A stretch of DNA of 56,446 bases from a virus. Its lineage: Duplodnaviria > Caudoviricetes. The first letter of the stretch is position 1. The number at the start of each line of letters is the position of its first letter. Of the stretch, positions 1 to 56,446 are shown piece by piece. Made by a program: the position numbers and the translations under genes. The stretch lies in the IMG/VR virus record IMGVR_UViG_3300023179_000130, positions 1 to 56,446 of that record; one strand, written 5' to 3'. The notes under the pieces are model-generated. The model was given only the letters and a program-made list of their open reading frames with translations, ran no database searches and was not told where the DNA came from.

Positions 1-545
1 TGTTTTTTATCAAGGTTCATTCCAGAGTTCTGAATAATACAGTCAAAGTTATTCCAATCATATAAATGCTTGTCCAAAGCACACTCACTTGGTGACTTGG
101 AGTGATATGGATCTAAATCAAGTCTAATAACAAATCCACCAGCATTTTTTATAGCTTCAACCTCATTAGGAAATCTGCAATCTGCTATTATCGCTAAATC
201 TAAATTATCTCTTCTGATTCTATTTATTGTTGCATCTACCCAAACACTATTTTTAAGAGAGCGAAAAATATCTGTTCCAATAATTTCCATAGCTGCTCTG
301 GCGGTTAGTTTTTTATTATCCCAAGTCAAGTTCGTAATAGTATTTTTATCGTCATCAGTACCATAACACTGTTCATATGTCATACCTAAGATATTCATAC
401 AAATATCTTGTTTTAATGGATCAGCAAAGCTATAGATTCTATAAGATATTTTTAAACTATGTCTATCAATAATAGATTTGATATAATCTGCTGCTGTGCT
501 TTTACCAGATTGTTTTCTGCCAGAAAGAGCAATAATTTTTGTCAT
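1..545 (-). CDS. Deoxynucleoside monophosphate kinase (partial, runs off window start)
   Basis: Not in ORF track. ATG at 545 reads MTKIIALSGRKQSGKSTAA (P-loop), then YSFADPLK, R..ME..GTDIFR and IIADCRFPNE motifs of T4 gp1-like dNMP kinases. Confidence 0.85.
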   Translation of the reverse strand, partial: MTKIIALSGRKQSGKSTAADYIKSIIDRHSLKISYRIYSFADPLKQDICMNILGMTYEQCYGTDDDKNTITNLTWDNKKLTARAAMEIIGTDIFRSLKNSVWVDATINRIRRDNLDLAIIADCRFPNEVEAIKNAGGFVIRLDLDPYHSKSPSECALDKHLYDWNNFDCIIQNSGMNLDKK

Positions 546-1732
546 ATAATTTTCTCTAATGGTATTTTTATTTCGTTATTAATTTCTTCACTATTCATAT
601 CGGCTACATCATTTTTTGAAATCTGAAAATGAAATACTCTATAGGTATTTTTACATTTAGTTTTGATCTGTTCAGCCGCTTTATGACCAGCATCGTCATT
701 ATCTGTTAATATAACCACCACCATAGCTCCAGACGAATCTAATAATATTTTCTGCCTGTCGCTTAATGACGAGCCAAAAATAGCTAAACTATTATGTATA
801 CCATTTTCTTCTAATTTCCAGACGTTACCAGGACTTTCAACCAAAATAGCCACACTAGATTCTACAATAAATTTTTTAGCATACCAAAAATTATACAAAT
901 AATGGTTTATGCTGACATTAGTGCTATGTTTCCATTTAGAGTATTTCCATAATTCTTCCTCTTTGGGGCAGTCTATTATTGCACTATGAAAGTGTTTGCA
1001 AGTATTACATTTTTCAAAAATACTACGACCACTACACCCTATCATATGACTATGATCATTATTGTATATGGGCGCTACTGCTCTATTAAACATCTCCTTA
1101 TTAGGCTTATTACATAAGCCCACATCATATTTATCTAATATCTCTGGTGCAAATCCTCTATTAATAAAATATTCACAAGGCATTATTAGTGAATTTCTCA
1201 CGGTTTGTCTTGTTGGTAATGATATTGTTTGTTGATTAGGGTCTTTTGATCTTTTATCTAATATTTGGTCTATAATAGTAGAAAATTGTTTCTTTTCTTT
1301 ATCTGTTTTTGATATTTTAATATCTTTATAATTTTTGTTTAAAAAATCTAGACAAAAATTTACCGCTTCTTCAAAAGAGCACATATTATCACCATTTTTA
1401 GTCCAGCGATATTTTCTATTAGATATTACTCCTCTAACAAAACCAATAATAGATCCTTTGAAAAATTTATCACATCCATGTGTTCTACATTTCCAATTGC
1501 CTCTATAATAGTCTCCGGTATGATAAATATTAATAGCAGATATATTATCTCCATTATGAATAGGACATGACATAGTAACCATTTTACTACTATATGTATA
1601 TTCTAAATCTAATATACTTAAAAGTTCTTCGATATTATCACACAGATCATCACAAATAACCTTAAGCTTATCTTGATCATTCAAATGGGATTTGTGCTTC
1701 ATCTTCATTATTGTGTTCAATGTTTGAGTCAT
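542..1732 (-). CDS. dnaG: DNA primase, DnaG type
   Basis: CHC2 zinc finger (CPIH...WKCRTHGC), TOPRIM motifs LVESPGNV and DNDDAG; adjacent to DnaB. Confidence 0.9.
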   Translation of the reverse strand: MTQTLNTIMKMKHKSHLNDQDKLKVICDDLCDNIEELLSILDLEYTYSSKMVTMSCPIHNGDNISAINIYHTGDYYRGNWKCRTHGCDKFFKGSIIGFVRGVISNRKYRWTKNGDNMCSFEEAVNFCLDFLNKNYKDIKISKTDKEKKQFSTIIDQILDKRSKDPNQQTISLPTRQTVRNSLIMPCEYFINRGFAPEILDKYDVGLCNKPNKEMFNRAVAPIYNNDHSHMIGCSGRSIFEKCNTCKHFHSAIIDCPKEEELWKYSKWKHSTNVSINHYLYNFWYAKKFIVESSVAILVESPGNVWKLEENGIHNSLAIFGSSLSDRQKILLDSSGAMVVVILTDNDDAGHKAAEQIKTKCKNTYRVFHFQISKNDVADMNSEEINNEIKIPLEKII

Positions 1733-3158
1733 TATTAATTATAAATCCTTTGTCTCTGGGGCTATTATTATTTAATAGCTCTAATCTTGTTTGTCCCTCA
1801 ATAATTTTAGCGCACCAACCTTTCATTGTACAATTAATATAATCATTATCATCTAATCCTCCTCCATGTCTACTTACTAGGGGTAATAGTTTTCTATTAC
1901 CATTATCTGGTCCATCTTCTGCTATTTCTTCGTCCGATTTTCTCTTAAATATAGAAAAATTACTACATAACCAAATAATCCTATCCGAACCACTAGCAGT
2001 ATCTGTGCTTTCTTTTGTAATACCGTCTCTATTTAATTGTATAAATGATAAAATGGGTATCTGATATCTAACAGCAAAATTATGTAAAGCTGTCATCATA
2101 AAACCTAATACTTGATATTCTTTCATATCCTGAGAAATACCCGCACTATCCATAAGTTTTAAATAATCATAAACTATCACACATTGTTTTGCTGTACCAT
2201 CATCATTTAGTCCTACCTCTTTACAAATCCATCTACGCATAATAGCCAATTGTTCTTCAAAAGGTTTACCTGCTATAGATTTATAGAATAGCGGCGTTTC
2301 CTTTAATTTATTGGATGCTTCTAGGATTTTCAGTTTTTTATCTGGGGACTGTGCAAATTTTCCAGTTTCAATAGAATTTATTTCAATTTCTGTATTCATA
2401 GCTAATACTCTATTAATATGATCCACAGTATTCATTTCTGTATCCATATTTAATACTGGTATTTTTAGTTGATTAGCAATATAAAATCCTATATTATCTG
2501 CTAAAAGTGTTTTACCTGTTTTTGGTCTAGCAGCAATAACATTTACTGTGCCTTTTCTAAAACCGCCACCAATAGCTTTGTCATATACAGGAAAACCAGT
2601 TGGTATACCAATTTGATCAATAGTATTTTCTTCTAGGCTCTGAATATAATTATCAATATCTTTACCGACATGTATAGGATTATTATCAGTATCGTTAAGT
2701 AAAGACGAGAAATTAAATATAGCATCTTCTGCGATACCAAGAATACTAGCTATTGGCTCACTACCATTAATATCTAAGATTTTATCCTGAGCAGTTTCTA
2801 GCTGTTTGCGTAGTAGTCTTGCTATTTCTAGTTTTCTAATTTTAGCAGCAAACTTTCTGACATTCTCAAGACTAACAGGAAAATCTACAATAGCCTTTAA
2901 ATGCTGGGCCTCGTCTTTTTTAGACAAAATATTTGTAAAGCCCAGCTCTTGTCCTGTAGAATAAATTAAAGCAATATCTATTTTTGGACGACTAGAGTCT
3001 TCGCAAATTTTTTTTAAACATTGATATATGATACTATTACTATCAATAGTAAAAGTTGTATCCTGTACAATATCAGCAATATCTAAATAAGCATCTTCAC
3101 CATAAGTAATAATACCTGCCAATACTGCTCTTTCTGCCGCTGGATCACACAAAATCAT
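1677..3158 (-). CDS. dnaB: Replicative DNA helicase
   Basis: AERAVLA N-terminus, GIPTGF, Walker A AARPKTGKT, VYDYLKL, QLNR. Confidence 0.95.
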   Translation of the reverse strand: MILCDPAAERAVLAGIITYGEDAYLDIADIVQDTTFTIDSNSIIYQCLKKICEDSSRPKIDIALIYSTGQELGFTNILSKKDEAQHLKAIVDFPVSLENVRKFAAKIRKLEIARLLRKQLETAQDKILDINGSEPIASILGIAEDAIFNFSSLLNDTDNNPIHVGKDIDNYIQSLEENTIDQIGIPTGFPVYDKAIGGGFRKGTVNVIAARPKTGKTLLADNIGFYIANQLKIPVLNMDTEMNTVDHINRVLAMNTEIEINSIETGKFAQSPDKKLKILEASNKLKETPLFYKSIAGKPFEEQLAIMRRWICKEVGLNDDGTAKQCVIVYDYLKLMDSAGISQDMKEYQVLGFMMTALHNFAVRYQIPILSFIQLNRDGITKESTDTASGSDRIIWLCSNFSIFKRKSDEEIAEDGPDNGNRKLLPLVSRHGGGLDDNDYINCTMKGWCAKIIEGQTRLELLNNNSPRDKGFIINNDSNIEHNNEDEAQIPFE

Positions 3159-3167
3159 ATTATTCCT

Positions 3168-3590
3168 TTAACCGGCTTGTGTTGAACATAGATTACATTT
3201 ATATCTTTGTACAGAGTCCACTATCGATGGATTTACTTGTTCTGTTTTACCACATACTCTACATGTAACTGTTATTGGCTCAAAAGTACGATTTCTTGGA
3301 ACTGGAGGATGTTTTGAGACCTTTTGATCAAACTGTATATCTTCTTTATGCATATTTTTTTCAGGCATATCCAAAAACTTATTTTTAAATGGCTTTTTTG
3401 ACTTATTATCATTTAAAAGTTTTCTAGATTTTGTTTTGATTATACTAGAAGTTTCTTCTTCATTAGACTCCTGTGTACTAAGATTATTGTCTTTGTGAGC
3501 CGATTGCCTGTCAACAACACTTTGTAAAAGAGCAATAAGTTTTTTGATTTCGTTTGGATCAGATCCACTTAGTATATCATCAATTTCCAT
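3168..3590 (-). CDS. Hypothetical protein with C-terminal zinc ribbon
   Basis: CRVC...CNLC; sits in the replication operon. Confidence 0.6.
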   Translation of the reverse strand: MEIDDILSGSDPNEIKKLIALLQSVVDRQSAHKDNNLSTQESNEEETSSIIKTKSRKLLNDNKSKKPFKNKFLDMPEKNMHKEDIQFDQKVSKHPPVPRNRTFEPITVTCRVCGKTEQVNPSIVDSVQRYKCNLCSTQAG

Positions 3591-4101
3591 GTTTCACCTT
3601 TGTTTTTTGAACAGATAAAATGATGTCCGATAAATTTTTAATATTATTGGCTATATATGATAGTCTATCTATTCTTTGTTTAGCATACTTTTTAATATTG
3701 TTCAATGACTGAGCTTTATCATTATGCTTAATTGCTTGGTAAGATTTTTCTATATAGCCATACCCCTTATAATTATTTATTTCATCTGAAATAATCTCTT
3801 TTATTTTTTCTTCAGACCAATTATGTCTAGCTATTTCACGATTAATAGATCTTTGTAAATGAAAAGAAAACTGACCCAATCTATATGCTATTTGGGCACA
3901 ATCTTCTGGTGATAATTTTTCTATAGAATCTCTATTCATAGTCAAATAGTTATTTATTTCGTCTGATGCAAAAGAAGACGAGTATTCTGGTAGTCCTAAA
4001 TTTTGTTCATATTGATCTAGGATACTATCCCAATACTGTAATTCTTCTTTTGCTGTTTTAGCTTTGGATTCTTTTTCGCCAGTCATCGATTGATTCGTCA
4101 T
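3580..4101 (-). CDS. Helical hypothetical protein, possibly UvsY-like recombination mediator
   Basis: Coiled-coil character and position between RecA and helicase; function inferred from context only. Confidence 0.4.
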   Translation of the reverse strand: MTNQSMTGEKESKAKTAKEELQYWDSILDQYEQNLGLPEYSSSFASDEINNYLTMNRDSIEKLSPEDCAQIAYRLGQFSFHLQRSINREIARHNWSEEKIKEIISDEINNYKGYGYIEKSYQAIKHNDKAQSLNNIKKYAKQRIDRLSYIANNIKNLSDIILSVQKTKVKHGN

Positions 4102-4462
4102 ACGGTAACTCTATGTATTGAATATTATTAATTCTACACCACTCTTGTTTATCTTTATCTCTTTTTTGAGCCTTTAAAAATCCTAACATATTTGTATGAT
4201 AAAATGCCACAAACTTATAATGTTGTTCACCATGAATTTCTAAACAGAGTTTTTTTAAAGGTAAATAAAAGTCTAAAAATAAAGTTTCTGATCGTCGTAA
4301 AGGTATCGGTACTTCTTCTAAAATTTGTAGTGTTGGAAATAAACCTGTTAATAGTTCCCTAGCTTTTAAATGATAAGAAGACTTATTTTCCAAAGATCCT
4401 TTAGACATATTTCCAGTTAATTGCCAATTATGACTATTATTATCTAGATCTTTTACAAGCAT
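4058..4462 (-). CDS. PD-(D/E)xK / Vsr-like endonuclease
   Basis: FLDFYLP...LEIHGEQHY...RD..K..WC motif. Confidence 0.75.
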   Translation of the reverse strand: MLVKDLDNNSHNWQLTGNMSKGSLENKSSYHLKARELLTGLFPTLQILEEVPIPLRRSETLFLDFYLPLKKLCLEIHGEQHYKFVAFYHTNMLGFLKAQKRDKDKQEWCRINNIQYIELPYDESIDDWRKRIQS

Positions 4463-5472
4463 TTAATTCCCATAGTGGTTTTAATTGACTTGACAAGCTC
4501 TTCATAAACTTCTGGATGTTCCATTAGATAGGCTCTGATTTTTTCGGTTCCCTGAAACTTGGGCTTATCTTCTAAGGATGTTAAAGTATACCATGCTCCT
4601 CCTTTATGAATTAAGCCCATATCAGAAGCCAAATTAATAGCTTCCATTTGCTTATCAACACCACTACCATATCTAATATAACTGGTAATAGTACCACCGG
4701 GAGGCCCGAGGGCAGAACAAAGAACCTGCCACTCAATCTCTTGTCCTATTTGAGTGCTGTCGCTGCTCAGAACCCACGGTTTAAAAGTTTTGGCTCGTAG
4801 CTTGATGTCGGTTTGATAGGCAATAGCCTGACCAGACTTTTCTTTAAATTCTGCTCCATATCCTGTTGGATTGCCCATTAAATGCGTAATACCAATAACG
4901 ATATTTTTATTGACAGGAATAACATTAGCTACCTTTCGACAAAACTTAGCCAACAATTTAGCTCCGTCTGCTCTTTGCATCTTATCCATATCTGTTGTAA
5001 TCTCAGCTTCTGTACATAGTGCAGAATAGGAGTCGATGATAACTACTGATCCTGGAATTTCATTAATAATCTTTTCTGCTATCTGAAGATATTCTTCCGC
5101 ATGGAGAATCTTTCCTAGTTGAGATCCGATAACATGAAATCGCTCCAGATCTAAGCCCGGTATTCCTTCTAAATCTCGCTTTTTTAATCTGCCTTCGATA
5201 TTTAGGTAATACACTTGCCGACCATCTTTAAAAGTTCCATGAGCATATTCCATTTTCTGAGCGGTTGCACAAAAGTCTAACGATGTTGTGGTTTTACCGC
5301 ACTTGGGCTGGCCCGTTAAAACAACAAAGCTACCTTCTGGTATTCCGCCATTTAAAATAATATCTAACGATGGACTAACTGGTATGGTCATTACTTTTCT
5401 ATCTACTATAGCATTACCAGATAGAATGATGTCGTCTCCAAAACTTTTAATCACATCATCTTTAACTGTCAT
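4453..5472 (-). CDS. recA: RecA/UvsX recombinase
   Basis: LDIILNGGIPEG, Walker A GQPKCGKTT, Walker B VIIDS, GGAWY near C-terminus. Confidence 0.9.
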   Translation of the reverse strand: MTVKDDVIKSFGDDIILSGNAIVDRKVMTIPVSPSLDIILNGGIPEGSFVVLTGQPKCGKTTTSLDFCATAQKMEYAHGTFKDGRQVYYLNIEGRLKKRDLEGIPGLDLERFHVIGSQLGKILHAEEYLQIAEKIINEIPGSVVIIDSYSALCTEAEITTDMDKMQRADGAKLLAKFCRKVANVIPVNKNIVIGITHLMGNPTGYGAEFKEKSGQAIAYQTDIKLRAKTFKPWVLSSDSTQIGQEIEWQVLCSALGPPGGTITSYIRYGSGVDKQMEAINLASDMGLIHKGGAWYTLTSLEDKPKFQGTEKIRAYLMEHPEVYEELVKSIKTTMGIKCL

Positions 5473-5884
5473 TATCTATATCCTTTAGTTTTGATAAAAT
5501 GCTTTTATTAATCTTATTTATACTACCAAAAGACGGTCTATCTTTTCTTTGTATCTCTAATGATAATATTTGATTTTGAGAGTCCAAAATCTTTTGCTCT
5601 TGTTCTATTATAGGTATCAGATGAGGGGCGCGCAGAGAATAAATTTTTGAGGCAGCAGAGTTTTTTAAAGCTTTAATTATAGCAGTATCGGTATACTTTT
5701 CCAATAATTTATTAGCTGATCCTATTTGATTCCTATAATATTTGCTCCATTCTTTACTAGACCAAAATTTATAATGCAAGTCTTTTTTTAACATCCTTGC
5801 TCTGTTCTCACAAATCATTTCTGTAATATATTGGGCAGCACTAACATCCTTACCGTTTGAATACTTAGACGGATATTTTTTCAT
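5462..5884 (-). CDS. Hypothetical protein
   Basis: 140-aa ORF overlapping the recA start. Confidence 0.6.
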   Translation of the reverse strand: MKKYPSKYSNGKDVSAAQYITEMICENRARMLKKDLHYKFWSSKEWSKYYRNQIGSANKLLEKYTDTAIIKALKNSAASKIYSLRAPHLIPIIEQEQKILDSQNQILSLEIQRKDRPSFGSINKINKSILSKLKDIDNDS

Positions 5885-5905
5885 AAAAATGTATGGCTAC
5901 CATTA

Positions 5906-6247
5906 CTACCTATTATTAGGTCTATAGATATCGTTATTGGGTTTTCTAACAGATCTTTGATCTGCCTTTTTTTGAAGCTCATCGTGCATAGCGCTGGCTT
6001 CTTTAGTCATGATAGATACACTATTGGTTTTTTTAACAGCAGTTTGGTTAACCATCATATTTTTAGATTTATTTGATACAGGAGAGCTTTTGGTCTCAAT
6101 ATTATTTGTTGTTTTAGAATGTTTTTCAAGAACATTAGAAACTTGTTTGACCGTAATCTTAAGCTCATCAGCAATTTTAATAGATTCTATACTTTGTGAA
6201 TTAAGCCATAAAATAGCATATGTTTGTATTTTATTTAATTTGCTCAT
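5906..6247 (-). CDS. Hypothetical protein with N-terminal HTH-like segment
   Basis: KIADELKITVKQVSNVL pattern. Confidence 0.55.
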   Translation of the reverse strand: MSKLNKIQTYAILWLNSQSIESIKIADELKITVKQVSNVLEKHSKTTNNIETKSSPVSNKSKNMMVNQTAVKKTNSVSIMTKEASAMHDELQKKADQRSVRKPNNDIYRPNNR

Positions 6248-6621
6248 CAGATCGCCTCCCTTTCAGCATTATTAAAATAAGCTATATTTTTAGTTTTAAG
6301 AAAATTTATATAGTGTCCAAAACATTTGAAATTAACATCTCTAAATTTAACAATACTGGGATTATTATCATAAAGAGTATATTTTTTTTCTTCCCCATAA
6401 ACAGAAAGAGGATTATATAACCGACCATCTTTGGCTAGTCTAATGCTATATCTAATAGAAGAATCATCTCTAATAACTTTTTTAGCAAGAGTGTTTTTAT
6501 TAGCTGATGATGTTCTGGGATTATTTTCTTCATCTAAAAAATCCTCTAATCCAATTACACAATAAAATTCAGTTGTTGCTATAGTTTTTTTGGTATTTTG
6601 TTCAAATATAAAATCTGACAT
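6247..6621 (-). CDS. Hypothetical protein (paralog of 6991-7395)
   Basis: Shared G.EDFLD....PRT, LAK, LYNP and FLKTK motifs. Confidence 0.65.
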   Translation of the reverse strand: MSDFIFEQNTKKTIATTEFYCVIGLEDFLDEENNPRTSSANKNTLAKKVIRDDSSIRYSIRLAKDGRLYNPLSVYGEEKKYTLYDNNPSIVKFRDVNFKCFGHYINFLKTKNIAYFNNAEREAI

Positions 6622-6630
6622 TCTTTCTCC

Positions 6631-6990
6631 TTAGTTGGGCCATTTAATTTTCGGTTGTTTTTTAATTCGCGTCATACCTGATGGCAGAGGTTTTCTTTCT
6701 GCATTATCTTCTTTATACGAATTGTGTTTTTTATATAAATTTGCCTTTTGATCATCACTAAACTTATCTCGATTTCTTTTAGCCAAATCGCCTATTGTTT
6801 TTAATTCAGAATCTGTTTTTTTAATAGAAGTATTTAGACCAGATAAATCTGTAGTATAATCTCTAGAAATATTTTTTGATTCACATTTTTCACAACACAA
6901 TTTGTTTTGTTTTCTTTCATATTCTTTTATAGAAAAAATAAACTCCATTGATGTAAAGCAATCATTACAAACATAAGAATATGCTGGCAT
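6631..6990 (-). CDS. FmdB-family zinc-ribbon protein
   Basis: MPAYSYVCNDC...CEKC, matching the MP.Y.Y.C..C pattern. Confidence 0.75.
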   Translation of the reverse strand: MPAYSYVCNDCFTSMEFIFSIKEYERKQNKLCCEKCESKNISRDYTTDLSGLNTSIKKTDSELKTIGDLAKRNRDKFSDDQKANLYKKHNSYKEDNAERKPLPSGMTRIKKQPKIKWPN

Positions 6991-7395
6991 TTATGATAAT
7001 TCCTTTTGAGCAGCTTTGAGCCAATTTAAGCTTTTAGTTTTTAAAAATTCTTTATATTTATTAAATATGCTTTCTGTTACTTCGATTAAGGCCCATTCGT
7101 TTTTATATGTTTTATGCAGATGGGAGTATTCGTGTTTATTATTGTCTTGTATAGAGTGAACGGTGGTTGGATTATATAGTATTTTTAGAGGATTAGCTTT
7201 AACATAGTAACGATATTGATAATTTTTATTTGTTAGCTGACGAGATTTTTTATTTTGTATCGCTTTGGCTAAAACTATCGCTGTTTCTTTATGTGTTCTT
7301 GGATAACCTTTATCATCCAAGAAATCTTCTTTACCATGTATTGTATAATACAGATTTGTATTAATGTTATTATCGGCAATAAAGATATCTGACAT
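6991..7395 (-). CDS. Hypothetical protein (paralog of 6247-6621)
   Basis: Same shared motifs; AGAGGA RBS upstream. Confidence 0.65.
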   Translation of the reverse strand: MSDIFIADNNINTNLYYTIHGKEDFLDDKGYPRTHKETAIVLAKAIQNKKSRQLTNKNYQYRYYVKANPLKILYNPTTVHSIQDNNKHEYSHLHKTYKNEWALIEVTESIFNKYKEFLKTKSLNWLKAAQKELS

Positions 7396-7517
7396 ATTAT
7401 TCCTCTGTTTAACGATAACATCTACTATATAGTAGTAGAAAAATTAGAGCAGTCAATTTTTTTTTTATAAACGGTATCTCATTCAAACTTGATATAATAG
7501 AAAATTTTTAATTTATT

Positions 7518-8108
7518 TCAATTTGATTTTATATATATCTCCCATTCTTTGGGTATAGAAAATAATACACTATTCATAGATGATATATATTCGTTAATAA
7601 ATAAAAACTTATTAGTTTTTTTAGGCTCAGATGGTGGTGTTTTGAGTTTCATATTAGCCTGTTGAGGAGTTTTGTTTCCTTTTTTTCTATTACAGGTAAC
7701 ACATGCTGTTACTATATTTGTCCAGCATGTAGGACTACCATATTTTCTATCCCAAATTGATTTAGGAATAACATGATCATAAGTTAAATGATTTATATCT
7801 TTTTGAGATAAACAATATTGACAAGTATAATTATCTCTAATAAATAAATTTTTACGAGAAAAATTTACAACTTGATTATGAAATCTATAATACTTATTAG
7901 TTTTAATTACAGCAGGTATTTTATATTTTTTACCATTCACTCCAGATATATACTGATTCTTATAAAAATCTATAATTTCAATAGATTTTTGAGAGCTTTG
8001 TTCGTATTGAACAGACAATACTACCGCTCTTTTCCAATCAATAATACCAAATGGGGTAAAATCTGCATTAAGAACCAAGCATTTACTTTTGTGATCTTTC
8101 ATATTCAT
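7518..8108 (-). CDS. HNH endonuclease (McrA-like)
   Basis: LVLNAD N-terminus, RDNYTCQYC, TYDHVIPKS, NIVTACVTCNRKK. Confidence 0.9.
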   Translation of the reverse strand: MNMKDHKSKCLVLNADFTPFGIIDWKRAVVLSVQYEQSSQKSIEIIDFYKNQYISGVNGKKYKIPAVIKTNKYYRFHNQVVNFSRKNLFIRDNYTCQYCLSQKDINHLTYDHVIPKSIWDRKYGSPTCWTNIVTACVTCNRKKGNKTPQQANMKLKTPPSEPKKTNKFLFINEYISSMNSVLFSIPKEWEIYIKSN

Positions 8109-8808
8109 AATTATCTAGACGAGATATAATTTTGCCAATAATAGGATTTCTTACAATGTCTGAGAAATCTAGCTTTGAAACACCTATTCCCTCAATACCT
8201 TCGAGGGCCGATAGCATATCATAAAATCCTCCCTGCATATGTCTATGTAGATCAGATTGACTAACATCTCCTGTTAATACCATTTTACTATTGTTACCTA
8301 TTCTCGTTAATAACATCTTAAGTTGATCATAAGAAGCATTTTGACATTCATCTGCTACAATAAAAGCATTATGAAAATTACGTCCTCTCATCAGTCCTAA
8401 AGGAACAATCTCAATTTTATTGTTCGTTTTTAGACTAATATATTGAGCGGTTGGTATGAAGTGATTGACTTCATCTAAAAGAGGCAATAGGTATGGATGT
8501 AATTTTTCTTCTGCTGTGCCAGGAAGGTAGCCTATCTTTTCTCCTGACTCTACAACTGGGCGTGTTATGATAATTTTTTTAATTTTTTCATCCAACAAGT
8601 ATTCTAAAGCCATACCGATAGCTATGTGCGTCTTACCACTTCCTGCAACACCCTGACAAAAAGTAATAGTATTTTCTGCTATTGTTCTAATATAATCTTT
8701 TTGATTATCACTTCTGGGTTTTAGTTTATTTCTATAGGCACTCGGAATATTAAGGTCATTGGTTATGTCGATAATTTTGGGTTTTTTTTGTGAGTTTTTT
8801 TTTCTCAA
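8083..8808 (-). CDS. phoH: PhoH-family ATPase
   Basis: GVAGSGKT, IGYLPG, MRGRNF, DECQN, LTRIG, GDVSQSD; TTG start. Confidence 0.95.
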   Translation of the reverse strand: MRKKNSQKKPKIIDITNDLNIPSAYRNKLKPRSDNQKDYIRTIAENTITFCQGVAGSGKTHIAIGMALEYLLDEKIKKIIITRPVVESGEKIGYLPGTAEEKLHPYLLPLLDEVNHFIPTAQYISLKTNNKIEIVPLGLMRGRNFHNAFIVADECQNASYDQLKMLLTRIGNNSKMVLTGDVSQSDLHRHMQGGFYDMLSALEGIEGIGVSKLDFSDIVRNPIIGKIISRLDNYEYERSQK

Positions 8809-8843
8809 GGAGTACCCTTTACTTATAGAGTATTATGCTAATC

Positions 8844-8861
8844 TCTATTATAATATACACC
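8844..8861 (-). promoter_or_regulatory. GGTGTA-type putative phage promoter upstream of phoH
   Basis: Minus strand GGTGTA-TATTATA-ATAG; the motif recurs in intergenic gaps across the window. Confidence 0.5.
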
Positions 8862-8880
8862 TACTATGTTATTTATATTA

Positions 8881-9309
8881 TTATTTAATTCCACTAGAAC
8901 CAAAACCATAAAATGACCTATTACTATCTTGCAAATCTTGAGTTTCTACAAACTCAAAATTATAATGCTGTTCAAAAATAATTTGAGCAATTCGATCTCC
9001 TTTATTAATTTCAAAACTTTGATTTTTATCAGTATTATACAATAGAACGCCTATTTCTCCTCTATAGCCACTATCTACAACACCCGCTAAAACATCAATA
9101 CCATTTTTAACAGCCAAACCTGATCTGGGAGCAATTCGACCATAATATCCATCAGGAATTTCTAAACTTATTCCCGTTTTGATTAATAGTCTTGATTGTG
9201 GTAATATTATAGTGTTTTCCAAAGAATATAGGTCTGCACCAGCATCTGTTTGATTGTTTCTAAGTGGAATTTTCGCATCAGCGTGTAATTTTTTTATTTT
9301 TACTATCAT
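8881..9309 (-). CDS. dut: Trimeric dUTPase
   Basis: AGADL, PRSGLA, GVVDSGYRGEI, GDRIAQ, GFGSSG. Confidence 0.97.
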   Translation of the reverse strand: MIVKIKKLHADAKIPLRNNQTDAGADLYSLENTIILPQSRLLIKTGISLEIPDGYYGRIAPRSGLAVKNGIDVLAGVVDSGYRGEIGVLLYNTDKNQSFEINKGDRIAQIIFEQHYNFEFVETQDLQDSNRSFYGFGSSGIK

Positions 9310-9314
9310 ATATA

Positions 9315-10967
9315 TTAAGCCTCACATGATGAACAGGTTAAAATACTACGAGCTAATTCTTGAGCTGGATTTGATGATCTTTGGTAATAAAAAGTTTTAA
9401 TACCATTTTGCCAGCCATAAATTAATAATTCACTAACTTCTTTAGCTGAGCAATTTGGTGGTATCATTAAATTTAAAGATATGGATTGATCGATATATTT
9501 TTGTCTTTGAATATTTTGTATTACAATTTCTTTTTGACTAATCTCACCAAAAGTTTTAAAAATATCTTTTTCTTCTTTGGATAGGAAAGATAAGTGTTGT
9601 ACTGATCCTCCTCTAATTAAAATATCTTTCCAAACTTCTTCATTATTTTGATTTTTATCTTTTAATAGGTTTATTAAATATGGATTTTTATATGTAAAAT
9701 TTCCTTTTGCTAATTTTTTGACAAAATAATTAGAGTTTAAAGGCTCTATTGATGGACTTACTTGTCCTAAAATAAAAGAACTTGATGTTGTGGGTGCTAC
9801 AGCGAGAGTAGTTACATTTCTACGACCATAGCCCTTTAATAGTTCTGGTTCGCCGAATAAAGAAGCTAATTCTTTGGAAGCATTATCCGCTTTTGATCTT
9901 ATAGTTTTCCAAATTTCACTATTTAACAATTTTGCATTCATTGACTCAAAGGAGATCATTTTTGATTGCAGTAGAGAATGCCATCCTAGTACTCCCATTC
10001 CGAGCGCTCTTTGATTTTTAGCAAAATTATAGGCGGTTTCCATAAATTTAATATTTTGAGTTTTTCTGATAAATTCTTCATTTACAGCGTCCAAAAAATA
10101 TATCAGTGTTTCTATAGCGTCTGTTTCTTTTATTTCATCCCAATTTAGTAGATTTAATGAAGATAATACACAAACAAAAGAATTATTTTCATCAGAGAAT
10201 AATGTGATTTCAGAGCAGAGATTAGAATTTTTAATTTTTAGGTTATTGTCCTTATATATTGTTGGGGCATTATCATTGACATTATCAATAAAAACAATAT
10301 AAGGGTATCCTGTTTCGAATCTTTTTTGAATAATTTTTGCCCATATTTTTCTTTTATCAATATCTCCATCTATCATACTTTGCATCCAACTATTAGTAAT
10401 AGTGATGCCAATACTCATATTTTGAATACTATGTCCTTCAGATCTTATTTGTAAAAATTCTTCTATATCCTTATGTTCAACTGGTAAATAGGCCGCAAAA
10501 GATCCTCTTCTAGCAGATCCTTGTGAAACAACATCTGCAACTTTATCAAATAATTCCATAAAATGAACTGGCCCACTAGATTCTCCGCCTACACTTATAT
10601 TAGCTCCGCGTGGTCTTAAATCTCCAAAGAATCCAGATGTACCACCCCCCAATTTACTCATCATGCCCACTTCTGCTACCTTATATAAGATGCTTTCCAT
10701 AGTATCTGCAATATAACTAGAAAAACAGCTAACGGGTAATCCTCTATCGTTACCAAAATTAGTCCATACTGGAGTAGCTAACGAATAAAAGCCTCTACTC
10801 ATATAGTTTTCAAATTTGTCGGCAAAACCAGATATTCCTAAAATATTTTCAGCAGTATCTGCTATTTGTCTAATTCTGGTTTCTGGTGTAATATTTGAGT
10901 TTAAATATCCTCTTTCTAAGAATAAACGACTATGCTTATTGAGCCAATAATATTTTTGTTGGGTCAT
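9315..10967 (-). CDS. nrdA: Ribonucleotide reductase class I alpha subunit
   Basis: PVSCF, GGGTS, SNLCSEI, APTTSSS, DQSIS, TFYY, C-terminal CSSC. Confidence 0.97.
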   Translation of the reverse strand: MTQQKYYWLNKHSRLFLERGYLNSNITPETRIRQIADTAENILGISGFADKFENYMSRGFYSLATPVWTNFGNDRGLPVSCFSSYIADTMESILYKVAEVGMMSKLGGGTSGFFGDLRPRGANISVGGESSGPVHFMELFDKVADVVSQGSARRGSFAAYLPVEHKDIEEFLQIRSEGHSIQNMSIGITITNSWMQSMIDGDIDKRKIWAKIIQKRFETGYPYIVFIDNVNDNAPTIYKDNNLKIKNSNLCSEITLFSDENNSFVCVLSSLNLLNWDEIKETDAIETLIYFLDAVNEEFIRKTQNIKFMETAYNFAKNQRALGMGVLGWHSLLQSKMISFESMNAKLLNSEIWKTIRSKADNASKELASLFGEPELLKGYGRRNVTTLAVAPTTSSSFILGQVSPSIEPLNSNYFVKKLAKGNFTYKNPYLINLLKDKNQNNEEVWKDILIRGGSVQHLSFLSKEEKDIFKTFGEISQKEIVIQNIQRQKYIDQSISLNLMIPPNCSAKEVSELLIYGWQNGIKTFYYQRSSNPAQELARSILTCSSCEA

Positions 10968-11037
10968 TACAAATTATCCTTTATATTTTTTAACAGAGAT
11001 TATTATGTTTATTTAGAGAGGTTTTAAATAATAGATA

Positions 11038-12009
11038 CTAAAATAGATCTTCTACGTCAAAACTTTGAGAATGTTTAGCATACTCCACCGGTCTACTATG
11101 AAAAAAATCAGTCATATTGTTACCCAGTATTTGTTCTTCAAACCATCTAGTTTCTGAAATCATATCTTGGTTAATATCAAATATTTTATCATAATTGATT
11201 TGTTTTAAAGACTCATTCATTCTATACTTAATAAACTCTTTCAATAAGTCTGTATTTAATTTTTCATGATAAAAACCATTCATAATCCATTCAATGATTT
11301 GACATTCATATTTTATTGCGTCCTTAGCTTCATGGATTATTTTCTTCTTGAGTTCATCATCAAATAGTTCTGGATATTCTTCTCTAATAGTGTTAATAAT
11401 TTTAATACCTATAATAGCATGAAGATTTTCTTCACGAGAAGTATATTCTACTTGTTTATTTGTGTCTTTTAACACATTTTTGAACCTGCCAAACCAACTA
11501 ATAATATAAAACTGCGAAAATAAAGCTATGTTTTCTACAAATAGAGTAAAAAGTATTAATGAATAAATAAATTGTTTTTTATTATTCTCATGAAATTTAT
11601 GTAAATGTTTGCGTAAATAGTTTACCCTGCCTTGTATAATATCTAGTTTAAGAATTTCATCAAAACTATCATTAATCCCCAAAACCTCTAATAGTCTTTC
11701 ATAAGCATCCCCATGAATTACTTCTGTGTTTGCCATAACATACCCCATATCATTGATAGAAGGATGAGGTAGATTGTCTCCTAATTTAGCCCAAAATTTC
11801 TTAACTGATATTTCTAGTTGGCCTATAGTAGATAATGCTCTTATGATAATTTCTTTTTCTTGGTCATTAAGATTAACTTTAAAGTCTTGAATATCACTTT
11901 GAAAATTAAACTCTCTATCTGTCCAAAAGCCATTGTGCATAGCTTCTATGAAGTTTTGTGTCCAAGGATAACAATCAGGTTTTCTTGTTATTTGTTCATT
12001 AAATATCAT
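11038..12009 (-). CDS. nrdB: Ribonucleotide reductase class I beta subunit
   Basis: FWT..E, EVIHGDAY, EENLH, DFF..R..EY. Confidence 0.97.
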   Translation of the reverse strand: MIFNEQITRKPDCYPWTQNFIEAMHNGFWTDREFNFQSDIQDFKVNLNDQEKEIIIRALSTIGQLEISVKKFWAKLGDNLPHPSINDMGYVMANTEVIHGDAYERLLEVLGINDSFDEILKLDIIQGRVNYLRKHLHKFHENNKKQFIYSLILFTLFVENIALFSQFYIISWFGRFKNVLKDTNKQVEYTSREENLHAIIGIKIINTIREEYPELFDDELKKKIIHEAKDAIKYECQIIEWIMNGFYHEKLNTDLLKEFIKYRMNESLKQINYDKIFDINQDMISETRWFEEQILGNNMTDFFHSRPVEYAKHSQSFDVEDLF

Positions 12010-12021
12010 AATATTTTTCTC

Positions 12022-12159
12022 TTATTTTTTGTGTAAAATAGCCAATAGTCCTATTATTAGTAATCCAACAAATTGTGGTCCAAGTAAATCAAAGTTTTTG
12101 GAAAAACAATACCAATAAAAGTAATTTAATATACTAATATAGAACCATAGTAGCATCAT
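12022..12159 (-). CDS. Small membrane protein (45 aa)
   Basis: Below ORF-track cutoff; hydrophobic; start overlaps the dCMP deaminase stop. Confidence 0.45.
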   Translation of the reverse strand: MMLLWFYISILNYFYWYCFSKNFDLLGPQFVGLLIIGLLAILHKK

Positions 12160-12623
12160 AATACACCACCCAAAGTCTTAAGCCATGTTAAATCGGGATC
12201 AATTTTAGAAATTTTTATACCACTCATATTAACGAATAAATCAAATCTTTTTTGAGCTTCTTCATCGAATAAATGAGTTCCATGATCATTAATCATATAG
12301 ATAGTACGCACACCTTCCTGCCACAATGAAATAGTACAATCATTACAACATTGACCAGTAACATAGGCTATACCATTATCTGGTCTAACTACACAATTAG
12401 ATAGAGCATTTCGTTCACTATGCACCATCCATGGATATTTATCTGGTCTATTTAAAGGCAATTTTGAATCATCTAGTCCTCTGGGAAAACCATTATATCC
12501 TACTCCTAAAATTCTATTATTTTGATCTGTTATTACACATCCATGTTGGGTATGAATATCATGACTTCTTTGAGAAACAACTTTAGCTATACCCAAAAAA
12601 TAATCTGTCCAATTAGGTCTCAT
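12156..12623 (-). CDS. dCMP deaminase
   Basis: W..YF, GYNGFPRG, HSERNA, CCNDC. Confidence 0.92.
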   Translation of the reverse strand: MRPNWTDYFLGIAKVVSQRSHDIHTQHGCVITDQNNRILGVGYNGFPRGLDDSKLPLNRPDKYPWMVHSERNALSNCVVRPDNGIAYVTGQCCNDCTISLWQEGVRTIYMINDHGTHLFDEEAQKRFDLFVNMSGIKISKIDPDLTWLKTLGGVL

Positions 12624-12664
12624 AAATAAAATAAATCCTTTTATATTTTTTTATATATCTGATT

Positions 12665-12955
12665 CTAATCCCTGTATGGAATTATATGTCTTCTAACAAA
12701 AAGTAAATTAAAGAAAAAACCACAAAAAGCACTTAAAATATTACTAATACCAAAAATAACATAATCTTCTAAAGGATTTAATACTAAAGTCAAACAAAGA
12801 CTAATCCAAAAACTAGAACATTCATGGCACAGTAAAGGTTTATGCAAATAGGGTATTTTTGCTATGTAGTTTCTTAATGGTACAGATATCTCTGTGTCAT
12901 TCCAAGCATAACATATTCCTAAACTAGTGATAATATAACTAAATAATTGTATCAT
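12665..12955 (-). CDS. Membrane protein, DUF1360-like
   Basis: Hydrophobic helices with LLCHECSSFW motif. Confidence 0.6.
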   Translation of the reverse strand: MIQLFSYIITSLGICYAWNDTEISVPLRNYIAKIPYLHKPLLCHECSSFWISLCLTLVLNPLEDYVIFGISNILSAFCGFFFNLLFVRRHIIPYRD

Positions 12956-13359
12956 AGAAAATACACAGTTAATGAATCTTCTTTTTCTACTATGCTAAAA
13001 GTATGAAAAACTTTTCCTATTAAAGATTTAGCAAAATTTTGCCAAGCTTCTTCTCCTTTTGGCACGGAAAAAATTTTACCACTATATGTGGTAGATAGTC
13101 TATTATGACTGGTGGTAATAAGCTCTTCATTAAAACTATTATAGTTATCTATATATTTATCTAGAATATCTGGAATAGAAGTTAGCTTGTCAAAGAAAAA
13201 TTTAAAAACCCTACCGCGACATGAACAATTAGGATTATTTCTAAAAGTTATTAAGTCTGCCAATATTTCTGGAAAATCAACCTTAAGTCTTTCAAAAGTT
13301 TTATCGTTTTTTAAAAGTAAAGGTATAGCGTCAAGATAATTATATACATTAATAATCAT
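12952..13359 (-). CDS. Hypothetical protein
   Basis: AGGAGG RBS at 13367-13372 favours ATG at 13359; NPNCSC motif. Confidence 0.6.
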   Translation of the reverse strand: MIINVYNYLDAIPLLLKNDKTFERLKVDFPEILADLITFRNNPNCSCRGRVFKFFFDKLTSIPDILDKYIDNYNSFNEELITTSHNRLSTTYSGKIFSVPKGEEAWQNFAKSLIGKVFHTFSIVEKEDSLTVYFL

Positions 13360-13463
13360 CAAATTACCTCCTGTTTTCAAAAATATGCATTGATCTGATA
13401 GAGTATTCTATCGCAAGACCTCTGTATTAGCAAAAAAAATTTTTAATCACGAGGCATTTAACA

Positions 13464-13715
13464 CTATTTAGTGCTGTTTAATTTATTATACAGAACTATT
13501 GTTAGAACGGATCCGGCTACTCCCATAAATATACCGGCAGGTTCGATACTTTGATACTCTCCAAGCATATAGCAGATAGACCCTCCTATATACGATCCAG
13601 TGATCCCTAGAGCCACCGTTTTTAAAAATCCGAAGTTCTCTTCACCGGGGACGATACTTTTAGCTATGCTACCAACAAAAATACCATATACACACCAGAC
13701 TAGTATATTAAACAT
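13464..13715 (-). CDS. GlsB/YeaQ/YmgE (transglycosylase-associated) membrane protein
   Basis: W...G...G.IAK.IVPG, LGITGSYIGG, three hydrophobic helices. Confidence 0.85.
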   Translation of the reverse strand: MFNILVWCVYGIFVGSIAKSIVPGEENFGFLKTVALGITGSYIGGSICYMLGEYQSIEPAGIFMGVAGSVLTIVLYNKLNSTK

Positions 13716-14106
13716 GAGCAGCCTCCACTAAGGTAATAATTTCATCATCCGTGAGAGTCTCTCCTGTGTCTAACAAAGCAGATAAAATTGAAAAAGAATA
13801 TTTTTCATAATCTTCTTTCTTCATTTCTCTACGTAATATTTTTTTAATTCTCATTTTTGTAAACCAACCACGATTTTTACTAAAAGTCTTTAATTGTTCT
13901 CCATACAAATTATACTTATCATTTGATGAAGATGAAGAAGATACTTTATTTTTATTACATTCTTGAAGAATTCTAACACAAGTTAATATAATACTTATTA
14001 TCATGAGTATAGTTACTATAGCAAAACCGTAGTTATCTTCTTTTGGTAATTTGGTTTTTTCTAAAATTTTAATTGCTATTGCTTTTAATTCTTCATTATC
14101 TGCCAT
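13708..14106 (-). CDS. Single-pass membrane protein
   Basis: TM segment FAIVTILMIISIILTCV; overlaps neighbour. Confidence 0.6.
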   Translation of the reverse strand: MADNEELKAIAIKILEKTKLPKEDNYGFAIVTILMIISIILTCVRILQECNKNKVSSSSSSNDKYNLYGEQLKTFSKNRGWFTKMRIKKILRREMKKEDYEKYSFSILSALLDTGETLTDDEIITLVEAAHV

Positions 14107-14108
14107 AA

Positions 14109-14465
14109 CTATCTCCTAATTATGGTCGATGGTTTACATTTATTATCGTGACATTTTGGTGTTTGTTGATCTGAATGTGGTTGAACAGAAATAATAGGTC
14201 CAATAGATATTGAACCTTTATCATTTTCACAATATGTACATTCAATTTTTTTAATACCATCTCCACTCATGTACCATCCTTTTCCTTTGCATACTGGACA
14301 ATCTTTACGTTTATATTTTTTTGTTACTTCTTGGATATGTTTAGCATTTATAATACCACCAGCAACCACAACCGGAGCTGTTGTGGATCCATAATAATGT
14401 GATTGACCAAATAGTATTGAAACACATACTAATCCAATATAATATTTGTTCATTTTTTTCTCCAT
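14109..14465 (-). CDS. Exported protein with DnaJ-type CxxCxGxG zinc finger
   Basis: N-terminal hydrophobic segment, CPVCKGKG...CTYC. Confidence 0.6.
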   Translation of the reverse strand: MEKKMNKYYIGLVCVSILFGQSHYYGSTTAPVVVAGGIINAKHIQEVTKKYKRKDCPVCKGKGWYMSGDGIKKIECTYCENDKGSISIGPIISVQPHSDQQTPKCHDNKCKPSTIIRR

Positions 14466-14653
14466 GGTAGAGGTACTATGTTAGCAATAGTATCGACTAC
14501 TTTTTTAAGTGGCCTAACTCTTGGTATCTTTTTAGGTTCAATTTTTGGATTATCTTTTTTTTGAAATTTATCAAATATATTAGCTAATCTTTCTAATACA
14601 CTAATAATTAGATTAACTAATGCTCTAATTTCTAATTTTTGTTTGATATTCAT
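14450..14653 (-). CDS. Small basic hypothetical protein
   Basis: 67-aa ORF overlapping both neighbours. Confidence 0.5.
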   Translation of the reverse strand: MNIKQKLEIRALVNLIISVLERLANIFDKFQKKDNPKIEPKKIPRVRPLKKVVDTIANIVPLPWRKK

Positions 14654-15576
14654 AAATAATCTTCAAAACCATAAGAAGGTAATTTTTGTAATGGAAAACC
14701 ATCAAAACTGCTAATAGCAAATGCTCCATTTTGTTTTATCATTATTTCAGCAACATCGCTATGAATTAAAAATGAACCGTTCGGTAATGGACCCCATTCA
14801 GGATGTCCTCCAGAGTTCCAATTTCCCCAACTGTTACATATAAGGAAACTTAAATCTGATCCAGTATCATCACAGGCAGTCCAGCTCATCGCGTGAAGCC
14901 ATTCTCCTTGTGGTTTAGCAAAACCTTTTTTATCTCTTACACTACTAAATCCTTGATTACTACATACAGATAATCCATAACCATTAGCTAGAGCATCTCT
15001 TGCTTCTTCTACTGTTCTTATTAAACTTGCGGTTTTCATTTGATGGTCATTAGCCAGATCTAAAACTTTATCTGGTAATCCTCGTCCTCCCCAACCAGCA
15101 CCAAGATTTCCATCATATTTACTAAAGTCAGCAATTCCAGGATAATTTTTTCTAACTATGATCCCTCCAACTTTGGTAACAAATTCTACTGTTCTAGCAC
15201 AACTAGATCCTTCTCCTCCATGTCCTCTTTGACCATATATAGCTTCTGTTGCTCCTCTTGCTATCCACGCTTCACGTTCTCCTTTTACGTCTATCTCTAC
15301 TGCTCTACTAATATCACAAGCATTTCTAGTAGAATGACTAGTACAATCACCCAAAGTTTGGCGTTCTGTAAAAGCTCCTCCATCAAGTTTTAAATAAGAA
15401 AGATATGGTCTGCTTAATTGTCCTTTACCAGTATTTTTAATTTTCTTTGCTCCATCTGCAAAGTAAGCATATTTAGCATTTTCCATAAAATAATCGAATA
15501 CATGAGGCTCATAGACACATCCAGCAAATCCATTTTTATATTTTTCATATAGTTCTTTTGGAGATAGTCTTGGCAT
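14650..15576 (-). CDS. Papain-like (C1 family) cysteine peptidase
   Basis: QTLGDC (oxyanion Gln, catalytic Cys), WLHAM (His), CNSWG (Asn). Confidence 0.85.
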   Translation of the reverse strand: MPRLSPKELYEKYKNGFAGCVYEPHVFDYFMENAKYAYFADGAKKIKNTGKGQLSRPYLSYLKLDGGAFTERQTLGDCTSHSTRNACDISRAVEIDVKGEREAWIARGATEAIYGQRGHGGEGSSCARTVEFVTKVGGIIVRKNYPGIADFSKYDGNLGAGWGGRGLPDKVLDLANDHQMKTASLIRTVEEARDALANGYGLSVCSNQGFSSVRDKKGFAKPQGEWLHAMSWTACDDTGSDLSFLICNSWGNWNSGGHPEWGPLPNGSFLIHSDVAEIMIKQNGAFAISSFDGFPLQKLPSYGFEDYL

Positions 15577-16082
15577 TATTTTGATCCCAGGTTACAAGCC
15601 CATGCCAAAGCATTAAAACCATTAACAGCTTTAGCTCTGAGTTCTTTGGATAATAAAATTTGATCGTCTCCAATAGCATAGACTATAACGTCTTTAGCTT
15701 CTTTCGCTAAATTAGGATATTTACCTTTTAGATCCAATCTCAACATTATGCCTGTTAAACTATTTGCTTGACGAATTTCTTCTGTATTTTTGATTACTTC
15801 ATCGTCACCATCTAATTCAACAAGCTTAGCTATATCAATATATAAATCTCTTAATCTTTTAGCATCATTTTTAGCATGTGATGTTTGGAGTAAAGAGGCA
15901 ACATCCATAGCCTCTTTTTTAAGAGTTTCATCAACTGGTTCTGGCAACTCCATTATATCAACATTAACAGGTTTAACTGGCAAGATATTTAAATTATTAA
16001 AATCTAGTCTGATTAAACCTATTACTACTAATAATCCACCAATAGTTAATAAGATATTATTAAAAAAATTATTATTTTTCAT
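15576..16082 (-). CDS. N-terminally anchored membrane protein
   Basis: TM ILLTIGGLLVVIGLI; stop/start overlap with the peptidase. Confidence 0.6.
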   Translation of the reverse strand: MKNNNFFNNILLTIGGLLVVIGLIRLDFNNLNILPVKPVNVDIMELPEPVDETLKKEAMDVASLLQTSHAKNDAKRLRDLYIDIAKLVELDGDDEVIKNTEEIRQANSLTGIMLRLDLKGKYPNLAKEAKDVIVYAIGDDQILLSKELRAKAVNGFNALAWACNLGSK

Positions 16083-16474
16083 ACTACTTTATCCTGTTTT
16101 TTAGAGCATACATTTGGACTTAAAAATGGAAACATTTGATCTGCAACCTTAACAGCTTCTGAGCATTCACTCAATTCGGCTAAATCTCTAGTTTGTTTCC
16201 AAGATGCTACTAATTTAAAAAATATATCATCACTATCTAGTGGTGTTGCTGGAATTGCTGGGGTTGTTGGGACAAAGGTGTCTGTTAGAGTATCGTTGGG
16301 GACTACAGATTTTTCTCCTTTGATTTTATTTATTAAACTCGATAATACTTCTTGAACTGGACTTAGTTTATCTTTAAATAAAACCCATAATACTAATCCT
16401 GCTCCAGCATAAAGTGCTAAATTTAATGTGCTAAGTTTGCTACTAAATTCTTGAAAACTCTCTGTAAAATTCAT
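16079..16474 (-). CDS. Single-pass membrane protein
   Basis: TM LALYAGAGLVLWVLF; GAGGA RBS. Confidence 0.6.
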   Translation of the reverse strand: MNFTESFQEFSSKLSTLNLALYAGAGLVLWVLFKDKLSPVQEVLSSLINKIKGEKSVVPNDTLTDTFVPTTPAIPATPLDSDDIFFKLVASWKQTRDLAELSECSEAVKVADQMFPFLSPNVCSKKQDKVV

Positions 16475-16498
16475 AATATTCCTCTATATTTAATTTGT

Positions 16499-16894
16499 TT
16501 ATTTGGATGTGTTTGTGTTAGGATCAACAAAAATTCCAGAATCTCTAAAGGTTGTTACCAAAGCATCTATTGAAGTACTTATCAATAGCATAAGAAGTTG
16601 TTTCACATACTTTTGTATAATAGGTTGTAAAATTTTTGGAACAAATGGAAAATCTATTATTGTGAATATTTGATCATAAAATTTACTAATCATAGCTAAT
16701 GCTAATGTTTTTTTATCAGCTCCGGCTAAATTAGGATTATTATTTTCAATATTTTGGATAATTTCTGATATTGCTAGTTGTAGAATATGCCAAGCTTGTG
16801 CTAATGCTATATTTCTATTGTTGTTATTCAATAAGATTTTAAATTTATCAACTAATAGATTTATATTATTTATTGACAGATTCAATTGTGGCAT
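16499..16894 (-). CDS. Hypothetical protein resembling the soluble part of LL-H-type holins
   Basis: GADKK..AL motif and ...IDALV C-terminus; resemblance judged by eye. Confidence 0.4.
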   Translation of the reverse strand: MPQLNLSINNINLLVDKFKILLNNNNRNIALAQAWHILQLAISEIIQNIENNNPNLAGADKKTLALAMISKFYDQIFTIIDFPFVPKILQPIIQKYVKQLLMLLISTSIDALVTTFRDSGIFVDPNTNTSK

Positions 16895-17201
16895 TATTTT
16901 TTCCTTTATTTATTTTACGTTTTTTAGGTTTTGAACTTTTTCTATTTATTCGTTTTCTTTCTTGCTCAGTAGCAGTGCTCCACCATAACTTTTTAAGTTC
17001 TGTTCTACCTTTTATATATTTAAATAGAACTGTTAATTGTCCTACTATTAGAATTGTAGCTTCTAGTCCCTTACTAGTTTCTTGAATTAAATCTTCTTTT
17101 TGACTATTACTATCTAATAATCCACAAAGATATAAACCACTAAAAACAAAACTAACCATTGTAAACCAAAATTCACTAGTCTTATAGCCTGGCTTAACCA
17201 T
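16866..17201 (-). CDS. Putative holin-like membrane protein
   Basis: KPGYKTSEFW start, two hydrophobic helices, strongly basic C-terminal tail. Confidence 0.5.
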   Translation of the reverse strand: MVKPGYKTSEFWFTMVSFVFSGLYLCGLLDSNSQKEDLIQETSKGLEATILIVGQLTVLFKYIKGRTELKKLWWSTATEQERKRINRKSSKPKKRKINKGKNNATIESVNK

Positions 17202-17216
17202 TTTAAGATCCTATAA

Positions 17217-17420
17217 TTAACCGCTCACTGTTGGTAATAATTGCACAAAAATACCATTATAGAATCTATTATCATATTTTGCTTCAATATCTGTTATAGT
17301 AGGTTTATTATTAACATAAGTATTAATTAATTGAGTATCTCCAAGCTCATTGCATGTGACAATAGATGTACCATTTTTAATTAAATTACCAGAAATAGCA
17401 ACTGATATATCTTTATTCAT
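17217..17420 (-). CDS. Hypothetical protein
   Basis: 67-aa ORF in operon. Confidence 0.5.
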   Translation of the reverse strand: MNKDISVAISGNLIKNGTSIVTCNELGDTQLINTYVNNKPTITDIEAKYDNRFYNGIFVQLLPTVSG

Positions 17421-17422
17421 TT

Positions 17423-17740
17423 TTACCTTTCTATTCTATCTTCTAATGCTTTTAAAGTATTACCTAAAGTAGCAATTTGTATTTTAAGCTCTGTCATTAC
17501 ATCAGTATTTCTTTGTAACGCCAAAGCAAAAGCAGCTTGATTTTCTTTATTACTATTAAGTCTTTCCATAATAAATTGACGATCATTAACATATGGTGAT
17601 TGTGTTTCAATCATGGCCAAAACTTCTGCTTTTGTTACCATGTTTTTTCCTATAGTAATCCAGAAGCCAATCATTGTTATAATGATGCCTATACTAGTGG
17701 TTGCTATATTTTCCCAAAAATGTATAATTGTTTCGCTCAT
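17423..17740 (-). CDS. Membrane-anchored coiled-coil protein
   Basis: N-terminal TM, C-terminal heptad pattern. Confidence 0.55.
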   Translation of the reverse strand: MSETIIHFWENIATTSIGIIITMIGFWITIGKNMVTKAEVLAMIETQSPYVNDRQFIMERLNSNKENQAAFALALQRNTDVMTELKIQIATLGNTLKALEDRIER

Positions 17741-17766
17741 AATTTAATCTCATAAATTTGTATTCT

Positions 17767-17799
17767 AAAAAAGCCAATGAAACAACTTCATTGGCTTTT
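17767..17799 (-). terminator. Intrinsic terminator
   Basis: AAAAGCCAATGAA-acaac-TTCATTGGCTTTT perfect hairpin with A/T tails, downstream of 17844-18374. Confidence 0.85.
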
Positions 17800-17843
17800 A
17801 AAGGCATTAACTTAATATAAAACTAATAAATACTAGAATAGTA

Positions 17844-18374
17844 TTAAAAATCAGTTTTCTTTGCATAATTTTTAGTAAATGGTACGGGATTCCCAATCTT
17901 GTAAACTAATTGACCAGGAACAGCGGCTGTAGGACTAGCTGCAGTATCTGTACCAAAAGAATCTACTGCTACTGTTGGACTGGATGTAAATAAACCATTA
18001 TAAATATTAAAATTACCATTTCTGATAGATGTAGCAGAACGTCTTGTTCTAACACTTTCAGTTTTATTAACTGTTCTTCTTTCATTAGGATTGGAAGAAC
18101 CGCTTCTTAAGAACGTGTTAGAAATTCCAGCTAAAGATGTTGTATATCTAATAGCTACTGGATGAGCATCATTATAAGCAAAAGTACCACCGTTTGCAGG
18201 GTCAGTATTAGTTCCATTTATTACTGTTGATGCAAATGAACTGGAGTAGTATGAAGCAGCTTTTTGGGTTTGAACAACGCCACTAGCTGCTGAACCAGCT
18301 GCTAATATAGTACCGCCTTTATTTTTTGTTGATGTTAATGTTACTGCTGATCCATTTGATTGAACTGTGGCCAT
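17844..18374 (-). CDS. Ser/Thr/Ala-rich protein, probable virion component
   Basis: Composition; GGGAG RBS; own GGTGTA motif (18420-18425) upstream and terminator downstream. Confidence 0.55.
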   Translation of the reverse strand: MATVQSNGSAVTLTSTKNKGGTILAAGSAASGVVQTQKAASYYSSSFASTVINGTNTDPANGGTFAYNDAHPVAIRYTTSLAGISNTFLRSGSSNPNERRTVNKTESVRTRRSATSIRNGNFNIYNGLFTSSPTVAVDSFGTDTAASPTAAVPGQLVYKIGNPVPFTKNYAKKTDF

Positions 18375-18428
18375 ATTTTATATCTCCCATAATATTAAGA
18401 GGGGTAACTAATATATAGTTACACCAAA

Positions 18429-19088
18429 TTATTTGAGATTATACTTTAAAAAATTTTTAAGAGTATGAATAGAGGTCATTCTAATACCAAAAATATTAGC
18501 CTTATTAAGCATGTTAAAATGATTATCATTCCAACAATTACCAGTACAAAAAATTTCTAAATTTTTCGAATTCTGATGTAAAAAAGATACAGCTATGATA
18601 TTATCGGCTAAATTATCTATAAAAAATCCCGTTGATGGAAAAATTTGTTTAATATTGAAGTCTTCCAAAATTTCACATATTTTTTTTAGACAATGATGAT
18701 CAAATACTCTATATTCTAGTATATATCTTATACCTATATTATTATTTTTACATAGTTCAGTATTAAATTTTAAATCTTCTCTTATTTTATCGTATTTTCT
18801 ATTTGATAGTAAATTTTGTGGAATAACAATATCAACAATATCTGCTCCTATTTTTGAGGCCTGATCTATTGCCATTAATCGAGTTTTACTATCAGATATA
18901 CCAAGAGGATAGTCTATCATACAAGAAACCAGTGTTTGTTTTTGATCAATTATTCCTTTAATAGTTTTGATCAAATAATATGGTGCTGTTATAGTTGAAA
19001 CTTTATTGGTCGAATTTATTTCTTTTAAAAGATCTTTAACTTGAGCATCAGTAATATCTATATTAACTATTTGGTAGTCTATTTGCAT
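18429..19088 (-). CDS. DeoC/DERA-like aldolase, catalytically degenerate
   Basis: IDYPLG, GADIVDIV, ILE, STGF match DeoC; VKTSTGF reads IFPSTGF and VKASGG reads IFCTGN. Confidence 0.75.
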   Translation of the reverse strand: MQIDYQIVNIDITDAQVKDLLKEINSTNKVSTITAPYYLIKTIKGIIDQKQTLVSCMIDYPLGISDSKTRLMAIDQASKIGADIVDIVIPQNLLSNRKYDKIREDLKFNTELCKNNNIGIRYILEYRVFDHHCLKKICEILEDFNIKQIFPSTGFFIDNLADNIIAVSFLHQNSKNLEIFCTGNCWNDNHFNMLNKANIFGIRMTSIHTLKNFLKYNLK

Positions 19089-19768
19089 TATATTTTTTTC
19101 ATATGAGTTTTAATATAATCAATATTTGGAAATTTTTTACTACCCAAAAGACCATCAGCAAACCCATAATCTACCGCCTCATTAGCTGTAAGTATCCAAT
19201 CTAATTTATTGGCTAATTGAGACGTAATATGCTTACGCACCATCAGTTTTTTCCAATTTTTTTGCTTACACATACTACTATTCATACACCTTTCAGTAAA
19301 TATTTCTATCATCTTATCACATTCTTGTTCATTCCATTTAATAGAACTAGCAGCGGCTTTTGAGTGTTCTTCATTTATACTAAAAGACCCATAATGTATC
19401 ATCATATTAGTATTTGTGGTCAATATTCTTAAATGCGCAGCTTGCAACAATACGCTACTTGAAGATTCTGCTTTAGCATATGCTATAATGCAGATTTTAC
19501 TTTTTGAACTTTTAATAGCATCATACATACCTAAACAGTCTTGCCAAGCACCGCCGGGTAGATGCATATGTACTAAGATTGGTTCTAAAGAAATAAGATT
19601 TAGGTATCTTAAATTTTTCTCAAACATAACAGCACTACGGTAATCTACTCCTCCTTCTTCTTCATTATCAGAAAGATAAGAATGAAGATATATTTCTCTA
19701 TTTGCCGTATCTATATTATAGTCATGTATATCAGATAAGTTAGGAGAGTTTATCGAGTTCTTGCTCAT
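19088..19768 (-). CDS. clpP: ClpP-family serine protease
   Basis: REIYL, HLPGG, AESSSS (Ser), MMIHYG (His), LDWILTANEAVDYGFAD (Asp). Confidence 0.85.
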   Translation of the reverse strand: MSKNSINSPNLSDIHDYNIDTANREIYLHSYLSDNEEEGGVDYRSAVMFEKNLRYLNLISLEPILVHMHLPGGAWQDCLGMYDAIKSSKSKICIIAYAKAESSSSVLLQAAHLRILTTNTNMMIHYGSFSINEEHSKAAASSIKWNEQECDKMIEIFTERCMNSSMCKQKNWKKLMVRKHITSQLANKLDWILTANEAVDYGFADGLLGSKKFPNIDYIKTHMKKI

Positions 19769-20240
19769 CTAAATACCTACAAATATTATCTTGAATTCTA
19801 ACCATAGTTTCTGAAGCCCCAAAACACTTACCTATAGCAATTCTAAAACGATATCTAGTAAAAATATCAAGAGCTTCTACTCCATCAGTATCTTCTATTA
19901 TTTTAGTTATATTTACTGTTATATCAAAATTTGTATGGCCTATCCAAAAATTAAAAATTTTACTAGAAGCAGTATGTTCATTATATGGTATAAGACCCAT
20001 AGGAGAAGCGATCACTTTAATAGTTTGTTTGTTAATTAAATGATCATCGCTATCATCTATATCTTCTGAATCATCATAATCAATATTAGTTTTTTTATTT
20101 ATATTATTTTGTTTGATATATTCATTCGAAGATATATTTGGATTAGTGTTCTCATAGTCTAAAAAAGACGACTCTTCTACATCTTGTCCAAATGGATCGA
20201 TCCATTTTTGCCATATTATGCTATATTTTTCATGAACCAT
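19740..20240 (-). CDS. Hypothetical phage protein
   Basis: 166 aa; WIGHTNFDIT and GVEALDIFTRYRFRI motifs. Confidence 0.6.
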   Translation of the reverse strand: MVHEKYSIIWQKWIDPFGQDVEESSFLDYENTNPNISSNEYIKQNNINKKTNIDYDDSEDIDDSDDHLINKQTIKVIASPMGLIPYNEHTASSKIFNFWIGHTNFDITVNITKIIEDTDGVEALDIFTRYRFRIAIGKCFGASETMVRIQDNICRYLDEQELDKLS

Positions 20241-20247
20241 AATTAAT

Positions 20248-20670
20248 TTATCGCTTATTATTAGTTATAAAAACTTCGGTAGGGCGTACTTTTGGACCCG
20301 ATATATTATTATTTTTTATCTGATCAGCAATCAATGATGCCCAACTCATTAAACTAGCTTGGATATATTCTGACTGTTCAGGATTTTTATGGTTCATATC
20401 TGTAATGATATTTAATATGTTATTTTCATAAACACCATTATTTATCATAAATAACATTTTACCAAAACTATCAGACGATGGTAAATTTTGATTATTAAAT
20501 TTAATTTTTATTATAGTTCTATCCCATTCATCTATAATAAAACTAATACTATTTTCTATTTTATCTTCTGGTTCTTCTGGTTCTTGTGGTTCTTGTGGTT
20601 TTTGTGATACCTTAGAAGATTTATCGTCTGTAAAAATACTTATAAAGTTATTTAATAAATTTTTTATCAT
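20248..20670 (-). CDS. Hypothetical protein
   Basis: 140-aa ORF in operon. Confidence 0.55.
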   Translation of the reverse strand: MIKNLLNNFISIFTDDKSSKVSQKPQEPQEPEEPEDKIENSISFIIDEWDRTIIKIKFNNQNLPSSDSFGKMLFMINNGVYENNILNIITDMNHKNPEQSEYIQASLMSWASLIADQIKNNNISGPKVRPTEVFITNNKR

Positions 20671-21050
20671 AGTTTTTGAATTACATTAAAAATTAGATTA
20701 GAATATTTATTTGGTTTAGTATATTCAAATGAAATCCAATAAGAAGAAATAATTGTTTCATGATAATCTACAAGAAAACCATAAACAGTATTAATAGTTG
20801 TATCCGAACTTTCTATATTATCTGAGTTTAAACAAATAATTTGAGGAATTAATGATAAATTATTATCTGATATTTTTAATTCTTTTAGATAGTTAATTAG
20901 AGCTTGGTTAATATTATTTTTATTATCAGAATTAACAGAAATTTTAGGTAAAATGATATCGTCTTGATTTAGAGACAATATATATTTTTTATTTTTAGGT
21001 ATATCCGTAGATAATACTACGCAATAACAGTCTATATCAAATTTATTCAT
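20667..21050 (-). CDS. Hypothetical protein
   Basis: 127-aa ORF overlapping the sigma factor stop. Confidence 0.55.
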   Translation of the reverse strand: MNKFDIDCYCVVLSTDIPKNKKYILSLNQDDIILPKISVNSDNKNNINQALINYLKELKISDNNLSLIPQIICLNSDNIESSDTTINTVYGFLVDYHETIISSYWISFEYTKPNKYSNLIFNVIQKL

Positions 21051-21714
21051 AGCATATGTCCTTAATAATATTAATTGCCTTATTTAGGCCCTGTCTTACA
21101 GCCTCTCTAGTTATATTATATTTTTTGCCAATCTGTTCAAAAGTTTGATTTTCAAAATAATACAGTTTAATATAGTCTCTTTGTCTATCTGTTAGTATCG
21201 TAGAATTTAATAATTCTTTGATAGTAGAGATAAGATTATTTTCTTCTTCTTGCGCCATTAATATATTCTCTGGCGGCTCACAGCTCATATTTTCTATTAA
21301 CTCATGAATAGATATATCACTATGGGATGAGTCTATATCGTTTTGGTAATCTAAAGAATAGACTTTCTTTTTCTTTATCTTATTCTTATGATCATAATTT
21401 TTAGTAATATATGTTTTTATGGCCCATATTGCACACTGATTACGATATGAGTATTTTGTCTTTTTAGTTTTTTGTTCATTTTCATAGTTTTCATCCCATC
21501 TCCAATCAGCCATCATAATAGCATTAGCAATACTAGAAATAGCCTCTTCATCTTTTAGCATTTTTGATGCTAGTCCACTATATATAGTATTTGCAAATTT
21601 AGAAATAGCTTTTTTTGCTAATAATAAATAAGTTTCTAATGAATCAAATTTAATATTTTCATGATTTTTATATTCAATTTTTTGATTACCAATACCGCTT
21701 AATTGTAAAAACAT
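21043..21714 (-). CDS. Sigma-70 family RNA polymerase sigma factor (group 3-like)
   Basis: Region 4 LTDRQRDYIKLYY..QTFEQIG..YNITREAVRQ; divergent region 2 (A..RWD...KYSY...AIWAI). Confidence 0.85.
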   Translation of the reverse strand: MFLQLSGIGNQKIEYKNHENIKFDSLETYLLLAKKAISKFANTIYSGLASKMLKDEEAISSIANAIMMADWRWDENYENEQKTKKTKYSYRNQCAIWAIKTYITKNYDHKNKIKKKKVYSLDYQNDIDSSHSDISIHELIENMSCEPPENILMAQEEENNLISTIKELLNSTILTDRQRDYIKLYYFENQTFEQIGKKYNITREAVRQGLNKAINIIKDICYE

Positions 21715-21802
21715 ATTTTTCCTAATCCTTTTAGTAAAGTCCTAATATCCGGTAAATAATAAATCTATCTATTCTCTAAAATACTAACTAGCTAATTTAA
21801 GT

Positions 21803-23206
21803 CTATTTTTGAGCTTCCTTAAAAGCTTTTGGATCGGGCCTGTCACTATCTCCGGGTTTAGCGGGTTTATAGTTTTTACCCTCTCTTTGTTTCTTTTTTC
21901 TAATATTTTCCCATAGTCCCGGTTTATGTGAAGCCGGTAAAGTTGGTTGACTATCGGTTGGTGCAGAAGTGTTGTTGTCGTTGGTGGTTGGAGTGTTTAT
22001 GGTTTCATTTTCTTTTTCTTCGTTCTCTTCATTAGTCTCATCATGATCTTCGATATTTTCATTATGAGGAATGGGGTTTTGAAGAACTATTGTTGATGGT
22101 CTTAATACTGGTAAAAATCTATATGATAGATTTATGGGTTTTTTAACTGTTAAGTGTTTCTTTCTAGGATGTTTAATTTCTTTTCTGAACGCTTCTGTTG
22201 TATCGTCATCGTCATACTGATCGAAAAACATGACAAAATCATAGATGGTTCTTATGTAATCTTCTGTAACCGCGATTTTACTTTGTAACCATGGTTCTGT
22301 CAAATTTTCTTGTACGGTTGGATCGTCTAAAGAATTTAATAACTGTTGACCATATACTACTATAGCTTTAATAGACGAAATACTCATGTTATAAAAATCT
22401 TGTTTATAGTCGTCTATGGTACTTTCATCTGTAGATTCTTCGTCATTAGCATCCATTTCTTCAACATCATGTATACTATCTATATTATCTGGATTAATAG
22501 GTAGATCTGACACTAAGTAATTAGAATCTTCCATAGTATCATTAATCATCATCATTGGTTCTAATTCTTGAACCGATGGGAAAATACTAATACCAGACAA
22601 TTGAACTTCTGTCTTTTTAAGAATATCTCCTTTATCCCAACTAGGACCACTATTTGTGGTTTTATATACCACTACATTGCCCATATTATCTGGTAGTGGT
22701 TCCAATTTTTCAACTACCCCTTCGCTACCATAATGAGTACATGAAGTATTAATATTTTTAACTTTATCTCCTGGATTAATCATAAAACTTTGTGCTTTAT
22801 GAAATTCTCTTAATTTTTCAAATACTAATTGATCAATTTGATCAGATGGTGAAACATGTTTTATTTCATCCTGTGGTAGTTCTACTACTGTTTGTATTTT
22901 AGCTTTTATTCCAAGTTTTTCTTTACTGGCTTCTGGTAAAGCATCAACGAATTCTGATCCTTTCTTTTTGCAAAAATTATATAGTTTATGTAGAAAAGCA
23001 TCGTATGATATCTTGCCACTCATTCTGCCATAATTACTAATAGCATCTTTGACATCGGCTGGAGAAACAATAGGAAATGATTTAGTTTCAGGAAATAAAA
23101 AATCACTATGTTTAAGTTCGCTTCTTTTCTTACCTTCATAAGTTTTTTGTGAAGCTGCGGATAGTTCTTGTTTAATACTATTTAATATTTCATGAATTCT
23201 ATACAT
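21803..23206 (-). CDS. Mosaic multi-domain phage protein
   Basis: N-terminal FPI...DV..A...YGR module, SH3/Tudor-like GDKVKN..HYGSEGVV module, acidic linkers, C-terminal PGLWENIRKK module. Confidence 0.6.
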   Translation of the reverse strand: MYRIHEILNSIKQELSAASQKTYEGKKRSELKHSDFLFPETKSFPIVSPADVKDAISNYGRMSGKISYDAFLHKLYNFCKKKGSEFVDALPEASKEKLGIKAKIQTVVELPQDEIKHVSPSDQIDQLVFEKLREFHKAQSFMINPGDKVKNINTSCTHYGSEGVVEKLEPLPDNMGNVVVYKTTNSGPSWDKGDILKKTEVQLSGISIFPSVQELEPMMMINDTMEDSNYLVSDLPINPDNIDSIHDVEEMDANDEESTDESTIDDYKQDFYNMSISSIKAIVVYGQQLLNSLDDPTVQENLTEPWLQSKIAVTEDYIRTIYDFVMFFDQYDDDDTTEAFRKEIKHPRKKHLTVKKPINLSYRFLPVLRPSTIVLQNPIPHNENIEDHDETNEENEEKENETINTPTTNDNNTSAPTDSQPTLPASHKPGLWENIRKKKQREGKNYKPAKPGDSDRPDPKAFKEAQK

Positions 23207-23238
23207 TTTATGTCTCTTTATTTATTATTTTTATAGAT

Positions 23239-23841
23239 TTATGCTTGAATGCTAAGAAAGTTGTCTAATCCCATCTGTTCAATTAGTTTAAGATATCCAC
23301 TATATAGTATAATGCCATCTTCACTACCTTGTAGTAATGGAATCATAACATTTGCTGTAATTTCATCTCCAACAGATCTAGCAGCAGATATTGTTGCTCT
23401 TTCTGCTTTTGATGCCTCTTGAACAGAATCTAAATTATATTGTATCATAGCTATCATATCATGTCTTTTCCAAACCGGGGGTTGAACAACTAATGGTTGA
23501 TAATCAGCATCAAAAAATTCTAATCTAGTTAAATTAATCATAGCATGTTGATGCTCTTGCAAAGCGTCTGCTTTTATTACTTCGGCTAATTTAGCATATC
23601 CCCATCTTTCTAAATGTACCGCTTGAGCTGAAAGAGCTGTTGTTTGTTGCCAGTGGATATTTAAAGATTTTTTAAGTAATTCGATAACGTCAGTATTGAC
23701 ATAATTCTTAGCCTCTTGATCTGATAGAAGCTGTTTGTGGTCGATTGCCTCGTCTGCCATGATTTTTACATTTTCATTAAAAGATTTTTTAGATTGTTCT
23801 TGTAGTAATAGTTCATTGATAGTATGATTATTATTTGACAT
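23239..23841 (-). CDS. Bacterioferritin-like protein with altered metal ligands
   Basis: ERWGYAKLA, EHQHA...RLEFFD and GLDNFL align with Bfr (NWG..L, EMKHA..ER.LFL, GLQNYL). Confidence 0.8.
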   Translation of the reverse strand: MSNNNHTINELLLQEQSKKSFNENVKIMADEAIDHKQLLSDQEAKNYVNTDVIELLKKSLNIHWQQTTALSAQAVHLERWGYAKLAEVIKADALQEHQHAMINLTRLEFFDADYQPLVVQPPVWKRHDMIAMIQYNLDSVQEASKAERATISAARSVGDEITANVMIPLLQGSEDGIILYSGYLKLIEQMGLDNFLSIQA

Positions 23842-23850
23842 TATAATTCC

Positions 23851-24396
23851 TTATGTTAAATCAGATACATTTGTTGTTGACCACATTTTGCATGACCAAT
23901 AATTTGGTTTCCATTTTGGACCAGGATTATCGCAATGATGCCTAGCTCTATAAGATTTTCTTCTTTCAGGATCGTCTCTTTTGATTTCCATATTAGGGTC
24001 ACCGAAGTTTACCTTAACAATATTACCTTTATCATTTTTTACATATACAGAAAACTTTTTAGGACCGCTCGGTGTTCTGAAAGGCTTATTGAGCTTTACT
24101 TTTTTATTTTTTTCTGCGGCAATAATTTTATCTTCATCGTCATATATTTCAGTAGCATCAACCTCCCAAATAAATTCATCCCAGTTATCATCCCATTTAC
24201 AATTACTAGCTAATAAATTATTGTGAACTTCTTGTATTAAAGAAGATTTTTCTTTTTTATCTTTAATGCTTTCAGATAAGCAAATAGCTACTCTTTGTTT
24301 GGTATTTGGATATTCCTTTTTCATTATATCGTCACTCATACAACGAGAAACATATTTTTGTTTATCTTCATTTTTTTCTGGTTTTGGTATTGGCAT
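23851..24396 (-). CDS. Two-module hypothetical phage protein
   Basis: PIPKP...YVSRCM...QRVAIC module plus LNKPFRTP..KKFSVYV..VNFGD..RRKSYRARHHC module. Confidence 0.65.
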   Translation of the reverse strand: MPIPKPEKNEDKQKYVSRCMSDDIMKKEYPNTKQRVAICLSESIKDKKEKSSLIQEVHNNLLASNCKWDDNWDEFIWEVDATEIYDDEDKIIAAEKNKKVKLNKPFRTPSGPKKFSVYVKNDKGNIVKVNFGDPNMEIKRDDPERRKSYRARHHCDNPGPKWKPNYWSCKMWSTTNVSDLT

Positions 24397-24407
24397 TTTA
24401 TTACTTC

Positions 24408-25475
24408 TTAAAAAATAGTAGACGAAATAATATTTGCAGTATTAGTCCAGCTATATTTTTCAGCTGTAGCTAATCCTTGTGGATTTGATCTAATATTATC
24501 ATTATACACTTTTTTCATATAATATACTGTTTGTTCTAATTGGTCATTTCCTAATTTGGCCCAATTACCTTGACCATTAAACCATTTGTTATCGTATGCT
24601 GGTTCTTTTTCTTCAATATAAACTAAGTAACTATTATTTTCATTACAATATTCTGTATGAGCAGAGTAGAATGTTGTTATAATTGGTTTATTCATAGCCA
24701 TACATTCAATAATTTCATTATTCCATCCCTCTGCTCTTGATAAAAATACTCCACAATCACCATGATTAATAAAAGATGCCAAATCATATTGTGTTTCAAC
24801 CCTGTTAAACACTTTAATTTTTGAAGATAATTTACTATTATCCGCTAATTTTAGCCAATTTTGTTCTTCTTCTTTGTTAAGAAATGGATTATATGGCATT
24901 AGCCAAAGTTCAACATTATCATTAATATCAAAAGTAGTTTCAAAAGCTTTAATTAAAAAGTCTTGACTTTTTCTTTTTTCCCATTTTCCTATATGAAAAA
25001 AAATATACGGTTGATTTTCTAGTTTAATTTTAGACGATTGTTTAAATATGGAGGTATCAACGCCTAACGGAGCCACAGTTATACTTTTGTATATACCATT
25101 ATGAATTAAAATATTTTTCCCCCATTCAGATGCTACAAATAAATGATCTGGATAATTTAGATGATGTTTCTCTAGTTCGGAAAAGGTGTCTAGTTCAAAA
25201 AATGGAAAAGCATAATATTTACCTTTTCCTATACTAGATGCCAAATCATTTTGATGCCATATTTTTAGACAAGGAGCGGTATATTCAAAATGTTGATTAT
25301 TTTGTAAGCATTGTTGTAGTAATAGTTTTTCATCATCAGAATTAAATGTCATATTATTACCAACAGGAAACAATGCAATATTTTCATTTATTTTAAATAG
25401 TTCTTTTAGAATATTTAAGGAAGTAATTCCGTATCCAGTACCTCCGATTGGGCAATTGATATTTAAATTTTTCAT
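24408..25475 (-). CDS. Glycosyltransferase, GT-B / family 4
   Basis: TGYG, PLGVD, GKWEKRK, SRAEGW...ECMAMNKPII. Confidence 0.88.
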   Translation of the reverse strand: MKNLNINCPIGGTGYGITSLNILKELFKINENIALFPVGNNMTFNSDDEKLLLQQCLQNNQHFEYTAPCLKIWHQNDLASSIGKGKYYAFPFFELDTFSELEKHHLNYPDHLFVASEWGKNILIHNGIYKSITVAPLGVDTSIFKQSSKIKLENQPYIFFHIGKWEKRKSQDFLIKAFETTFDINDNVELWLMPYNPFLNKEEEQNWLKLADNSKLSSKIKVFNRVETQYDLASFINHGDCGVFLSRAEGWNNEIIECMAMNKPIITTFYSAHTEYCNENNSYLVYIEEKEPAYDNKWFNGQGNWAKLGNDQLEQTVYYMKKVYNDNIRSNPQGLATAEKYSWTNTANIISSTIF

Positions 25476-26605
25476 TTTTCATGAATCCTATTGTGGGTAT
25501 TGTTTACCATAATAAATGTTGTTTTTTTACCAAAATCCTTGATCTTAGAAGCTCCTATATAAGTGCAAGCGCTACGCATACCTCCAAAAATATCTTGAAG
25601 AATATCTTTTACTGGTCCTTTAAAGGGAACCTGAACACATCTTCCCTCACTAGTTCTATAATTAGCAACACCATTATGATGTTTTTCCATAGCTTCTTTA
25701 CTACTCATACCATAAAATTTAAGTCTAACTTTTCTTTTTGGCCCACCCATGCCGGGATCTATTGATTGCCAAAAGGGTTCAGCATTGGTAACATCAAAAC
25801 CAGCTTGGTATTCATAATCCCATTCTCCTTCACATTCATCACAACCGGCGAAGAAATTGCCACACATTACAAAATCTGCATTAGCGCCAAAGATTTTACA
25901 AACATCTCCAACGTGTTTACATCCTCCGTCTCCGCAAATATGTCCACCAAGACCGTGCGCCGCATCAGAGCATTCCAGACAAGCAGAGATTTGACCATAA
26001 CCCACGCCTGTTTTTAATCTTGTGGTACAAACAGATCCTGGGCCTATACCAACTTTGACTATATCAACTTTACCGTGAAGTATAAGTTCCTCTACCATTT
26101 CTTGGGTGACTACATTGCCCGCCATAATAATAATTTCTTCGTAAAGTTTACGGATATGAGCAACTGTTTTTACAAATTTTTCGCTATAGCCATTTGCTAC
26201 ATCAACGCAAACATTTGGTAAAGAAAACCCTTTATTTTTTAAGGTATTAAATACGTGTATCAATTTATCTATATCTGACGTTGATGTGCCAGTAGAATAA
26301 AAACATAATTCTTTATGAAGACTGACACCGCTTTCTGAATAATATTCGATTAGTTGTTCTGGACTATAGTGTTTATGTAGTGCTACTATTGCTTTATGAT
26401 TGCATACCTGATTAGCCATATTAAAAGTACCAGTAGTATCCATATTGGCAACAATTACTGGAATAGCAGAGATTTTTCGTGGAGAATGAACAAAATGAAA
26501 ATCTCTAATTATATTGACTTCTGATCTACTGGATAAGTTGGATCTTTTGGGCCTTATAAGAACATCGTCAAAATCTAATTTAAGATCTGTTATAATTTTT
26601 TGCAT
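25472..26605 (-). CDS. guaC: GMP reductase
   Basis: LDFDDVLIRPKRS, ANMDTTGT, DVANGYSE, GIGPGSVCTTR, FYGMSS, RSACTY. Confidence 0.95.
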   Translation of the reverse strand: MQKIITDLKLDFDDVLIRPKRSNLSSRSEVNIIRDFHFVHSPRKISAIPVIVANMDTTGTFNMANQVCNHKAIVALHKHYSPEQLIEYYSESGVSLHKELCFYSTGTSTSDIDKLIHVFNTLKNKGFSLPNVCVDVANGYSEKFVKTVAHIRKLYEEIIIMAGNVVTQEMVEELILHGKVDIVKVGIGPGSVCTTRLKTGVGYGQISACLECSDAAHGLGGHICGDGGCKHVGDVCKIFGANADFVMCGNFFAGCDECEGEWDYEYQAGFDVTNAEPFWQSIDPGMGGPKRKVRLKFYGMSSKEAMEKHHNGVANYRTSEGRCVQVPFKGPVKDILQDIFGGMRSACTYIGASKIKDFGKKTTFIMVNNTHNRIHEK

Positions 26606-26607
26606 AT

Positions 26608-27066
26608 TTAATTATTTTTGTGATGTAGGTCTGTTTTTGTTTTATCTGTAAAATAATAACTACCATAACTTAGAAAGATTTCTTCATTTTTTTTTATAGG
26701 CTGCACAGCTATAACATCTGCAAATAACTGAGAATAATTAAATCTCCACTTTGCATTAGGATTATCTTGATGATTGTACATCATACCATAGCCAAGCACC
26801 ATGTGCATAATCATTCCGTGTTTTTGGCATTCACTACATTTACATGGTGGTTGAGCATATAGATAATTAAAAATTTGAGGGTCTAGCTGATACTTGGATC
26901 TATATTCCATTTGTATCATAGGACATCTTTCTATTACTTCGCCTACATTGATATTTTGAGTGGAAAAAACTCCTCTACCATGAACAAGAGAATTTCCTAA
27001 TATAACTTTATTATTAGGTAAAAAATCTAATTTGGTAGAATCATCTGGTCTTACATAATGTTCCAT
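26608..27066 (-). CDS. SET-domain lysine methyltransferase
   Basis: GRGVFS, YNHQDNPN, EEIFLSYG. Confidence 0.88.
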   Translation of the reverse strand: MEHYVRPDDSTKLDFLPNNKVILGNSLVHGRGVFSTQNINVGEVIERCPMIQMEYRSKYQLDPQIFNYLYAQPPCKCSECQKHGMIMHMVLGYGMMYNHQDNPNAKWRFNYSQLFADVIAVQPIKKNEEIFLSYGSYYFTDKTKTDLHHKNN

Positions 27067-27106
27067 AAAAAGCCATTTGTTTGTTTTATATTTTACTTTA
27101 CACTAT

Positions 27107-27637
27107 CTATAAATTAAAAAAATACCATCTCTTATATGTTTCTATATGATCTGATTTATCTATATAATTTAAATACTCTTTTATATCTGACCAATCAGAA
27201 AAAATCATTTGATGAGGTATAGTACCAAATAGCCAGTCTGGAGTTTGATCTTTGCCTTGTTCCATATGTATTATAATCGGTTTTTTTTGTCTATTAGCCC
27301 AGAATATTTCTTCTAAAGTTCCGCATGGATGGGTATTAATATCTAAATTAACTATTAAAAAATCACTAATATCTACCATTCTTAAATCGACTGCTCTTAT
27401 AGTTTTCATAAGAGATGATAGTTCGTGATACCTATGTTCTTTTTTAAGATTAGATTTAATTTCATGGGTATTATTATCTTCTAATCCAATATCCGTAGGT
27501 TTATTAATAGGATTTAAAACAATAATCCCCATATTTTCTAAAAATGGAGTAATTGTCTCTCTCCATCCTGAACCTCTATCTGGAACCCTGTCCATAGCTC
27601 CTGCTAAATATACTCTTTGATTTTTTAGTCTGTTCAT
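27107..27637 (-). CDS. Nucleoside 2-deoxyribosyltransferase-like protein
   Basis: VYLAGAM, WR, DL..VD.SD, GTLEEI. Confidence 0.82.
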   Translation of the reverse strand: MNRLKNQRVYLAGAMDRVPDRGSGWRETITPFLENMGIIVLNPINKPTDIGLEDNNTHEIKSNLKKEHRYHELSSLMKTIRAVDLRMVDISDFLIVNLDINTHPCGTLEEIFWANRQKKPIIIHMEQGKDQTPDWLFGTIPHQMIFSDWSDIKEYLNYIDKSDHIETYKRWYFFNL

Positions 27638-27676
27638 AATATAAAAATTTAGTATATAGTAAAATAGATTGAAATA

Positions 27677-27820
27677 TTAAAAATATTTTGTGTCGAAAAA
27701 ATATTCTATTAAATTTGTACAAGTTGGTGCTGTAGGTAATTCGCCTTTTGAGGTCTTATAAATTACCATTAACCCTTTAAAAATGCCTATTAAAATAGCT
27801 AATGAAAAAATAAATACCAT
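27677..27820 (-). CDS. Possible small membrane protein (47 aa)
   Basis: Hydrophobic N-terminus MVFIFSLAILIGIF fills an otherwise empty gap. Confidence 0.3.
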   Translation of the reverse strand: MVFIFSLAILIGIFKGLMVIYKTSKGELPTAPTCTNLIEYFFDTKYF

Positions 27821-27899
27821 AATAATCAGAATAAATGTTTGTTAGATGGAGTCCCATAGTCATTATAACCAAATTCTACAAAAGAGGAATCTGGTATTT

Positions 27900-28550
27900 T
27901 TAGACTTGATCGTTTTCTATCATTTTTAGAACTTTTTTCATTACCGCAGCCCTATCCAAAAACATTGTAGCGTGAAAAAATCTGCATTCTTTAGGTATTT
28001 GTCTATGATCATGAATATGTGGATTCCATATATAATCTAGTTTAGTCCAAGGTATATTAAAATTTTCTGGCATTATTATATTATTACTACCGCTATCAAT
28101 TCCTAATAAATGTAACATAGCGTCTTGTTCCCACCAACCGTCACTTCGAGGTAGACTATTATATTGCCATAGTTCATGAAACCATTCTAAACATTTTTTA
28201 TCTAAAACCCAAACACCACAATTAGGTACGCTGCCTATAGGAACTTCATGAACAACCATACCCACATGAGAATTATATTCTAAATCATTCATAATATCTT
28301 TATCAAATCGACATATAACCACATCAGCATCTATCCATAGTACTCTATCATACACATTAAATAATTTTATAATTAGTTCTATTTTCCACCATGAATAATG
28401 TCTTTTTTTTGTTTTATTACTGAAGAAAGACTCATTTGGTATAAATAAGTCATAATCGTGTAATGATGCATATTTTTGAAGTGTTGGTATGGATATGTTT
28501 AGTAGTTCATTTTGACTACCAAAACCAAAAGAAGTTAATACTTTTTTCAT
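27900..28550 (-). CDS. Glycosyltransferase, GT34-like
   Basis: YA..H.Y, WWKI, WIDAD (DxD), NCGV, WEQDAM. Confidence 0.82.
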   Translation of the reverse strand: MKKVLTSFGFGSQNELLNISIPTLQKYASLHDYDLFIPNESFFSNKTKKRHYSWWKIELIIKLFNVYDRVLWIDADVVICRFDKDIMNDLEYNSHVGMVVHEVPIGSVPNCGVWVLDKKCLEWFHELWQYNSLPRSDGWWEQDAMLHLLGIDSGSNNIIMPENFNIPWTKLDYIWNPHIHDHRQIPKECRFFHATMFLDRAAVMKKVLKMIENDQV

Positions 28551-29326
28551 TTTATGCTTATCTCTTTAAGAAATTGTAAATAGTATTCATGGATCATAGG
28601 ATTATTTACCCATGATGATTTTATGCCATAGTTTGTAAAATGAAAGAATATTGGCTCATATTCCTCATTAATTAACCATTTATTATTTACTCGATTAATA
28701 ATATTTGTAGATACATTCCATTCCGCTATATTACATCCTCTATGTTTACAGATATGTACTATATCAGAAAATTCTAAACACATAATATCTAAATATTTTT
28801 GATCATAATAAAGACCCTGATAAAGATTTTTTTCGCAATTCCAGGATACGACATTATTCCACCAATTCAAAGCTGGTAAACCATTTTTTGTTGCTGCTAT
28901 GAATCCAGCATTGAAAAAACCGTCCTGAAATAAAGCTAAAAATTGATTATCTATATTAGGTTGTTTTGATGGTAGTAGGGGTCTAAAATGAGGAGTTAAT
29001 AGTACTCCGTCTAAATCAGCTATAAGAAAATCAGCATTATTTACAAAATATATATCGTTGTCTATATAAATGCATTTATCGTAAAAATTATTTAATAGAT
29101 ATATAGCAATAGCTGACTTTAATGACCATCTGACACTATCATAATTATCCTGATAGCGATCTAATATATATTGTATTTTTTCATCTTTTAATAATTTGAT
29201 TTGATCTATATCAAAATTCAAAATATCTGTTTGAGTATTTAAATTTCTAGATAATGATCCTAATGCTATTTTACCCTTTTGAACATAGTCTGGGGTAGAT
29301 ATACTGAATATTACTGTATTGGCCAT
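28547..29326 (-). CDS. GT-A fold glycosyltransferase
   Basis: YIDNDI, LLTPH, GFFNAGF, DQKYLD, NIAEWN, FFHF. Confidence 0.8.
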   Translation of the reverse strand: MANTVIFSISTPDYVQKGKIALGSLSRNLNTQTDILNFDIDQIKLLKDEKIQYILDRYQDNYDSVRWSLKSAIAIYLLNNFYDKCIYIDNDIYFVNNADFLIADLDGVLLTPHFRPLLPSKQPNIDNQFLALFQDGFFNAGFIAATKNGLPALNWWNNVVSWNCEKNLYQGLYYDQKYLDIMCLEFSDIVHICKHRGCNIAEWNVSTNIINRVNNKWLINEEYEPIFFHFTNYGIKSSWVNNPMIHEYYLQFLKEISIK

Positions 29327-29331
29327 AGATA

Positions 29332-29886
29332 TTATTTTTTCAAACTATAAATATAGACAGTATATTTACTCCATATATCTTCTATAAGATCACTAATAAA
29401 ATTCCAATTGCCTCCAGCTAATCCAATTCCAAATTTTGGAGCGTGTATTTCGATAGATTTAGGATCAGTATGAAAATCGGTATTTAAAGTAATAAATTGT
29501 GAAACATTTATCATGCATTTTACTAGTGCTGCATAATTTAATGGTCGAGTATTTTTAGGACTATGTATACCATTTTGAGCTATCATATTTACAAAACATA
29601 ATTTATATTTATGTTTTGGATCTTCATATATGTTTAAAAATTGACAATGGCCTAAATTATTTTTAAGAAATGTTTTGCCTAGCATATGATAATTTTCTTT
29701 GACTGATGGATATTTGTTAGCAACTAGTTTAGCAAAACCTATATCAAATATATCTAAATTATTACATATATGTGGTACTAAAACTGTGCATCCAGAGTTA
29801 CCAGAACGTACTCTTTTTTCAATAGACTCAAATATGTCTGTATATTTAGTAGTATATTTAGTATTTATATTATTTATGATTTGCAT
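29332..29886 (-). CDS. Macrodomain (Appr-1-p processing) protein
   Basis: HICNN...GFA, NMIAQ, HAPKFGIGLAGGNW. Confidence 0.85.
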   Translation of the reverse strand: MQIINNINTKYTTKYTDIFESIEKRVRSGNSGCTVLVPHICNNLDIFDIGFAKLVANKYPSVKENYHMLGKTFLKNNLGHCQFLNIYEDPKHKYKLCFVNMIAQNGIHSPKNTRPLNYAALVKCMINVSQFITLNTDFHTDPKSIEIHAPKFGIGLAGGNWNFISDLIEDIWSKYTVYIYSLKK

Positions 29887-30130
29887 TAGTTTTACCCCAT
29901 TTGCCTATTGGACATTCTTGATCAGCCCATGCTAATTTATTTAAAAAAATTTTTTTCTTATTGATATTACAGCCACAAATATTACATTCTGACTTTTTGA
30001 TTTCAAAGTATTCACACTTTATGCATATTGAATATCTTTGTTCTATGTCTTTTTGTGTAGATTTGGGCAATCCTGATGCTATATGAAACCATAACGATTT
30101 TAGAAACGTTTTAATTTTTAGTATTGACAT
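29870..30130 (-). CDS. Small cysteine-rich protein
   Basis: R..IC..C...C..CGC...K......CPIGKW pattern. Confidence 0.65.
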   Translation of the reverse strand: MSILKIKTFLKSLWFHIASGLPKSTQKDIEQRYSICIKCEYFEIKKSECNICGCNINKKKIFLNKLAWADQECPIGKWGKTNANHK

Positions 30131-30401
30131 CTTCTTTTTTGGTTGGTTTTAAGGGTATAATATTATTATCGATATCCATAGTATATAGTTGAATAGGCGC
30201 GATAATCAAATTTCCCTCAAACCATCTTGAAAATCCTTCATTTAAAGATATTCCTAATCTATTTCCATTTTTTTTAAAATCTGATGTTAATAAAAAATAT
30301 TCGGATTCAAATTTAAAAGCATCTCCATTAGATAATTCTTCTATATATTTATTCATTATTTCACTTGTTGTAATAGTCCTCCCAATCCTCCCAAATTTCA
30401 T
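30111..30401 (-). CDS. Hypothetical protein (true start probably near 30356)
   Basis: ORF track; MNKYIEEL start removes the overlap with the next ORF. Confidence 0.55.
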   Translation of the reverse strand: MKFGRIGRTITTSEIMNKYIEELSNGDAFKFESEYFLLTSDFKKNGNRLGISLNEGFSRWFEGNLIIAPIQLYTMDIDNNIIPLKPTKKEDVNTKN

Positions 30402-30564
30402 CTGCTTTCATATCTTCTATTCTTTTCTTTAATTCTTTTCGTATTTTTGGTATGTTATTTTCTTCATCAAAAAAATTTTTTTTATCTAAAGATTTATTTT
30501 TAATATTCTTTCTACGAAAATCTTTACGATCACCAAAATCTTCTTTATTTTTATCTGCGTTCAT
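30361..30564 (-). CDS. Small charged hypothetical protein
   Basis: 67 aa; TTGACA at 30645-30650 upstream on the minus strand. Confidence 0.5.
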   Translation of the reverse strand: MNADKNKEDFGDRKDFRRKNIKNKSLDKKNFFDEENNIPKIRKELKKRIEDMKADEIWEDWEDYYNK

Positions 30565-30763
30565 TTATTTAATAAGATTTTTAAATTATTTGTACGTTTT
30601 AAATTCCCTACCCGCTTATTACAAATAGCCATATCACAGACATTTGTCAAGAAAGTATGCGAACTCTGGATATAATATATGTTTATCTGGGTGTATATAT
30701 TATTTAATAGGATTTTTTATTATTTTGTTTATATGATAATATTCCTATGATAGTAAAATAATT

Positions 30764-31708
30764 ATGACATTAACTATATCTTATGATCCATTTCAGTCTA
30801 ATTGGTATGTGGGTGAATTATATAAATATTTTCATACATATTTAATTAACAAAAATATTAAAGTTTTTTATACGCCAATTAAAGATTTAGCTAAAAAATT
30901 AAATGAAACCTCTGATTGGAATAATAGATATCCGTCTTTATTTAATATATATAATTTAATTGTTACTAATAATACTAGTGGAAAAACTTTTTTACATAGC
31001 TTATCAGATTATGCTCCATTTTTATTAGAACATCAATCAGCATTGGATAAATTAAATATTAAAGCATTTGCTTTTTGTTCAAATCATACAGATACTATTA
31101 TTGTAAAATATAATTATCTTAATATTAATTTAATACCATCTTTTTATATATTAGAAAATTGGAATGATCATGAATATATAAGAATAAATAAACATAATAT
31201 AAAAAAAAATAATTGTTATTTTAATGGTTTAGGATATGGACACAGAGAACTGTATATTAATTATCTAAAAACTAATAGTTTTTTTACTATGAAAGATAAA
31301 AGAAATCCAAACGATTATCTTTCTAAGCCTTTATATTATGAAAATGTATCGAAATATAGATATGGTTTATCTCTTAATGGTGCAGCTGAAATATGTTATA
31401 GAGATGTAGAGTACTTTGGTCTAGGGGTGTTATGTATAAGGGAACCACTATCTATTAAAACTAAAGATAATTTAGAACCAAATATACATTATAAAAGTAT
31501 CTTAGATGATTTTGTTACTAGTAATATTTTTAATCCCGAAAAAATAAATGAAATTATAGAATATATTATTGACAGCATTAATAATATTACTATAGAAGAA
31601 AGTGAGTATATACTAAATAATGCAAAAAAATGGTATGAAAATAATGCTATGCCAGATAAACAAGTAGATTTTTTATATCAATGTCTTATAGAAAATGATA
31701 TTATTTAA
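30764..31708 (+). CDS. Glycosyltransferase-like protein
   Basis: YFNG...R, Y......YRYGLSLNG..EICYRDVE..GLG, LEPNIHY resemble the GT47/GT90-like C-terminal signature; very AT-rich and counter-oriented. Confidence 0.6.
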   Translation: MTLTISYDPFQSNWYVGELYKYFHTYLINKNIKVFYTPIKDLAKKLNETSDWNNRYPSLFNIYNLIVTNNTSGKTFLHSLSDYAPFLLEHQSALDKLNIKAFAFCSNHTDTIIVKYNYLNINLIPSFYILENWNDHEYIRINKHNIKKNNCYFNGLGYGHRELYINYLKTNSFFTMKDKRNPNDYLSKPLYYENVSKYRYGLSLNGAAEICYRDVEYFGLGVLCIREPLSIKTKDNLEPNIHYKSILDDFVTSNIFNPEKINEIIEYIIDSINNITIEESEYILNNAKKWYENNAMPDKQVDFLYQCLIENDII

Positions 31709-31723
31709 TTAAATATACTGTAA

Positions 31724-32653
31724 TTATAGAACAGGATATAGAATTCCATATCCTTGGTATTTCTTAATACCGGCATATTTTGGATCAGATAGATTTTTTG
31801 ATTTTTTCTTGAAAACATTCACATAGTCATTAGATGTTTTTAACATATTTTCTGTGGCTGAATATTTTATTTGTCTAAAATTGCTAAGTAAAAGTGCAGC
31901 GCACCCAACAGCAAATGGTGTACTCATGCTGGTGCCGCTCATTAAAGCATACCGACCTCCTGGTACACAACTTAAAATATCGTGCCCGGGAGATAGAAAA
32001 TCAAGCGTCTCACCGCTACAGGTAAATGAGGTTCGTTGTAGATTTCGGTCGATAGCCCCAATGGCTATGGTATTGTCGCATTTTGCAGGATACATTATGT
32101 CTGTATTTTCTCCAGAGTTTCCGGCAGCACAGAATATTATACTCCCTTTATTTGATGCATAATCTATCGCTTTTTGAATTTGTGGAGATGTTTGGGGTGT
32201 TCCAAGACTCATAGAGATAAAATCTGCTTTATTATCGGCTGCCCATATTATAGCATCTAATATATTTTGTAAATTACCATTACCTTGTGAATCCAAAGCT
32301 TTGATAGGAAGAATTTTTGCTTTTGGTGCTACTCCCACCATGCCTGTTTTATTATCAGCAGCAGCAATAGTTCCCGAGGTATGTGTTCCATGACCATTGT
32401 CATCATAAGGGTCTTTTTTAGGATTAATAAAATTTTTACCTTGTAATATATTTTCTTTTAAATCTGGATGATCTAAATCACAACCAGTATCTATAACCGC
32501 CACAACAACACCAGCGCCTCTAGATATTTTCCATTGATTTTCTATATCAAATAATTTTATTTCCCACCCAGAAATTTGTGCAACATTTGGATTGAGACCA
32601 AAAATATCCTCTCTTGTATATGGTAGTAATCCTACTATATTTTTATTTTTCAT
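31724..32653 (-). CDS. Subtilisin-like S8 serine protease
   Basis: VIDTG, HGTH, AAGN, SGTSMSTP. Confidence 0.95.
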   Translation of the reverse strand: MKNKNIVGLLPYTREDIFGLNPNVAQISGWEIKLFDIENQWKISRGAGVVVAVIDTGCDLDHPDLKENILQGKNFINPKKDPYDDNGHGTHTSGTIAAADNKTGMVGVAPKAKILPIKALDSQGNGNLQNILDAIIWAADNKADFISMSLGTPQTSPQIQKAIDYASNKGSIIFCAAGNSGENTDIMYPAKCDNTIAIGAIDRNLQRTSFTCSGETLDFLSPGHDILSCVPGGRYALMSGTSMSTPFAVGCAALLLSNFRQIKYSATENMLKTSNDYVNVFKKKSKNLSDPKYAGIKKYQGYGILYPVL

Positions 32654-32659
32654 AATTAA

Positions 32660-33421
32660 CTATTTATTGTCTAGTAATATATTTATTTTTATCCATTCAG
32701 AATATAAGCTAATTCTAGTGTGACAACTTTCGTGACCATATCTTGAGTTTGATGATCCATTGTATCCCACAACAGAAGAATTAATACCTGCTAATTTTTT
32801 ATCAATAAATAAACCCCCTCCACTATCTCCACTACATATCATATATTCTAATGGTGTTATTTTTTCATTTTTTCTAGATGGAGAACAAATTAAAACTGTT
32901 CTTTCTGTTTTATCTATAATATTTAGTCCTGCTCTTCTTTTTCCGTCACTAAATTTGGCTCCAGTATTAAAAGTACCACTAAGCCCCCATCCTGCTATAG
33001 AACAAGTTTTACCCACCTCATTATTATCTTCATATATTTCAGGATAATAATCTAGCTTTATTGGTTTTGATAAATGTCCCATAGCTATATCATGATATCC
33101 AAATACGTTTGAATCATACTTTGAATATATTATTATTTTATCTATATTAAATTTTTCTTCTCCTACAGTTATATTCCAAGAATTACAATTTTCAACAACA
33201 TGAGCCGCTGTTATTATCCACTCAGGATGTATAACTACTGCTGAACCACAATACAATTCTGAAGCATTAGAACAGCATATTTTTACTACACAATCAAATT
33301 GAGATCCATATTCTATATATTTAGAGTCTGAGGTATCTGGATCTATAGTTCCAGCATAAGTAAAAGAAATTAAAAAATAAAAGATAAAATACAAGCACAT
33401 AGAATGTTTTATAAATCTCAT
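32660..33421 (-). CDS. Exported trypsin-like S1 serine protease
   Basis: Signal peptide, TAAHV, HDIA, GDSGG. Confidence 0.92.
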   Translation of the reverse strand: MRFIKHSMCLYFIFYFLISFTYAGTIDPDTSDSKYIEYGSQFDCVVKICCSNASELYCGSAVVIHPEWIITAAHVVENCNSWNITVGEEKFNIDKIIIYSKYDSNVFGYHDIAMGHLSKPIKLDYYPEIYEDNNEVGKTCSIAGWGLSGTFNTGAKFSDGKRRAGLNIIDKTERTVLICSPSRKNEKITPLEYMICSGDSGGGLFIDKKLAGINSSVVGYNGSSNSRYGHESCHTRISLYSEWIKINILLDNK

Positions 33422-33438
33422 GGCTTGTCTCCTAATAA

Positions 33439-33756
33439 TTAAGATGGTCTATTTAAAACCTTTTGTAAATACACCGAACAATCTTCATCAACTAGTTTAT
33501 TATAACTCTTATAATTAAAAAGATGACCAAATACCAAATGACAAGGGGTGTCACATAATGTGATAAGATTTGATGGATCTAATTCTAGTTCTGGAGCTAT
33601 ATGAACAGGTATTTTATGATGTACTTCTAGTTTTGAATTTTTACCACAAGCAGCACAACTAGAGAATTTTTCTAAATGATTTTTTCTAATACTTGACCAC
33701 TTATTTGATCTTGATGCATATCTTACTTTATTAAAGATATTAAGTATTTTTATCAT
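33439..33756 (-). CDS. Small HNH endonuclease
   Basis: CAACG, EVHHKIP, NLITLC..CH; ATG 33756 lies downstream of a GGTGTA motif (33797-33802). Confidence 0.85.
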   Translation of the reverse strand: MIKILNIFNKVRYASRSNKWSSIRKNHLEKFSSCAACGKNSKLEVHHKIPVHIAPELELDPSNLITLCDTPCHLVFGHLFNYKSYNKLVDEDCSVYLQKVLNRPS

Positions 33757-33895
33757 TGTAATATTTCCAATAAATATTGTTATTCTATTTAAAGAATACA
33801 CCAAATTATCAATTTTTATTGATCCAAATAAATATGCTCCTATCACTAGGAGCATAAAATATTTGTTAGATAGATATAAATACTAAAGTTAAATA

Positions 33896-34807
33896 CTATT
33901 TATTTGTTGCTATTCTTCCTTTTTGGGTTCTTATAACATAACCCATACGAACTAAAAATGGTTCTATATTATATTCAATAGTGTCTATAGAAATACCTGT
34001 CATAGCTGATATACTTTTTAAACCCAAAGGATTGCCTTTAGATTTTTTTAGAGCCTGCAAATATAGACGATCATAATTATCTAAACCTTCGCTATCTATT
34101 CCTTGATTATTAAATATCTCATTAATATCTATGTTTTTATTGTTATAATAGGAAATATAGTTTTTATACCATATTAATCTAGCATTTAAAATTCGAGGAG
34201 TACCTTTACTGCGTTTTGCTATTTCTAGTAGATCATTATCTTCTATCATTAGTCCGAACTTTTTCGCGTTCAATCCGGCAAGTTTAGCTAAATCATCTAT
34301 TGAGTAATAATTCAGATGTTCTTTAATTGTAAATCTATCATAAAATGGCTGACTTAGGCTACCTCCATTAGTTGTTGCTCCAATAATAGTAAACATAGGA
34401 AGATCGATAGTTTCAGGTTTATCTTTATCGTCCTCGTCTTTTACTGTAATATTTAAAACAAAATCTTCCATTATAGGGTATAAAAATTCTTCTACTATTT
34501 TTGGTAATCTATGAATCTCATCAATAAATAATACCGATCTAGGACTAATACCAACTATATACGGCATTAGATTTTTTATACTTCTGATATTAGCAGCATT
34601 AATAGTATGAATATTAACATCCATTTCATTTGCTATGGCAGTAGCGATAGTTGTTTTACCCAGACCAGGAGGGCCATCTATTAATGTATGTGGTAATACG
34701 CTATTGGTATTTTTACATCCGTGTGACATGATCTTTAAACGATCTATCACTTCATTTTGACCTATAATATCTTTAAAAGAAGAAGGGCGTACTATATTAG
34801 TAGACAT
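33896..34807 (-). CDS. ruvB: Holliday junction branch migration ATPase
   Basis: RP..F..IIGQ, GPPGLGKTT, LFIDEIHRL, EEFLYPIMEDF, GATT, DRF, GTPR, IEPFL, RTQKGR. Confidence 0.95.
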   Translation of the reverse strand: MSTNIVRPSSFKDIIGQNEVIDRLKIMSHGCKNTNSVLPHTLIDGPPGLGKTTIATAIANEMDVNIHTINAANIRSIKNLMPYIVGISPRSVLFIDEIHRLPKIVEEFLYPIMEDFVLNITVKDEDDKDKPETIDLPMFTIIGATTNGGSLSQPFYDRFTIKEHLNYYSIDDLAKLAGLNAKKFGLMIEDNDLLEIAKRSKGTPRILNARLIWYKNYISYYNNKNIDINEIFNNQGIDSEGLDNYDRLYLQALKKSKGNPLGLKSISAMTGISIDTIEYNIEPFLVRMGYVIRTQKGRIATNK

Positions 34808-35261
34808 TTGAAATATCCAATTTTAAGGTTTGTTTAATTAATTCTACAACATTATCAGTTGGTTTTTTTTGATATGATTTAGATATCAAATCGATTGCTT
34901 CTTTATGACCATAACCATAATTAACTAGTAATTTAACACACTGATTCAATAGATTCTCAGGAACTTTTATTTTTTCCTGGTTATCTGGGTGTAATATTTT
35001 TTCTTTTGATAAAGTATCATATGTTTTTGGTGTTTTAGGCTTTGTAGCTTGCTTATTAAGTATTTTGGATTTTTTTATATATTTGATCTTAAAAGCAGAA
35101 ACTCTTTTAACTTGAAAAACTTTTCCACAATAACAGGCAATTTTAAAATTTTTAGTTGATGCTTCTAAAAAGGATAACCAGTGTACTTGTCCACAATTAT
35201 AGCATATATATTTTAAATGTATATCGTATTCAACAGGTTTACAATTTTTGTTCTTTGTCAT
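34797..35261 (-). CDS. Zinc-ribbon protein fused to a RuvA C-terminal (domain III) module
   Basis: CYNC...CYC N-terminus; C-terminus LVNYGYGHKEAIDLI...ELIKQTLK matches RuvA LVALGY..QEA...ETLIREAL; overlaps the ruvB start. Confidence 0.7.
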   Translation of the reverse strand: MTKNKNCKPVEYDIHLKYICYNCGQVHWLSFLEASTKNFKIACYCGKVFQVKRVSAFKIKYIKKSKILNKQATKPKTPKTYDTLSKEKILHPDNQEKIKVPENLLNQCVKLLVNYGYGHKEAIDLISKSYQKKPTDNVVELIKQTLKLDISNVY

Positions 35262-35673
35262 TATTATCTTCTTTTAACCAAAAAACAAAATCATTATATT
35301 CATCATCAAAAGCACTATCTAAAACCCCTTTATTAACTAATTTATTTAGAATATTGCTTACCATTCTACTATTAAGTTCTTCTAATATTTTCATAAAATT
35401 TTTATCATCAATAATATACCTTACCCTTTTGAGGGTTTTACTATATTGTTTGCGAACTATACTTTTCACAATAGTAGTTGACTCATCTATTGATAGAATA
35501 TCATTTAGTTCATTTATTTCATCTATAGAAAATTCTTTAAGTAATATGTCTATGTCGGTATCTATATCAGAAATTAAACTATCTTTTTTATCTCCAAAAA
35601 ATTTAAAAACTAATTTTCTGGTGTTATCTATAAATTCATCTAAGTCATAAATCGCATACCATGAGCTTGACAT
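35239..35673 (-). CDS. Hypothetical protein (possibly related to 50161-50526)
   Basis: Shared N-terminal Y.I.DL..F/Y and C-terminal L.KL..KG....A.D...N..VFWL. Confidence 0.6.
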   Translation of the reverse strand: MSSSWYAIYDLDEFIDNTRKLVFKFFGDKKDSLISDIDTDIDILLKEFSIDEINELNDILSIDESTTIVKSIVRKQYSKTLKRVRYIIDDKNFMKILEELNSRMVSNILNKLVNKGVLDSAFDDEYNDFVFWLKEDNNDKEQKL

Positions 35674-35682
35674 AAAATCTTT

Positions 35683-36093
35683 CTAGTTCAGAATATCAAA
35701 TATTCCACGATAATGATTGGGTTGTTTAACAAAATAAGCAGCATGACTACGCACATGATTTGTGTATATTTTATTTATTTCATCTTTTACAAAATATTTT
35801 TTCTTCCATATTGGTTGGTTTTGATAGTCATTCCCCAAATACTGGAAGGTATTATCCTTGCCAGTATTCGAGAAATAACTATTCACAGGAAACTTTTCTT
35901 TCGGAAAACCGCCAATATACCACACATTTGGAGAAAACTCAACTACTTCATTTAAGGCACCATATAACCATTTTCCCCAAGCATCCCACGCTTCGGGATC
36001 AAACTTAAAATAATGTTTATACTTACTTTCTAGATCGTCGTGACTACTATCATAGTATTCATCATAGTTGTCATCATCATAATCTTCGTGCAT
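35683..36093 (-). CDS. Hypothetical protein
   Basis: 136 aa, acidic N-terminus. Confidence 0.55.
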   Translation of the reverse strand: MHEDYDDDNYDEYYDSSHDDLESKYKHYFKFDPEAWDAWGKWLYGALNEVVEFSPNVWYIGGFPKEKFPVNSYFSNTGKDNTFQYLGNDYQNQPIWKKKYFVKDEINKIYTNHVRSHAAYFVKQPNHYRGIFDILN

Positions 36094-36098
36094 AGTAT

Positions 36099-36356
36099 TT
36101 ACCTATAACTATATCTATTTTGACAAGTTACTTTTTTAGGATTGCGTCCTCTACGACCTTTAAATCCTAGTCTCCTTATTATATTAAGGATAGTCTGTCC
36201 ACTAAGAAAATATCTTTTACCATAAAACTCATTTTCTTCAAAATGATGGCAAAGAGCTTTTATTGTCCCCAATTTATTTATTAGTTCAATAAATTTTTTC
36301 TTAGCTTCTTCGTCAGCTAATAGAAATTGTAAAAGAGGATTAGTATGTCTACCCAT
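36099..36356 (-). CDS. Small basic, possibly DNA-binding protein
   Basis: LSGQTILNIIRRLGFK HTH-like segment, GRRGRNP tail. Confidence 0.55.
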   Translation of the reverse strand: MGRHTNPLLQFLLADEEAKKKFIELINKLGTIKALCHHFEENEFYGKRYFLSGQTILNIIRRLGFKGRRGRNPKKVTCQNRYSYR

Positions 36357-36383
36357 TATTCTTCTCTTTATTTTATGTGGTTA

Positions 36384-36418
36384 TGTCAAAGGGTATAGGA
36401 TACTCTATACCCCTGACA
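36384..36418 (-). terminator. Stem-loop after the AEP primase gene
   Basis: TGTCA-aa-GGGTATAG-gatact-CTATACCC-c-TGACA inverted repeat; no clear U-tract. Confidence 0.55.
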
Positions 36419-36426
36419 CAAAACCC

Positions 36427-37593
36427 TCATCCGATACAAAACTTGTCACTAATTTGAGACGCAAGTTCTTTAGCAGCATTAGAAAGGAATCTGTTGTTAC
36501 TAAAATAAAGCGGAGTTGAGACTTGATTAAGAAACTCCACCACGGTTTTTAAAAGTTTAGTCTGCTGACCGTCTAGGTTTATATCCTCGTCAGGCAGGCT
36601 ATCCTGTGAGTTGCTAGGCCCATCCTCATCGTCAACAGGCAGCACAGGCATCGGATCACCGTAGGCTCGTCCAGATGTAGAACTTTCAACAGTGGTTGGA
36701 ATATTACTGCCATTAGTATATGTATATGTCCAATTAGTATTTTGGTTCCAGAACGCACCCTTATTAGGACAGCCATTTCGCAATTCATTTAGAATCTTTG
36801 CAGCAACATCTGTTGATACTGGAACGCCAGTTTCATCCGCTTCTTTATAAGCCTTGGCATATCCCTTATACCATTCATCACTACACTTATCTGGAATGAT
36901 CTGTAGTGTCGCTGGCTGACCAGTAAGGGCTGACTTAAGATCGGCCACATTAATTGGTTGACCAGTGCTGCCGGGAAGCAAACTCGTAAAATAAGGAGCC
37001 TTCTTCTCCCACTCCTTACGCCACCAAGTATAAGGAACACGATAAATCTGATTAGGCTTGATCGCTCTTGGATCACCACCGAAGTAGTTTACCAGCTTTT
37101 TCTGCAAGCCATTCCAGAAAGTTTTATTGGCCCCAACGATATTTCTTGAAGCATCATCAAAAATCCAGTAGCACTGATAACCATTACGAGTATCAACTAC
37201 CCAGCTAGGCTTAACAGGAAACTCATTAATTTTCTTTAGAAACTTTTTCTTGTGCTGCATAACAATGCTGGGCTTAAAATAAGTTCCATCATCATTTCTA
37301 CCAGCATCCATATCACAAAAACAGCAAGTAAATTGCTTAATAGCGTAAAGCTTGCGACCACCATTTACATAGAAGTAAGCATCGGAATGATTGTTGATAT
37401 TAGCATCAAGCGTCTCATTAAGATCGTTAGTATGATTCATACTACTAATCTTTTTACGAGGATTGCCATTATAGATAAAGATATGATTCTGGTTGAATGA
37501 ATTCAAAAATCTCTGCCTATTCTGAGCATAACCATTTGCATGAACATTATTATTCTTATCAAATGGATTAAAAGCCAAAGTATCACTAAACAT
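36427..37593 (-). CDS. RepB-type archaeo-eukaryotic primase (AEP superfamily)
   Basis: FCDMD (motif I), PSWVVDT.NGYQCYW (motif II), DP......IYRVP (motif III); AGGA RBS before ATG 37593. Confidence 0.78.
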   Translation of the reverse strand: MFSDTLAFNPFDKNNNVHANGYAQNRQRFLNSFNQNHIFIYNGNPRKKISSMNHTNDLNETLDANINNHSDAYFYVNGGRKLYAIKQFTCCFCDMDAGRNDDGTYFKPSIVMQHKKKFLKKINEFPVKPSWVVDTRNGYQCYWIFDDASRNIVGANKTFWNGLQKKLVNYFGGDPRAIKPNQIYRVPYTWWRKEWEKKAPYFTSLLPGSTGQPINVADLKSALTGQPATLQIIPDKCSDEWYKGYAKAYKEADETGVPVSTDVAAKILNELRNGCPNKGAFWNQNTNWTYTYTNGSNIPTTVESSTSGRAYGDPMPVLPVDDEDGPSNSQDSLPDEDINLDGQQTKLLKTVVEFLNQVSTPLYFSNNRFLSNAAKELASQISDKFCIG

Positions 37594-37636
37594 TTTAATT
37601 CCTTTTTGCAACTTACTACTTATTACTTACATTTTC

Positions 37637-37675
37637 GATACTGGGATAGTAAACACTACTATCATAGTCAATATC
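37637..37675 (-). other. RNA hairpin between the tRNA-like element and the primase RBS
   Basis: Minus strand GATATTG-actat-GATAGTA-gtgtt-TACTATC-c-CAGTATC. Confidence 0.55.
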
Positions 37676-37680
37676 TAAAA

Positions 37681-37764
37681 AAGAGCGAGGGAATCGAACC
37701 CTCTCAAATAGTGTGTGTATCATTCGATACCAGAGACTATTATCTTAGTCGCCAGACTACTCTT
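37681..37764 (-). ncRNA. tRNA-like structured RNA (non-canonical)
   Basis: Closing stem AAGAGT/GCTCTT, mini D-arm AGTC-TGGC-GACT, long arm AATAGT..GTATC-GAAT-GATAC..ACTATT, perfect T-arm GAGGG-TTCGATT-CCCTC. Confidence 0.6.
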
Positions 37765-37769
37765 GTTTT

Positions 37770-38630
37770 TCAGTTATAATATTCTTGATCTGGATCGTAA
37801 TCTTCATCTTCTATGGATTCTTCTTCATCATCTTCATTCCATGACCAATCATAATCTTCATCATAATCATCTTGATCATGGTAATCATCTTCATCAAAAT
37901 TACTCTTATAAAGAGGCTTCAGAAGTTCTCCTTGGTATTCACCAACTACTTCATAAAGACAAGTACGAAGTTTTTCACAATTACAATCAGTCGGAACACT
38001 TACTACATCTTTTGGATTAATCTTAACGATAACGATCTTGTCGCCAGCCTCAAGACTACCATAGCTAGCAACATAGTTAAGAGCGCCGGCATGAAGTCCA
38101 TTAGAACAACCACGACCACGATCATCGTCTACCTTAGATCGTGTCATTTGGCATATCTGACCGACCCTATTGTCGAAAACTCCACGATACTTATCCTTGT
38201 AGTCTGAGCGAACAGCCTTATAAGCCAGAAAGAAACCATCTTCAGTAATTGGCAAATGCTCATGCTCAAGAAAATCATACAGTTCCTTCTGACTCTGCAT
38301 ACTGGGATTTTCCATCAGATTATTCAGAAATTTAACAAGAGGCTCAAAAGGCAGACCCTTGCTCATAAACTCCAGAATACGTTTACTAATACTACCATGA
38401 ACTTCGTCACCCTCGTAAAGAACCTGTCCATTCTTGATCTCCACAAGACCATCGCTGAAAGACGCAACAGCCTTTTCAACGTCCACAACTTCCAGCAGTT
38501 CCTCTGCCGTAGCAGTAGGAAGCCTCTCCAGAATCAACTTATAGTTGATATGATCTGGCAACACCTGATAACTTTGATTATTCAATACCAGCGTCAAATT
38601 ACCATCAACGAACATAAACGGAACAGCCAT
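37770..38630 (-). CDS. rIIB: rIIB-like protein
   Basis: FL.NL.ENPS, ELYDFL, PITEDG.FLAYKAV, CS.GLH, VKINPKDVVSVP.D...KLRTC.YEV. Confidence 0.92.
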   Translation of the reverse strand: MAVPFMFVDGNLTLVLNNQSYQVLPDHINYKLILERLPTATAEELLEVVDVEKAVASFSDGLVEIKNGQVLYEGDEVHGSISKRILEFMSKGLPFEPLVKFLNNLMENPSMQSQKELYDFLEHEHLPITEDGFFLAYKAVRSDYKDKYRGVFDNRVGQICQMTRSKVDDDRGRGCSNGLHAGALNYVASYGSLEAGDKIVIVKINPKDVVSVPTDCNCEKLRTCLYEVVGEYQGELLKPLYKSNFDEDDYHDQDDYDEDYDWSWNEDDEEESIEDEDYDPDQEYYN

Positions 38631-38673
38631 AATCCAAACTCCTGTTTTTAGTTACGATACCTGTGATACTGTT

Positions 38674-38711
38674 ATTTTACACTAATCGGCAAGTTTGTCA
38701 AGGGGTCTTAA
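38674..38711 (-). promoter_or_regulatory. Interleaved sigma70 + sigma28-like promoter (rIIB)
   Basis: TTGACA-N16-TAAAAT with TTAAG-N16-GCCGAT. Confidence 0.7.
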
Positions 38712-38722
38712 GAAATTCCTGA

Positions 38723-41410
38723 CTACTTGATCAAACTACTCAACTGGATCTTAAATAGGTCAATACTCTCCTGACTCATTTGCTCAACCCAATCCTTACC
38801 TAGCTTTCCATAATAAGAATTACGATCTTCAAGAATAGGATTTTGGCTGGGCTTAAGGTCTGTTAGATTACCACTAACTTGATGAGTTCCCATAATATAC
38901 TTTAGCATAGGATTCTTATCTACTTCAGTCTTAATCTTTTCCCTAATCTCAGGGATCTTCCACTTCTTAAAATCTTCTGTAGAAGTTCCACGAATAATCT
39001 TCAAAAAACTCTCTGCTTTATCACTATTGATACCTGTATACAAACGATTAGTAATCATGTGAGTCAAGGTATTGTAAGCCAAATTAGCATTACGAATCTC
39101 CTTACCATCAATATTCTCAATCCCAACTTCTTTCATAAGCTTAGAAATATGAGATAGATACTCTGTTTGATTGAACTTGGTGATATTAAAAGTACTAATG
39201 TGAACAGTATTAGCAAAGAACTCTGTAAGCATTGTTTTATTCAAGCAATCAACAAGAGTCTTATTGCTAATAAACTTATCATAATCTAGACCAAAGATAT
39301 TCAGCATGTGGAACATAAACTGCTTATCAGTTGTTCCATAGTTGTAATATCTATAACCATTACGATTACTTGTTTCTTCTTTAGTAAAATCTATCTTACA
39401 ACTTTCAATGAGTTTATTAATGGAAGACAGATTCTTAAAGTGCTTGTTTGCAACAATCTTAAATTGACGCTTCAAGAAATCATTGAAGTTAATAAGATTG
39501 TACCCATCCTTCTCAAGCTTTTTAACGAAAGCTGTTTTGATAGCATAAATCTTACTATCTCCAACCAAGTCTTTGACTATGCTCTTGAGAGTTTCGTCTC
39601 TAAGAGTAATTGCAATGTCATTAATTTGAGGATAGCCAGATTCAGGCTCGGTCTTATAACGAAGCATAGGAACGTATACTATCTCATCTTGTTCCAGAAA
39701 ATCCTCTAGTTGTTCTTCTGAAAGGATTCTCAAGGAAGTAGCATCATTGTAAGGATTAGTAATCTGCTTGCTATCCTTATCATAACCGTGAATAAAGAAT
39801 ACATCTTGATCGCTGACACTACCATTAGAATTTCTAGTATAAGACTTTCTTGGGCCAGAACTTTGAGTAAGATGCTTATAATCTGAAACCTTGAGCAGAT
39901 TTTCAGGTCCAACATCTTCGATCAGTTGATCAAAACCTTCCTGACTCTTAGAGTAGTCCTTAGTGTCTAGGAGCATATAGGCAAAACAATCGTTTTGATT
40001 GCAATATTTTGTAACGATTTTTTTAGCCGTTTCTTCACCTTTAATGTCACAGACAAAGAAACTTATCTTACCTATCTTTTTAGAGTTATTCCAATAATAG
40101 GTTCCCTTTCCAGTAAGAGTATCATGGTGAATCTTATCTGTGAGTGCTACCAAACGACGAGAACGAAAACCAGCCGTCTTATAATTAAAAACGTACAGAC
40201 TTTTACCAGCAGGAATTTTATATTCCAAGTCATTCCCAGAGTTGATAGGATGATTTTTACCCTTGGAATCAGCCCAAGTAGCACCAACACCCCATCCTCC
40301 AGCCAATTCATTCATAGTATAATATGAAGTAATTGCCTCTACCTTAGTTTTAGCAGACTTAATCTTCTTCGAGAATTCTTCCTTCATCTCCATGTAAATT
40401 TCTTGAGTCTTTTTACGCAGGGTCTTGATTACATCTTTGGTATACTGAAGATTTTCTCGGCTTGCATCAATTTCCAATTCACCGATACCAAAGTCAAGTT
40501 CAAGATAAAGACCGGAATTGATTATTTCACTAACAAAACTTTTCCAAGAATCAATATCTGCTTTTTGAAAAGCTCTATTCCATTTTTGAATATGATCAGG
40601 CATTTCCTCCTTTTCCTGACCAACAATTTGTGCTGTTTCAGCCGGATATGCGATATTCCCCATGATAGCAATCACGCCACTATCAATCTTGTGGTAATTA
40701 TTTGGATAATAGCTATGGTCGCTGTTAACGCGACAAACTCTCCACCCATCACCGCTGATAATAATGTTGGTATTGCTGTACCTATGATCTTGAAGATTGG
40801 TTCCAATACCACCTTCAAGGATAGGTTTCATACGAAAATAATGGAAAATTCTCTTAGCTTTATCTGTAAACTCTTGAAAATCGTGTTGCTTAACTGCAAA
40901 CTGGATTTCAAGCCCATTAGGTTCAGAAGTGTCTGAAACACTGAACAGATTTAGAGAAGGAATACCATCAGCACCGATGGCAGCAACATAAGTATATTTT
41001 TTACCATTGAAATATGAAGATGTTGTGAAGCTCTTAGAATATGCGAATGGGCTTTTAGAACCCAAACCAAGACATCCCACAAAATCATTGCTGTTATTTT
41101 TGTTTGATGCACCATAGGTTGTGTACAGACTCTCCATGTCTGCTTTACTAAGACCAGTACCATAATCTCTCACCATAAAAATGGGATTAGCAGAGGTAGG
41201 TAGAGTTACCTTAAATGGATTCTTATTTCCTGCACTAATATGAGCATCCAAAGCGTTGGTGCTTAGTTCTCTAATAACTGCCATAACTTTATCTGAGTAC
41301 AAAGAATTACTCAAGATATGAAACATCTTTGATGATGTTTGAATAGAAAACTGACTAGTTGAAGCAATTCCCTTGTGATGCGTTTCAAAAGACTTATCCG
41401 CAAGAAGCAT
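38723..41410 (-). CDS. rIIA: rIIA-like protein (GHKL ATPase N-terminus)
   Basis: LYSDK..AVIREL..NA.DAH, VRDYGTGL, YG.S.K......G.LGLGSKSPF.Y, SRE.L.Y; adjacent to rIIB. Confidence 0.92.
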   Translation of the reverse strand: MLLADKSFETHHKGIASTSQFSIQTSSKMFHILSNSLYSDKVMAVIRELSTNALDAHISAGNKNPFKVTLPTSANPIFMVRDYGTGLSKADMESLYTTYGASNKNNSNDFVGCLGLGSKSPFAYSKSFTTSSYFNGKKYTYVAAIGADGIPSLNLFSVSDTSEPNGLEIQFAVKQHDFQEFTDKAKRIFHYFRMKPILEGGIGTNLQDHRYSNTNIIISGDGWRVCRVNSDHSYYPNNYHKIDSGVIAIMGNIAYPAETAQIVGQEKEEMPDHIQKWNRAFQKADIDSWKSFVSEIINSGLYLELDFGIGELEIDASRENLQYTKDVIKTLRKKTQEIYMEMKEEFSKKIKSAKTKVEAITSYYTMNELAGGWGVGATWADSKGKNHPINSGNDLEYKIPAGKSLYVFNYKTAGFRSRRLVALTDKIHHDTLTGKGTYYWNNSKKIGKISFFVCDIKGEETAKKIVTKYCNQNDCFAYMLLDTKDYSKSQEGFDQLIEDVGPENLLKVSDYKHLTQSSGPRKSYTRNSNGSVSDQDVFFIHGYDKDSKQITNPYNDATSLRILSEEQLEDFLEQDEIVYVPMLRYKTEPESGYPQINDIAITLRDETLKSIVKDLVGDSKIYAIKTAFVKKLEKDGYNLINFNDFLKRQFKIVANKHFKNLSSINKLIESCKIDFTKEETSNRNGYRYYNYGTTDKQFMFHMLNIFGLDYDKFISNKTLVDCLNKTMLTEFFANTVHISTFNITKFNQTEYLSHISKLMKEVGIENIDGKEIRNANLAYNTLTHMITNRLYTGINSDKAESFLKIIRGTSTEDFKKWKIPEIREKIKTEVDKNPMLKYIMGTHQVSGNLTDLKPSQNPILEDRNSYYGKLGKDWVEQMSQESIDLFKIQLSSLIK

Positions 41411-41455
41411 AAGTTATTCTCTCCAAATTTGTTTTTCTGTCTCTAAGATGTTCGT

Positions 41456-41491
41456 ATTCTACCATCGGCAGTGTCGCTTGTCAACCATTAG
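41456..41491 (-). promoter_or_regulatory. Interleaved sigma70 + sigma28-like promoter (rIIA)
   Basis: TTGACA-N17-TAGAAT with TAATG-N16-GCCGAT. Confidence 0.7.
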
Positions 41492-41582
41492 AAATGATTT
41501 TGTCTGCCTTGGCTAATTTTTTTTGCCCATAATGGTTAGCGATTTTAGTTGTCCCAAACTGTTTTAAAACCAATCGCTATAT

Positions 41583-41888
41583 CTAATAGTTTTCTTCATT
41601 TTCATTATTTTGATCATCAAATTCTTCAGCATCTTGGTCATCATAAGGACTCCATTCTGTATTATAGACATCTTCATTATCTTCCATTTGATCCTCTATT
41701 AATTCAGCGGCATCTATAATAACTTCTAATTCTTGAATTTTATTGAGTATCAAAGATATTTTTTGATCTAAAATTCTTATTGAGCGTTTAATCTCTTCAA
41801 TATTTTTTGTAGTTTTAGCATTTAGTGCTATATAATCTTTATGATTTTTTTGTATCTCTCTAAATATATCATTATATTCTTTTGACAT
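41583..41888 (-). CDS. Coiled-coil acidic hypothetical protein
   Basis: ORF track. Confidence 0.55.
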   Translation of the reverse strand: MSKEYNDIFREIQKNHKDYIALNAKTTKNIEEIKRSIRILDQKISLILNKIQELEVIIDAAELIEDQMEDNEDVYNTEWSPYDDQDAEEFDDQNNENEENY

Positions 41889-41894
41889 AATTGA

Positions 41895-42209
41895 TCACCA
41901 TTTTATATTTTTATAACCTTTTATATCCCCATTTTCTATGATCTTATTGTTTTCATAACTACTTGCAACCCTTCTATAAAATTCTTGCTTAATATTCTCT
42001 AATACACCAGTTATCATAGCAATTTTTTTATATGATGGTTCTTTCATTAAATTGCATATTATCTGAGAAAAAACATAATTAATACGGCCCAAATAAATAC
42101 TAAAATCATTAGGATCGTCTAAATGAGTCTTTATATCTTTAATACATTTGGTTATATTTTCTATAGCATCATATAACTGCTGTCTTTCATCCTCATTTAT
42201 ATATGGCAT
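41895..42209 (-). CDS. Hypothetical phage protein
   Basis: MPYI...G.INY...G.LE..KQEFYRR...YE..KI.ENGD pattern seen in many phages. Confidence 0.7.
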   Translation of the reverse strand: MPYINEDERQQLYDAIENITKCIKDIKTHLDDPNDFSIYLGRINYVFSQIICNLMKEPSYKKIAMITGVLENIKQEFYRRVASSYENNKIIENGDIKGYKNIKW

Positions 42210-42215
42210 AAATTA

Positions 42216-42740
42216 TTATTCCTCAATACATATACAATCATATTTAATACAATAGCAGCATAGTGGCCCAGGATTGTAATTTCCCCAAGCATTTGATGTG
42301 GAAATAAAACTTTCTTCACCAGTGTCTATACAAACTAATTTCTTAGTCTTTTGTCTATATACTAGACCAACATTATACCAATGGCAATCCCAAAAATTTA
42401 ATGTTGTTTTGTCATATATTTCTTCTACTAAAATTTGTATATTACGCACATTAGTTTTAGTATGATATACCGGCATAGCTTTTTCTGTTAAATATCCCCA
42501 ATTAGACTCACTATTATAGAGATAAGGATCTTTATGAGAAAAATTTAATTTGCAAATATCAGAAAAAATCTTAGGAGCAAGATTATATTTAGAAAGTTTG
42601 GTTTGATTTTTGTAAGATTCTATGGCTTTGGTTTTAGTATCAAATTCTTTAAATAATATACTGCTATTATTTTCAATAGAATATACTTGACAACTTCCTC
42701 CTTGGTCAAACCAATCAGTATTAATGAGGTACTTATTCAT
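42216..42740 (-). CDS. Minimal protein-kinase-like enzyme
   Basis: QGGSCQVY Gly loop, LFKEF Lys, DCHWYNVG catalytic loop, CIDTG. Confidence 0.65.
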   Translation of the reverse strand: MNKYLINTDWFDQGGSCQVYSIENNSSILFKEFDTKTKAIESYKNQTKLSKYNLAPKIFSDICKLNFSHKDPYLYNSESNWGYLTEKAMPVYHTKTNVRNIQILVEEIYDKTTLNFWDCHWYNVGLVYRQKTKKLVCIDTGEESFISTSNAWGNYNPGPLCCYCIKYDCICIEE

Positions 42741-42741
42741 T

Positions 42742-43059
42742 CTAATAAAATTGTATTTCTGGAATTTGTCCAGTAATATTATATATGAAATCTTTTACCT
42801 TATCTAAGGATTCAAAATTTCCTAAAAAAATAGTAGTACTTTGTTTATCATCTACATATCTTTTACCATATATTTGGTAAAATGGAATATCAAAAGCATT
42901 CCAATCATTAGATAAAAATTTTTCTATATCTTTAACCTGTTCTAAAATTATACCATTTTCATAATCATCATATTCTCTAACTGTAATAATTTCAAAAAAA
43001 TCAATGGGGGATTTAGGATGATTATTTTTAACCAATCCATTACAAATAATATTAGTCAT
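42742..43059 (-). CDS. Hypothetical protein
   Basis: ORF track. Confidence 0.55.
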   Translation of the reverse strand: MTNIICNGLVKNNHPKSPIDFFEIITVREYDDYENGIILEQVKDIEKFLSNDWNAFDIPFYQIYGKRYVDDKQSTTIFLGNFESLDKVKDFIYNITGQIPEIQFY

Positions 43060-43381
43060 TTTTTATACTATACAAACTGATAACCTTTTCTTGATTATCA
43101 TAAGGATTATTTTGCAGCCTAAGATCGTATAGTGATCCATCTTGTGTAATTTTGCCATATGCTACTGGCTCAGTATTCATAATACTATCTAATTTGGTTT
43201 TATTTTTACGCAATCTTTTAAGTTCATCTTTGGCATTATTTACCCAAAAACGATCTGCTCCAGAAGCCCAAGCAAAATCAATTATAGTATCTAGAGGATT
43301 TGCATTTTTATCCATATAATCTGCCAGTTCTATAAAAGTCCTTCGTATACTATCTTCCCAATTTTCATATTCTTCTATCAT
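43052..43381 (-). CDS. Hypothetical protein
   Basis: ORF track, overlapping operon arrangement. Confidence 0.55.
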   Translation of the reverse strand: MIEEYENWEDSIRRTFIELADYMDKNANPLDTIIDFAWASGADRFWVNNAKDELKRLRKNKTKLDSIMNTEPVAYGKITQDGSLYDLRLQNNPYDNQEKVISLYSIKND

Positions 43382-43604
43382 TCTCTATCTTTGCTACTTT
43401 TTCTTCTAAAATGCTCACTCTTTCATAAATATCACGATTAGCCAATGGATTCAAATCTTTTACTGGAGTTTTACCATCGCCAATCCTAGTATCCCATATT
43501 TGACATTCTGCATCTTTTTCATATAAGACAACTTCTCCAATCCTAGGAATATAAGATGAATTATTTCTAGCTTTTCCAATACCAAAATATGCATTCATAT
43601 TCAA
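43365..43604 (-). CDS. Hypothetical protein
   Basis: ORF track. Confidence 0.5.
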   Translation of the reverse strand: MNMNAYFGIGKARNNSSYIPRIGEVVLYEKDAECQIWDTRIGDGKTPVKDLNPLANRDIYERVSILEEKVAKIENDRRI

Positions 43605-43816
43605 ACAAATCCTATACGAGTTTTCTCACTAAGAGTAACTTCAATTTCATTTTCATGAAACCACTTGCTATCATGAGAGCGACCATTCCACCAGCTACAT
43701 TCGTAGGTTACATGATTATTACCGCGAATACACACAGCACTAATAATTCCAAATACATCATCCGCCAACTTAACTTTGCTACCAACCTTAAAAACTTCTA
43801 GAGAATTTTTAGTCAT
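43601..43816 (-). CDS. YodC/DUF2158-like small beta protein
   Basis: FKVGSKV.L...YEC.WW......F.E.E, C-terminal IGF. Confidence 0.55.
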   Translation of the reverse strand: MTKNSLEVFKVGSKVKLADDVFGIISAVCIRGNNHVTYECSWWNGRSHDSKWFHENEIEVTLSEKTRIGFV

Positions 43817-44030
43817 ATATTTCCTTTTTAGGTGTTAATTCAGCCTCTTCTGAGGCATCATAATATCCAGTATCATATCCTTGTTTATGACCCACAGTAT
43901 AAGCTGCCATCAACCATTTAATTATATCGTCTGTTCGTTCTTGTTCAACTGCAACTTTTACGTCATCCAACATTCGGTCTATTCTTGGGCCGAATCCTTC
44001 GTCTTGATTTATCCATTTGTCGAATGTCAT
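43809..44030 (-). CDS. Hypothetical protein
   Basis: AGGAG RBS and own sigma70 promoter. Confidence 0.6.
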   Translation of the reverse strand: MTFDKWINQDEGFGPRIDRMLDDVKVAVEQERTDDIIKWLMAAYTVGHKQGYDTGYYDASEEAELTPKKEIYD

Positions 44031-44056
44031 AAGATTTTATCTCCTGCAAACGCTTT

Positions 44057-44096
44057 GGTGTACTGCTATTATAGCCTCTACCTATTAAGGAGTCAA
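44057..44096. promoter_or_regulatory. Face-to-face promoters: minus-strand sigma70 and plus-strand GGTGTA motif
   Basis: Minus TTGACT(44091-96)-N17-TATAAT(44068-73); plus GGTGTA(44057-62)...ATAG, then AAGGAG RBS of the HNH gene. Confidence 0.6.
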
Positions 44097-44098
44097 CT

Positions 44099-44554
44099 AT
44101 GGAAAGACATAAATATTCAGTCGATGATTTAAAAAATGCTGTTAAAAATTCTCGTTCTATAGCTCAGGTTTTAGATAAGCTTGGTATTGTTCCAGCAGGA
44201 GGGAATTATCAAACGGTTAAAAGAAGAATAGCTAAATATAATATTGATACTTCTCACTTCGGAGGACAATCTTGGAATAAAGGACAAATTACTGGCCCTA
44301 AAAAACCTATTAACTTTTATCTCACTAAAAATTCTGTTGTTCAGAGTTTTAAACTCAAGAAACGATTGTTATCTGAGAATATTTTTCAGCATAAGTGTTG
44401 TGAGTGTCATAAAACTAAATGGCTAAATCATCCTATTCCTTTAGAATTGCACCATATTGATGGGGATCATTACAATAATGAACTATCAAATTTAACTTTA
44501 CTTTGTCCTAACTGTCATGCTTTAACTGATAATTATCGTGGGAAAAATAAGTAG
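44099..44554 (+). CDS. Free-standing HNH homing endonuclease
   Basis: HTH-like N-terminus, CCEC, LELHHIDGD..NN..SNL.LLCPNCHA.T; stop codon overlaps the tRNA 3' end. Confidence 0.9.
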   Translation: MERHKYSVDDLKNAVKNSRSIAQVLDKLGIVPAGGNYQTVKRRIAKYNIDTSHFGGQSWNKGQITGPKKPINFYLTKNSVVQSFKLKKRLLSENIFQHKCCECHKTKWLNHPIPLELHHIDGDHYNNELSNLTLLCPNCHALTDNYRGKNK

Positions 44555-44832
44555 GAGCAGAGGGGATCGAACCCTCACTGTATGGATTTTCGTACTACTA
44601 TAACTTTCGTTACCATTGCTGTTTGTAGTCTGGACTTTACCTTAACCATAGTTTTCACTTTAGGTTCCTGCCGTCAAGTCTCTACACCTTCATAATATTT
44701 CTATTAAGCTTGGCTCGGTATTAGCAGTTAAGCCTTCACCGACTTTGACAGGTTCTACATTAAAGATTTCTCCTTATGCACTCAATTTAACGAAAAAAGT
44801 CCACTGCCTCTGCCTAATTGGGCTATGCTCCC
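44552..44832 (-). tRNA. trnL: tRNA-Leu(UAA), intron-containing (exons 44832-44797 and 44590-44552)
   Basis: Spliced: GGGAGCATAGCCCAATTAGGCAGAGGCAGTGGACTT/AAAATCCATACAGTGAGGGTTCGATCCCCTCTGCTCCTA; 7-nt loop CTTAAAA, short variable loop, no encoded CCA. Confidence 0.92.
44591..44796 (-). mobile_element. Group I self-splicing intron (206 nt, no ORF) in the anticodon
   Basis: P1 ACTT/GAGT with U.G at the splice site, P3 CCTGTC/GGCAGG, P4 GTCGGTG/TACCGA, P7 GAGACT/AGTCC, GAAA tetraloops, terminal G; inserted after U34 as in cyanobacterial/plastid trnL(UAA) introns. Confidence 0.92.
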
Positions 44833-44837
44833 GTATA

Positions 44838-44920
44838 CTTCCGAACTACATATCATAACGATTGATTAGATGTTTGTCTATGTTGTCTCTATCAATATTT
44901 ATGAATAATGTAGTTGGAAG
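44838..44920 (-). other. Long imperfect hairpin in the tRNA leader
   Basis: CTTCC.AACTACA/TGTAGTT.GGAAG, TCATAA/TTATGA and ATTGAT/ATCAAT nested stems. Confidence 0.6.
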
Positions 44921-44935
44921 CATTTGGTTTTAAAA

Positions 44936-45220
44936 TCAATTGTTAGAATGAGCATTTTTAAGACGACGAACAATATCTGCCATAGCCTCAATATTGTCAA
45001 CAGTCTTAACTGGCTTTGCTCTTTCCATAGCGGGAAGTTCCTCACCCTTCTTAGCAAGGTCTGCCTTTACGCGAGCATATCGAGCCATCGTACTGGCAAT
45101 CTTCTGACCAGTTTTATTCGCAATCTCAGCATAAGTTTTGCTGCTAAAAACTGCCTCAAGAAACTTTTCATCACTGCAACGAACACGCTTCTGCTTTTCG
45201 CTAGTAGTAACTTCAGCCAT
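44936..45220 (-). CDS. Small basic HTH-like protein
   Basis: GGAGG RBS; TYAEIANKTG segment; all four Leu codons are CTT. Confidence 0.65.
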   Translation of the reverse strand: MAEVTTSEKQKRVRCSDEKFLEAVFSSKTYAEIANKTGQKIASTMARYARVKADLAKKGEELPAMERAKPVKTVDNIEAMADIVRRLKNAHSNN

Positions 45221-45301
45221 AATCAACCTCCAAATTCTTTGTCAAAATTGCAATCGTGAACTCAACCTAACTGATTGATCAGATCCACGATTCACTCTTT
45301 C

Positions 45302-45343
45302 ATTCTACAATACTGTATCGGCTCTGTCAATGGGTGTTCTTGA
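45302..45343 (-). promoter_or_regulatory. Interleaved sigma70 + sigma28-like promoter (HTH gene / tRNA-Leu unit)
   Basis: TTGACA-N17-TAGAAT with TCAAG-N16-GCCGATA. Confidence 0.72.
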
Positions 45344-45380
45344 AAATTTCTAGATTTCAAGAATTATTATTGTCTAAATT

Positions 45381-45572
45381 TTACTTAGTGTCTTTATTTG
45401 GTAACACTATAGCTAATAATAGATAAATCCAAAAAAGTAAAGTTCCACTAAATAAAGTTCCTATTATAAATAGTATTCTTAGTAAAGAAACATCTATAGA
45501 AGTATAATCAGATAATCCTGAACAAACACCAAATAAAACCCTATTATATTGATCTTTATATAAGTTTTTCAT
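45381..45572 (-). CDS. pspC: PspC-domain membrane protein
   Basis: LYK....RVLFGVCSGL.DY..ID..LLRI...YLLLAIVLP. Confidence 0.88.
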   Translation of the reverse strand: MKNLYKDQYNRVLFGVCSGLSDYTSIDVSLLRILFIIGTLFSGTLLFWIYLLLAIVLPNKDTK

Positions 45573-45653
45573 ATGTTGAATTTTCTATTAAAGAATTAAT
45601 ATTAGATATTGGATATCCTAAAATTAGATATACATAGTATGTATTGTTTTTTA

Positions 45654-45938
45654 TCATATAAGATTAATTTTGAGTATAAAATATCCTTCTTCTTCTGTTT
45701 CTATGATTTGAATCATAGATATTTTACCTTTACCTAAAAAAGAATCTCCTACCATCAAATGAACACCACCATCTAAATGAGCAGATGTAATGTATGATGT
45801 GTCAAATTGACAACCAAATTTAGCCCAATTTGTATATCCTTCAAGTAAATATTCTTTTTCACCAATTTGAGTAATAATTCTAGTATTTAGATTATTTTTA
45901 AGCTGTGCATATCGAACCATTAACTGACTCACTAACAA
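45654..45938 (-). CDS. Hypothetical protein
   Basis: ORF track; start uncertain. Confidence 0.5.
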   Translation of the reverse strand: MLVSQLMVRYAQLKNNLNTRIITQIGEKEYLLEGYTNWAKFGCQFDTSYITSAHLDGGVHLMVGDSFLGKGKISMIQIIETEEEGYFILKINLI

Positions 45939-46143
45939 AATGATAGCCTTCTTTATTTAGAGACGTTAAACTATTAAGAACGTCTTTTAGTTTTTCGTTT
46001 TCTATTTCTAATTTTAGAATAATATCTTCAGCTTGATTTAGTGCTTTATATAGTTGCTTAACCTTAAAAGCTAATTCATCAGCGATAAATTCGTTAGGAG
46101 TTTTTTTAACCATAAAAACCCTTTCTATATAAAATATAATCAA
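45898..46143 (-). CDS. Coiled-coil hypothetical protein
   Basis: ORF track (probable start MVKK near 46113); GGTGTA motif at 46160-46165. Confidence 0.5.
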   Translation of the reverse strand: MIIFYIERVFMVKKTPNEFIADELAFKVKQLYKALNQAEDIILKLEIENEKLKDVLNSLTSLNKEGYHFVSESVNGSICTA

Positions 46144-46165
46144 GACTAATACTATATATTACACC

Positions 46166-46447
46166 CTAATCTAGTTCTAAACTTGATAAAAATTTTTTTA
46201 GATCTTTTAATTGATTGTTATTCAATACTATTTGATCATTATAGGGTTTTTTATGAAAAATAATTTGATAACAATACCTTAATCTCTGCCATAATGACAT
46301 TTTATTACTATAATTTGTATAATTTTCAAATATCGCTAAATCCGCAATATTAATTGTATGATCATATTCAATAACTAAAATTTCACTTCTACAATCACAA
46401 GGAATGAATAATGTCTTATTTTCTTTTAGATTTGTTATGCTTCCCAC
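46166..46447 (-). CDS. Hypothetical protein
   Basis: C.C..E...W.RL pattern; GTG start. Confidence 0.55.
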   Translation of the reverse strand: MGSITNLKENKTLFIPCDCRSEILVIEYDHTINIADLAIFENYTNYSNKMSLWQRLRYCYQIIFHKKPYNDQIVLNNNQLKDLKKFLSSLELD

Positions 46448-46535
46448 GTTTAAAAATCCTATCGTAATTTTTAGCCCATGTTTGCTGATCTACAGTTTTG
46501 GGCCTGGGTTTAGAACCTTTGCCATTTTGACTCAT
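46416..46535 (-). CDS. Small basic phage peptide (39 aa)
   Basis: MSQNGKGSKPRP...WAKNYDRIF; GAGGA RBS; below ORF-track cutoff. Confidence 0.55.
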   Translation of the reverse strand: MSQNGKGSKPRPKTVDQQTWAKNYDRIFKRGKHNKSKRK

Positions 46536-46538
46536 TAT

Positions 46539-47237
46539 TTAATCCTCAAGCACAAATGACCAGTATCGACTATCTTCTTTCTTTTGAAGATCATCCCAAT
46601 AAATCGAGCGGGCGATATAAGATGGAACCTTGAGTTTGCCACAATTAATCATCCAATGACGCTCCATCTTCTTATAAATGGATGATCCCAACTTACTTTT
46701 ATTATACTTTAGAGACTCAACATCGTAAAGCCGAAGTTGATGTATATCTCCACACAATACTCTAGCCTCATTAGGATGAATCATCTCCAGAGCAAAACTA
46801 ATCTTTGCCAAACCAATACCACTAATTTTATTCAAGATACTATCTCGTTTCTTGACATGGTACTTTTTAGTGGTAAAATAAAAGTCTTTAGGATTAGCCC
46901 AAAACTTGGTGCTAAAATCCCAAATATAATTCGTACGATTATTGTGTAGTCCTACGCCGCTCTTGTGGAGTTTTGTCAAAAGAATTTCTTTGCTATCCAC
47001 CCACTCACTAAAATTCTTGATAGCATTATATCCCTTGACATTGCCCTGCCAAGTGGTATGGACGCTGCAAAAAGCAAAGAGATAACGACGAAAAATATCT
47101 TCATCAGTCTTGGGACTAACACTCTCCCAATAGTCTTTATAGGCAACTACCTTATCCTTGGGAAAATTCTTAAAAAACTCGTCAGCCTTACTTGTATTCA
47201 TAACAATAGGTTTTTTCTCAACAACTGCTTCAGTCAT
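46539..47237 (-). CDS. HhH DNA glycosylase (Ogg-like)
   Basis: ISGIGLAKISFAL HhH and LCGDIHQLR catalytic Asp region; GGAG RBS before ATG 47237. Confidence 0.75.
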   Translation of the reverse strand: MTEAVVEKKPIVMNTSKADEFFKNFPKDKVVAYKDYWESVSPKTDEDIFRRYLFAFCSVHTTWQGNVKGYNAIKNFSEWVDSKEILLTKLHKSGVGLHNNRTNYIWDFSTKFWANPKDFYFTTKKYHVKKRDSILNKISGIGLAKISFALEMIHPNEARVLCGDIHQLRLYDVESLKYNKSKLGSSIYKKMERHWMINCGKLKVPSYIARSIYWDDLQKKEDSRYWSFVLED

Positions 47238-47274
47238 ATCTTCTCCAAAATTTGTTTCCAATGGTTATGCTAAC

Positions 47275-47317
47275 ATTCTATACTACTGGTATCGGTTTGT
47301 CAAGTGTCGTTTCTTTA
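47275..47317 (-). promoter_or_regulatory. Interleaved sigma70 + sigma28-like promoter (glycosylase)
   Basis: TTGACA-N17-TAGAAT with TAAAG-N16-ACCGATA. Confidence 0.72.
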
Positions 47318-48628
47318 AACCGTTCTAGCAGACCCGTGCAAAACCTTAAAAATCGGAAAACGCAAACTAATCCCGCCATCTTGGTTTTCGCTCTCAGAGA
47401 AATACTGCACAGTTATTATCTTTCCAAGTATCTTTTTAGGATGCTTATGAAAATCCTGACGTTGTTCAATACTAAAACCAGAGCCAACTCGCACAGTATA
47501 CCCCTTATGCTGAATCATAACACAACTCAACATAGTTTCCTCACACTCTGCACCATCTTTAACATAACGAAATGGCCCCATTTCAACGTCCACAACCTCA
47601 TATTCATCATCAAAGAACGCTTTATACTTCAATAGGTCTTTGGATCGCTTGCCTTTATATGGAACGTCAGACCGAAGCATAAGCCCCTCATACCCATTCT
47701 GATTGGATTCAGTCACGAATTCTTGAAAGTGATTTTCATCTTTAACCAAAGACTGTTCCAGAAGTGTCAAACAAGCACACTCATTCTTCTTCATCACTTC
47801 TGTAAGATTCTTTAGTCTAATACTAAATGGTCGATTCTTTTCTCCTTTCTGACTATAAAACTCATCATGAGAGATCATATCAAAAATTTTATATGAGGGA
47901 TTGGGGATAGTATGATCTTTCTTACGAAGTTCCTTCATTACACCTTGAAAATCCTCATTACCATCTTCATCCACAAGACAAAGCTCTCCATCAAGAACTA
48001 CATTAGTAAGTCCCAAAGCTTTAATGCCACCGCTAACAACATCAAGAGTATCAAAGATTTTTCCCGTGCGGGAATAAAAGGTAGAATTACCATTACTATC
48101 AACAATAGCAATACATCTAGCTCCGTCGATCTTCCTGCTAACATACCATCCATCCTTCCAATCTACAATATTAGGATCATATTTATCTGCCAATGCAACG
48201 CTAAATTCTGGAATATGATCTGGAATAGCCTTGTTGATAATCTTGTCCCCTGCTCTTGTTTTTAGGTCTTTATCAATTATGCAGTAAATAAGTTCCTCAT
48301 AGTCTGAGTGATGCTCAATAAAACTATTTACAGCAGCAATAGCGTCATGCCCAGTAATTTTACGACCCTTTAGAGCATCAAGCAAATCAAAAAAATTCTT
48401 GTATTCGTTCTTTCTCGATACAAGATAATTCTTCTTTTTGAGATTATCGCTTGTTACATTATATTGCCAAAGAGGATGATAAGTATAAAGAAGAATTTTC
48501 TTAGTAAAGTTTGCAGCCTCAGAATTATGGTTGCAATAATCCTCAATAATACCTTGCTTATCTATAGTGCTACTGGTAGCCCTAAGATCACGAACCATCC
48601 CCCAAACATAATTAAAATCGTGAGTCAT
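47315..48628 (-). CDS. lig: ATP-dependent DNA ligase
   Basis: SRKIDGAR (KxDG), SRTGK, LDGEL, YKIFD, EGLMLR, LLKYK, VGSGFS, SLRFP; AGGAG RBS before ATG 48628. Confidence 0.95.
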   Translation of the reverse strand: MTHDFNYVWGMVRDLRATSSTIDKQGIIEDYCNHNSEAANFTKKILLYTYHPLWQYNVTSDNLKKKNYLVSRKNEYKNFFDLLDALKGRKITGHDAIAAVNSFIEHHSDYEELIYCIIDKDLKTRAGDKIINKAIPDHIPEFSVALADKYDPNIVDWKDGWYVSRKIDGARCIAIVDSNGNSTFYSRTGKIFDTLDVVSGGIKALGLTNVVLDGELCLVDEDGNEDFQGVMKELRKKDHTIPNPSYKIFDMISHDEFYSQKGEKNRPFSIRLKNLTEVMKKNECACLTLLEQSLVKDENHFQEFVTESNQNGYEGLMLRSDVPYKGKRSKDLLKYKAFFDDEYEVVDVEMGPFRYVKDGAECEETMLSCVMIQHKGYTVRVGSGFSIEQRQDFHKHPKKILGKIITVQYFSESENQDGGISLRFPIFKVLHGSARTV

Positions 48629-48653
48629 TCCAAATTTCTCCTGTGTTCCGATC

Positions 48654-48710
48654 AGTATATCATACGATATGCCACTTGTCAAGTATCGACTATTTACGAT
48701 TTGGTCTTGA
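48654..48710 (-). promoter_or_regulatory. Tandem sigma28-like + sigma70 promoter (ligase)
   Basis: TCAAG-N15-GTCGATA directly followed by TTGACA-N17-TATACT. Confidence 0.68.
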
Positions 48711-49031
48711 AAGAAAATAATTCATAGCGTTAGTGATACCTCTTATATTATCACCCAACTTACCTATACCAGTATTACAAGGTTCACACAAAAATCCTCT
48801 AAAACTATTATCACTATGATCATGATCCAAACACCATTTATATGGTATTTTCCCGCAACATTCACAAACTTCTGGCTTAGGAGGAGCTTCTTTATGAAGT
48901 TTATTTCTTATTTTAGATTGTTTCTTAACACATTTTCTACATCTACTATCCAGATTATCTTTGTACATACTATGCTTGGGAAAACTTGCTTTGTTCTTCC
49001 TTTTCCCACAATATTTACAAATTTTTCTCAT
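48690..49031 (-). CDS. Endonuclease VII-family nuclease
   Basis: CECCG, LDHDH...RGFLCEPCNTGIG.L.DN. Confidence 0.88.
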   Translation of the reverse strand: MRKICKYCGKRKNKASFPKHSMYKDNLDSRCRKCVKKQSKIRNKLHKEAPPKPEVCECCGKIPYKWCLDHDHSDNSFRGFLCEPCNTGIGKLGDNIRGITNAMNYFLSRPNRK

Positions 49032-49040
49032 AATATTAAG

Positions 49041-49390
49041 TGGAGGCGGGCGATTCGACTCGCCGTCTTGCGATAATTTTGATAATATTTTCTACAAGTT
49101 TAGTTCTTTGTTAATTATAGATGGTTTGAACAAAGAACAAATCTTTCCACCTATTTCAACTAATCTTAACTAGAACCAGTTGAGTCATTCTAGAGCAGAG
49201 GGATTTGGCGACAGATTTTTGATCGCTACCCTCATTCGCAATCGCAATCTGTTGTTGCCTATTTAATTAGGCAGCAAGGGCTAACTGTGTTTCGCCAGTT
49301 AAAGCGTTTAATCCTGTTTTAAAGTAGCCGCAGGATCAACTACTACTTGCTTATATAATCTTCATTATCCAATCGATACATTTCGCCCCC
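49041..49390 (-). ncRNA. ssrA: tmRNA
   Basis: Acceptor stem GGGGGCG/CGCCTCC with G3.U and discriminator A; tag frame 49296-49267 after TAACT reads GETQLALAA*; pseudoknot-compatible pairings. Confidence 0.93.
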
Positions 49391-49395
49391 ATATT

Positions 49396-49596
49396 TTAGG
49401 TTAAGTTTTTATCTTTGTTTTGTTGATCATGAATCATTTTTTCTAAAATTCTTTTAAGTAATTTATTAAGTTCTTCATTCTCCATTTTATGGATTTTAGT
49501 AATCAATTGTTTGTTAGTGTTATAATATACCATATTTAATCCTAGTGAAAAAAATAATGATCCCACTAATATTAGTGAATATGGTGATATCTTCAT
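49396..49596 (-). CDS. Small membrane-anchored protein
   Basis: N-terminal TM. Confidence 0.5.
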   Translation of the reverse strand: MKISPYSLILVGSLFFSLGLNMVYYNTNKQLITKIHKMENEELNKLLKRILEKMIHDQQNKDKNLT

Positions 49597-49597
49597 T

Positions 49598-50134
49598 TTA
49601 ACTATTTTCCATAAGATATCTTTGCCATCCCATAACTATACCGCTTGCTGTTCCAACATTTAAAGATCTAACACTTCCATATCCAGGTATTGTCATAATA
49701 TAATCAACTTGCTCTAAAATAGTATTATCTAATCCAGAATTTTCTTCTCCAAATATAAAAATAGTATTTTGTATATATTGACGATAATCATATAAATTTA
49801 TTGTTTTATAATCAAATTGAGGTATATTGTTTTCTATACCAATTAAACAACAATCTTTAGATTTAGCATCATATATAAATTCATCAAAATTTGAATAATG
49901 ATATATAGGAGTGTAGTTGTGAGTTCCAACGCTACCTCTTTTATCCCATCTTTTACTATTAGCTATATGATATACTGATCTAAATCCAAAAAAATTAGCA
50001 TTTCGTACCATAGTACTAAAATTAAAATCGCCACTAATATTAACCATAGCAACACTAGCATCTATAGTATTAGTTGTGCAATAATCTTTTATTTCTTCAA
50101 CAGATAGTTTTTTAAGTTCATCTACAACATTCAT
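49598..50134 (-). CDS. SpoU/TrmH-family RNA 2'-O-methyltransferase
   Basis: N....RNA..FG, FIFGEENSGL, IPGYG.VRSLNVGTA. Confidence 0.9.
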   Translation of the reverse strand: MNVVDELKKLSVEEIKDYCTTNTIDASVAMVNISGDFNFSTMVRNANFFGFRSVYHIANSKRWDKRGSVGTHNYTPIYHYSNFDEFIYDAKSKDCCLIGIENNIPQFDYKTINLYDYRQYIQNTIFIFGEENSGLDNTILEQVDYIMTIPGYGSVRSLNVGTASGIVMGWQRYLMENS

Positions 50135-50160
50135 ATTTTATATCCTTATTATTATCCAAT

Positions 50161-50526
50161 TTAGTTAATGTCAGAGGGTTTGGCAGATATTTTTGTTTTG
50201 TTTTCGTTGCCTAACCAAAAAACCATTTCATTGGAATCATTATCCCAAGCACATTCTACAAATCCTTTTGCTGCCAATTTTGCTAAAGCAACGCCATATA
50301 GCCAGTCTCTGAGAGTATCAAATATAATATCGAGAATATCCTCATTGATAATATAATAGCCTTCTTGATCCATACCCAAACTATTTTTTTTAATCAAGTT
50401 AGTTACTTGGGTGATACTAATAAAATCATCCAAATTTTCTGAATAATTATCAGCAAAAGATTTTGCCGCCGCTTCTCTCATGGCTCTAGCATATCCCTCT
50501 AAATCAATAACACTATAATTTTGCAT
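50161..50526 (-). CDS. Hypothetical protein (possibly related to 35239-35673)
   Basis: LAKLAAKGFVECAWD..SNEMVFWL. Confidence 0.6.
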   Translation of the reverse strand: MQNYSVIDLEGYARAMREAAAKSFADNYSENLDDFISITQVTNLIKKNSLGMDQEGYYIINEDILDIIFDTLRDWLYGVALAKLAAKGFVECAWDNDSNEMVFWLGNENKTKISAKPSDIN

Positions 50527-50550
50527 TTGTTGCTATAACTCCAACTTATA

Positions 50551-50838
50551 TTAGATGTATTTATTTATGCTTTTGTCAAGATTTTCTATATCTGATTTAC
50601 ACCGATCAAGTAAATTATTAATAGTGTTTTGTAGACTATATTCTCCTCTATTTAACCATTTTTTATCCTCATAAAGAGCAGTAGTTATTTGAGGTATATA
50701 AAACTGTATTGCTCTCTCAAATTCTTCGGGAAAATATGTTTTTAAAATAGTTTCTATGTTATATAGACACTTGACAATTTTATCTCTTTCAGAAAATAGT
50801 TCAGTTATCTTTTCTTTTTGATCAAGAGTAAAGCTCAT
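50551..50838 (-). CDS. Hypothetical protein
   Basis: ORF track. Confidence 0.55.
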   Translation of the reverse strand: MSFTLDQKEKITELFSERDKIVKCLYNIETILKTYFPEEFERAIQFYIPQITTALYEDKKWLNRGEYSLQNTINNLLDRCKSDIENLDKSINKYI

Positions 50839-51245
50839 TTTACAGTCTCTTTTATTTTTAATTTCAACAGTTTATGCTTAATCTTCCAAACACCAGTTTC
50901 TTTATTTTGAATATCTGGACCCATATAAATGTGACAGAACCCGGTATGCTTATCAAGACCCCAAGCCTTAATACCATTATCATCAATATCTTCTACAACA
51001 AATCGACCCCTGTATCCCATAGGAATAAATTCACCCCTATGAACATAGTACGGGCCACCGGCAACCTTAACCTTATCGCCTTTAACTAGATCACGCCAAT
51101 TAAAATTTTGAATAATCTTAGTATTCTTTGCTTCTTTACTTTTGGGTTTAAAAATAAACATCTCACCACAATCTTTGCACACATAAGAGCGAGGGCCGTT
51201 ATTTGTAGAGCCGCAACGCGAACATTTCTTACAGCCTTTTGGCAT
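50835..51245 (-). CDS. Zinc-ribbon + SH3-like hypothetical protein
   Basis: Start at MPKGCKKCSRC...CKDC lies downstream of the promoter; KGDKVKV.GG module. Confidence 0.65.
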   Translation of the reverse strand: MPKGCKKCSRCGSTNNGPRSYVCKDCGEMFIFKPKSKEAKNTKIIQNFNWRDLVKGDKVKVAGGPYYVHRGEFIPMGYRGRFVVEDIDDNGIKAWGLDKHTGFCHIYMGPDIQNKETGVWKIKHKLLKLKIKETVK

Positions 51246-51294
51246 GGTTTGGTGTATTCCTGTATAGAGTGTGAATCTTAGCAACAACGCTTTC

Positions 51295-51334
51295 AGTATA
51301 CTGTATGGATCGGCTTTGTCAAGCAAAAACTTTA
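51295..51334 (-). promoter_or_regulatory. Interleaved sigma70 + sigma28-like promoter
   Basis: TTGACA-N16-TATACT with TAAAG(TTT)-N15-GCCGAT. Confidence 0.72.
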
Positions 51335-51350
51335 ACAAGAGGCAATTTTT

Positions 51351-52238
51351 ATGAAAACTTACCAAGAAATAACTTATCAATTTTTGTATGATGAATATAT
51401 CCTAAAAAATAAAAGCATAAGAACTATCGCTAAAGAAACTAGTTTAACTAAAAAACAAATTCAAAGACTTATTTATAAATTCGATATTCCCACTAGGAAA
51501 ACTAGACCATCAAAAAATTCTAAATACCAACATATATTAACACAAGATTTTTTATATAATGAATATATTAATAAAAATAAATCTATCAGAGAAATAAGTC
51601 AAAATACAGGTATTGATTCAAAACAAATTTCTAAATTTTTAGATACATATAAAATTGCTAAACGAACATGCGGGACTAGAAAAGGTAAAAAAAATAAAAA
51701 TAAATTTATTTATAAATCAGATATAAAAATTGGAACTAATTATGAGTATTTAACTGTTATAGATATCAAAGACAATCAATTAATTTGTAAATGTAAATGT
51801 GGAAATATTAAACAATTACACTCATCAAGAATCAGACTAAAACAAGTTAAATCATGCGGATGTTTATCTAAAAGAAGAGGAGTAGATAATCCCTTATGTA
51901 AAGGATTTGGAAATATACCCAAATCTGTATTAACTAAATGTATAATTAATGCTAGAGATAGAAATATTGATTTTCATTTAACTATAGAAGATTTAGACAG
52001 TCAATATAAAAAACAAAACGGTAAGTGTTCAATTAGTGGAGTCCATATTGGATTTAAAGACGATAAAAAAAATAGCAATACAATATTGTGTACATCATCC
52101 TTAGATAGAATAGATTCATCTAAAGGATATACTAAAGATAATATTCAATGGGTTCATAAAAAAGTTCAACAAATGAAATGGAATATTGCTCAAAAAGAAT
52201 TTATTGAATGGTGTAAAATTATTGCCTCAAATAATTAA
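51351..52238 (+). CDS. Putative homing endonuclease with duplicated HTH
   Basis: Two LY.EYI.KNKSIR.I repeats, CKCKCGN..KSCGC, SLDRIDSSKGY..DNIQWV. Confidence 0.8.
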   Translation: MKTYQEITYQFLYDEYILKNKSIRTIAKETSLTKKQIQRLIYKFDIPTRKTRPSKNSKYQHILTQDFLYNEYINKNKSIREISQNTGIDSKQISKFLDTYKIAKRTCGTRKGKKNKNKFIYKSDIKIGTNYEYLTVIDIKDNQLICKCKCGNIKQLHSSRIRLKQVKSCGCLSKRRGVDNPLCKGFGNIPKSVLTKCIINARDRNIDFHLTIEDLDSQYKKQNGKCSISGVHIGFKDDKKNSNTILCTSSLDRIDSSKGYTKDNIQWVHKKVQQMKWNIAQKEFIEWCKIIASNN

Positions 52239-52462
52239 ATTTTCTTGTCACTATCTGGAATAATAGTGAGTTTACCAGAATTATAATGACAAAAATAACT
52301 TGCTGAGATTCTTTTTTTGGTTAAATTATCTTCTTCAATTTGAATATATACATTAATTCTGTATCTATTATCATAGACATTAATAATTTTAGTCATTAAA
52401 AAATGTTTTGGCTTCTCTACTTGCTTAAAAAGCAGACTCTCTATTTCTATATCATTCATCAA
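52235..52462 (-). CDS. Hypothetical protein
   Basis: NVYDNRYRINVY...I.ASYF. Confidence 0.6.
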   Translation of the reverse strand: MMNDIEIESLLFKQVEKPKHFLMTKIINVYDNRYRINVYIQIEEDNLTKKRISASYFCHYNSGKLTIIPDSDKKI

Positions 52463-52686
52463 GACTGTCCTTTCTCAAGAAAAACCGAATCCATATTAAT
52501 AGTTAGAGTTAGCTTATTATCAAACACATAAGTATCACAGTCATACTCATCGCCAGTTTCAGCATCATGAATTACTACTGGAGAATTCCATTCAAACCTA
52601 CCAATGTTTTCAGATTTATTTGCCTGACTGTGTAGAAAATTATAAAGATCCAACCAGCTCATTTTGTTCATTGTTATATGCTCCAT
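52459..52686 (-). CDS. Hypothetical protein
   Basis: ORF track; probable start MNKMSW. Confidence 0.55.
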   Translation of the reverse strand: MEHITMNKMSWLDLYNFLHSQANKSENIGRFEWNSPVVIHDAETGDEYDCDTYVFDNKLTLTINMDSVFLEKGQS

Positions 52687-52702
52687 AATAGTGTATTATA
52701 TC

Positions 52703-52731
52703 AGTATACTAGACCGACCAGAGAAAGTCAA
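52703..52731 (-). promoter_or_regulatory. Sigma70 promoter
   Basis: TTGACT-N17-TATACT; overlaps plus-strand AGTGTA (52690-52695) region and the HNH RBS. Confidence 0.6.
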
Positions 52732-52738
52732 GGATACC

Positions 52739-53332
52739 ATGAAAAATTGCAATCGTTGTAATAATAGTTTTCCTGCGAATAAAGAATACTTTAATCAAAA
52801 CTCTAAATTAGTAGATGGCCTCCACACTATCTGTAAAAAATGTATTAAGGAATATAATTCGATTAGGTACAAAAAACATAAAGATAAAATGTTACTCCAA
52901 AGCAAACAGTGGGTTGAAAAGAATAAAAATCAAGTTAAGAAAAATAAACAATTATGGTATGAAAAAAATAAAGAAGAATTTTTACAAAAATCTTTACAAT
53001 ATAAAAAACATAGATATAAGACTGATTTATCATATAGACTAACTTGTAATTTACGACGCAGACTACATAGGGCTATTGATGGTAAATTAAAAAATGATTC
53101 AGCATTAAAACTATTAGGTTGTTCTATAGAAGAATTAAAAACTCATTTGGAAAAACAATTTATTAATGGAATGAATTGGAATAATTATGGGAAATGGCAT
53201 ATCGATCATATAAAGCCTTGTTCTAGTTTTAATTTGAGCGATCCTTTAGAGCAGAGTAGGTGTTTCAATTATTCTAATCTTCAACCCTTATGGGCGAAAG
53301 ACAATATCAAAAAATCTAATAAAATTATCTAG
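52739..53332 (+). CDS. HNH-type homing endonuclease
   Basis: AGGA RBS; CNRC..CKKC, LLGCSIEEL, WHIDHIKPC, NLQPLWA.DN..KSNK. Confidence 0.85.
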   Translation: MKNCNRCNNSFPANKEYFNQNSKLVDGLHTICKKCIKEYNSIRYKKHKDKMLLQSKQWVEKNKNQVKKNKQLWYEKNKEEFLQKSLQYKKHRYKTDLSYRLTCNLRRRLHRAIDGKLKNDSALKLLGCSIEELKTHLEKQFINGMNWNNYGKWHIDHIKPCSSFNLSDPLEQSRCFNYSNLQPLWAKDNIKKSNKII

Positions 53333-53543
53333 CCCGACGATTAGCTCTGTTTAAAATTCTAAGTTTTTCTTTTGCATTTGCTGGACAAAGAACTAAATCC
53401 GGCGCTGTTTTATGAGAGTAGTTCATAAAGCCAACCGCCCTCTGTTCTGTTGAACAATCAATACAAACCATAGGACGATTATATTCAATCAAAAATTCAG
53501 CTCTTTCTTCAGAAACGATACTTTTGCAATAATTGCAGATCAT
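53325..53543 (-). CDS. TraR/DksA-type C4 zinc-finger protein
   Basis: CNYC...V.EER.......CIDC. Confidence 0.6.
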   Translation of the reverse strand: MICNYCKSIVSEERAEFLIEYNRPMVCIDCSTEQRAVGFMNYSHKTAPDLVLCPANAKEKLRILNRANRRAR

Positions 53544-53579
53544 ACCAAACTCCGATGGGTGAGGATGCCAAGAGTCCTC

Positions 53580-53618
53580 TTTATATCACACTATCGGCGT
53601 TTTGTCAACACTTCTTTA
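53580..53618 (-). promoter_or_regulatory. Interleaved sigma70 + sigma28-like promoter
   Basis: TTGACA-N17-TATAAA with TAAAG-N15-GCCGATAG. Confidence 0.7.
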
Positions 53619-53621
53619 AAC

Positions 53622-54377
53622 TTATGACCACAGGTGTTGTCGGATTTTAATAAGTTCAATCATCATATCCTCATCTTCTTGATTATAAGAATCTTCTATT
53701 TTTAGAAGTTTACTATAATAAACATGAGAATTTTTTGGAGGTTTTATTTTAAAACCATTTGATTCTATGTTATCATATATTTTAGACCATCCACTTTTTT
53801 CCATTGGATTTACTCTATTAGGTCTTTTATTTTTCCACCATTCATATATCTTTTGAATTTTACGACTAGATTTTGCTTGGTCACTTAAAACTATTTTACC
53901 AGATTCATTTTTTATTTTTAGATTATTTGCCCACTTAAAATAATCATTAGCAGCCTCTATGCATCTACCATTTTTGAAAGAATACTTTTTGTTAGTTTCA
54001 TTTGACCATTTCATATTTAAAGCAAGTTCAATTTCTACAAAATCAACCAATTCATTAAACATACCATGCATTAAACGATAATCAAAATCATAATATTTTC
54101 CGGGTATTAATCCTGTTTTAAGATAATGTGTTTTATCTATCCATCTATTACGAATATAAATTCTGACTTCTGTACATAGATCATATGGATAATACACAAT
54201 ATTTTGTAGATTTTTTAGAAAAACTTCTGTAAACCAATATCTAAACGGTTTTCTTTTTTTGAGATCATCATAATATTCTTCCCATGCTCCCCATTCCAAA
54301 GCAAATGGTTTTTCTTCTCCTCTAATCCAAGAAGCGAATTTACTAGATGACCAATAATGAGTTCTTTGCTTAATCAT
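53622..54377 (-). CDS. Hypothetical phage protein
   Basis: Trp-rich; D...R.MH..F..LVDFVE.E, YEWW...RP.R, LIKIR..LW. Confidence 0.65.
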   Translation of the reverse strand: MIKQRTHYWSSSKFASWIRGEEKPFALEWGAWEEYYDDLKKRKPFRYWFTEVFLKNLQNIVYYPYDLCTEVRIYIRNRWIDKTHYLKTGLIPGKYYDFDYRLMHGMFNELVDFVEIELALNMKWSNETNKKYSFKNGRCIEAANDYFKWANNLKIKNESGKIVLSDQAKSSRKIQKIYEWWKNKRPNRVNPMEKSGWSKIYDNIESNGFKIKPPKNSHVYYSKLLKIEDSYNQEDEDMMIELIKIRQHLWS

Positions 54378-54392
54378 AGGATATCTTTCTAT

Positions 54393-54857
54393 TTAGACAG
54401 ACAGTGCTGATGTATGGTCTATATGTATAGTATTACTATTATAATCCTCAAAAAAACCTTCATCAGTACTATAATAAATTTGATTCAGGCCCACGGCATT
54501 AAGAAGTTTATTACAATTTTCGCAAGGCTTACTTCCCAAAATTAGTCCGCATCTATTTATTCTCATAACCACAACTTTCCACGAAGAATCAATAGTGTTA
54601 TATTTGCCAAGCAACTTATCAATTAAGCGGCTTTCGCTATGAAAAAACGGAAACTCTTTATATTTTGGCAAATTAAAATCTTCACCAATTCTATAGGCGG
54701 CAGCATGGGTTTTAATAGGGTTATTTTGTGCAAAACAAATCATACGATTACCATCAAATGCCGCTGAATAATGGTAACACCTTACCAATCTATTAGGATT
54801 CCAATTTTGATAAGATTTACGAATTGTCTTGTAAATTATTCTCATTATAAAGTTCAT
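54393..54857 (-). CDS. Zn-dependent deaminase-fold protein
   Basis: HSE...SKPCENC...IYYST. Confidence 0.75.
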   Translation of the reverse strand: MNFIMRIIYKTIRKSYQNWNPNRLVRCYHYSAAFDGNRMICFAQNNPIKTHAAAYRIGEDFNLPKYKEFPFFHSESRLIDKLLGKYNTIDSSWKVVVMRINRCGLILGSKPCENCNKLLNAVGLNQIYYSTDEGFFEDYNSNTIHIDHTSALSV

Positions 54858-55029
54858 TCAAAAATTGATTGATCTGATCCAAAGTATTTTGTGAAGGTTT
54901 ATATTCTTTATTCATTGAACCGTATTCTTCATCATTAATATCTGAGTATGATGATGGCATTGGTGTAGGAGTTACACTTTTTGTTTTTGGTGATTTTGAA
55001 TCAATAGGATTTTGTGATATTTTTTTCAT
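54817..55029 (-). CDS. Hypothetical protein
   Basis: ORF track. Confidence 0.45.
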   Translation of the reverse strand: MKKISQNPIDSKSPKTKSVTPTPMPSSYSDINDEEYGSMNKEYKPSQNTLDQINQFLNELYNENNLQDNS

Positions 55030-55038
55030 AATTGCTTT

Positions 55039-55185
55039 TTATCTGGAGGCTAACATATACAAACCGATATTAGCAAAAGCATATCCTAAATATGCTATTA
55101 GCATACCATTATTACCTTTGTATCCTTGTTCTATGGCTACCCATAAATATATCATTCCAGTAAATGCTATTAGCCATGCGCTCAT
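55039..55185 (-). CDS. Small two-helix membrane protein (48 aa)
   Basis: MSAWLIAFTGMIYLWVA...YLGYAFANIGL; below ORF-track cutoff. Confidence 0.6.
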   Translation of the reverse strand: MSAWLIAFTGMIYLWVAIEQGYKGNNGMLIAYLGYAFANIGLYMLASR

Positions 55186-55186
55186 A

Positions 55187-55333
55187 TTAATTTTTTTCTA
55201 TTGGTATGTATCTATTTCCATTATCCGAAATCTGTTCCTTACCAATAATAATCTTAGGATCTTGCTTGAGCAAGTTGATCATTTCCTGGGTATTAACATT
55301 ATCACTAATAACAATAGTTCCAATTTGGGCCAT
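55187..55333 (-). CDS. Small hypothetical protein (48 aa)
   Basis: AAGGAG RBS, MAQIGTIVISD... Confidence 0.55.
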   Translation of the reverse strand: MAQIGTIVISDNVNTQEMINLLKQDPKIIIGKEQISDNGNRYIPIEKN

Positions 55334-55462
55334 AATTATCTCCTTTGGTGTATAAAATATTGAAGTATGTACGAGATACTTTACTACTTATAATACATTA
55401 ACGCCCCTGTGATGGTTGCTCGTACCAACTGTTGCTTGGGCGTTTTTTATTAGGAACGTACC

Positions 55463-56104
55463 ATAAATTATACCAAAACTTGTAGTGTCTGTCAAGAGAC
55501 ATTTCCGGCTACTACTGAATATTTTCATAAATCAAAAACTGGCAAATTTGGATTGCGACAAAAATGTATCGTATGTCGCAAAAAATCTTATAAAACTAAC
55601 AAAGAATACCATAAAATCAAAAATAGAGAATACTACAATAAAAATAAAAAAGATATATTGAAAAAGAGTAAAAAATATCGTCAAAAAAATAAAAACATTA
55701 TATTGAAAAAACAAAAAACGTGGAGAGAAAATAATAAATCAAAAATTTTAAAACAAAATAGTATTTATGTTAGTAAAAGAAGACAAAACGATCCAGGTTT
55801 TAGAATTCTAATGAATACAAGATCTAGAATAGGGAATGCTATTAAAAAAAATAAAAAATTAAATAAGACTATAAATTTATTAGGTTGTTCTATCGAAGAA
55901 TTTAAGTTATATATAGAATCAAAATTTCAAAAAGATATGAGTTGGAAAAACTATGGAAGAAAAGGTTGGCATATAGATCATATAATTCCGTGTTCTAGTT
56001 TTGATTTAAATAATATAGAAGAACAAAAGAGATGTTTTCATTACTCTAACCTACAACCCTTATGGGCTGAAGATAATTTGCGTAAGTCGAATAAGATTCT
56101 ATAA
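55463..56104 (+). CDS. HNH-type homing endonuclease (paralog of 52739-53332), probable ATA start
   Basis: Frame open from in-frame TAG 55451; KTCSVC..FPA..EYF aligns with the paralog N-terminus; WHIDHIIPC, NLQPLWAEDN. Confidence 0.8.
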   Translation: MNYTKTCSVCQETFPATTEYFHKSKTGKFGLRQKCIVCRKKSYKTNKEYHKIKNREYYNKNKKDILKKSKKYRQKNKNIILKKQKTWRENNKSKILKQNSIYVSKRRQNDPGFRILMNTRSRIGNAIKKNKKLNKTINLLGCSIEEFKLYIESKFQKDMSWKNYGRKGWHIDHIIPCSSFDLNNIEEQKRCFHYSNLQPLWAEDNLRKSNKIL

Positions 56105-56446
56105 ATTTAGCGATAGTTAGATCTTTGAGCTTATACTCATAGTCTATATCTATTTCACGCGAAAACAATTCCTCATGTACATCATATACATGATCGCTGT
56201 GCGCTTTATCTAGAGCATGATTCCTACCATTGCTAAAATGAAACAAGGGTTTAAAACTTCCCCAAGTGTCAAAACATTTTTGTGCAGCGTCGTCTGCTGT
56301 TAGGTTTTCTGGATTGTTAAGCCTAAAATGATGTGAGTCATATGTGATAGGGATATTTGTGATTGGATGAAATATATCAATAAGTTTAGCTACGCTCCAT
56401 GCAGCCTGTCGATCATCATTCTCCACTACCAATCTAGCTTGACAAT
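56046..56446 (-). CDS. uvsE: UV-damage endonuclease UvsE (3' part only)
   Basis: RLVVENDD, YDSHH, PLFHFS, AHSD, E.K.KD. Confidence 0.88.
   Translation of the reverse strand, partial: CQARLVVENDDRQAAWSVAKLIDIFHPITNIPITYDSHHFRLNNPENLTADDAAQKCFDTWGSFKPLFHFSNGRNHALDKAHSDHVYDVHEELFSREIDIDYEYKLKDLTIAKFIESYSTYANYLQPIRVVG

What the first reader, a model, noticed from the sequence alone, without database searches (positions are those of the whole stretch)
37770..48628. Candidate TTA-codon timing gate: promoter-linked genes avoid TTA, and the tRNA that reads TTA must first be spliced
Seen (manual reading): rIIB has 28 Leu codons and none is TTA; 44936-45220 uses CTT for all 4 Leu; I found no TTA in the ligase, the HhH glycosylase or the first ~170 codons of rIIA, and only one in the AEP primase. 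Elsewhere (dnaB, nrdA, recA, 30764-31708, the HNH genes) TTA is common. The TTA-free genes are those behind the dual sigma70/sigma28-like promoters, and tRNA-Leu(UAA) lies downstream of one such promoter (45302-45343) and carries a group I intron in its anticodon. Known: Streptomyces bldA (tRNA-Leu UAA) gates TTA-containing genes, and T4 supplies its own tRNA-Leu(UAA). Inference: first-wave genes are translatable by a host poor in UUA decoding, and the bulk of the genome is unlocked only after the phage tRNA is transcribed and spliced. Partial exceptions: the small genes at 50835 and 53325 have one or two TTA.
Basis: partly seen in the sequence, partly recalled or inferred. Interest (0 to 1): 0.85.

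Follow-up and report, generated by a model that had tools for sequence, protein, structure and literature searches.

The report
Early phage genes that avoid TTA
A handful of probable early genes in this large uncultured phage almost never use the leucine codon TTA, which the rest of the genome uses constantly, and the phage carries its own tRNA for that codon; this is a sharp example of a pattern already described for phage T4, and the intron in the tRNA looks incidental.

Summary
In rIIA, rIIB, the DNA ligase, the HhH glycosylase, the 96-aa gene at 44936-45226, endonuclease VII and gene 36427-37611, TTA makes up 1 of 178 Leu codons. In the other genes it is 612 of 1242. Fits on GC3 or A3 predict 59-62 TTA codons. 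Only in-frame TTA is missing (O/E 0.04; off-frame 1.02), so the effect is on decoding.

The avoidance is conserved in up to 78 related viral contigs despite heavy synonymous turnover. The split tRNA at 44551-44832(-) is real. Its anticodon is UAA and its insert is a group I intron.

The "must be spliced" gate is not supported. 27 of 50 related loci have an intronless tRNA and avoid TTA equally.

TTA is the extreme of a wider avoidance of A-ending codons. A complete 238-kb relative carries 12 tRNAs, eight of which read A-ending codons.

Best reading: T4-like two-dialect codon usage. The first-expressed genes fit the host tRNA pool; the rest lean on phage tRNAs.

Host, timing and expression are untested. 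The verdict is a new variant of a known kind, of moderate interest.

The parts
38723..41410 (-). rIIA; TTA 0 of 66 Leu codons
   Evidence: phrog_612 at 2e-113. Codon counts. Orthologs have TTA 92/4990.
37770..38630 (-). rIIB; TTA 0 of 28
   Evidence: phrog_609 at 2e-71. Orthologs have 32/2067.
36427..37611 (-). 394-aa gene of unknown family; TTA 1 of 24, at codon 354
   Evidence: Counts. No family found. Orthologs have 127/994, a weaker avoidance.
41456..41484 (-). Promoter-like site upstream of rIIA: TTGACA-N17-TAGAAT with GCCGAT in the spacer
38674..38701 (-). Promoter-like site upstream of rIIB: TTGACA-N16-TAAAAT with GCCGAT in the spacer
45302..45330 (-). Promoter-like site upstream of the 96-aa gene and the tRNA: TTGACA-N17-TAGAAT with GCCGATA in the spacer
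   Evidence: An equivalent site is present in 45 of 49 related loci.
44936..45226 (-). Conserved 96-aa basic protein, helical and possibly helix-turn-helix; 4 Leu codons, all CTT
   Evidence: AlphaFold model with pLDDT 77. No significant fold match; the best E is 0.22, to HTH domains. Orthologs have TTA 10/265.
44797..44832 (-). tRNA(UAA) 5' exon, 36 nt, ending ...ACUU
   Evidence: aragorn -i. Sequence read. Intronless homologs show the loop CUUAAAA.
44591..44796 (-). Group I intron, 206 nt, inserted between U34 and A35 of the anticodon
   Evidence: RF00028 at 52.6 bits, E 1.1e-12. 26 of the 63 pairs predicted for the whole tRNA-plus-intron alignment of 13 homologs keep pairing through double changes, several of them in intron helices. 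The U.G pair at the 5' splice site and the terminal G were read by eye.
44551..44590 (-). tRNA(UAA) 3' exon, 40 nt as ARAGORN reports it; the variable region is only 5 nt and the discriminator is A
44099..44554 (+). HNH endonuclease gene abutting the tRNA 3' end; TTA 7 of 15
   Evidence: phrog_10822 at 1.2e-46. Homologs of 87-89% identity lie beside intron-containing tRNAs in L018, L055 and L032.
47275..47303 (-). Promoter-like site upstream of the glycosylase: TTGACA-N17-TAGAAT with CCGATA in the spacer
46539..47261 (-). HhH (Ogg-like) DNA glycosylase; TTA 0 of 16
   Evidence: PF22175 at 3e-07. Orthologs have 17/657.
47315..48682 (-). ATP-dependent DNA ligase; TTA 0 of 34. The start is uncertain, because the listed TTG start lies inside a promoter-like TTGACA.
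   Evidence: PF01068 at 1e-19 and phrog_114 at 2.4e-85. Promoter overlap. Orthologs have 31/1104.
48690..49031 (-). Endonuclease VII; TTA 0 of 6 here, but not avoided in relatives
   Evidence: PF02945 at 2e-10. Orthologs have 43/124.
49038..49390 (-). Phage tmRNA just upstream of the endoVII-ligase-glycosylase run; tag GETQLALAA, whose first Leu is a TTA codon
   Evidence: RF00023 at 82 bits. Tag read.

Best explanation
This phage belongs to a large clade of uncultured AT-rich phages and writes its genes in two codon dialects.

A small conserved set avoids A-ending codons and excludes TTA almost completely. The set is rIIA, rIIB, the DNA ligase, the HhH glycosylase and the 96-aa gene; relatives add a few more. 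Most of these genes sit directly behind consensus sigma70-type promoters. All other genes, including replication and virion genes, use TTA as the main Leu codon.

The phage encodes its own tRNA(UAA). It lies about 100 nt downstream of the 96-aa gene in a promoter-driven unit. Complete relatives carry about a dozen tRNAs, mostly for A-ending codons.

Most likely mechanism. The first-expressed genes must be translated by the host's tRNA pool alone, and UUA is the codon that pool serves worst. Selection therefore purges TTA from those genes. The bulk of the genome follows AT mutation pressure and relies on phage-supplied tRNAs once they accumulate.

What is shown: the codon pattern, its frame specificity, its conservation, the tRNA, the intron and the operon layout.

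What is inferred: that the TTA-free genes are the earliest, that the host is poor at UUA, and that the phage tRNA is charged with Leu.

The group I intron is a mobile passenger in some alleles and is not part of the mechanism.
For: 1. TTA is 1/178 in the set against 612/1242 elsewhere, with log2 odds ratio -6.8. The next most depleted codon is AAA at -3.3.

2. The expected count is 59-62 given GC3 or A3. RecA, at GC3 0.30, still has 11/28.

3. Only in-frame TTA is depleted: O/E 0.04 against 1.02 and 0.69 off-frame. Selection therefore acts on decoding, not on the DNA or RNA word.

4. The pattern is conserved. Orthologs in related viral contigs show 92/4990 for rIIA, 32/2067 for rIIB, 31/1104 for the ligase, 17/657 for the glycosylase and 10/265 for the 96-aa gene. 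Flanking genes show 10-57%.

5. At 44 conserved Leu columns of 63 distinct rIIA sequences there are 4.3 different Leu codons per column. TTA is 41 of 2655 there, against 603 TTG and 330 CTA, its one-step neighbours. The clamp loader control has 217 TTA of 841.

6. tRNA(UAA) is present in 50 of 80 loci, and in 49 of 49 loci that hold the 96-aa gene. It always lies downstream of that gene, and a promoter match precedes the gene in 45 of 49.

7. The complete relative G001 (237,915 bp) has 12 tRNAs. They include Leu UAA, Ile UAU, Arg UCU, Lys UUU, Gln UUG, Glu UUC, Thr UGU and Gly UCC. In that genome the four most depleted codons in the TTA-free class are TTA, ATA, AGA and AAA, all read by phage tRNAs.

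8. In G001, 24 of 32 consensus promoter matches lie at 133-192 kb, where the TTA-poor genes cluster. Promoter-proximal genes have TTA 9/124 against 1877/5707 elsewhere. At gene level the Mann-Whitney p is 0.003.

9. Virion and replication genes of G001 use TTA at 33-48%. The portal has 25/74 and DnaB 14/42.

10. Literature. Early and late phage genes often differ in codon usage (PMC5683454, abstract). One view is that early mRNAs rely on host tRNAs and late ones on phage tRNAs (PMC11025619, passages citing Yang et al. 2021).
Against: The host is unknown, so host scarcity of tRNA-Leu(UAA) is untested. A phage of 30-37% GC often has an AT-rich host, in which TTA would be common.

There are no expression data. 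No RNA run was listed. 'Early' rests on promoter matches and on analogy with T4 rII and ligase.

A-ending codons read by phage tRNAs are not significantly more depleted than A-ending codons without a phage tRNA (Mann-Whitney p = 0.18).

TTA-rich small ORFs lie in the same promoter-driven stretches as the TTA-free genes (45381-46447 and 41583-44030).

Some promoter-proximal genes carry TTA: 2/5 and 3/10 in the window, and 3/5, 2/9 and 2/9 in G001. Within the early region of G001 the promoter association is weak (p = 0.04, n = 10 against 86).

Replication genes that should be needed fairly early are TTA-rich.

The window's tRNA lacks the long variable arm that defines bacterial tRNA-Leu, so its charging with Leu is an inference.

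The gene set was chosen post hoc and the ORF calls are crude. One search counts near-identical loci more than once. Searches removed duplicates.
Confidence: 0.55

Rival explanations
1. UUA decoding is essentially absent until the phage tRNA is transcribed and its intron removed, so splicing sets the delay that separates first-wave from later genes.
For: In the window the tRNA does carry a group I intron in the anticodon. It lies downstream of an early-looking promoter. The intron is under structural selection.
Against: 27 of 50 related loci have the same tRNA without an intron. TTA avoidance is the same in both groups: 46/2639 with an intron and 73/2954 without. Group I introns in tRNA genes are common mobile passengers. 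Here an HNH endonuclease gene abuts the intron-containing allele.
Confidence: 0.07
2. A bldA-like licensing gate without the intron. The host cannot usefully decode UUA, and accumulation of the phage tRNA-Leu(UAA) is itself the timer that unlocks more than 90% of phage genes. This would be a regulatory device rather than simple supply.
For: The exclusion is near absolute: 1/178 here and 1-3% in relatives. That is far beyond the partial avoidance of other rare-type codons, such as ATA at 13% and AGA at 32%. The tRNA is universally retained in an early operon. The distribution of TTA fractions in G001 is bimodal: 13 of 153 genes lie below 3% and the main mode is 25-45%.
Against: Sequence alone cannot tell this apart from passive supply. 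TTA-rich ORFs share transcription units with TTA-free genes. Eleven other phage tRNAs in the relative point to general supplementation. The host is unknown.
Confidence: 0.2
3. Counter-defence. On infection the host tRNA-Leu(UAA) is cleaved or depleted, either by a host anticodon or variable-loop nuclease or by the phage itself. Anti-abortive-infection genes such as rIIA/rIIB must be translated regardless, so they lack TTA. The phage then supplies a replacement tRNA, in many alleles one without the long variable arm.
For: rIIA/rIIB head the TTA-free set. The tRNA occurs in an unusual short-variable-arm form at the same locus as normal class II forms. The literature describes phage tRNAs that escape tRNA-targeting defences (PMC11025619, passages and reference list). 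It also describes a defence that cleaves the variable loop of a class II tRNA (PMC13096335, abstract in the search listing).
Against: No nuclease, repair ligase or kinase pair was identified near the locus. Class II alleles are also common (13 of 44 de-duplicated loci). The avoidance extends, more weakly, to all A-ending codons.
Confidence: 0.1
4. Plain expression-level codon bias or foreign origin. The TTA-free genes are either the most highly expressed genes regardless of time, or recent imports with another composition.
For: These genes have higher GC3 (0.32-0.36 against about 0.09-0.25). Their dialect looks like classic optimal codons: CGT, CTT, AAG, ATC, TTC. They are the best conserved proteins in the region, at 81-87% against 37-71%.
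Against: Foreign origin is contradicted by conservation of the pattern down to 56% rIIA identity with high synonymous turnover. It is also contradicted by normal off-frame TTA. Time-independent expression bias is contradicted by virion genes at bulk TTA levels in G001: portal 25/74 and a virion structural protein 14/33. The major capsid gene was not identified.
Confidence: 0.1

Closest known systems
Phage T4: eight phage tRNAs and codon usage that differs with time of expression (Cowe & Sharp 1991; Kunisawa 1992). I saw only their titles, in the reference list of PMC3152331. Their content and the T4 tRNA list are recalled.
   Same: An AT-rich phage with rIIA/rIIB and its own tRNAs, mostly for A-ending codons and including Leu(UAA) and Ile(AUA-reading). 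Gene classes use different dialects.
   Different: Here one codon is excluded almost absolutely from a small conserved gene set. The tRNA for it sits in its own early operon beside rII, away from the main tRNA cluster. The replisome is not T4-like: it has DnaB and a DnaE-type polymerase.
Streptomyces bldA, where tRNA-Leu(UAA) gates rare TTA-containing genes (PMC2000904, abstract in the search listing).
   Same: A single tRNA(UAA) on which the translation of a defined class of genes depends. TTA is present or absent by gene class.
   Different: The polarity is reversed. Here TTA is the majority Leu codon, and the TTA-free genes are the small special class. The tRNA is viral. The rarity of UUA decoding in the host is not shown.
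Supply of tRNAs by lytic phages for late genes as host tRNAs decline (Yang et al. 2021, as described in passages of PMC11025619; Sf14 analysis PMC12482277, passages).
   Same: Early genes fit the host pool. Later genes fit the phage tRNAs.
   Different: Those studies report graded shifts in adaptation indices. Here the contrast at one codon is about 50-fold and is conserved across a clade.
The cyanobacterial and plastid trnL(UAA) group I intron (PMC4476775, abstract in the search listing). The U34/A35 insertion position in those genes is recalled.
   Same: A group I intron interrupts the anticodon of a tRNA(UAA). The 5' exon ends in CUU and the 3' exon starts with AAAA.
   Different: It lies in a phage genome and is present in only 23 of 50 related loci. 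It occurs in both long-arm and short-arm tRNA bodies and has an adjacent HNH gene. I made no sequence comparison with cellular trnL introns.

Membership tests
Group I intron | Match to the curated covariance model at or above the gathering score | tested here: met
   RF00028 scores 52.6 bits against a gathering score of 50, with E 1.1e-12, over model positions 1-253. It was found only when the search was limited to 401 bases. It was missed.
Group I intron | Conserved core helices kept by compensatory changes | tested here: met
   In 13 homologs, 26 of 63 predicted pairs show double changes that keep the pair. One stem shows UA/CG at 8:5; another hairpin shows AU/GC at 7:6 and CG/UA at 7:6. The helix names are my own reading.
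Group I intron | U.G pair at the 5' splice site in P1, and a terminal G before the 3' exon | tested here: met
   By eye, the exon end ACUU can pair with GAGU about 15 nt into the intron, and the intron ends in G before AAAA. Intronless homologs read CUUAAAA across the junction.
Group I intron | Self-splicing activity | not testable with these tools
   No RNA run was listed.
Bacterial tRNA-Leu (class II) | Anticodon for a Leu codon | tested here: met
   UAA in all 27 intronless loci, and in all intron-containing ones once the junction is set by the intronless homologs. ARAGORN's own junction gives GAA for the window and six loci.
Bacterial tRNA-Leu (class II) | Long variable arm | tested here: not met
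   The mature window tRNA is 76 nt with a 5-nt variable region. In relatives, 31 of 44 de-duplicated loci have the short form and 13 have an 83-87-nt long-arm form.
Bacterial tRNA-Leu (class II) | Discriminator A73, an identity element for LeuRS (recalled) | tested here: met
   A follows the acceptor stem in the window tRNA and in the listed homologs, as read by eye.
Bacterial tRNA-Leu (class II) | Charged with leucine | not testable with these tools
   Indirect only. In TTA-rich genes, TTA alternates with the five other Leu codons at conserved Leu columns, so UUA must still mean Leu.
bldA-type TTA gate | The cell has no other efficient decoder of UUA | not testable with these tools
   The host is unknown.
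bldA-type TTA gate | TTA is confined to a small regulated gene class | tested here: not met
   The reverse holds. TTA is 49% of Leu codons in most genes, and only a small class lacks it.
bldA-type TTA gate | Delayed accumulation of the mature tRNA | not testable with these tools
   No expression data. The intron cannot be the conserved delay.
T4-type phage tRNA / two-dialect codon usage | Phage tRNAs read codons frequent in the phage bulk genes | tested here: met
   In G001, 8 of 12 tRNAs read A-ending codons that are 37-77% of their families in bulk genes.
T4-type phage tRNA / two-dialect codon usage | A gene class defined by time of expression uses those codons less | tested here: inconclusive
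   A class with consensus promoters uses them less. Its time of expression is inferred, not measured. Depletion is not specific to tRNA-cognate codons among A-ending codons (p = 0.18).

The most novel reading that the evidence does not exclude
A virus-encoded counterpart of bldA. In this clade the phage's own tRNA-Leu(UAA) is made from an immediate-early operon together with a conserved small DNA-binding-like protein. It would be the licence for translating nearly the whole genome. A dozen or so TTA-free genes (rIIA, rIIB, ligase, glycosylase and a few others) would form a pre-licence programme that runs on the host's tRNAs alone. The repeated loss of the long variable arm from this tRNA-Leu would then be an adaptation of the licensing tRNA, for example escape from a nuclease that recognises class II tRNAs.
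Probability: 0.2. Interest if true: 0.75.

Novelty: new variant of a known kind. Interest (0 to 1): 0.5.

Why it matters
What phage tRNAs are for is still debated. The candidates are codon supply, late-infection replacement and counter-defence.

This clade offers an unusually clean natural contrast. One codon runs at 30-50% in most genes and at about 0-3% in a conserved handful. The matching tRNA sits in a conserved early operon. Natural variants exist with and without an intron, and with and without the long variable arm.

If a host is found, simple experiments could separate supply from gating. These include deleting the tRNA, recoding rII with TTA, and supplying the tRNA in advance.

The short-arm tRNA(UAA) also bears on how bacterial LeuRS recognises its tRNA.

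Tried and rejected
DNA similarity to isolated phages. There was no megablast match for 37770-48628. rIIA gave only matches of at most 37% identity. The portal of G001 gave no match. The polymerase gave matches of at most 33%. No isolate or host could be named.

Host inference. The GC3-rich DUF932 gene of G001 found one 3.7-kb contig of a Bacteroidetes MAG at 74%. That is too little to name a host, and the promoters are not of the Bacteroidetes type (my recollection). Photo_RC (PF00124) was absent from three complete relatives, which gives no support for a cyanophage.

RNA evidence. No RNA holder was listed.

The 96-aa gene. There was no Pfam or NCBIfam hit. The best PDB profile match had E 0.3. 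No fold match reached E <= 0.001.

Circular genome. I first thought a UvdE gene wrapped the window ends. One search shows the left-end ORF is a dNMP kinase, so the idea was rejected.

Word-level avoidance of TTA, such as a nuclease site. This was rejected because of the off-frame counts.

Reassignment of UUA by the odd tRNA. This was rejected because TTA alternates with other Leu codons at conserved Leu columns.

Fold of the pre-tRNA alone. Its energy was not distinguishable from shuffles (z = -0.92).

Promoter-like sites overall were no more frequent than in shuffles (78 against 69.1). Only the 11-of-12 matches in intergenic positions are used.

Supplementary files were not consulted. The gene lists of PMC12482277 and PMC5683454 may hold comparable per-codon data.

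Full report
WHAT THE WINDOW IS

The window is the whole of a 56,446-base virus record with GC 30.5%. Nearly all genes are on the minus strand. Both ends cut genes: a dNMP kinase ORF at 3-545 and a UvdE-like ORF at 56046-56444. The two do not join, so the record is a linear fragment.

It encodes the following:
- primase, DnaB and a UvsX/RecA-like recombinase;
- PhoH, NrdA and NrdB;
- a head maturation protease, a sigma factor and a clamp loader;
- rIIA, rIIB, an ATP-dependent DNA ligase, an HhH glycosylase and endonuclease VII;
- a tmRNA at 49038-49390(-).

No isolated phage is close. IMG/VR holds many relatives. A scan with rIIA found 174 relatives, of which the best 80 were kept (L001-L080), at 56-90% amino-acid identity. 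Some lie on contigs of 186-238 kb. Three of those records are rated complete and have terminal repeats.

THE OBSERVATION

With greedy longest-ORF gene calls, TTA is 612 of 1242 Leu codons (49%) in the bulk of the genes. In seven genes it is 1 of 178:
- rIIA, 0/66;
- rIIB, 0/28;
- ligase, 0/34;
- glycosylase, 0/16;
- the 96-aa gene 44936-45226, 0/4, all CTT;
- endonuclease VII, 0/6;
- gene 36427-37611, 1/24.

The label 'AEP primase' for 36427-37611 found no support.

IS IT MORE THAN COMPOSITION?

The seven genes have higher GC3 (0.32-0.36). More exactly, they have half the A at third positions (19% against 39%) with unchanged T.

They use a different dialect throughout. TTA, AAA, ATA, CAA, AGA and GAA are down. 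AAG, CTG, CGT, CAG, CTT, GAG and ATC are up.

TTA is still an outlier. Its log2 odds ratio is -6.8, against -3.3 for the next codon. A logistic fit of TTA fraction on GC3 or A3 of the other genes predicts 59-62 TTA codons; 1 is seen. RecA, at the same GC3 as the ligase, has 11/28.

From position-specific base frequencies, in-frame TTA has O/E 0.04. The same trinucleotide in the other two phases has O/E 1.02 and 0.69. Other A-ending codons sit near or above 1, except ATA at 0.46 and GTA at 0.70.

So the first 'would refute' criterion of the finding is not met: the depletion is stronger than for other AT-ending codons. The frame specificity places the cause at decoding.

IS IT SELECTED?

Orthologs in the related loci were taken as the best blastp hit per locus with at least 60% coverage. 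Near-identical loci were not removed in this count. They show the same pattern:
- rIIA, 92/4990;
- rIIB, 32/2067;
- ligase, 31/1104;
- glycosylase, 17/657;
- the 96-aa gene, 10/265;
- gene 36427, 127/994, a weaker avoidance;
- endonuclease VII, 43/124, no avoidance;
- flanking genes, 10-57%.

Per locus, the five core genes have 0-8 TTA in about 60-160 Leu codons. This holds down to 56% rIIA identity, while the rest of each locus has 24-54%.

In 63 distinct rIIA sequences, 44 columns are at least 90% Leu. Each column holds on average 4.3 different Leu codons. TTA is 41 of 2655 there, beside 603 TTG and 330 CTA, which are one transition away. In the clamp loader, TTA is 217 of 841 at such columns.

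Frequent synonymous change that almost never lands on TTA means purifying selection against TTA in these genes. It rules out a recent import with foreign composition.

THE tRNA AND ITS INTRON

Plain ARAGORN and whole-window Rfam scans missed the tRNA and the intron. With introns allowed, aragorn reports a 76-nt tRNA with a 206-nt insert at c[44551,44832]. Rfam's group I intron model scores 52.6 bits (gathering 50) when only 44500-44900 is searched.

ARAGORN's arbitrary junction yields anticodon GAA. The intronless homologs in 27 related loci read CUUAAAA across the site, which fixes the anticodon as UAA and the insertion between U34 and A35. The exon end ACUU can pair with GAGU in the intron, and the intron ends in G (by eye).

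Thirteen homologous pre-tRNAs align well. 26 of 63 predicted pairs are kept through double changes. The intron therefore looks like a working ribozyme.

It is sporadic, however: 23 related loci have it and 27 do not. After dropping loci with identical core genes, TTA in the core genes is as follows:
- intron, short-arm tRNA: 36/1879;
- intron, long-arm tRNA: 10/760;
- no intron, short-arm tRNA: 44/2071;
- no intron, long-arm tRNA: 29/883.

The avoidance does not depend on the intron.

An HNH endonuclease gene (44099-44554, +) abuts the tRNA. Homologs of 87-89% identity lie beside intron-containing alleles in three loci. This fits a mobile intron.

THE tRNA'S CONTEXT

In all 49 loci that hold a homolog of the 96-aa gene, the tRNA lies downstream of it. 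The gap is 80-110 nt in 47 loci and about 530 nt in 2. In 45 of the 49 a TTGACA-N16-18-TAnAwT match precedes the gene. The window has the same layout, with the promoter at 45330-45302.

The 96-aa protein is basic, helical and highly conserved (mean column identity 79%). Its model has pLDDT 77. The best fold matches are HTH DNA-binding domains, but none is significant.

PROMOTERS

In the window, six minus-strand matches have TTGACA, a 16-17 nt spacer containing CCGAT, and a -10 hexamer. Four precede rIIA, rIIB, the 96-aa gene and the glycosylase. The other two precede small genes with TTA 2/5 and 3/10.

In the complete relative G001, 24 of 32 consensus matches lie at 133-192 kb. Twelve of the 32 carry CGATA in the spacer, against a background chance of about 1% per spacer. 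Genes starting within 150 nt downstream have TTA 9/124, against 1877/5707 elsewhere.

At gene level the medians are 0.03 (n = 10) and 0.30 (n = 275), with p = 0.003. Against other + strand ORFs of the same region the comparison is with 0.22 (n = 86), p = 0.04. The association is real but loose.

THE WIDER PICTURE FROM A COMPLETE RELATIVE

G001 is 237,915 bp with GC 36.8% (fetched). It has 12 tRNAs by ARAGORN and 13 Rfam matches:
- Arg UCU, Thr UGU, Gln UUG, Glu UUC, Lys UUU, Gly UCC, Asp, Asn, Ser and Tyr in a cluster at 145-155 kb;
- Ile UAU at 176 kb, close to where related loci carry a tmRNA;
- Leu UAA at 185.5 kb, beside rII.

Of 153 ORFs with at least 12 Leu codons, 13 have under 3% TTA. 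The main mode is 25-45%. The TTA-poor + strand genes cluster at 139-151 kb and 173-192 kb. Besides the window's set they include a calcineurin-like phosphoesterase, a GP88-like protein and a DUF932 protein.

In ten such genes against 130 long ORFs, the most depleted codons are TTA (-6.5), ATA (-2.9), AGA (-2.8), AAA (-2.5), CTA (-2.2) and CCA (-2.1). Among A-ending codons, those with a phage tRNA are not significantly more depleted than those without (p = 0.18).

Portal, virion, polymerase and DnaB genes use TTA at 33-48%.

INTERPRETATION

The data fit the picture long proposed for T4 and restated for other lytic phages. AT-rich phages carry tRNAs for the A-ending codons they favour, and gene classes expressed at different times use different dialects.

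My sources are as follows:
- titles of Cowe & Sharp 1991 and Kunisawa 1992, seen in the reference list of PMC3152331; their content is recalled;
- PMC5683454, abstract;
- PMC11025619, passages;
- PMC12482277, passages.

The special feature here is that one codon is excluded almost completely from a conserved handful of genes, and its tRNA is kept in an early-looking operon. I take the most likely cause to be that UUA is the codon the host serves worst. Genes that must be translated before phage tRNAs accumulate cannot afford it.

That the host is poor in UUA decoding, that the TTA-free genes are the first expressed, and that the tRNA accepts leucine are all inferences. A true regulatory gate (bldA-like) and a counter-defence role remain open. 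The splicing gate does not.

VERDICT

This is a new variant of a known kind, with interest of about 0.5.

Noticed in passing
window 44551-44832(-); L002-L080 tRNA loci: The tRNA(UAA) has only a 5-nt variable region, although bacterial tRNA-Leu is class II. At the same syntenic site, relatives carry either this 73-76-nt short-arm form or an 83-87-nt long-arm form, each with or without the intron. The short form keeps a 3-bp D stem and A73, which suggests descent from a class II tRNA-Leu by loss of the arm.
   Followed up: partly
window 49038-49390(-): This is a phage-encoded tmRNA (82 bits) that plain ARAGORN missed. Its tag is GETQLALAA. Relatives have the tags GVNQLALAA, GTTQLALAA, GTNQLALAA, GNTQLALAA and GKTSLALAA. 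The first Leu of the tag is a TTA codon in the window and in 7 of 8 related tmRNAs, so tagging itself needs UUA decoding.
   Followed up: partly
L042, L047, L052-L054, L057, L065, L067; G001 176138-176210: Eight related loci and G001 carry a tRNA-Ile(UAU), which reads ATA. In the loci it lies a few hundred bases upstream of the tmRNA. The window has none there. ATA is the second codon depleted beyond composition in the TTA-free genes.
   Followed up: no
window 37680-37764(-): A tRNA-like cloverleaf lies between rIIB and gene 36427. RF00005 scores 23.8 bits, below the cut-off of 29. It has a 19-nt hairpin inserted in the anticodon loop, a perfect T arm and a following T run. It could be a decayed tRNA gene, a processing signal or a terminator.
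   Followed up: partly
window 49598-50134(-): A SpoU-family RNA 2'-O-methyltransferase gene lies next to the tmRNA. It gives weak matches to RlmB, TrmH (Gm18) and TrmL (wobble 2'-O-methylation of tRNA-Leu). Its substrate cannot be assigned.
   Followed up: partly
window 38674-38701, 41456-41484, 45302-45330, 47275-47303, 53580-53608, 51295-51322; G001 136-186 kb: Early-type promoters carry (G/C)CGATA or CCGAT inside the spacer at variable offsets. In G001 this holds for 12 of 32 sites, against about a 1% chance per spacer. It may be a regulator site.
   Followed up: partly
window 30764-31708, 44099-44554, 51351-52238, 52664-53332, 55553-56104 (all +): The few + strand genes are very AT-rich (GC3 0.09-0.24) and TTA-rich. 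Four of the five match HNH or endonuclease VII-like families, so they are likely free-standing homing endonucleases. Gene 30764-31708 matched no family.
   Followed up: partly
G001 (L083-L085) 54824-62599, 62605-69303, 72848-78349, 81201-100883 (-): The complete relative has giant ORFs of 2591, 2232, 1833 and 6560 codons in a row on one strand. I did not annotate them.
   Followed up: no
G001 41507-43372 and 44294-45913 (L083): The DnaE-type DNA polymerase is split into two ORFs about 900 bases apart, matching the N and C parts of phrog_405. Something is inserted between them, perhaps an intron, an intein remnant or an endonuclease gene.
   Followed up: no
G001 150641-151618 (L088:10641-11618): A DUF932 gene with GC3 0.67 sits in a 37% GC genome, behind a consensus promoter, with TTA 0/25. 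It looks like a recent import. Its only hit in the genome collection is 74% identity on a 3.7-kb contig of a Bacteroidetes MAG.
   Followed up: partly
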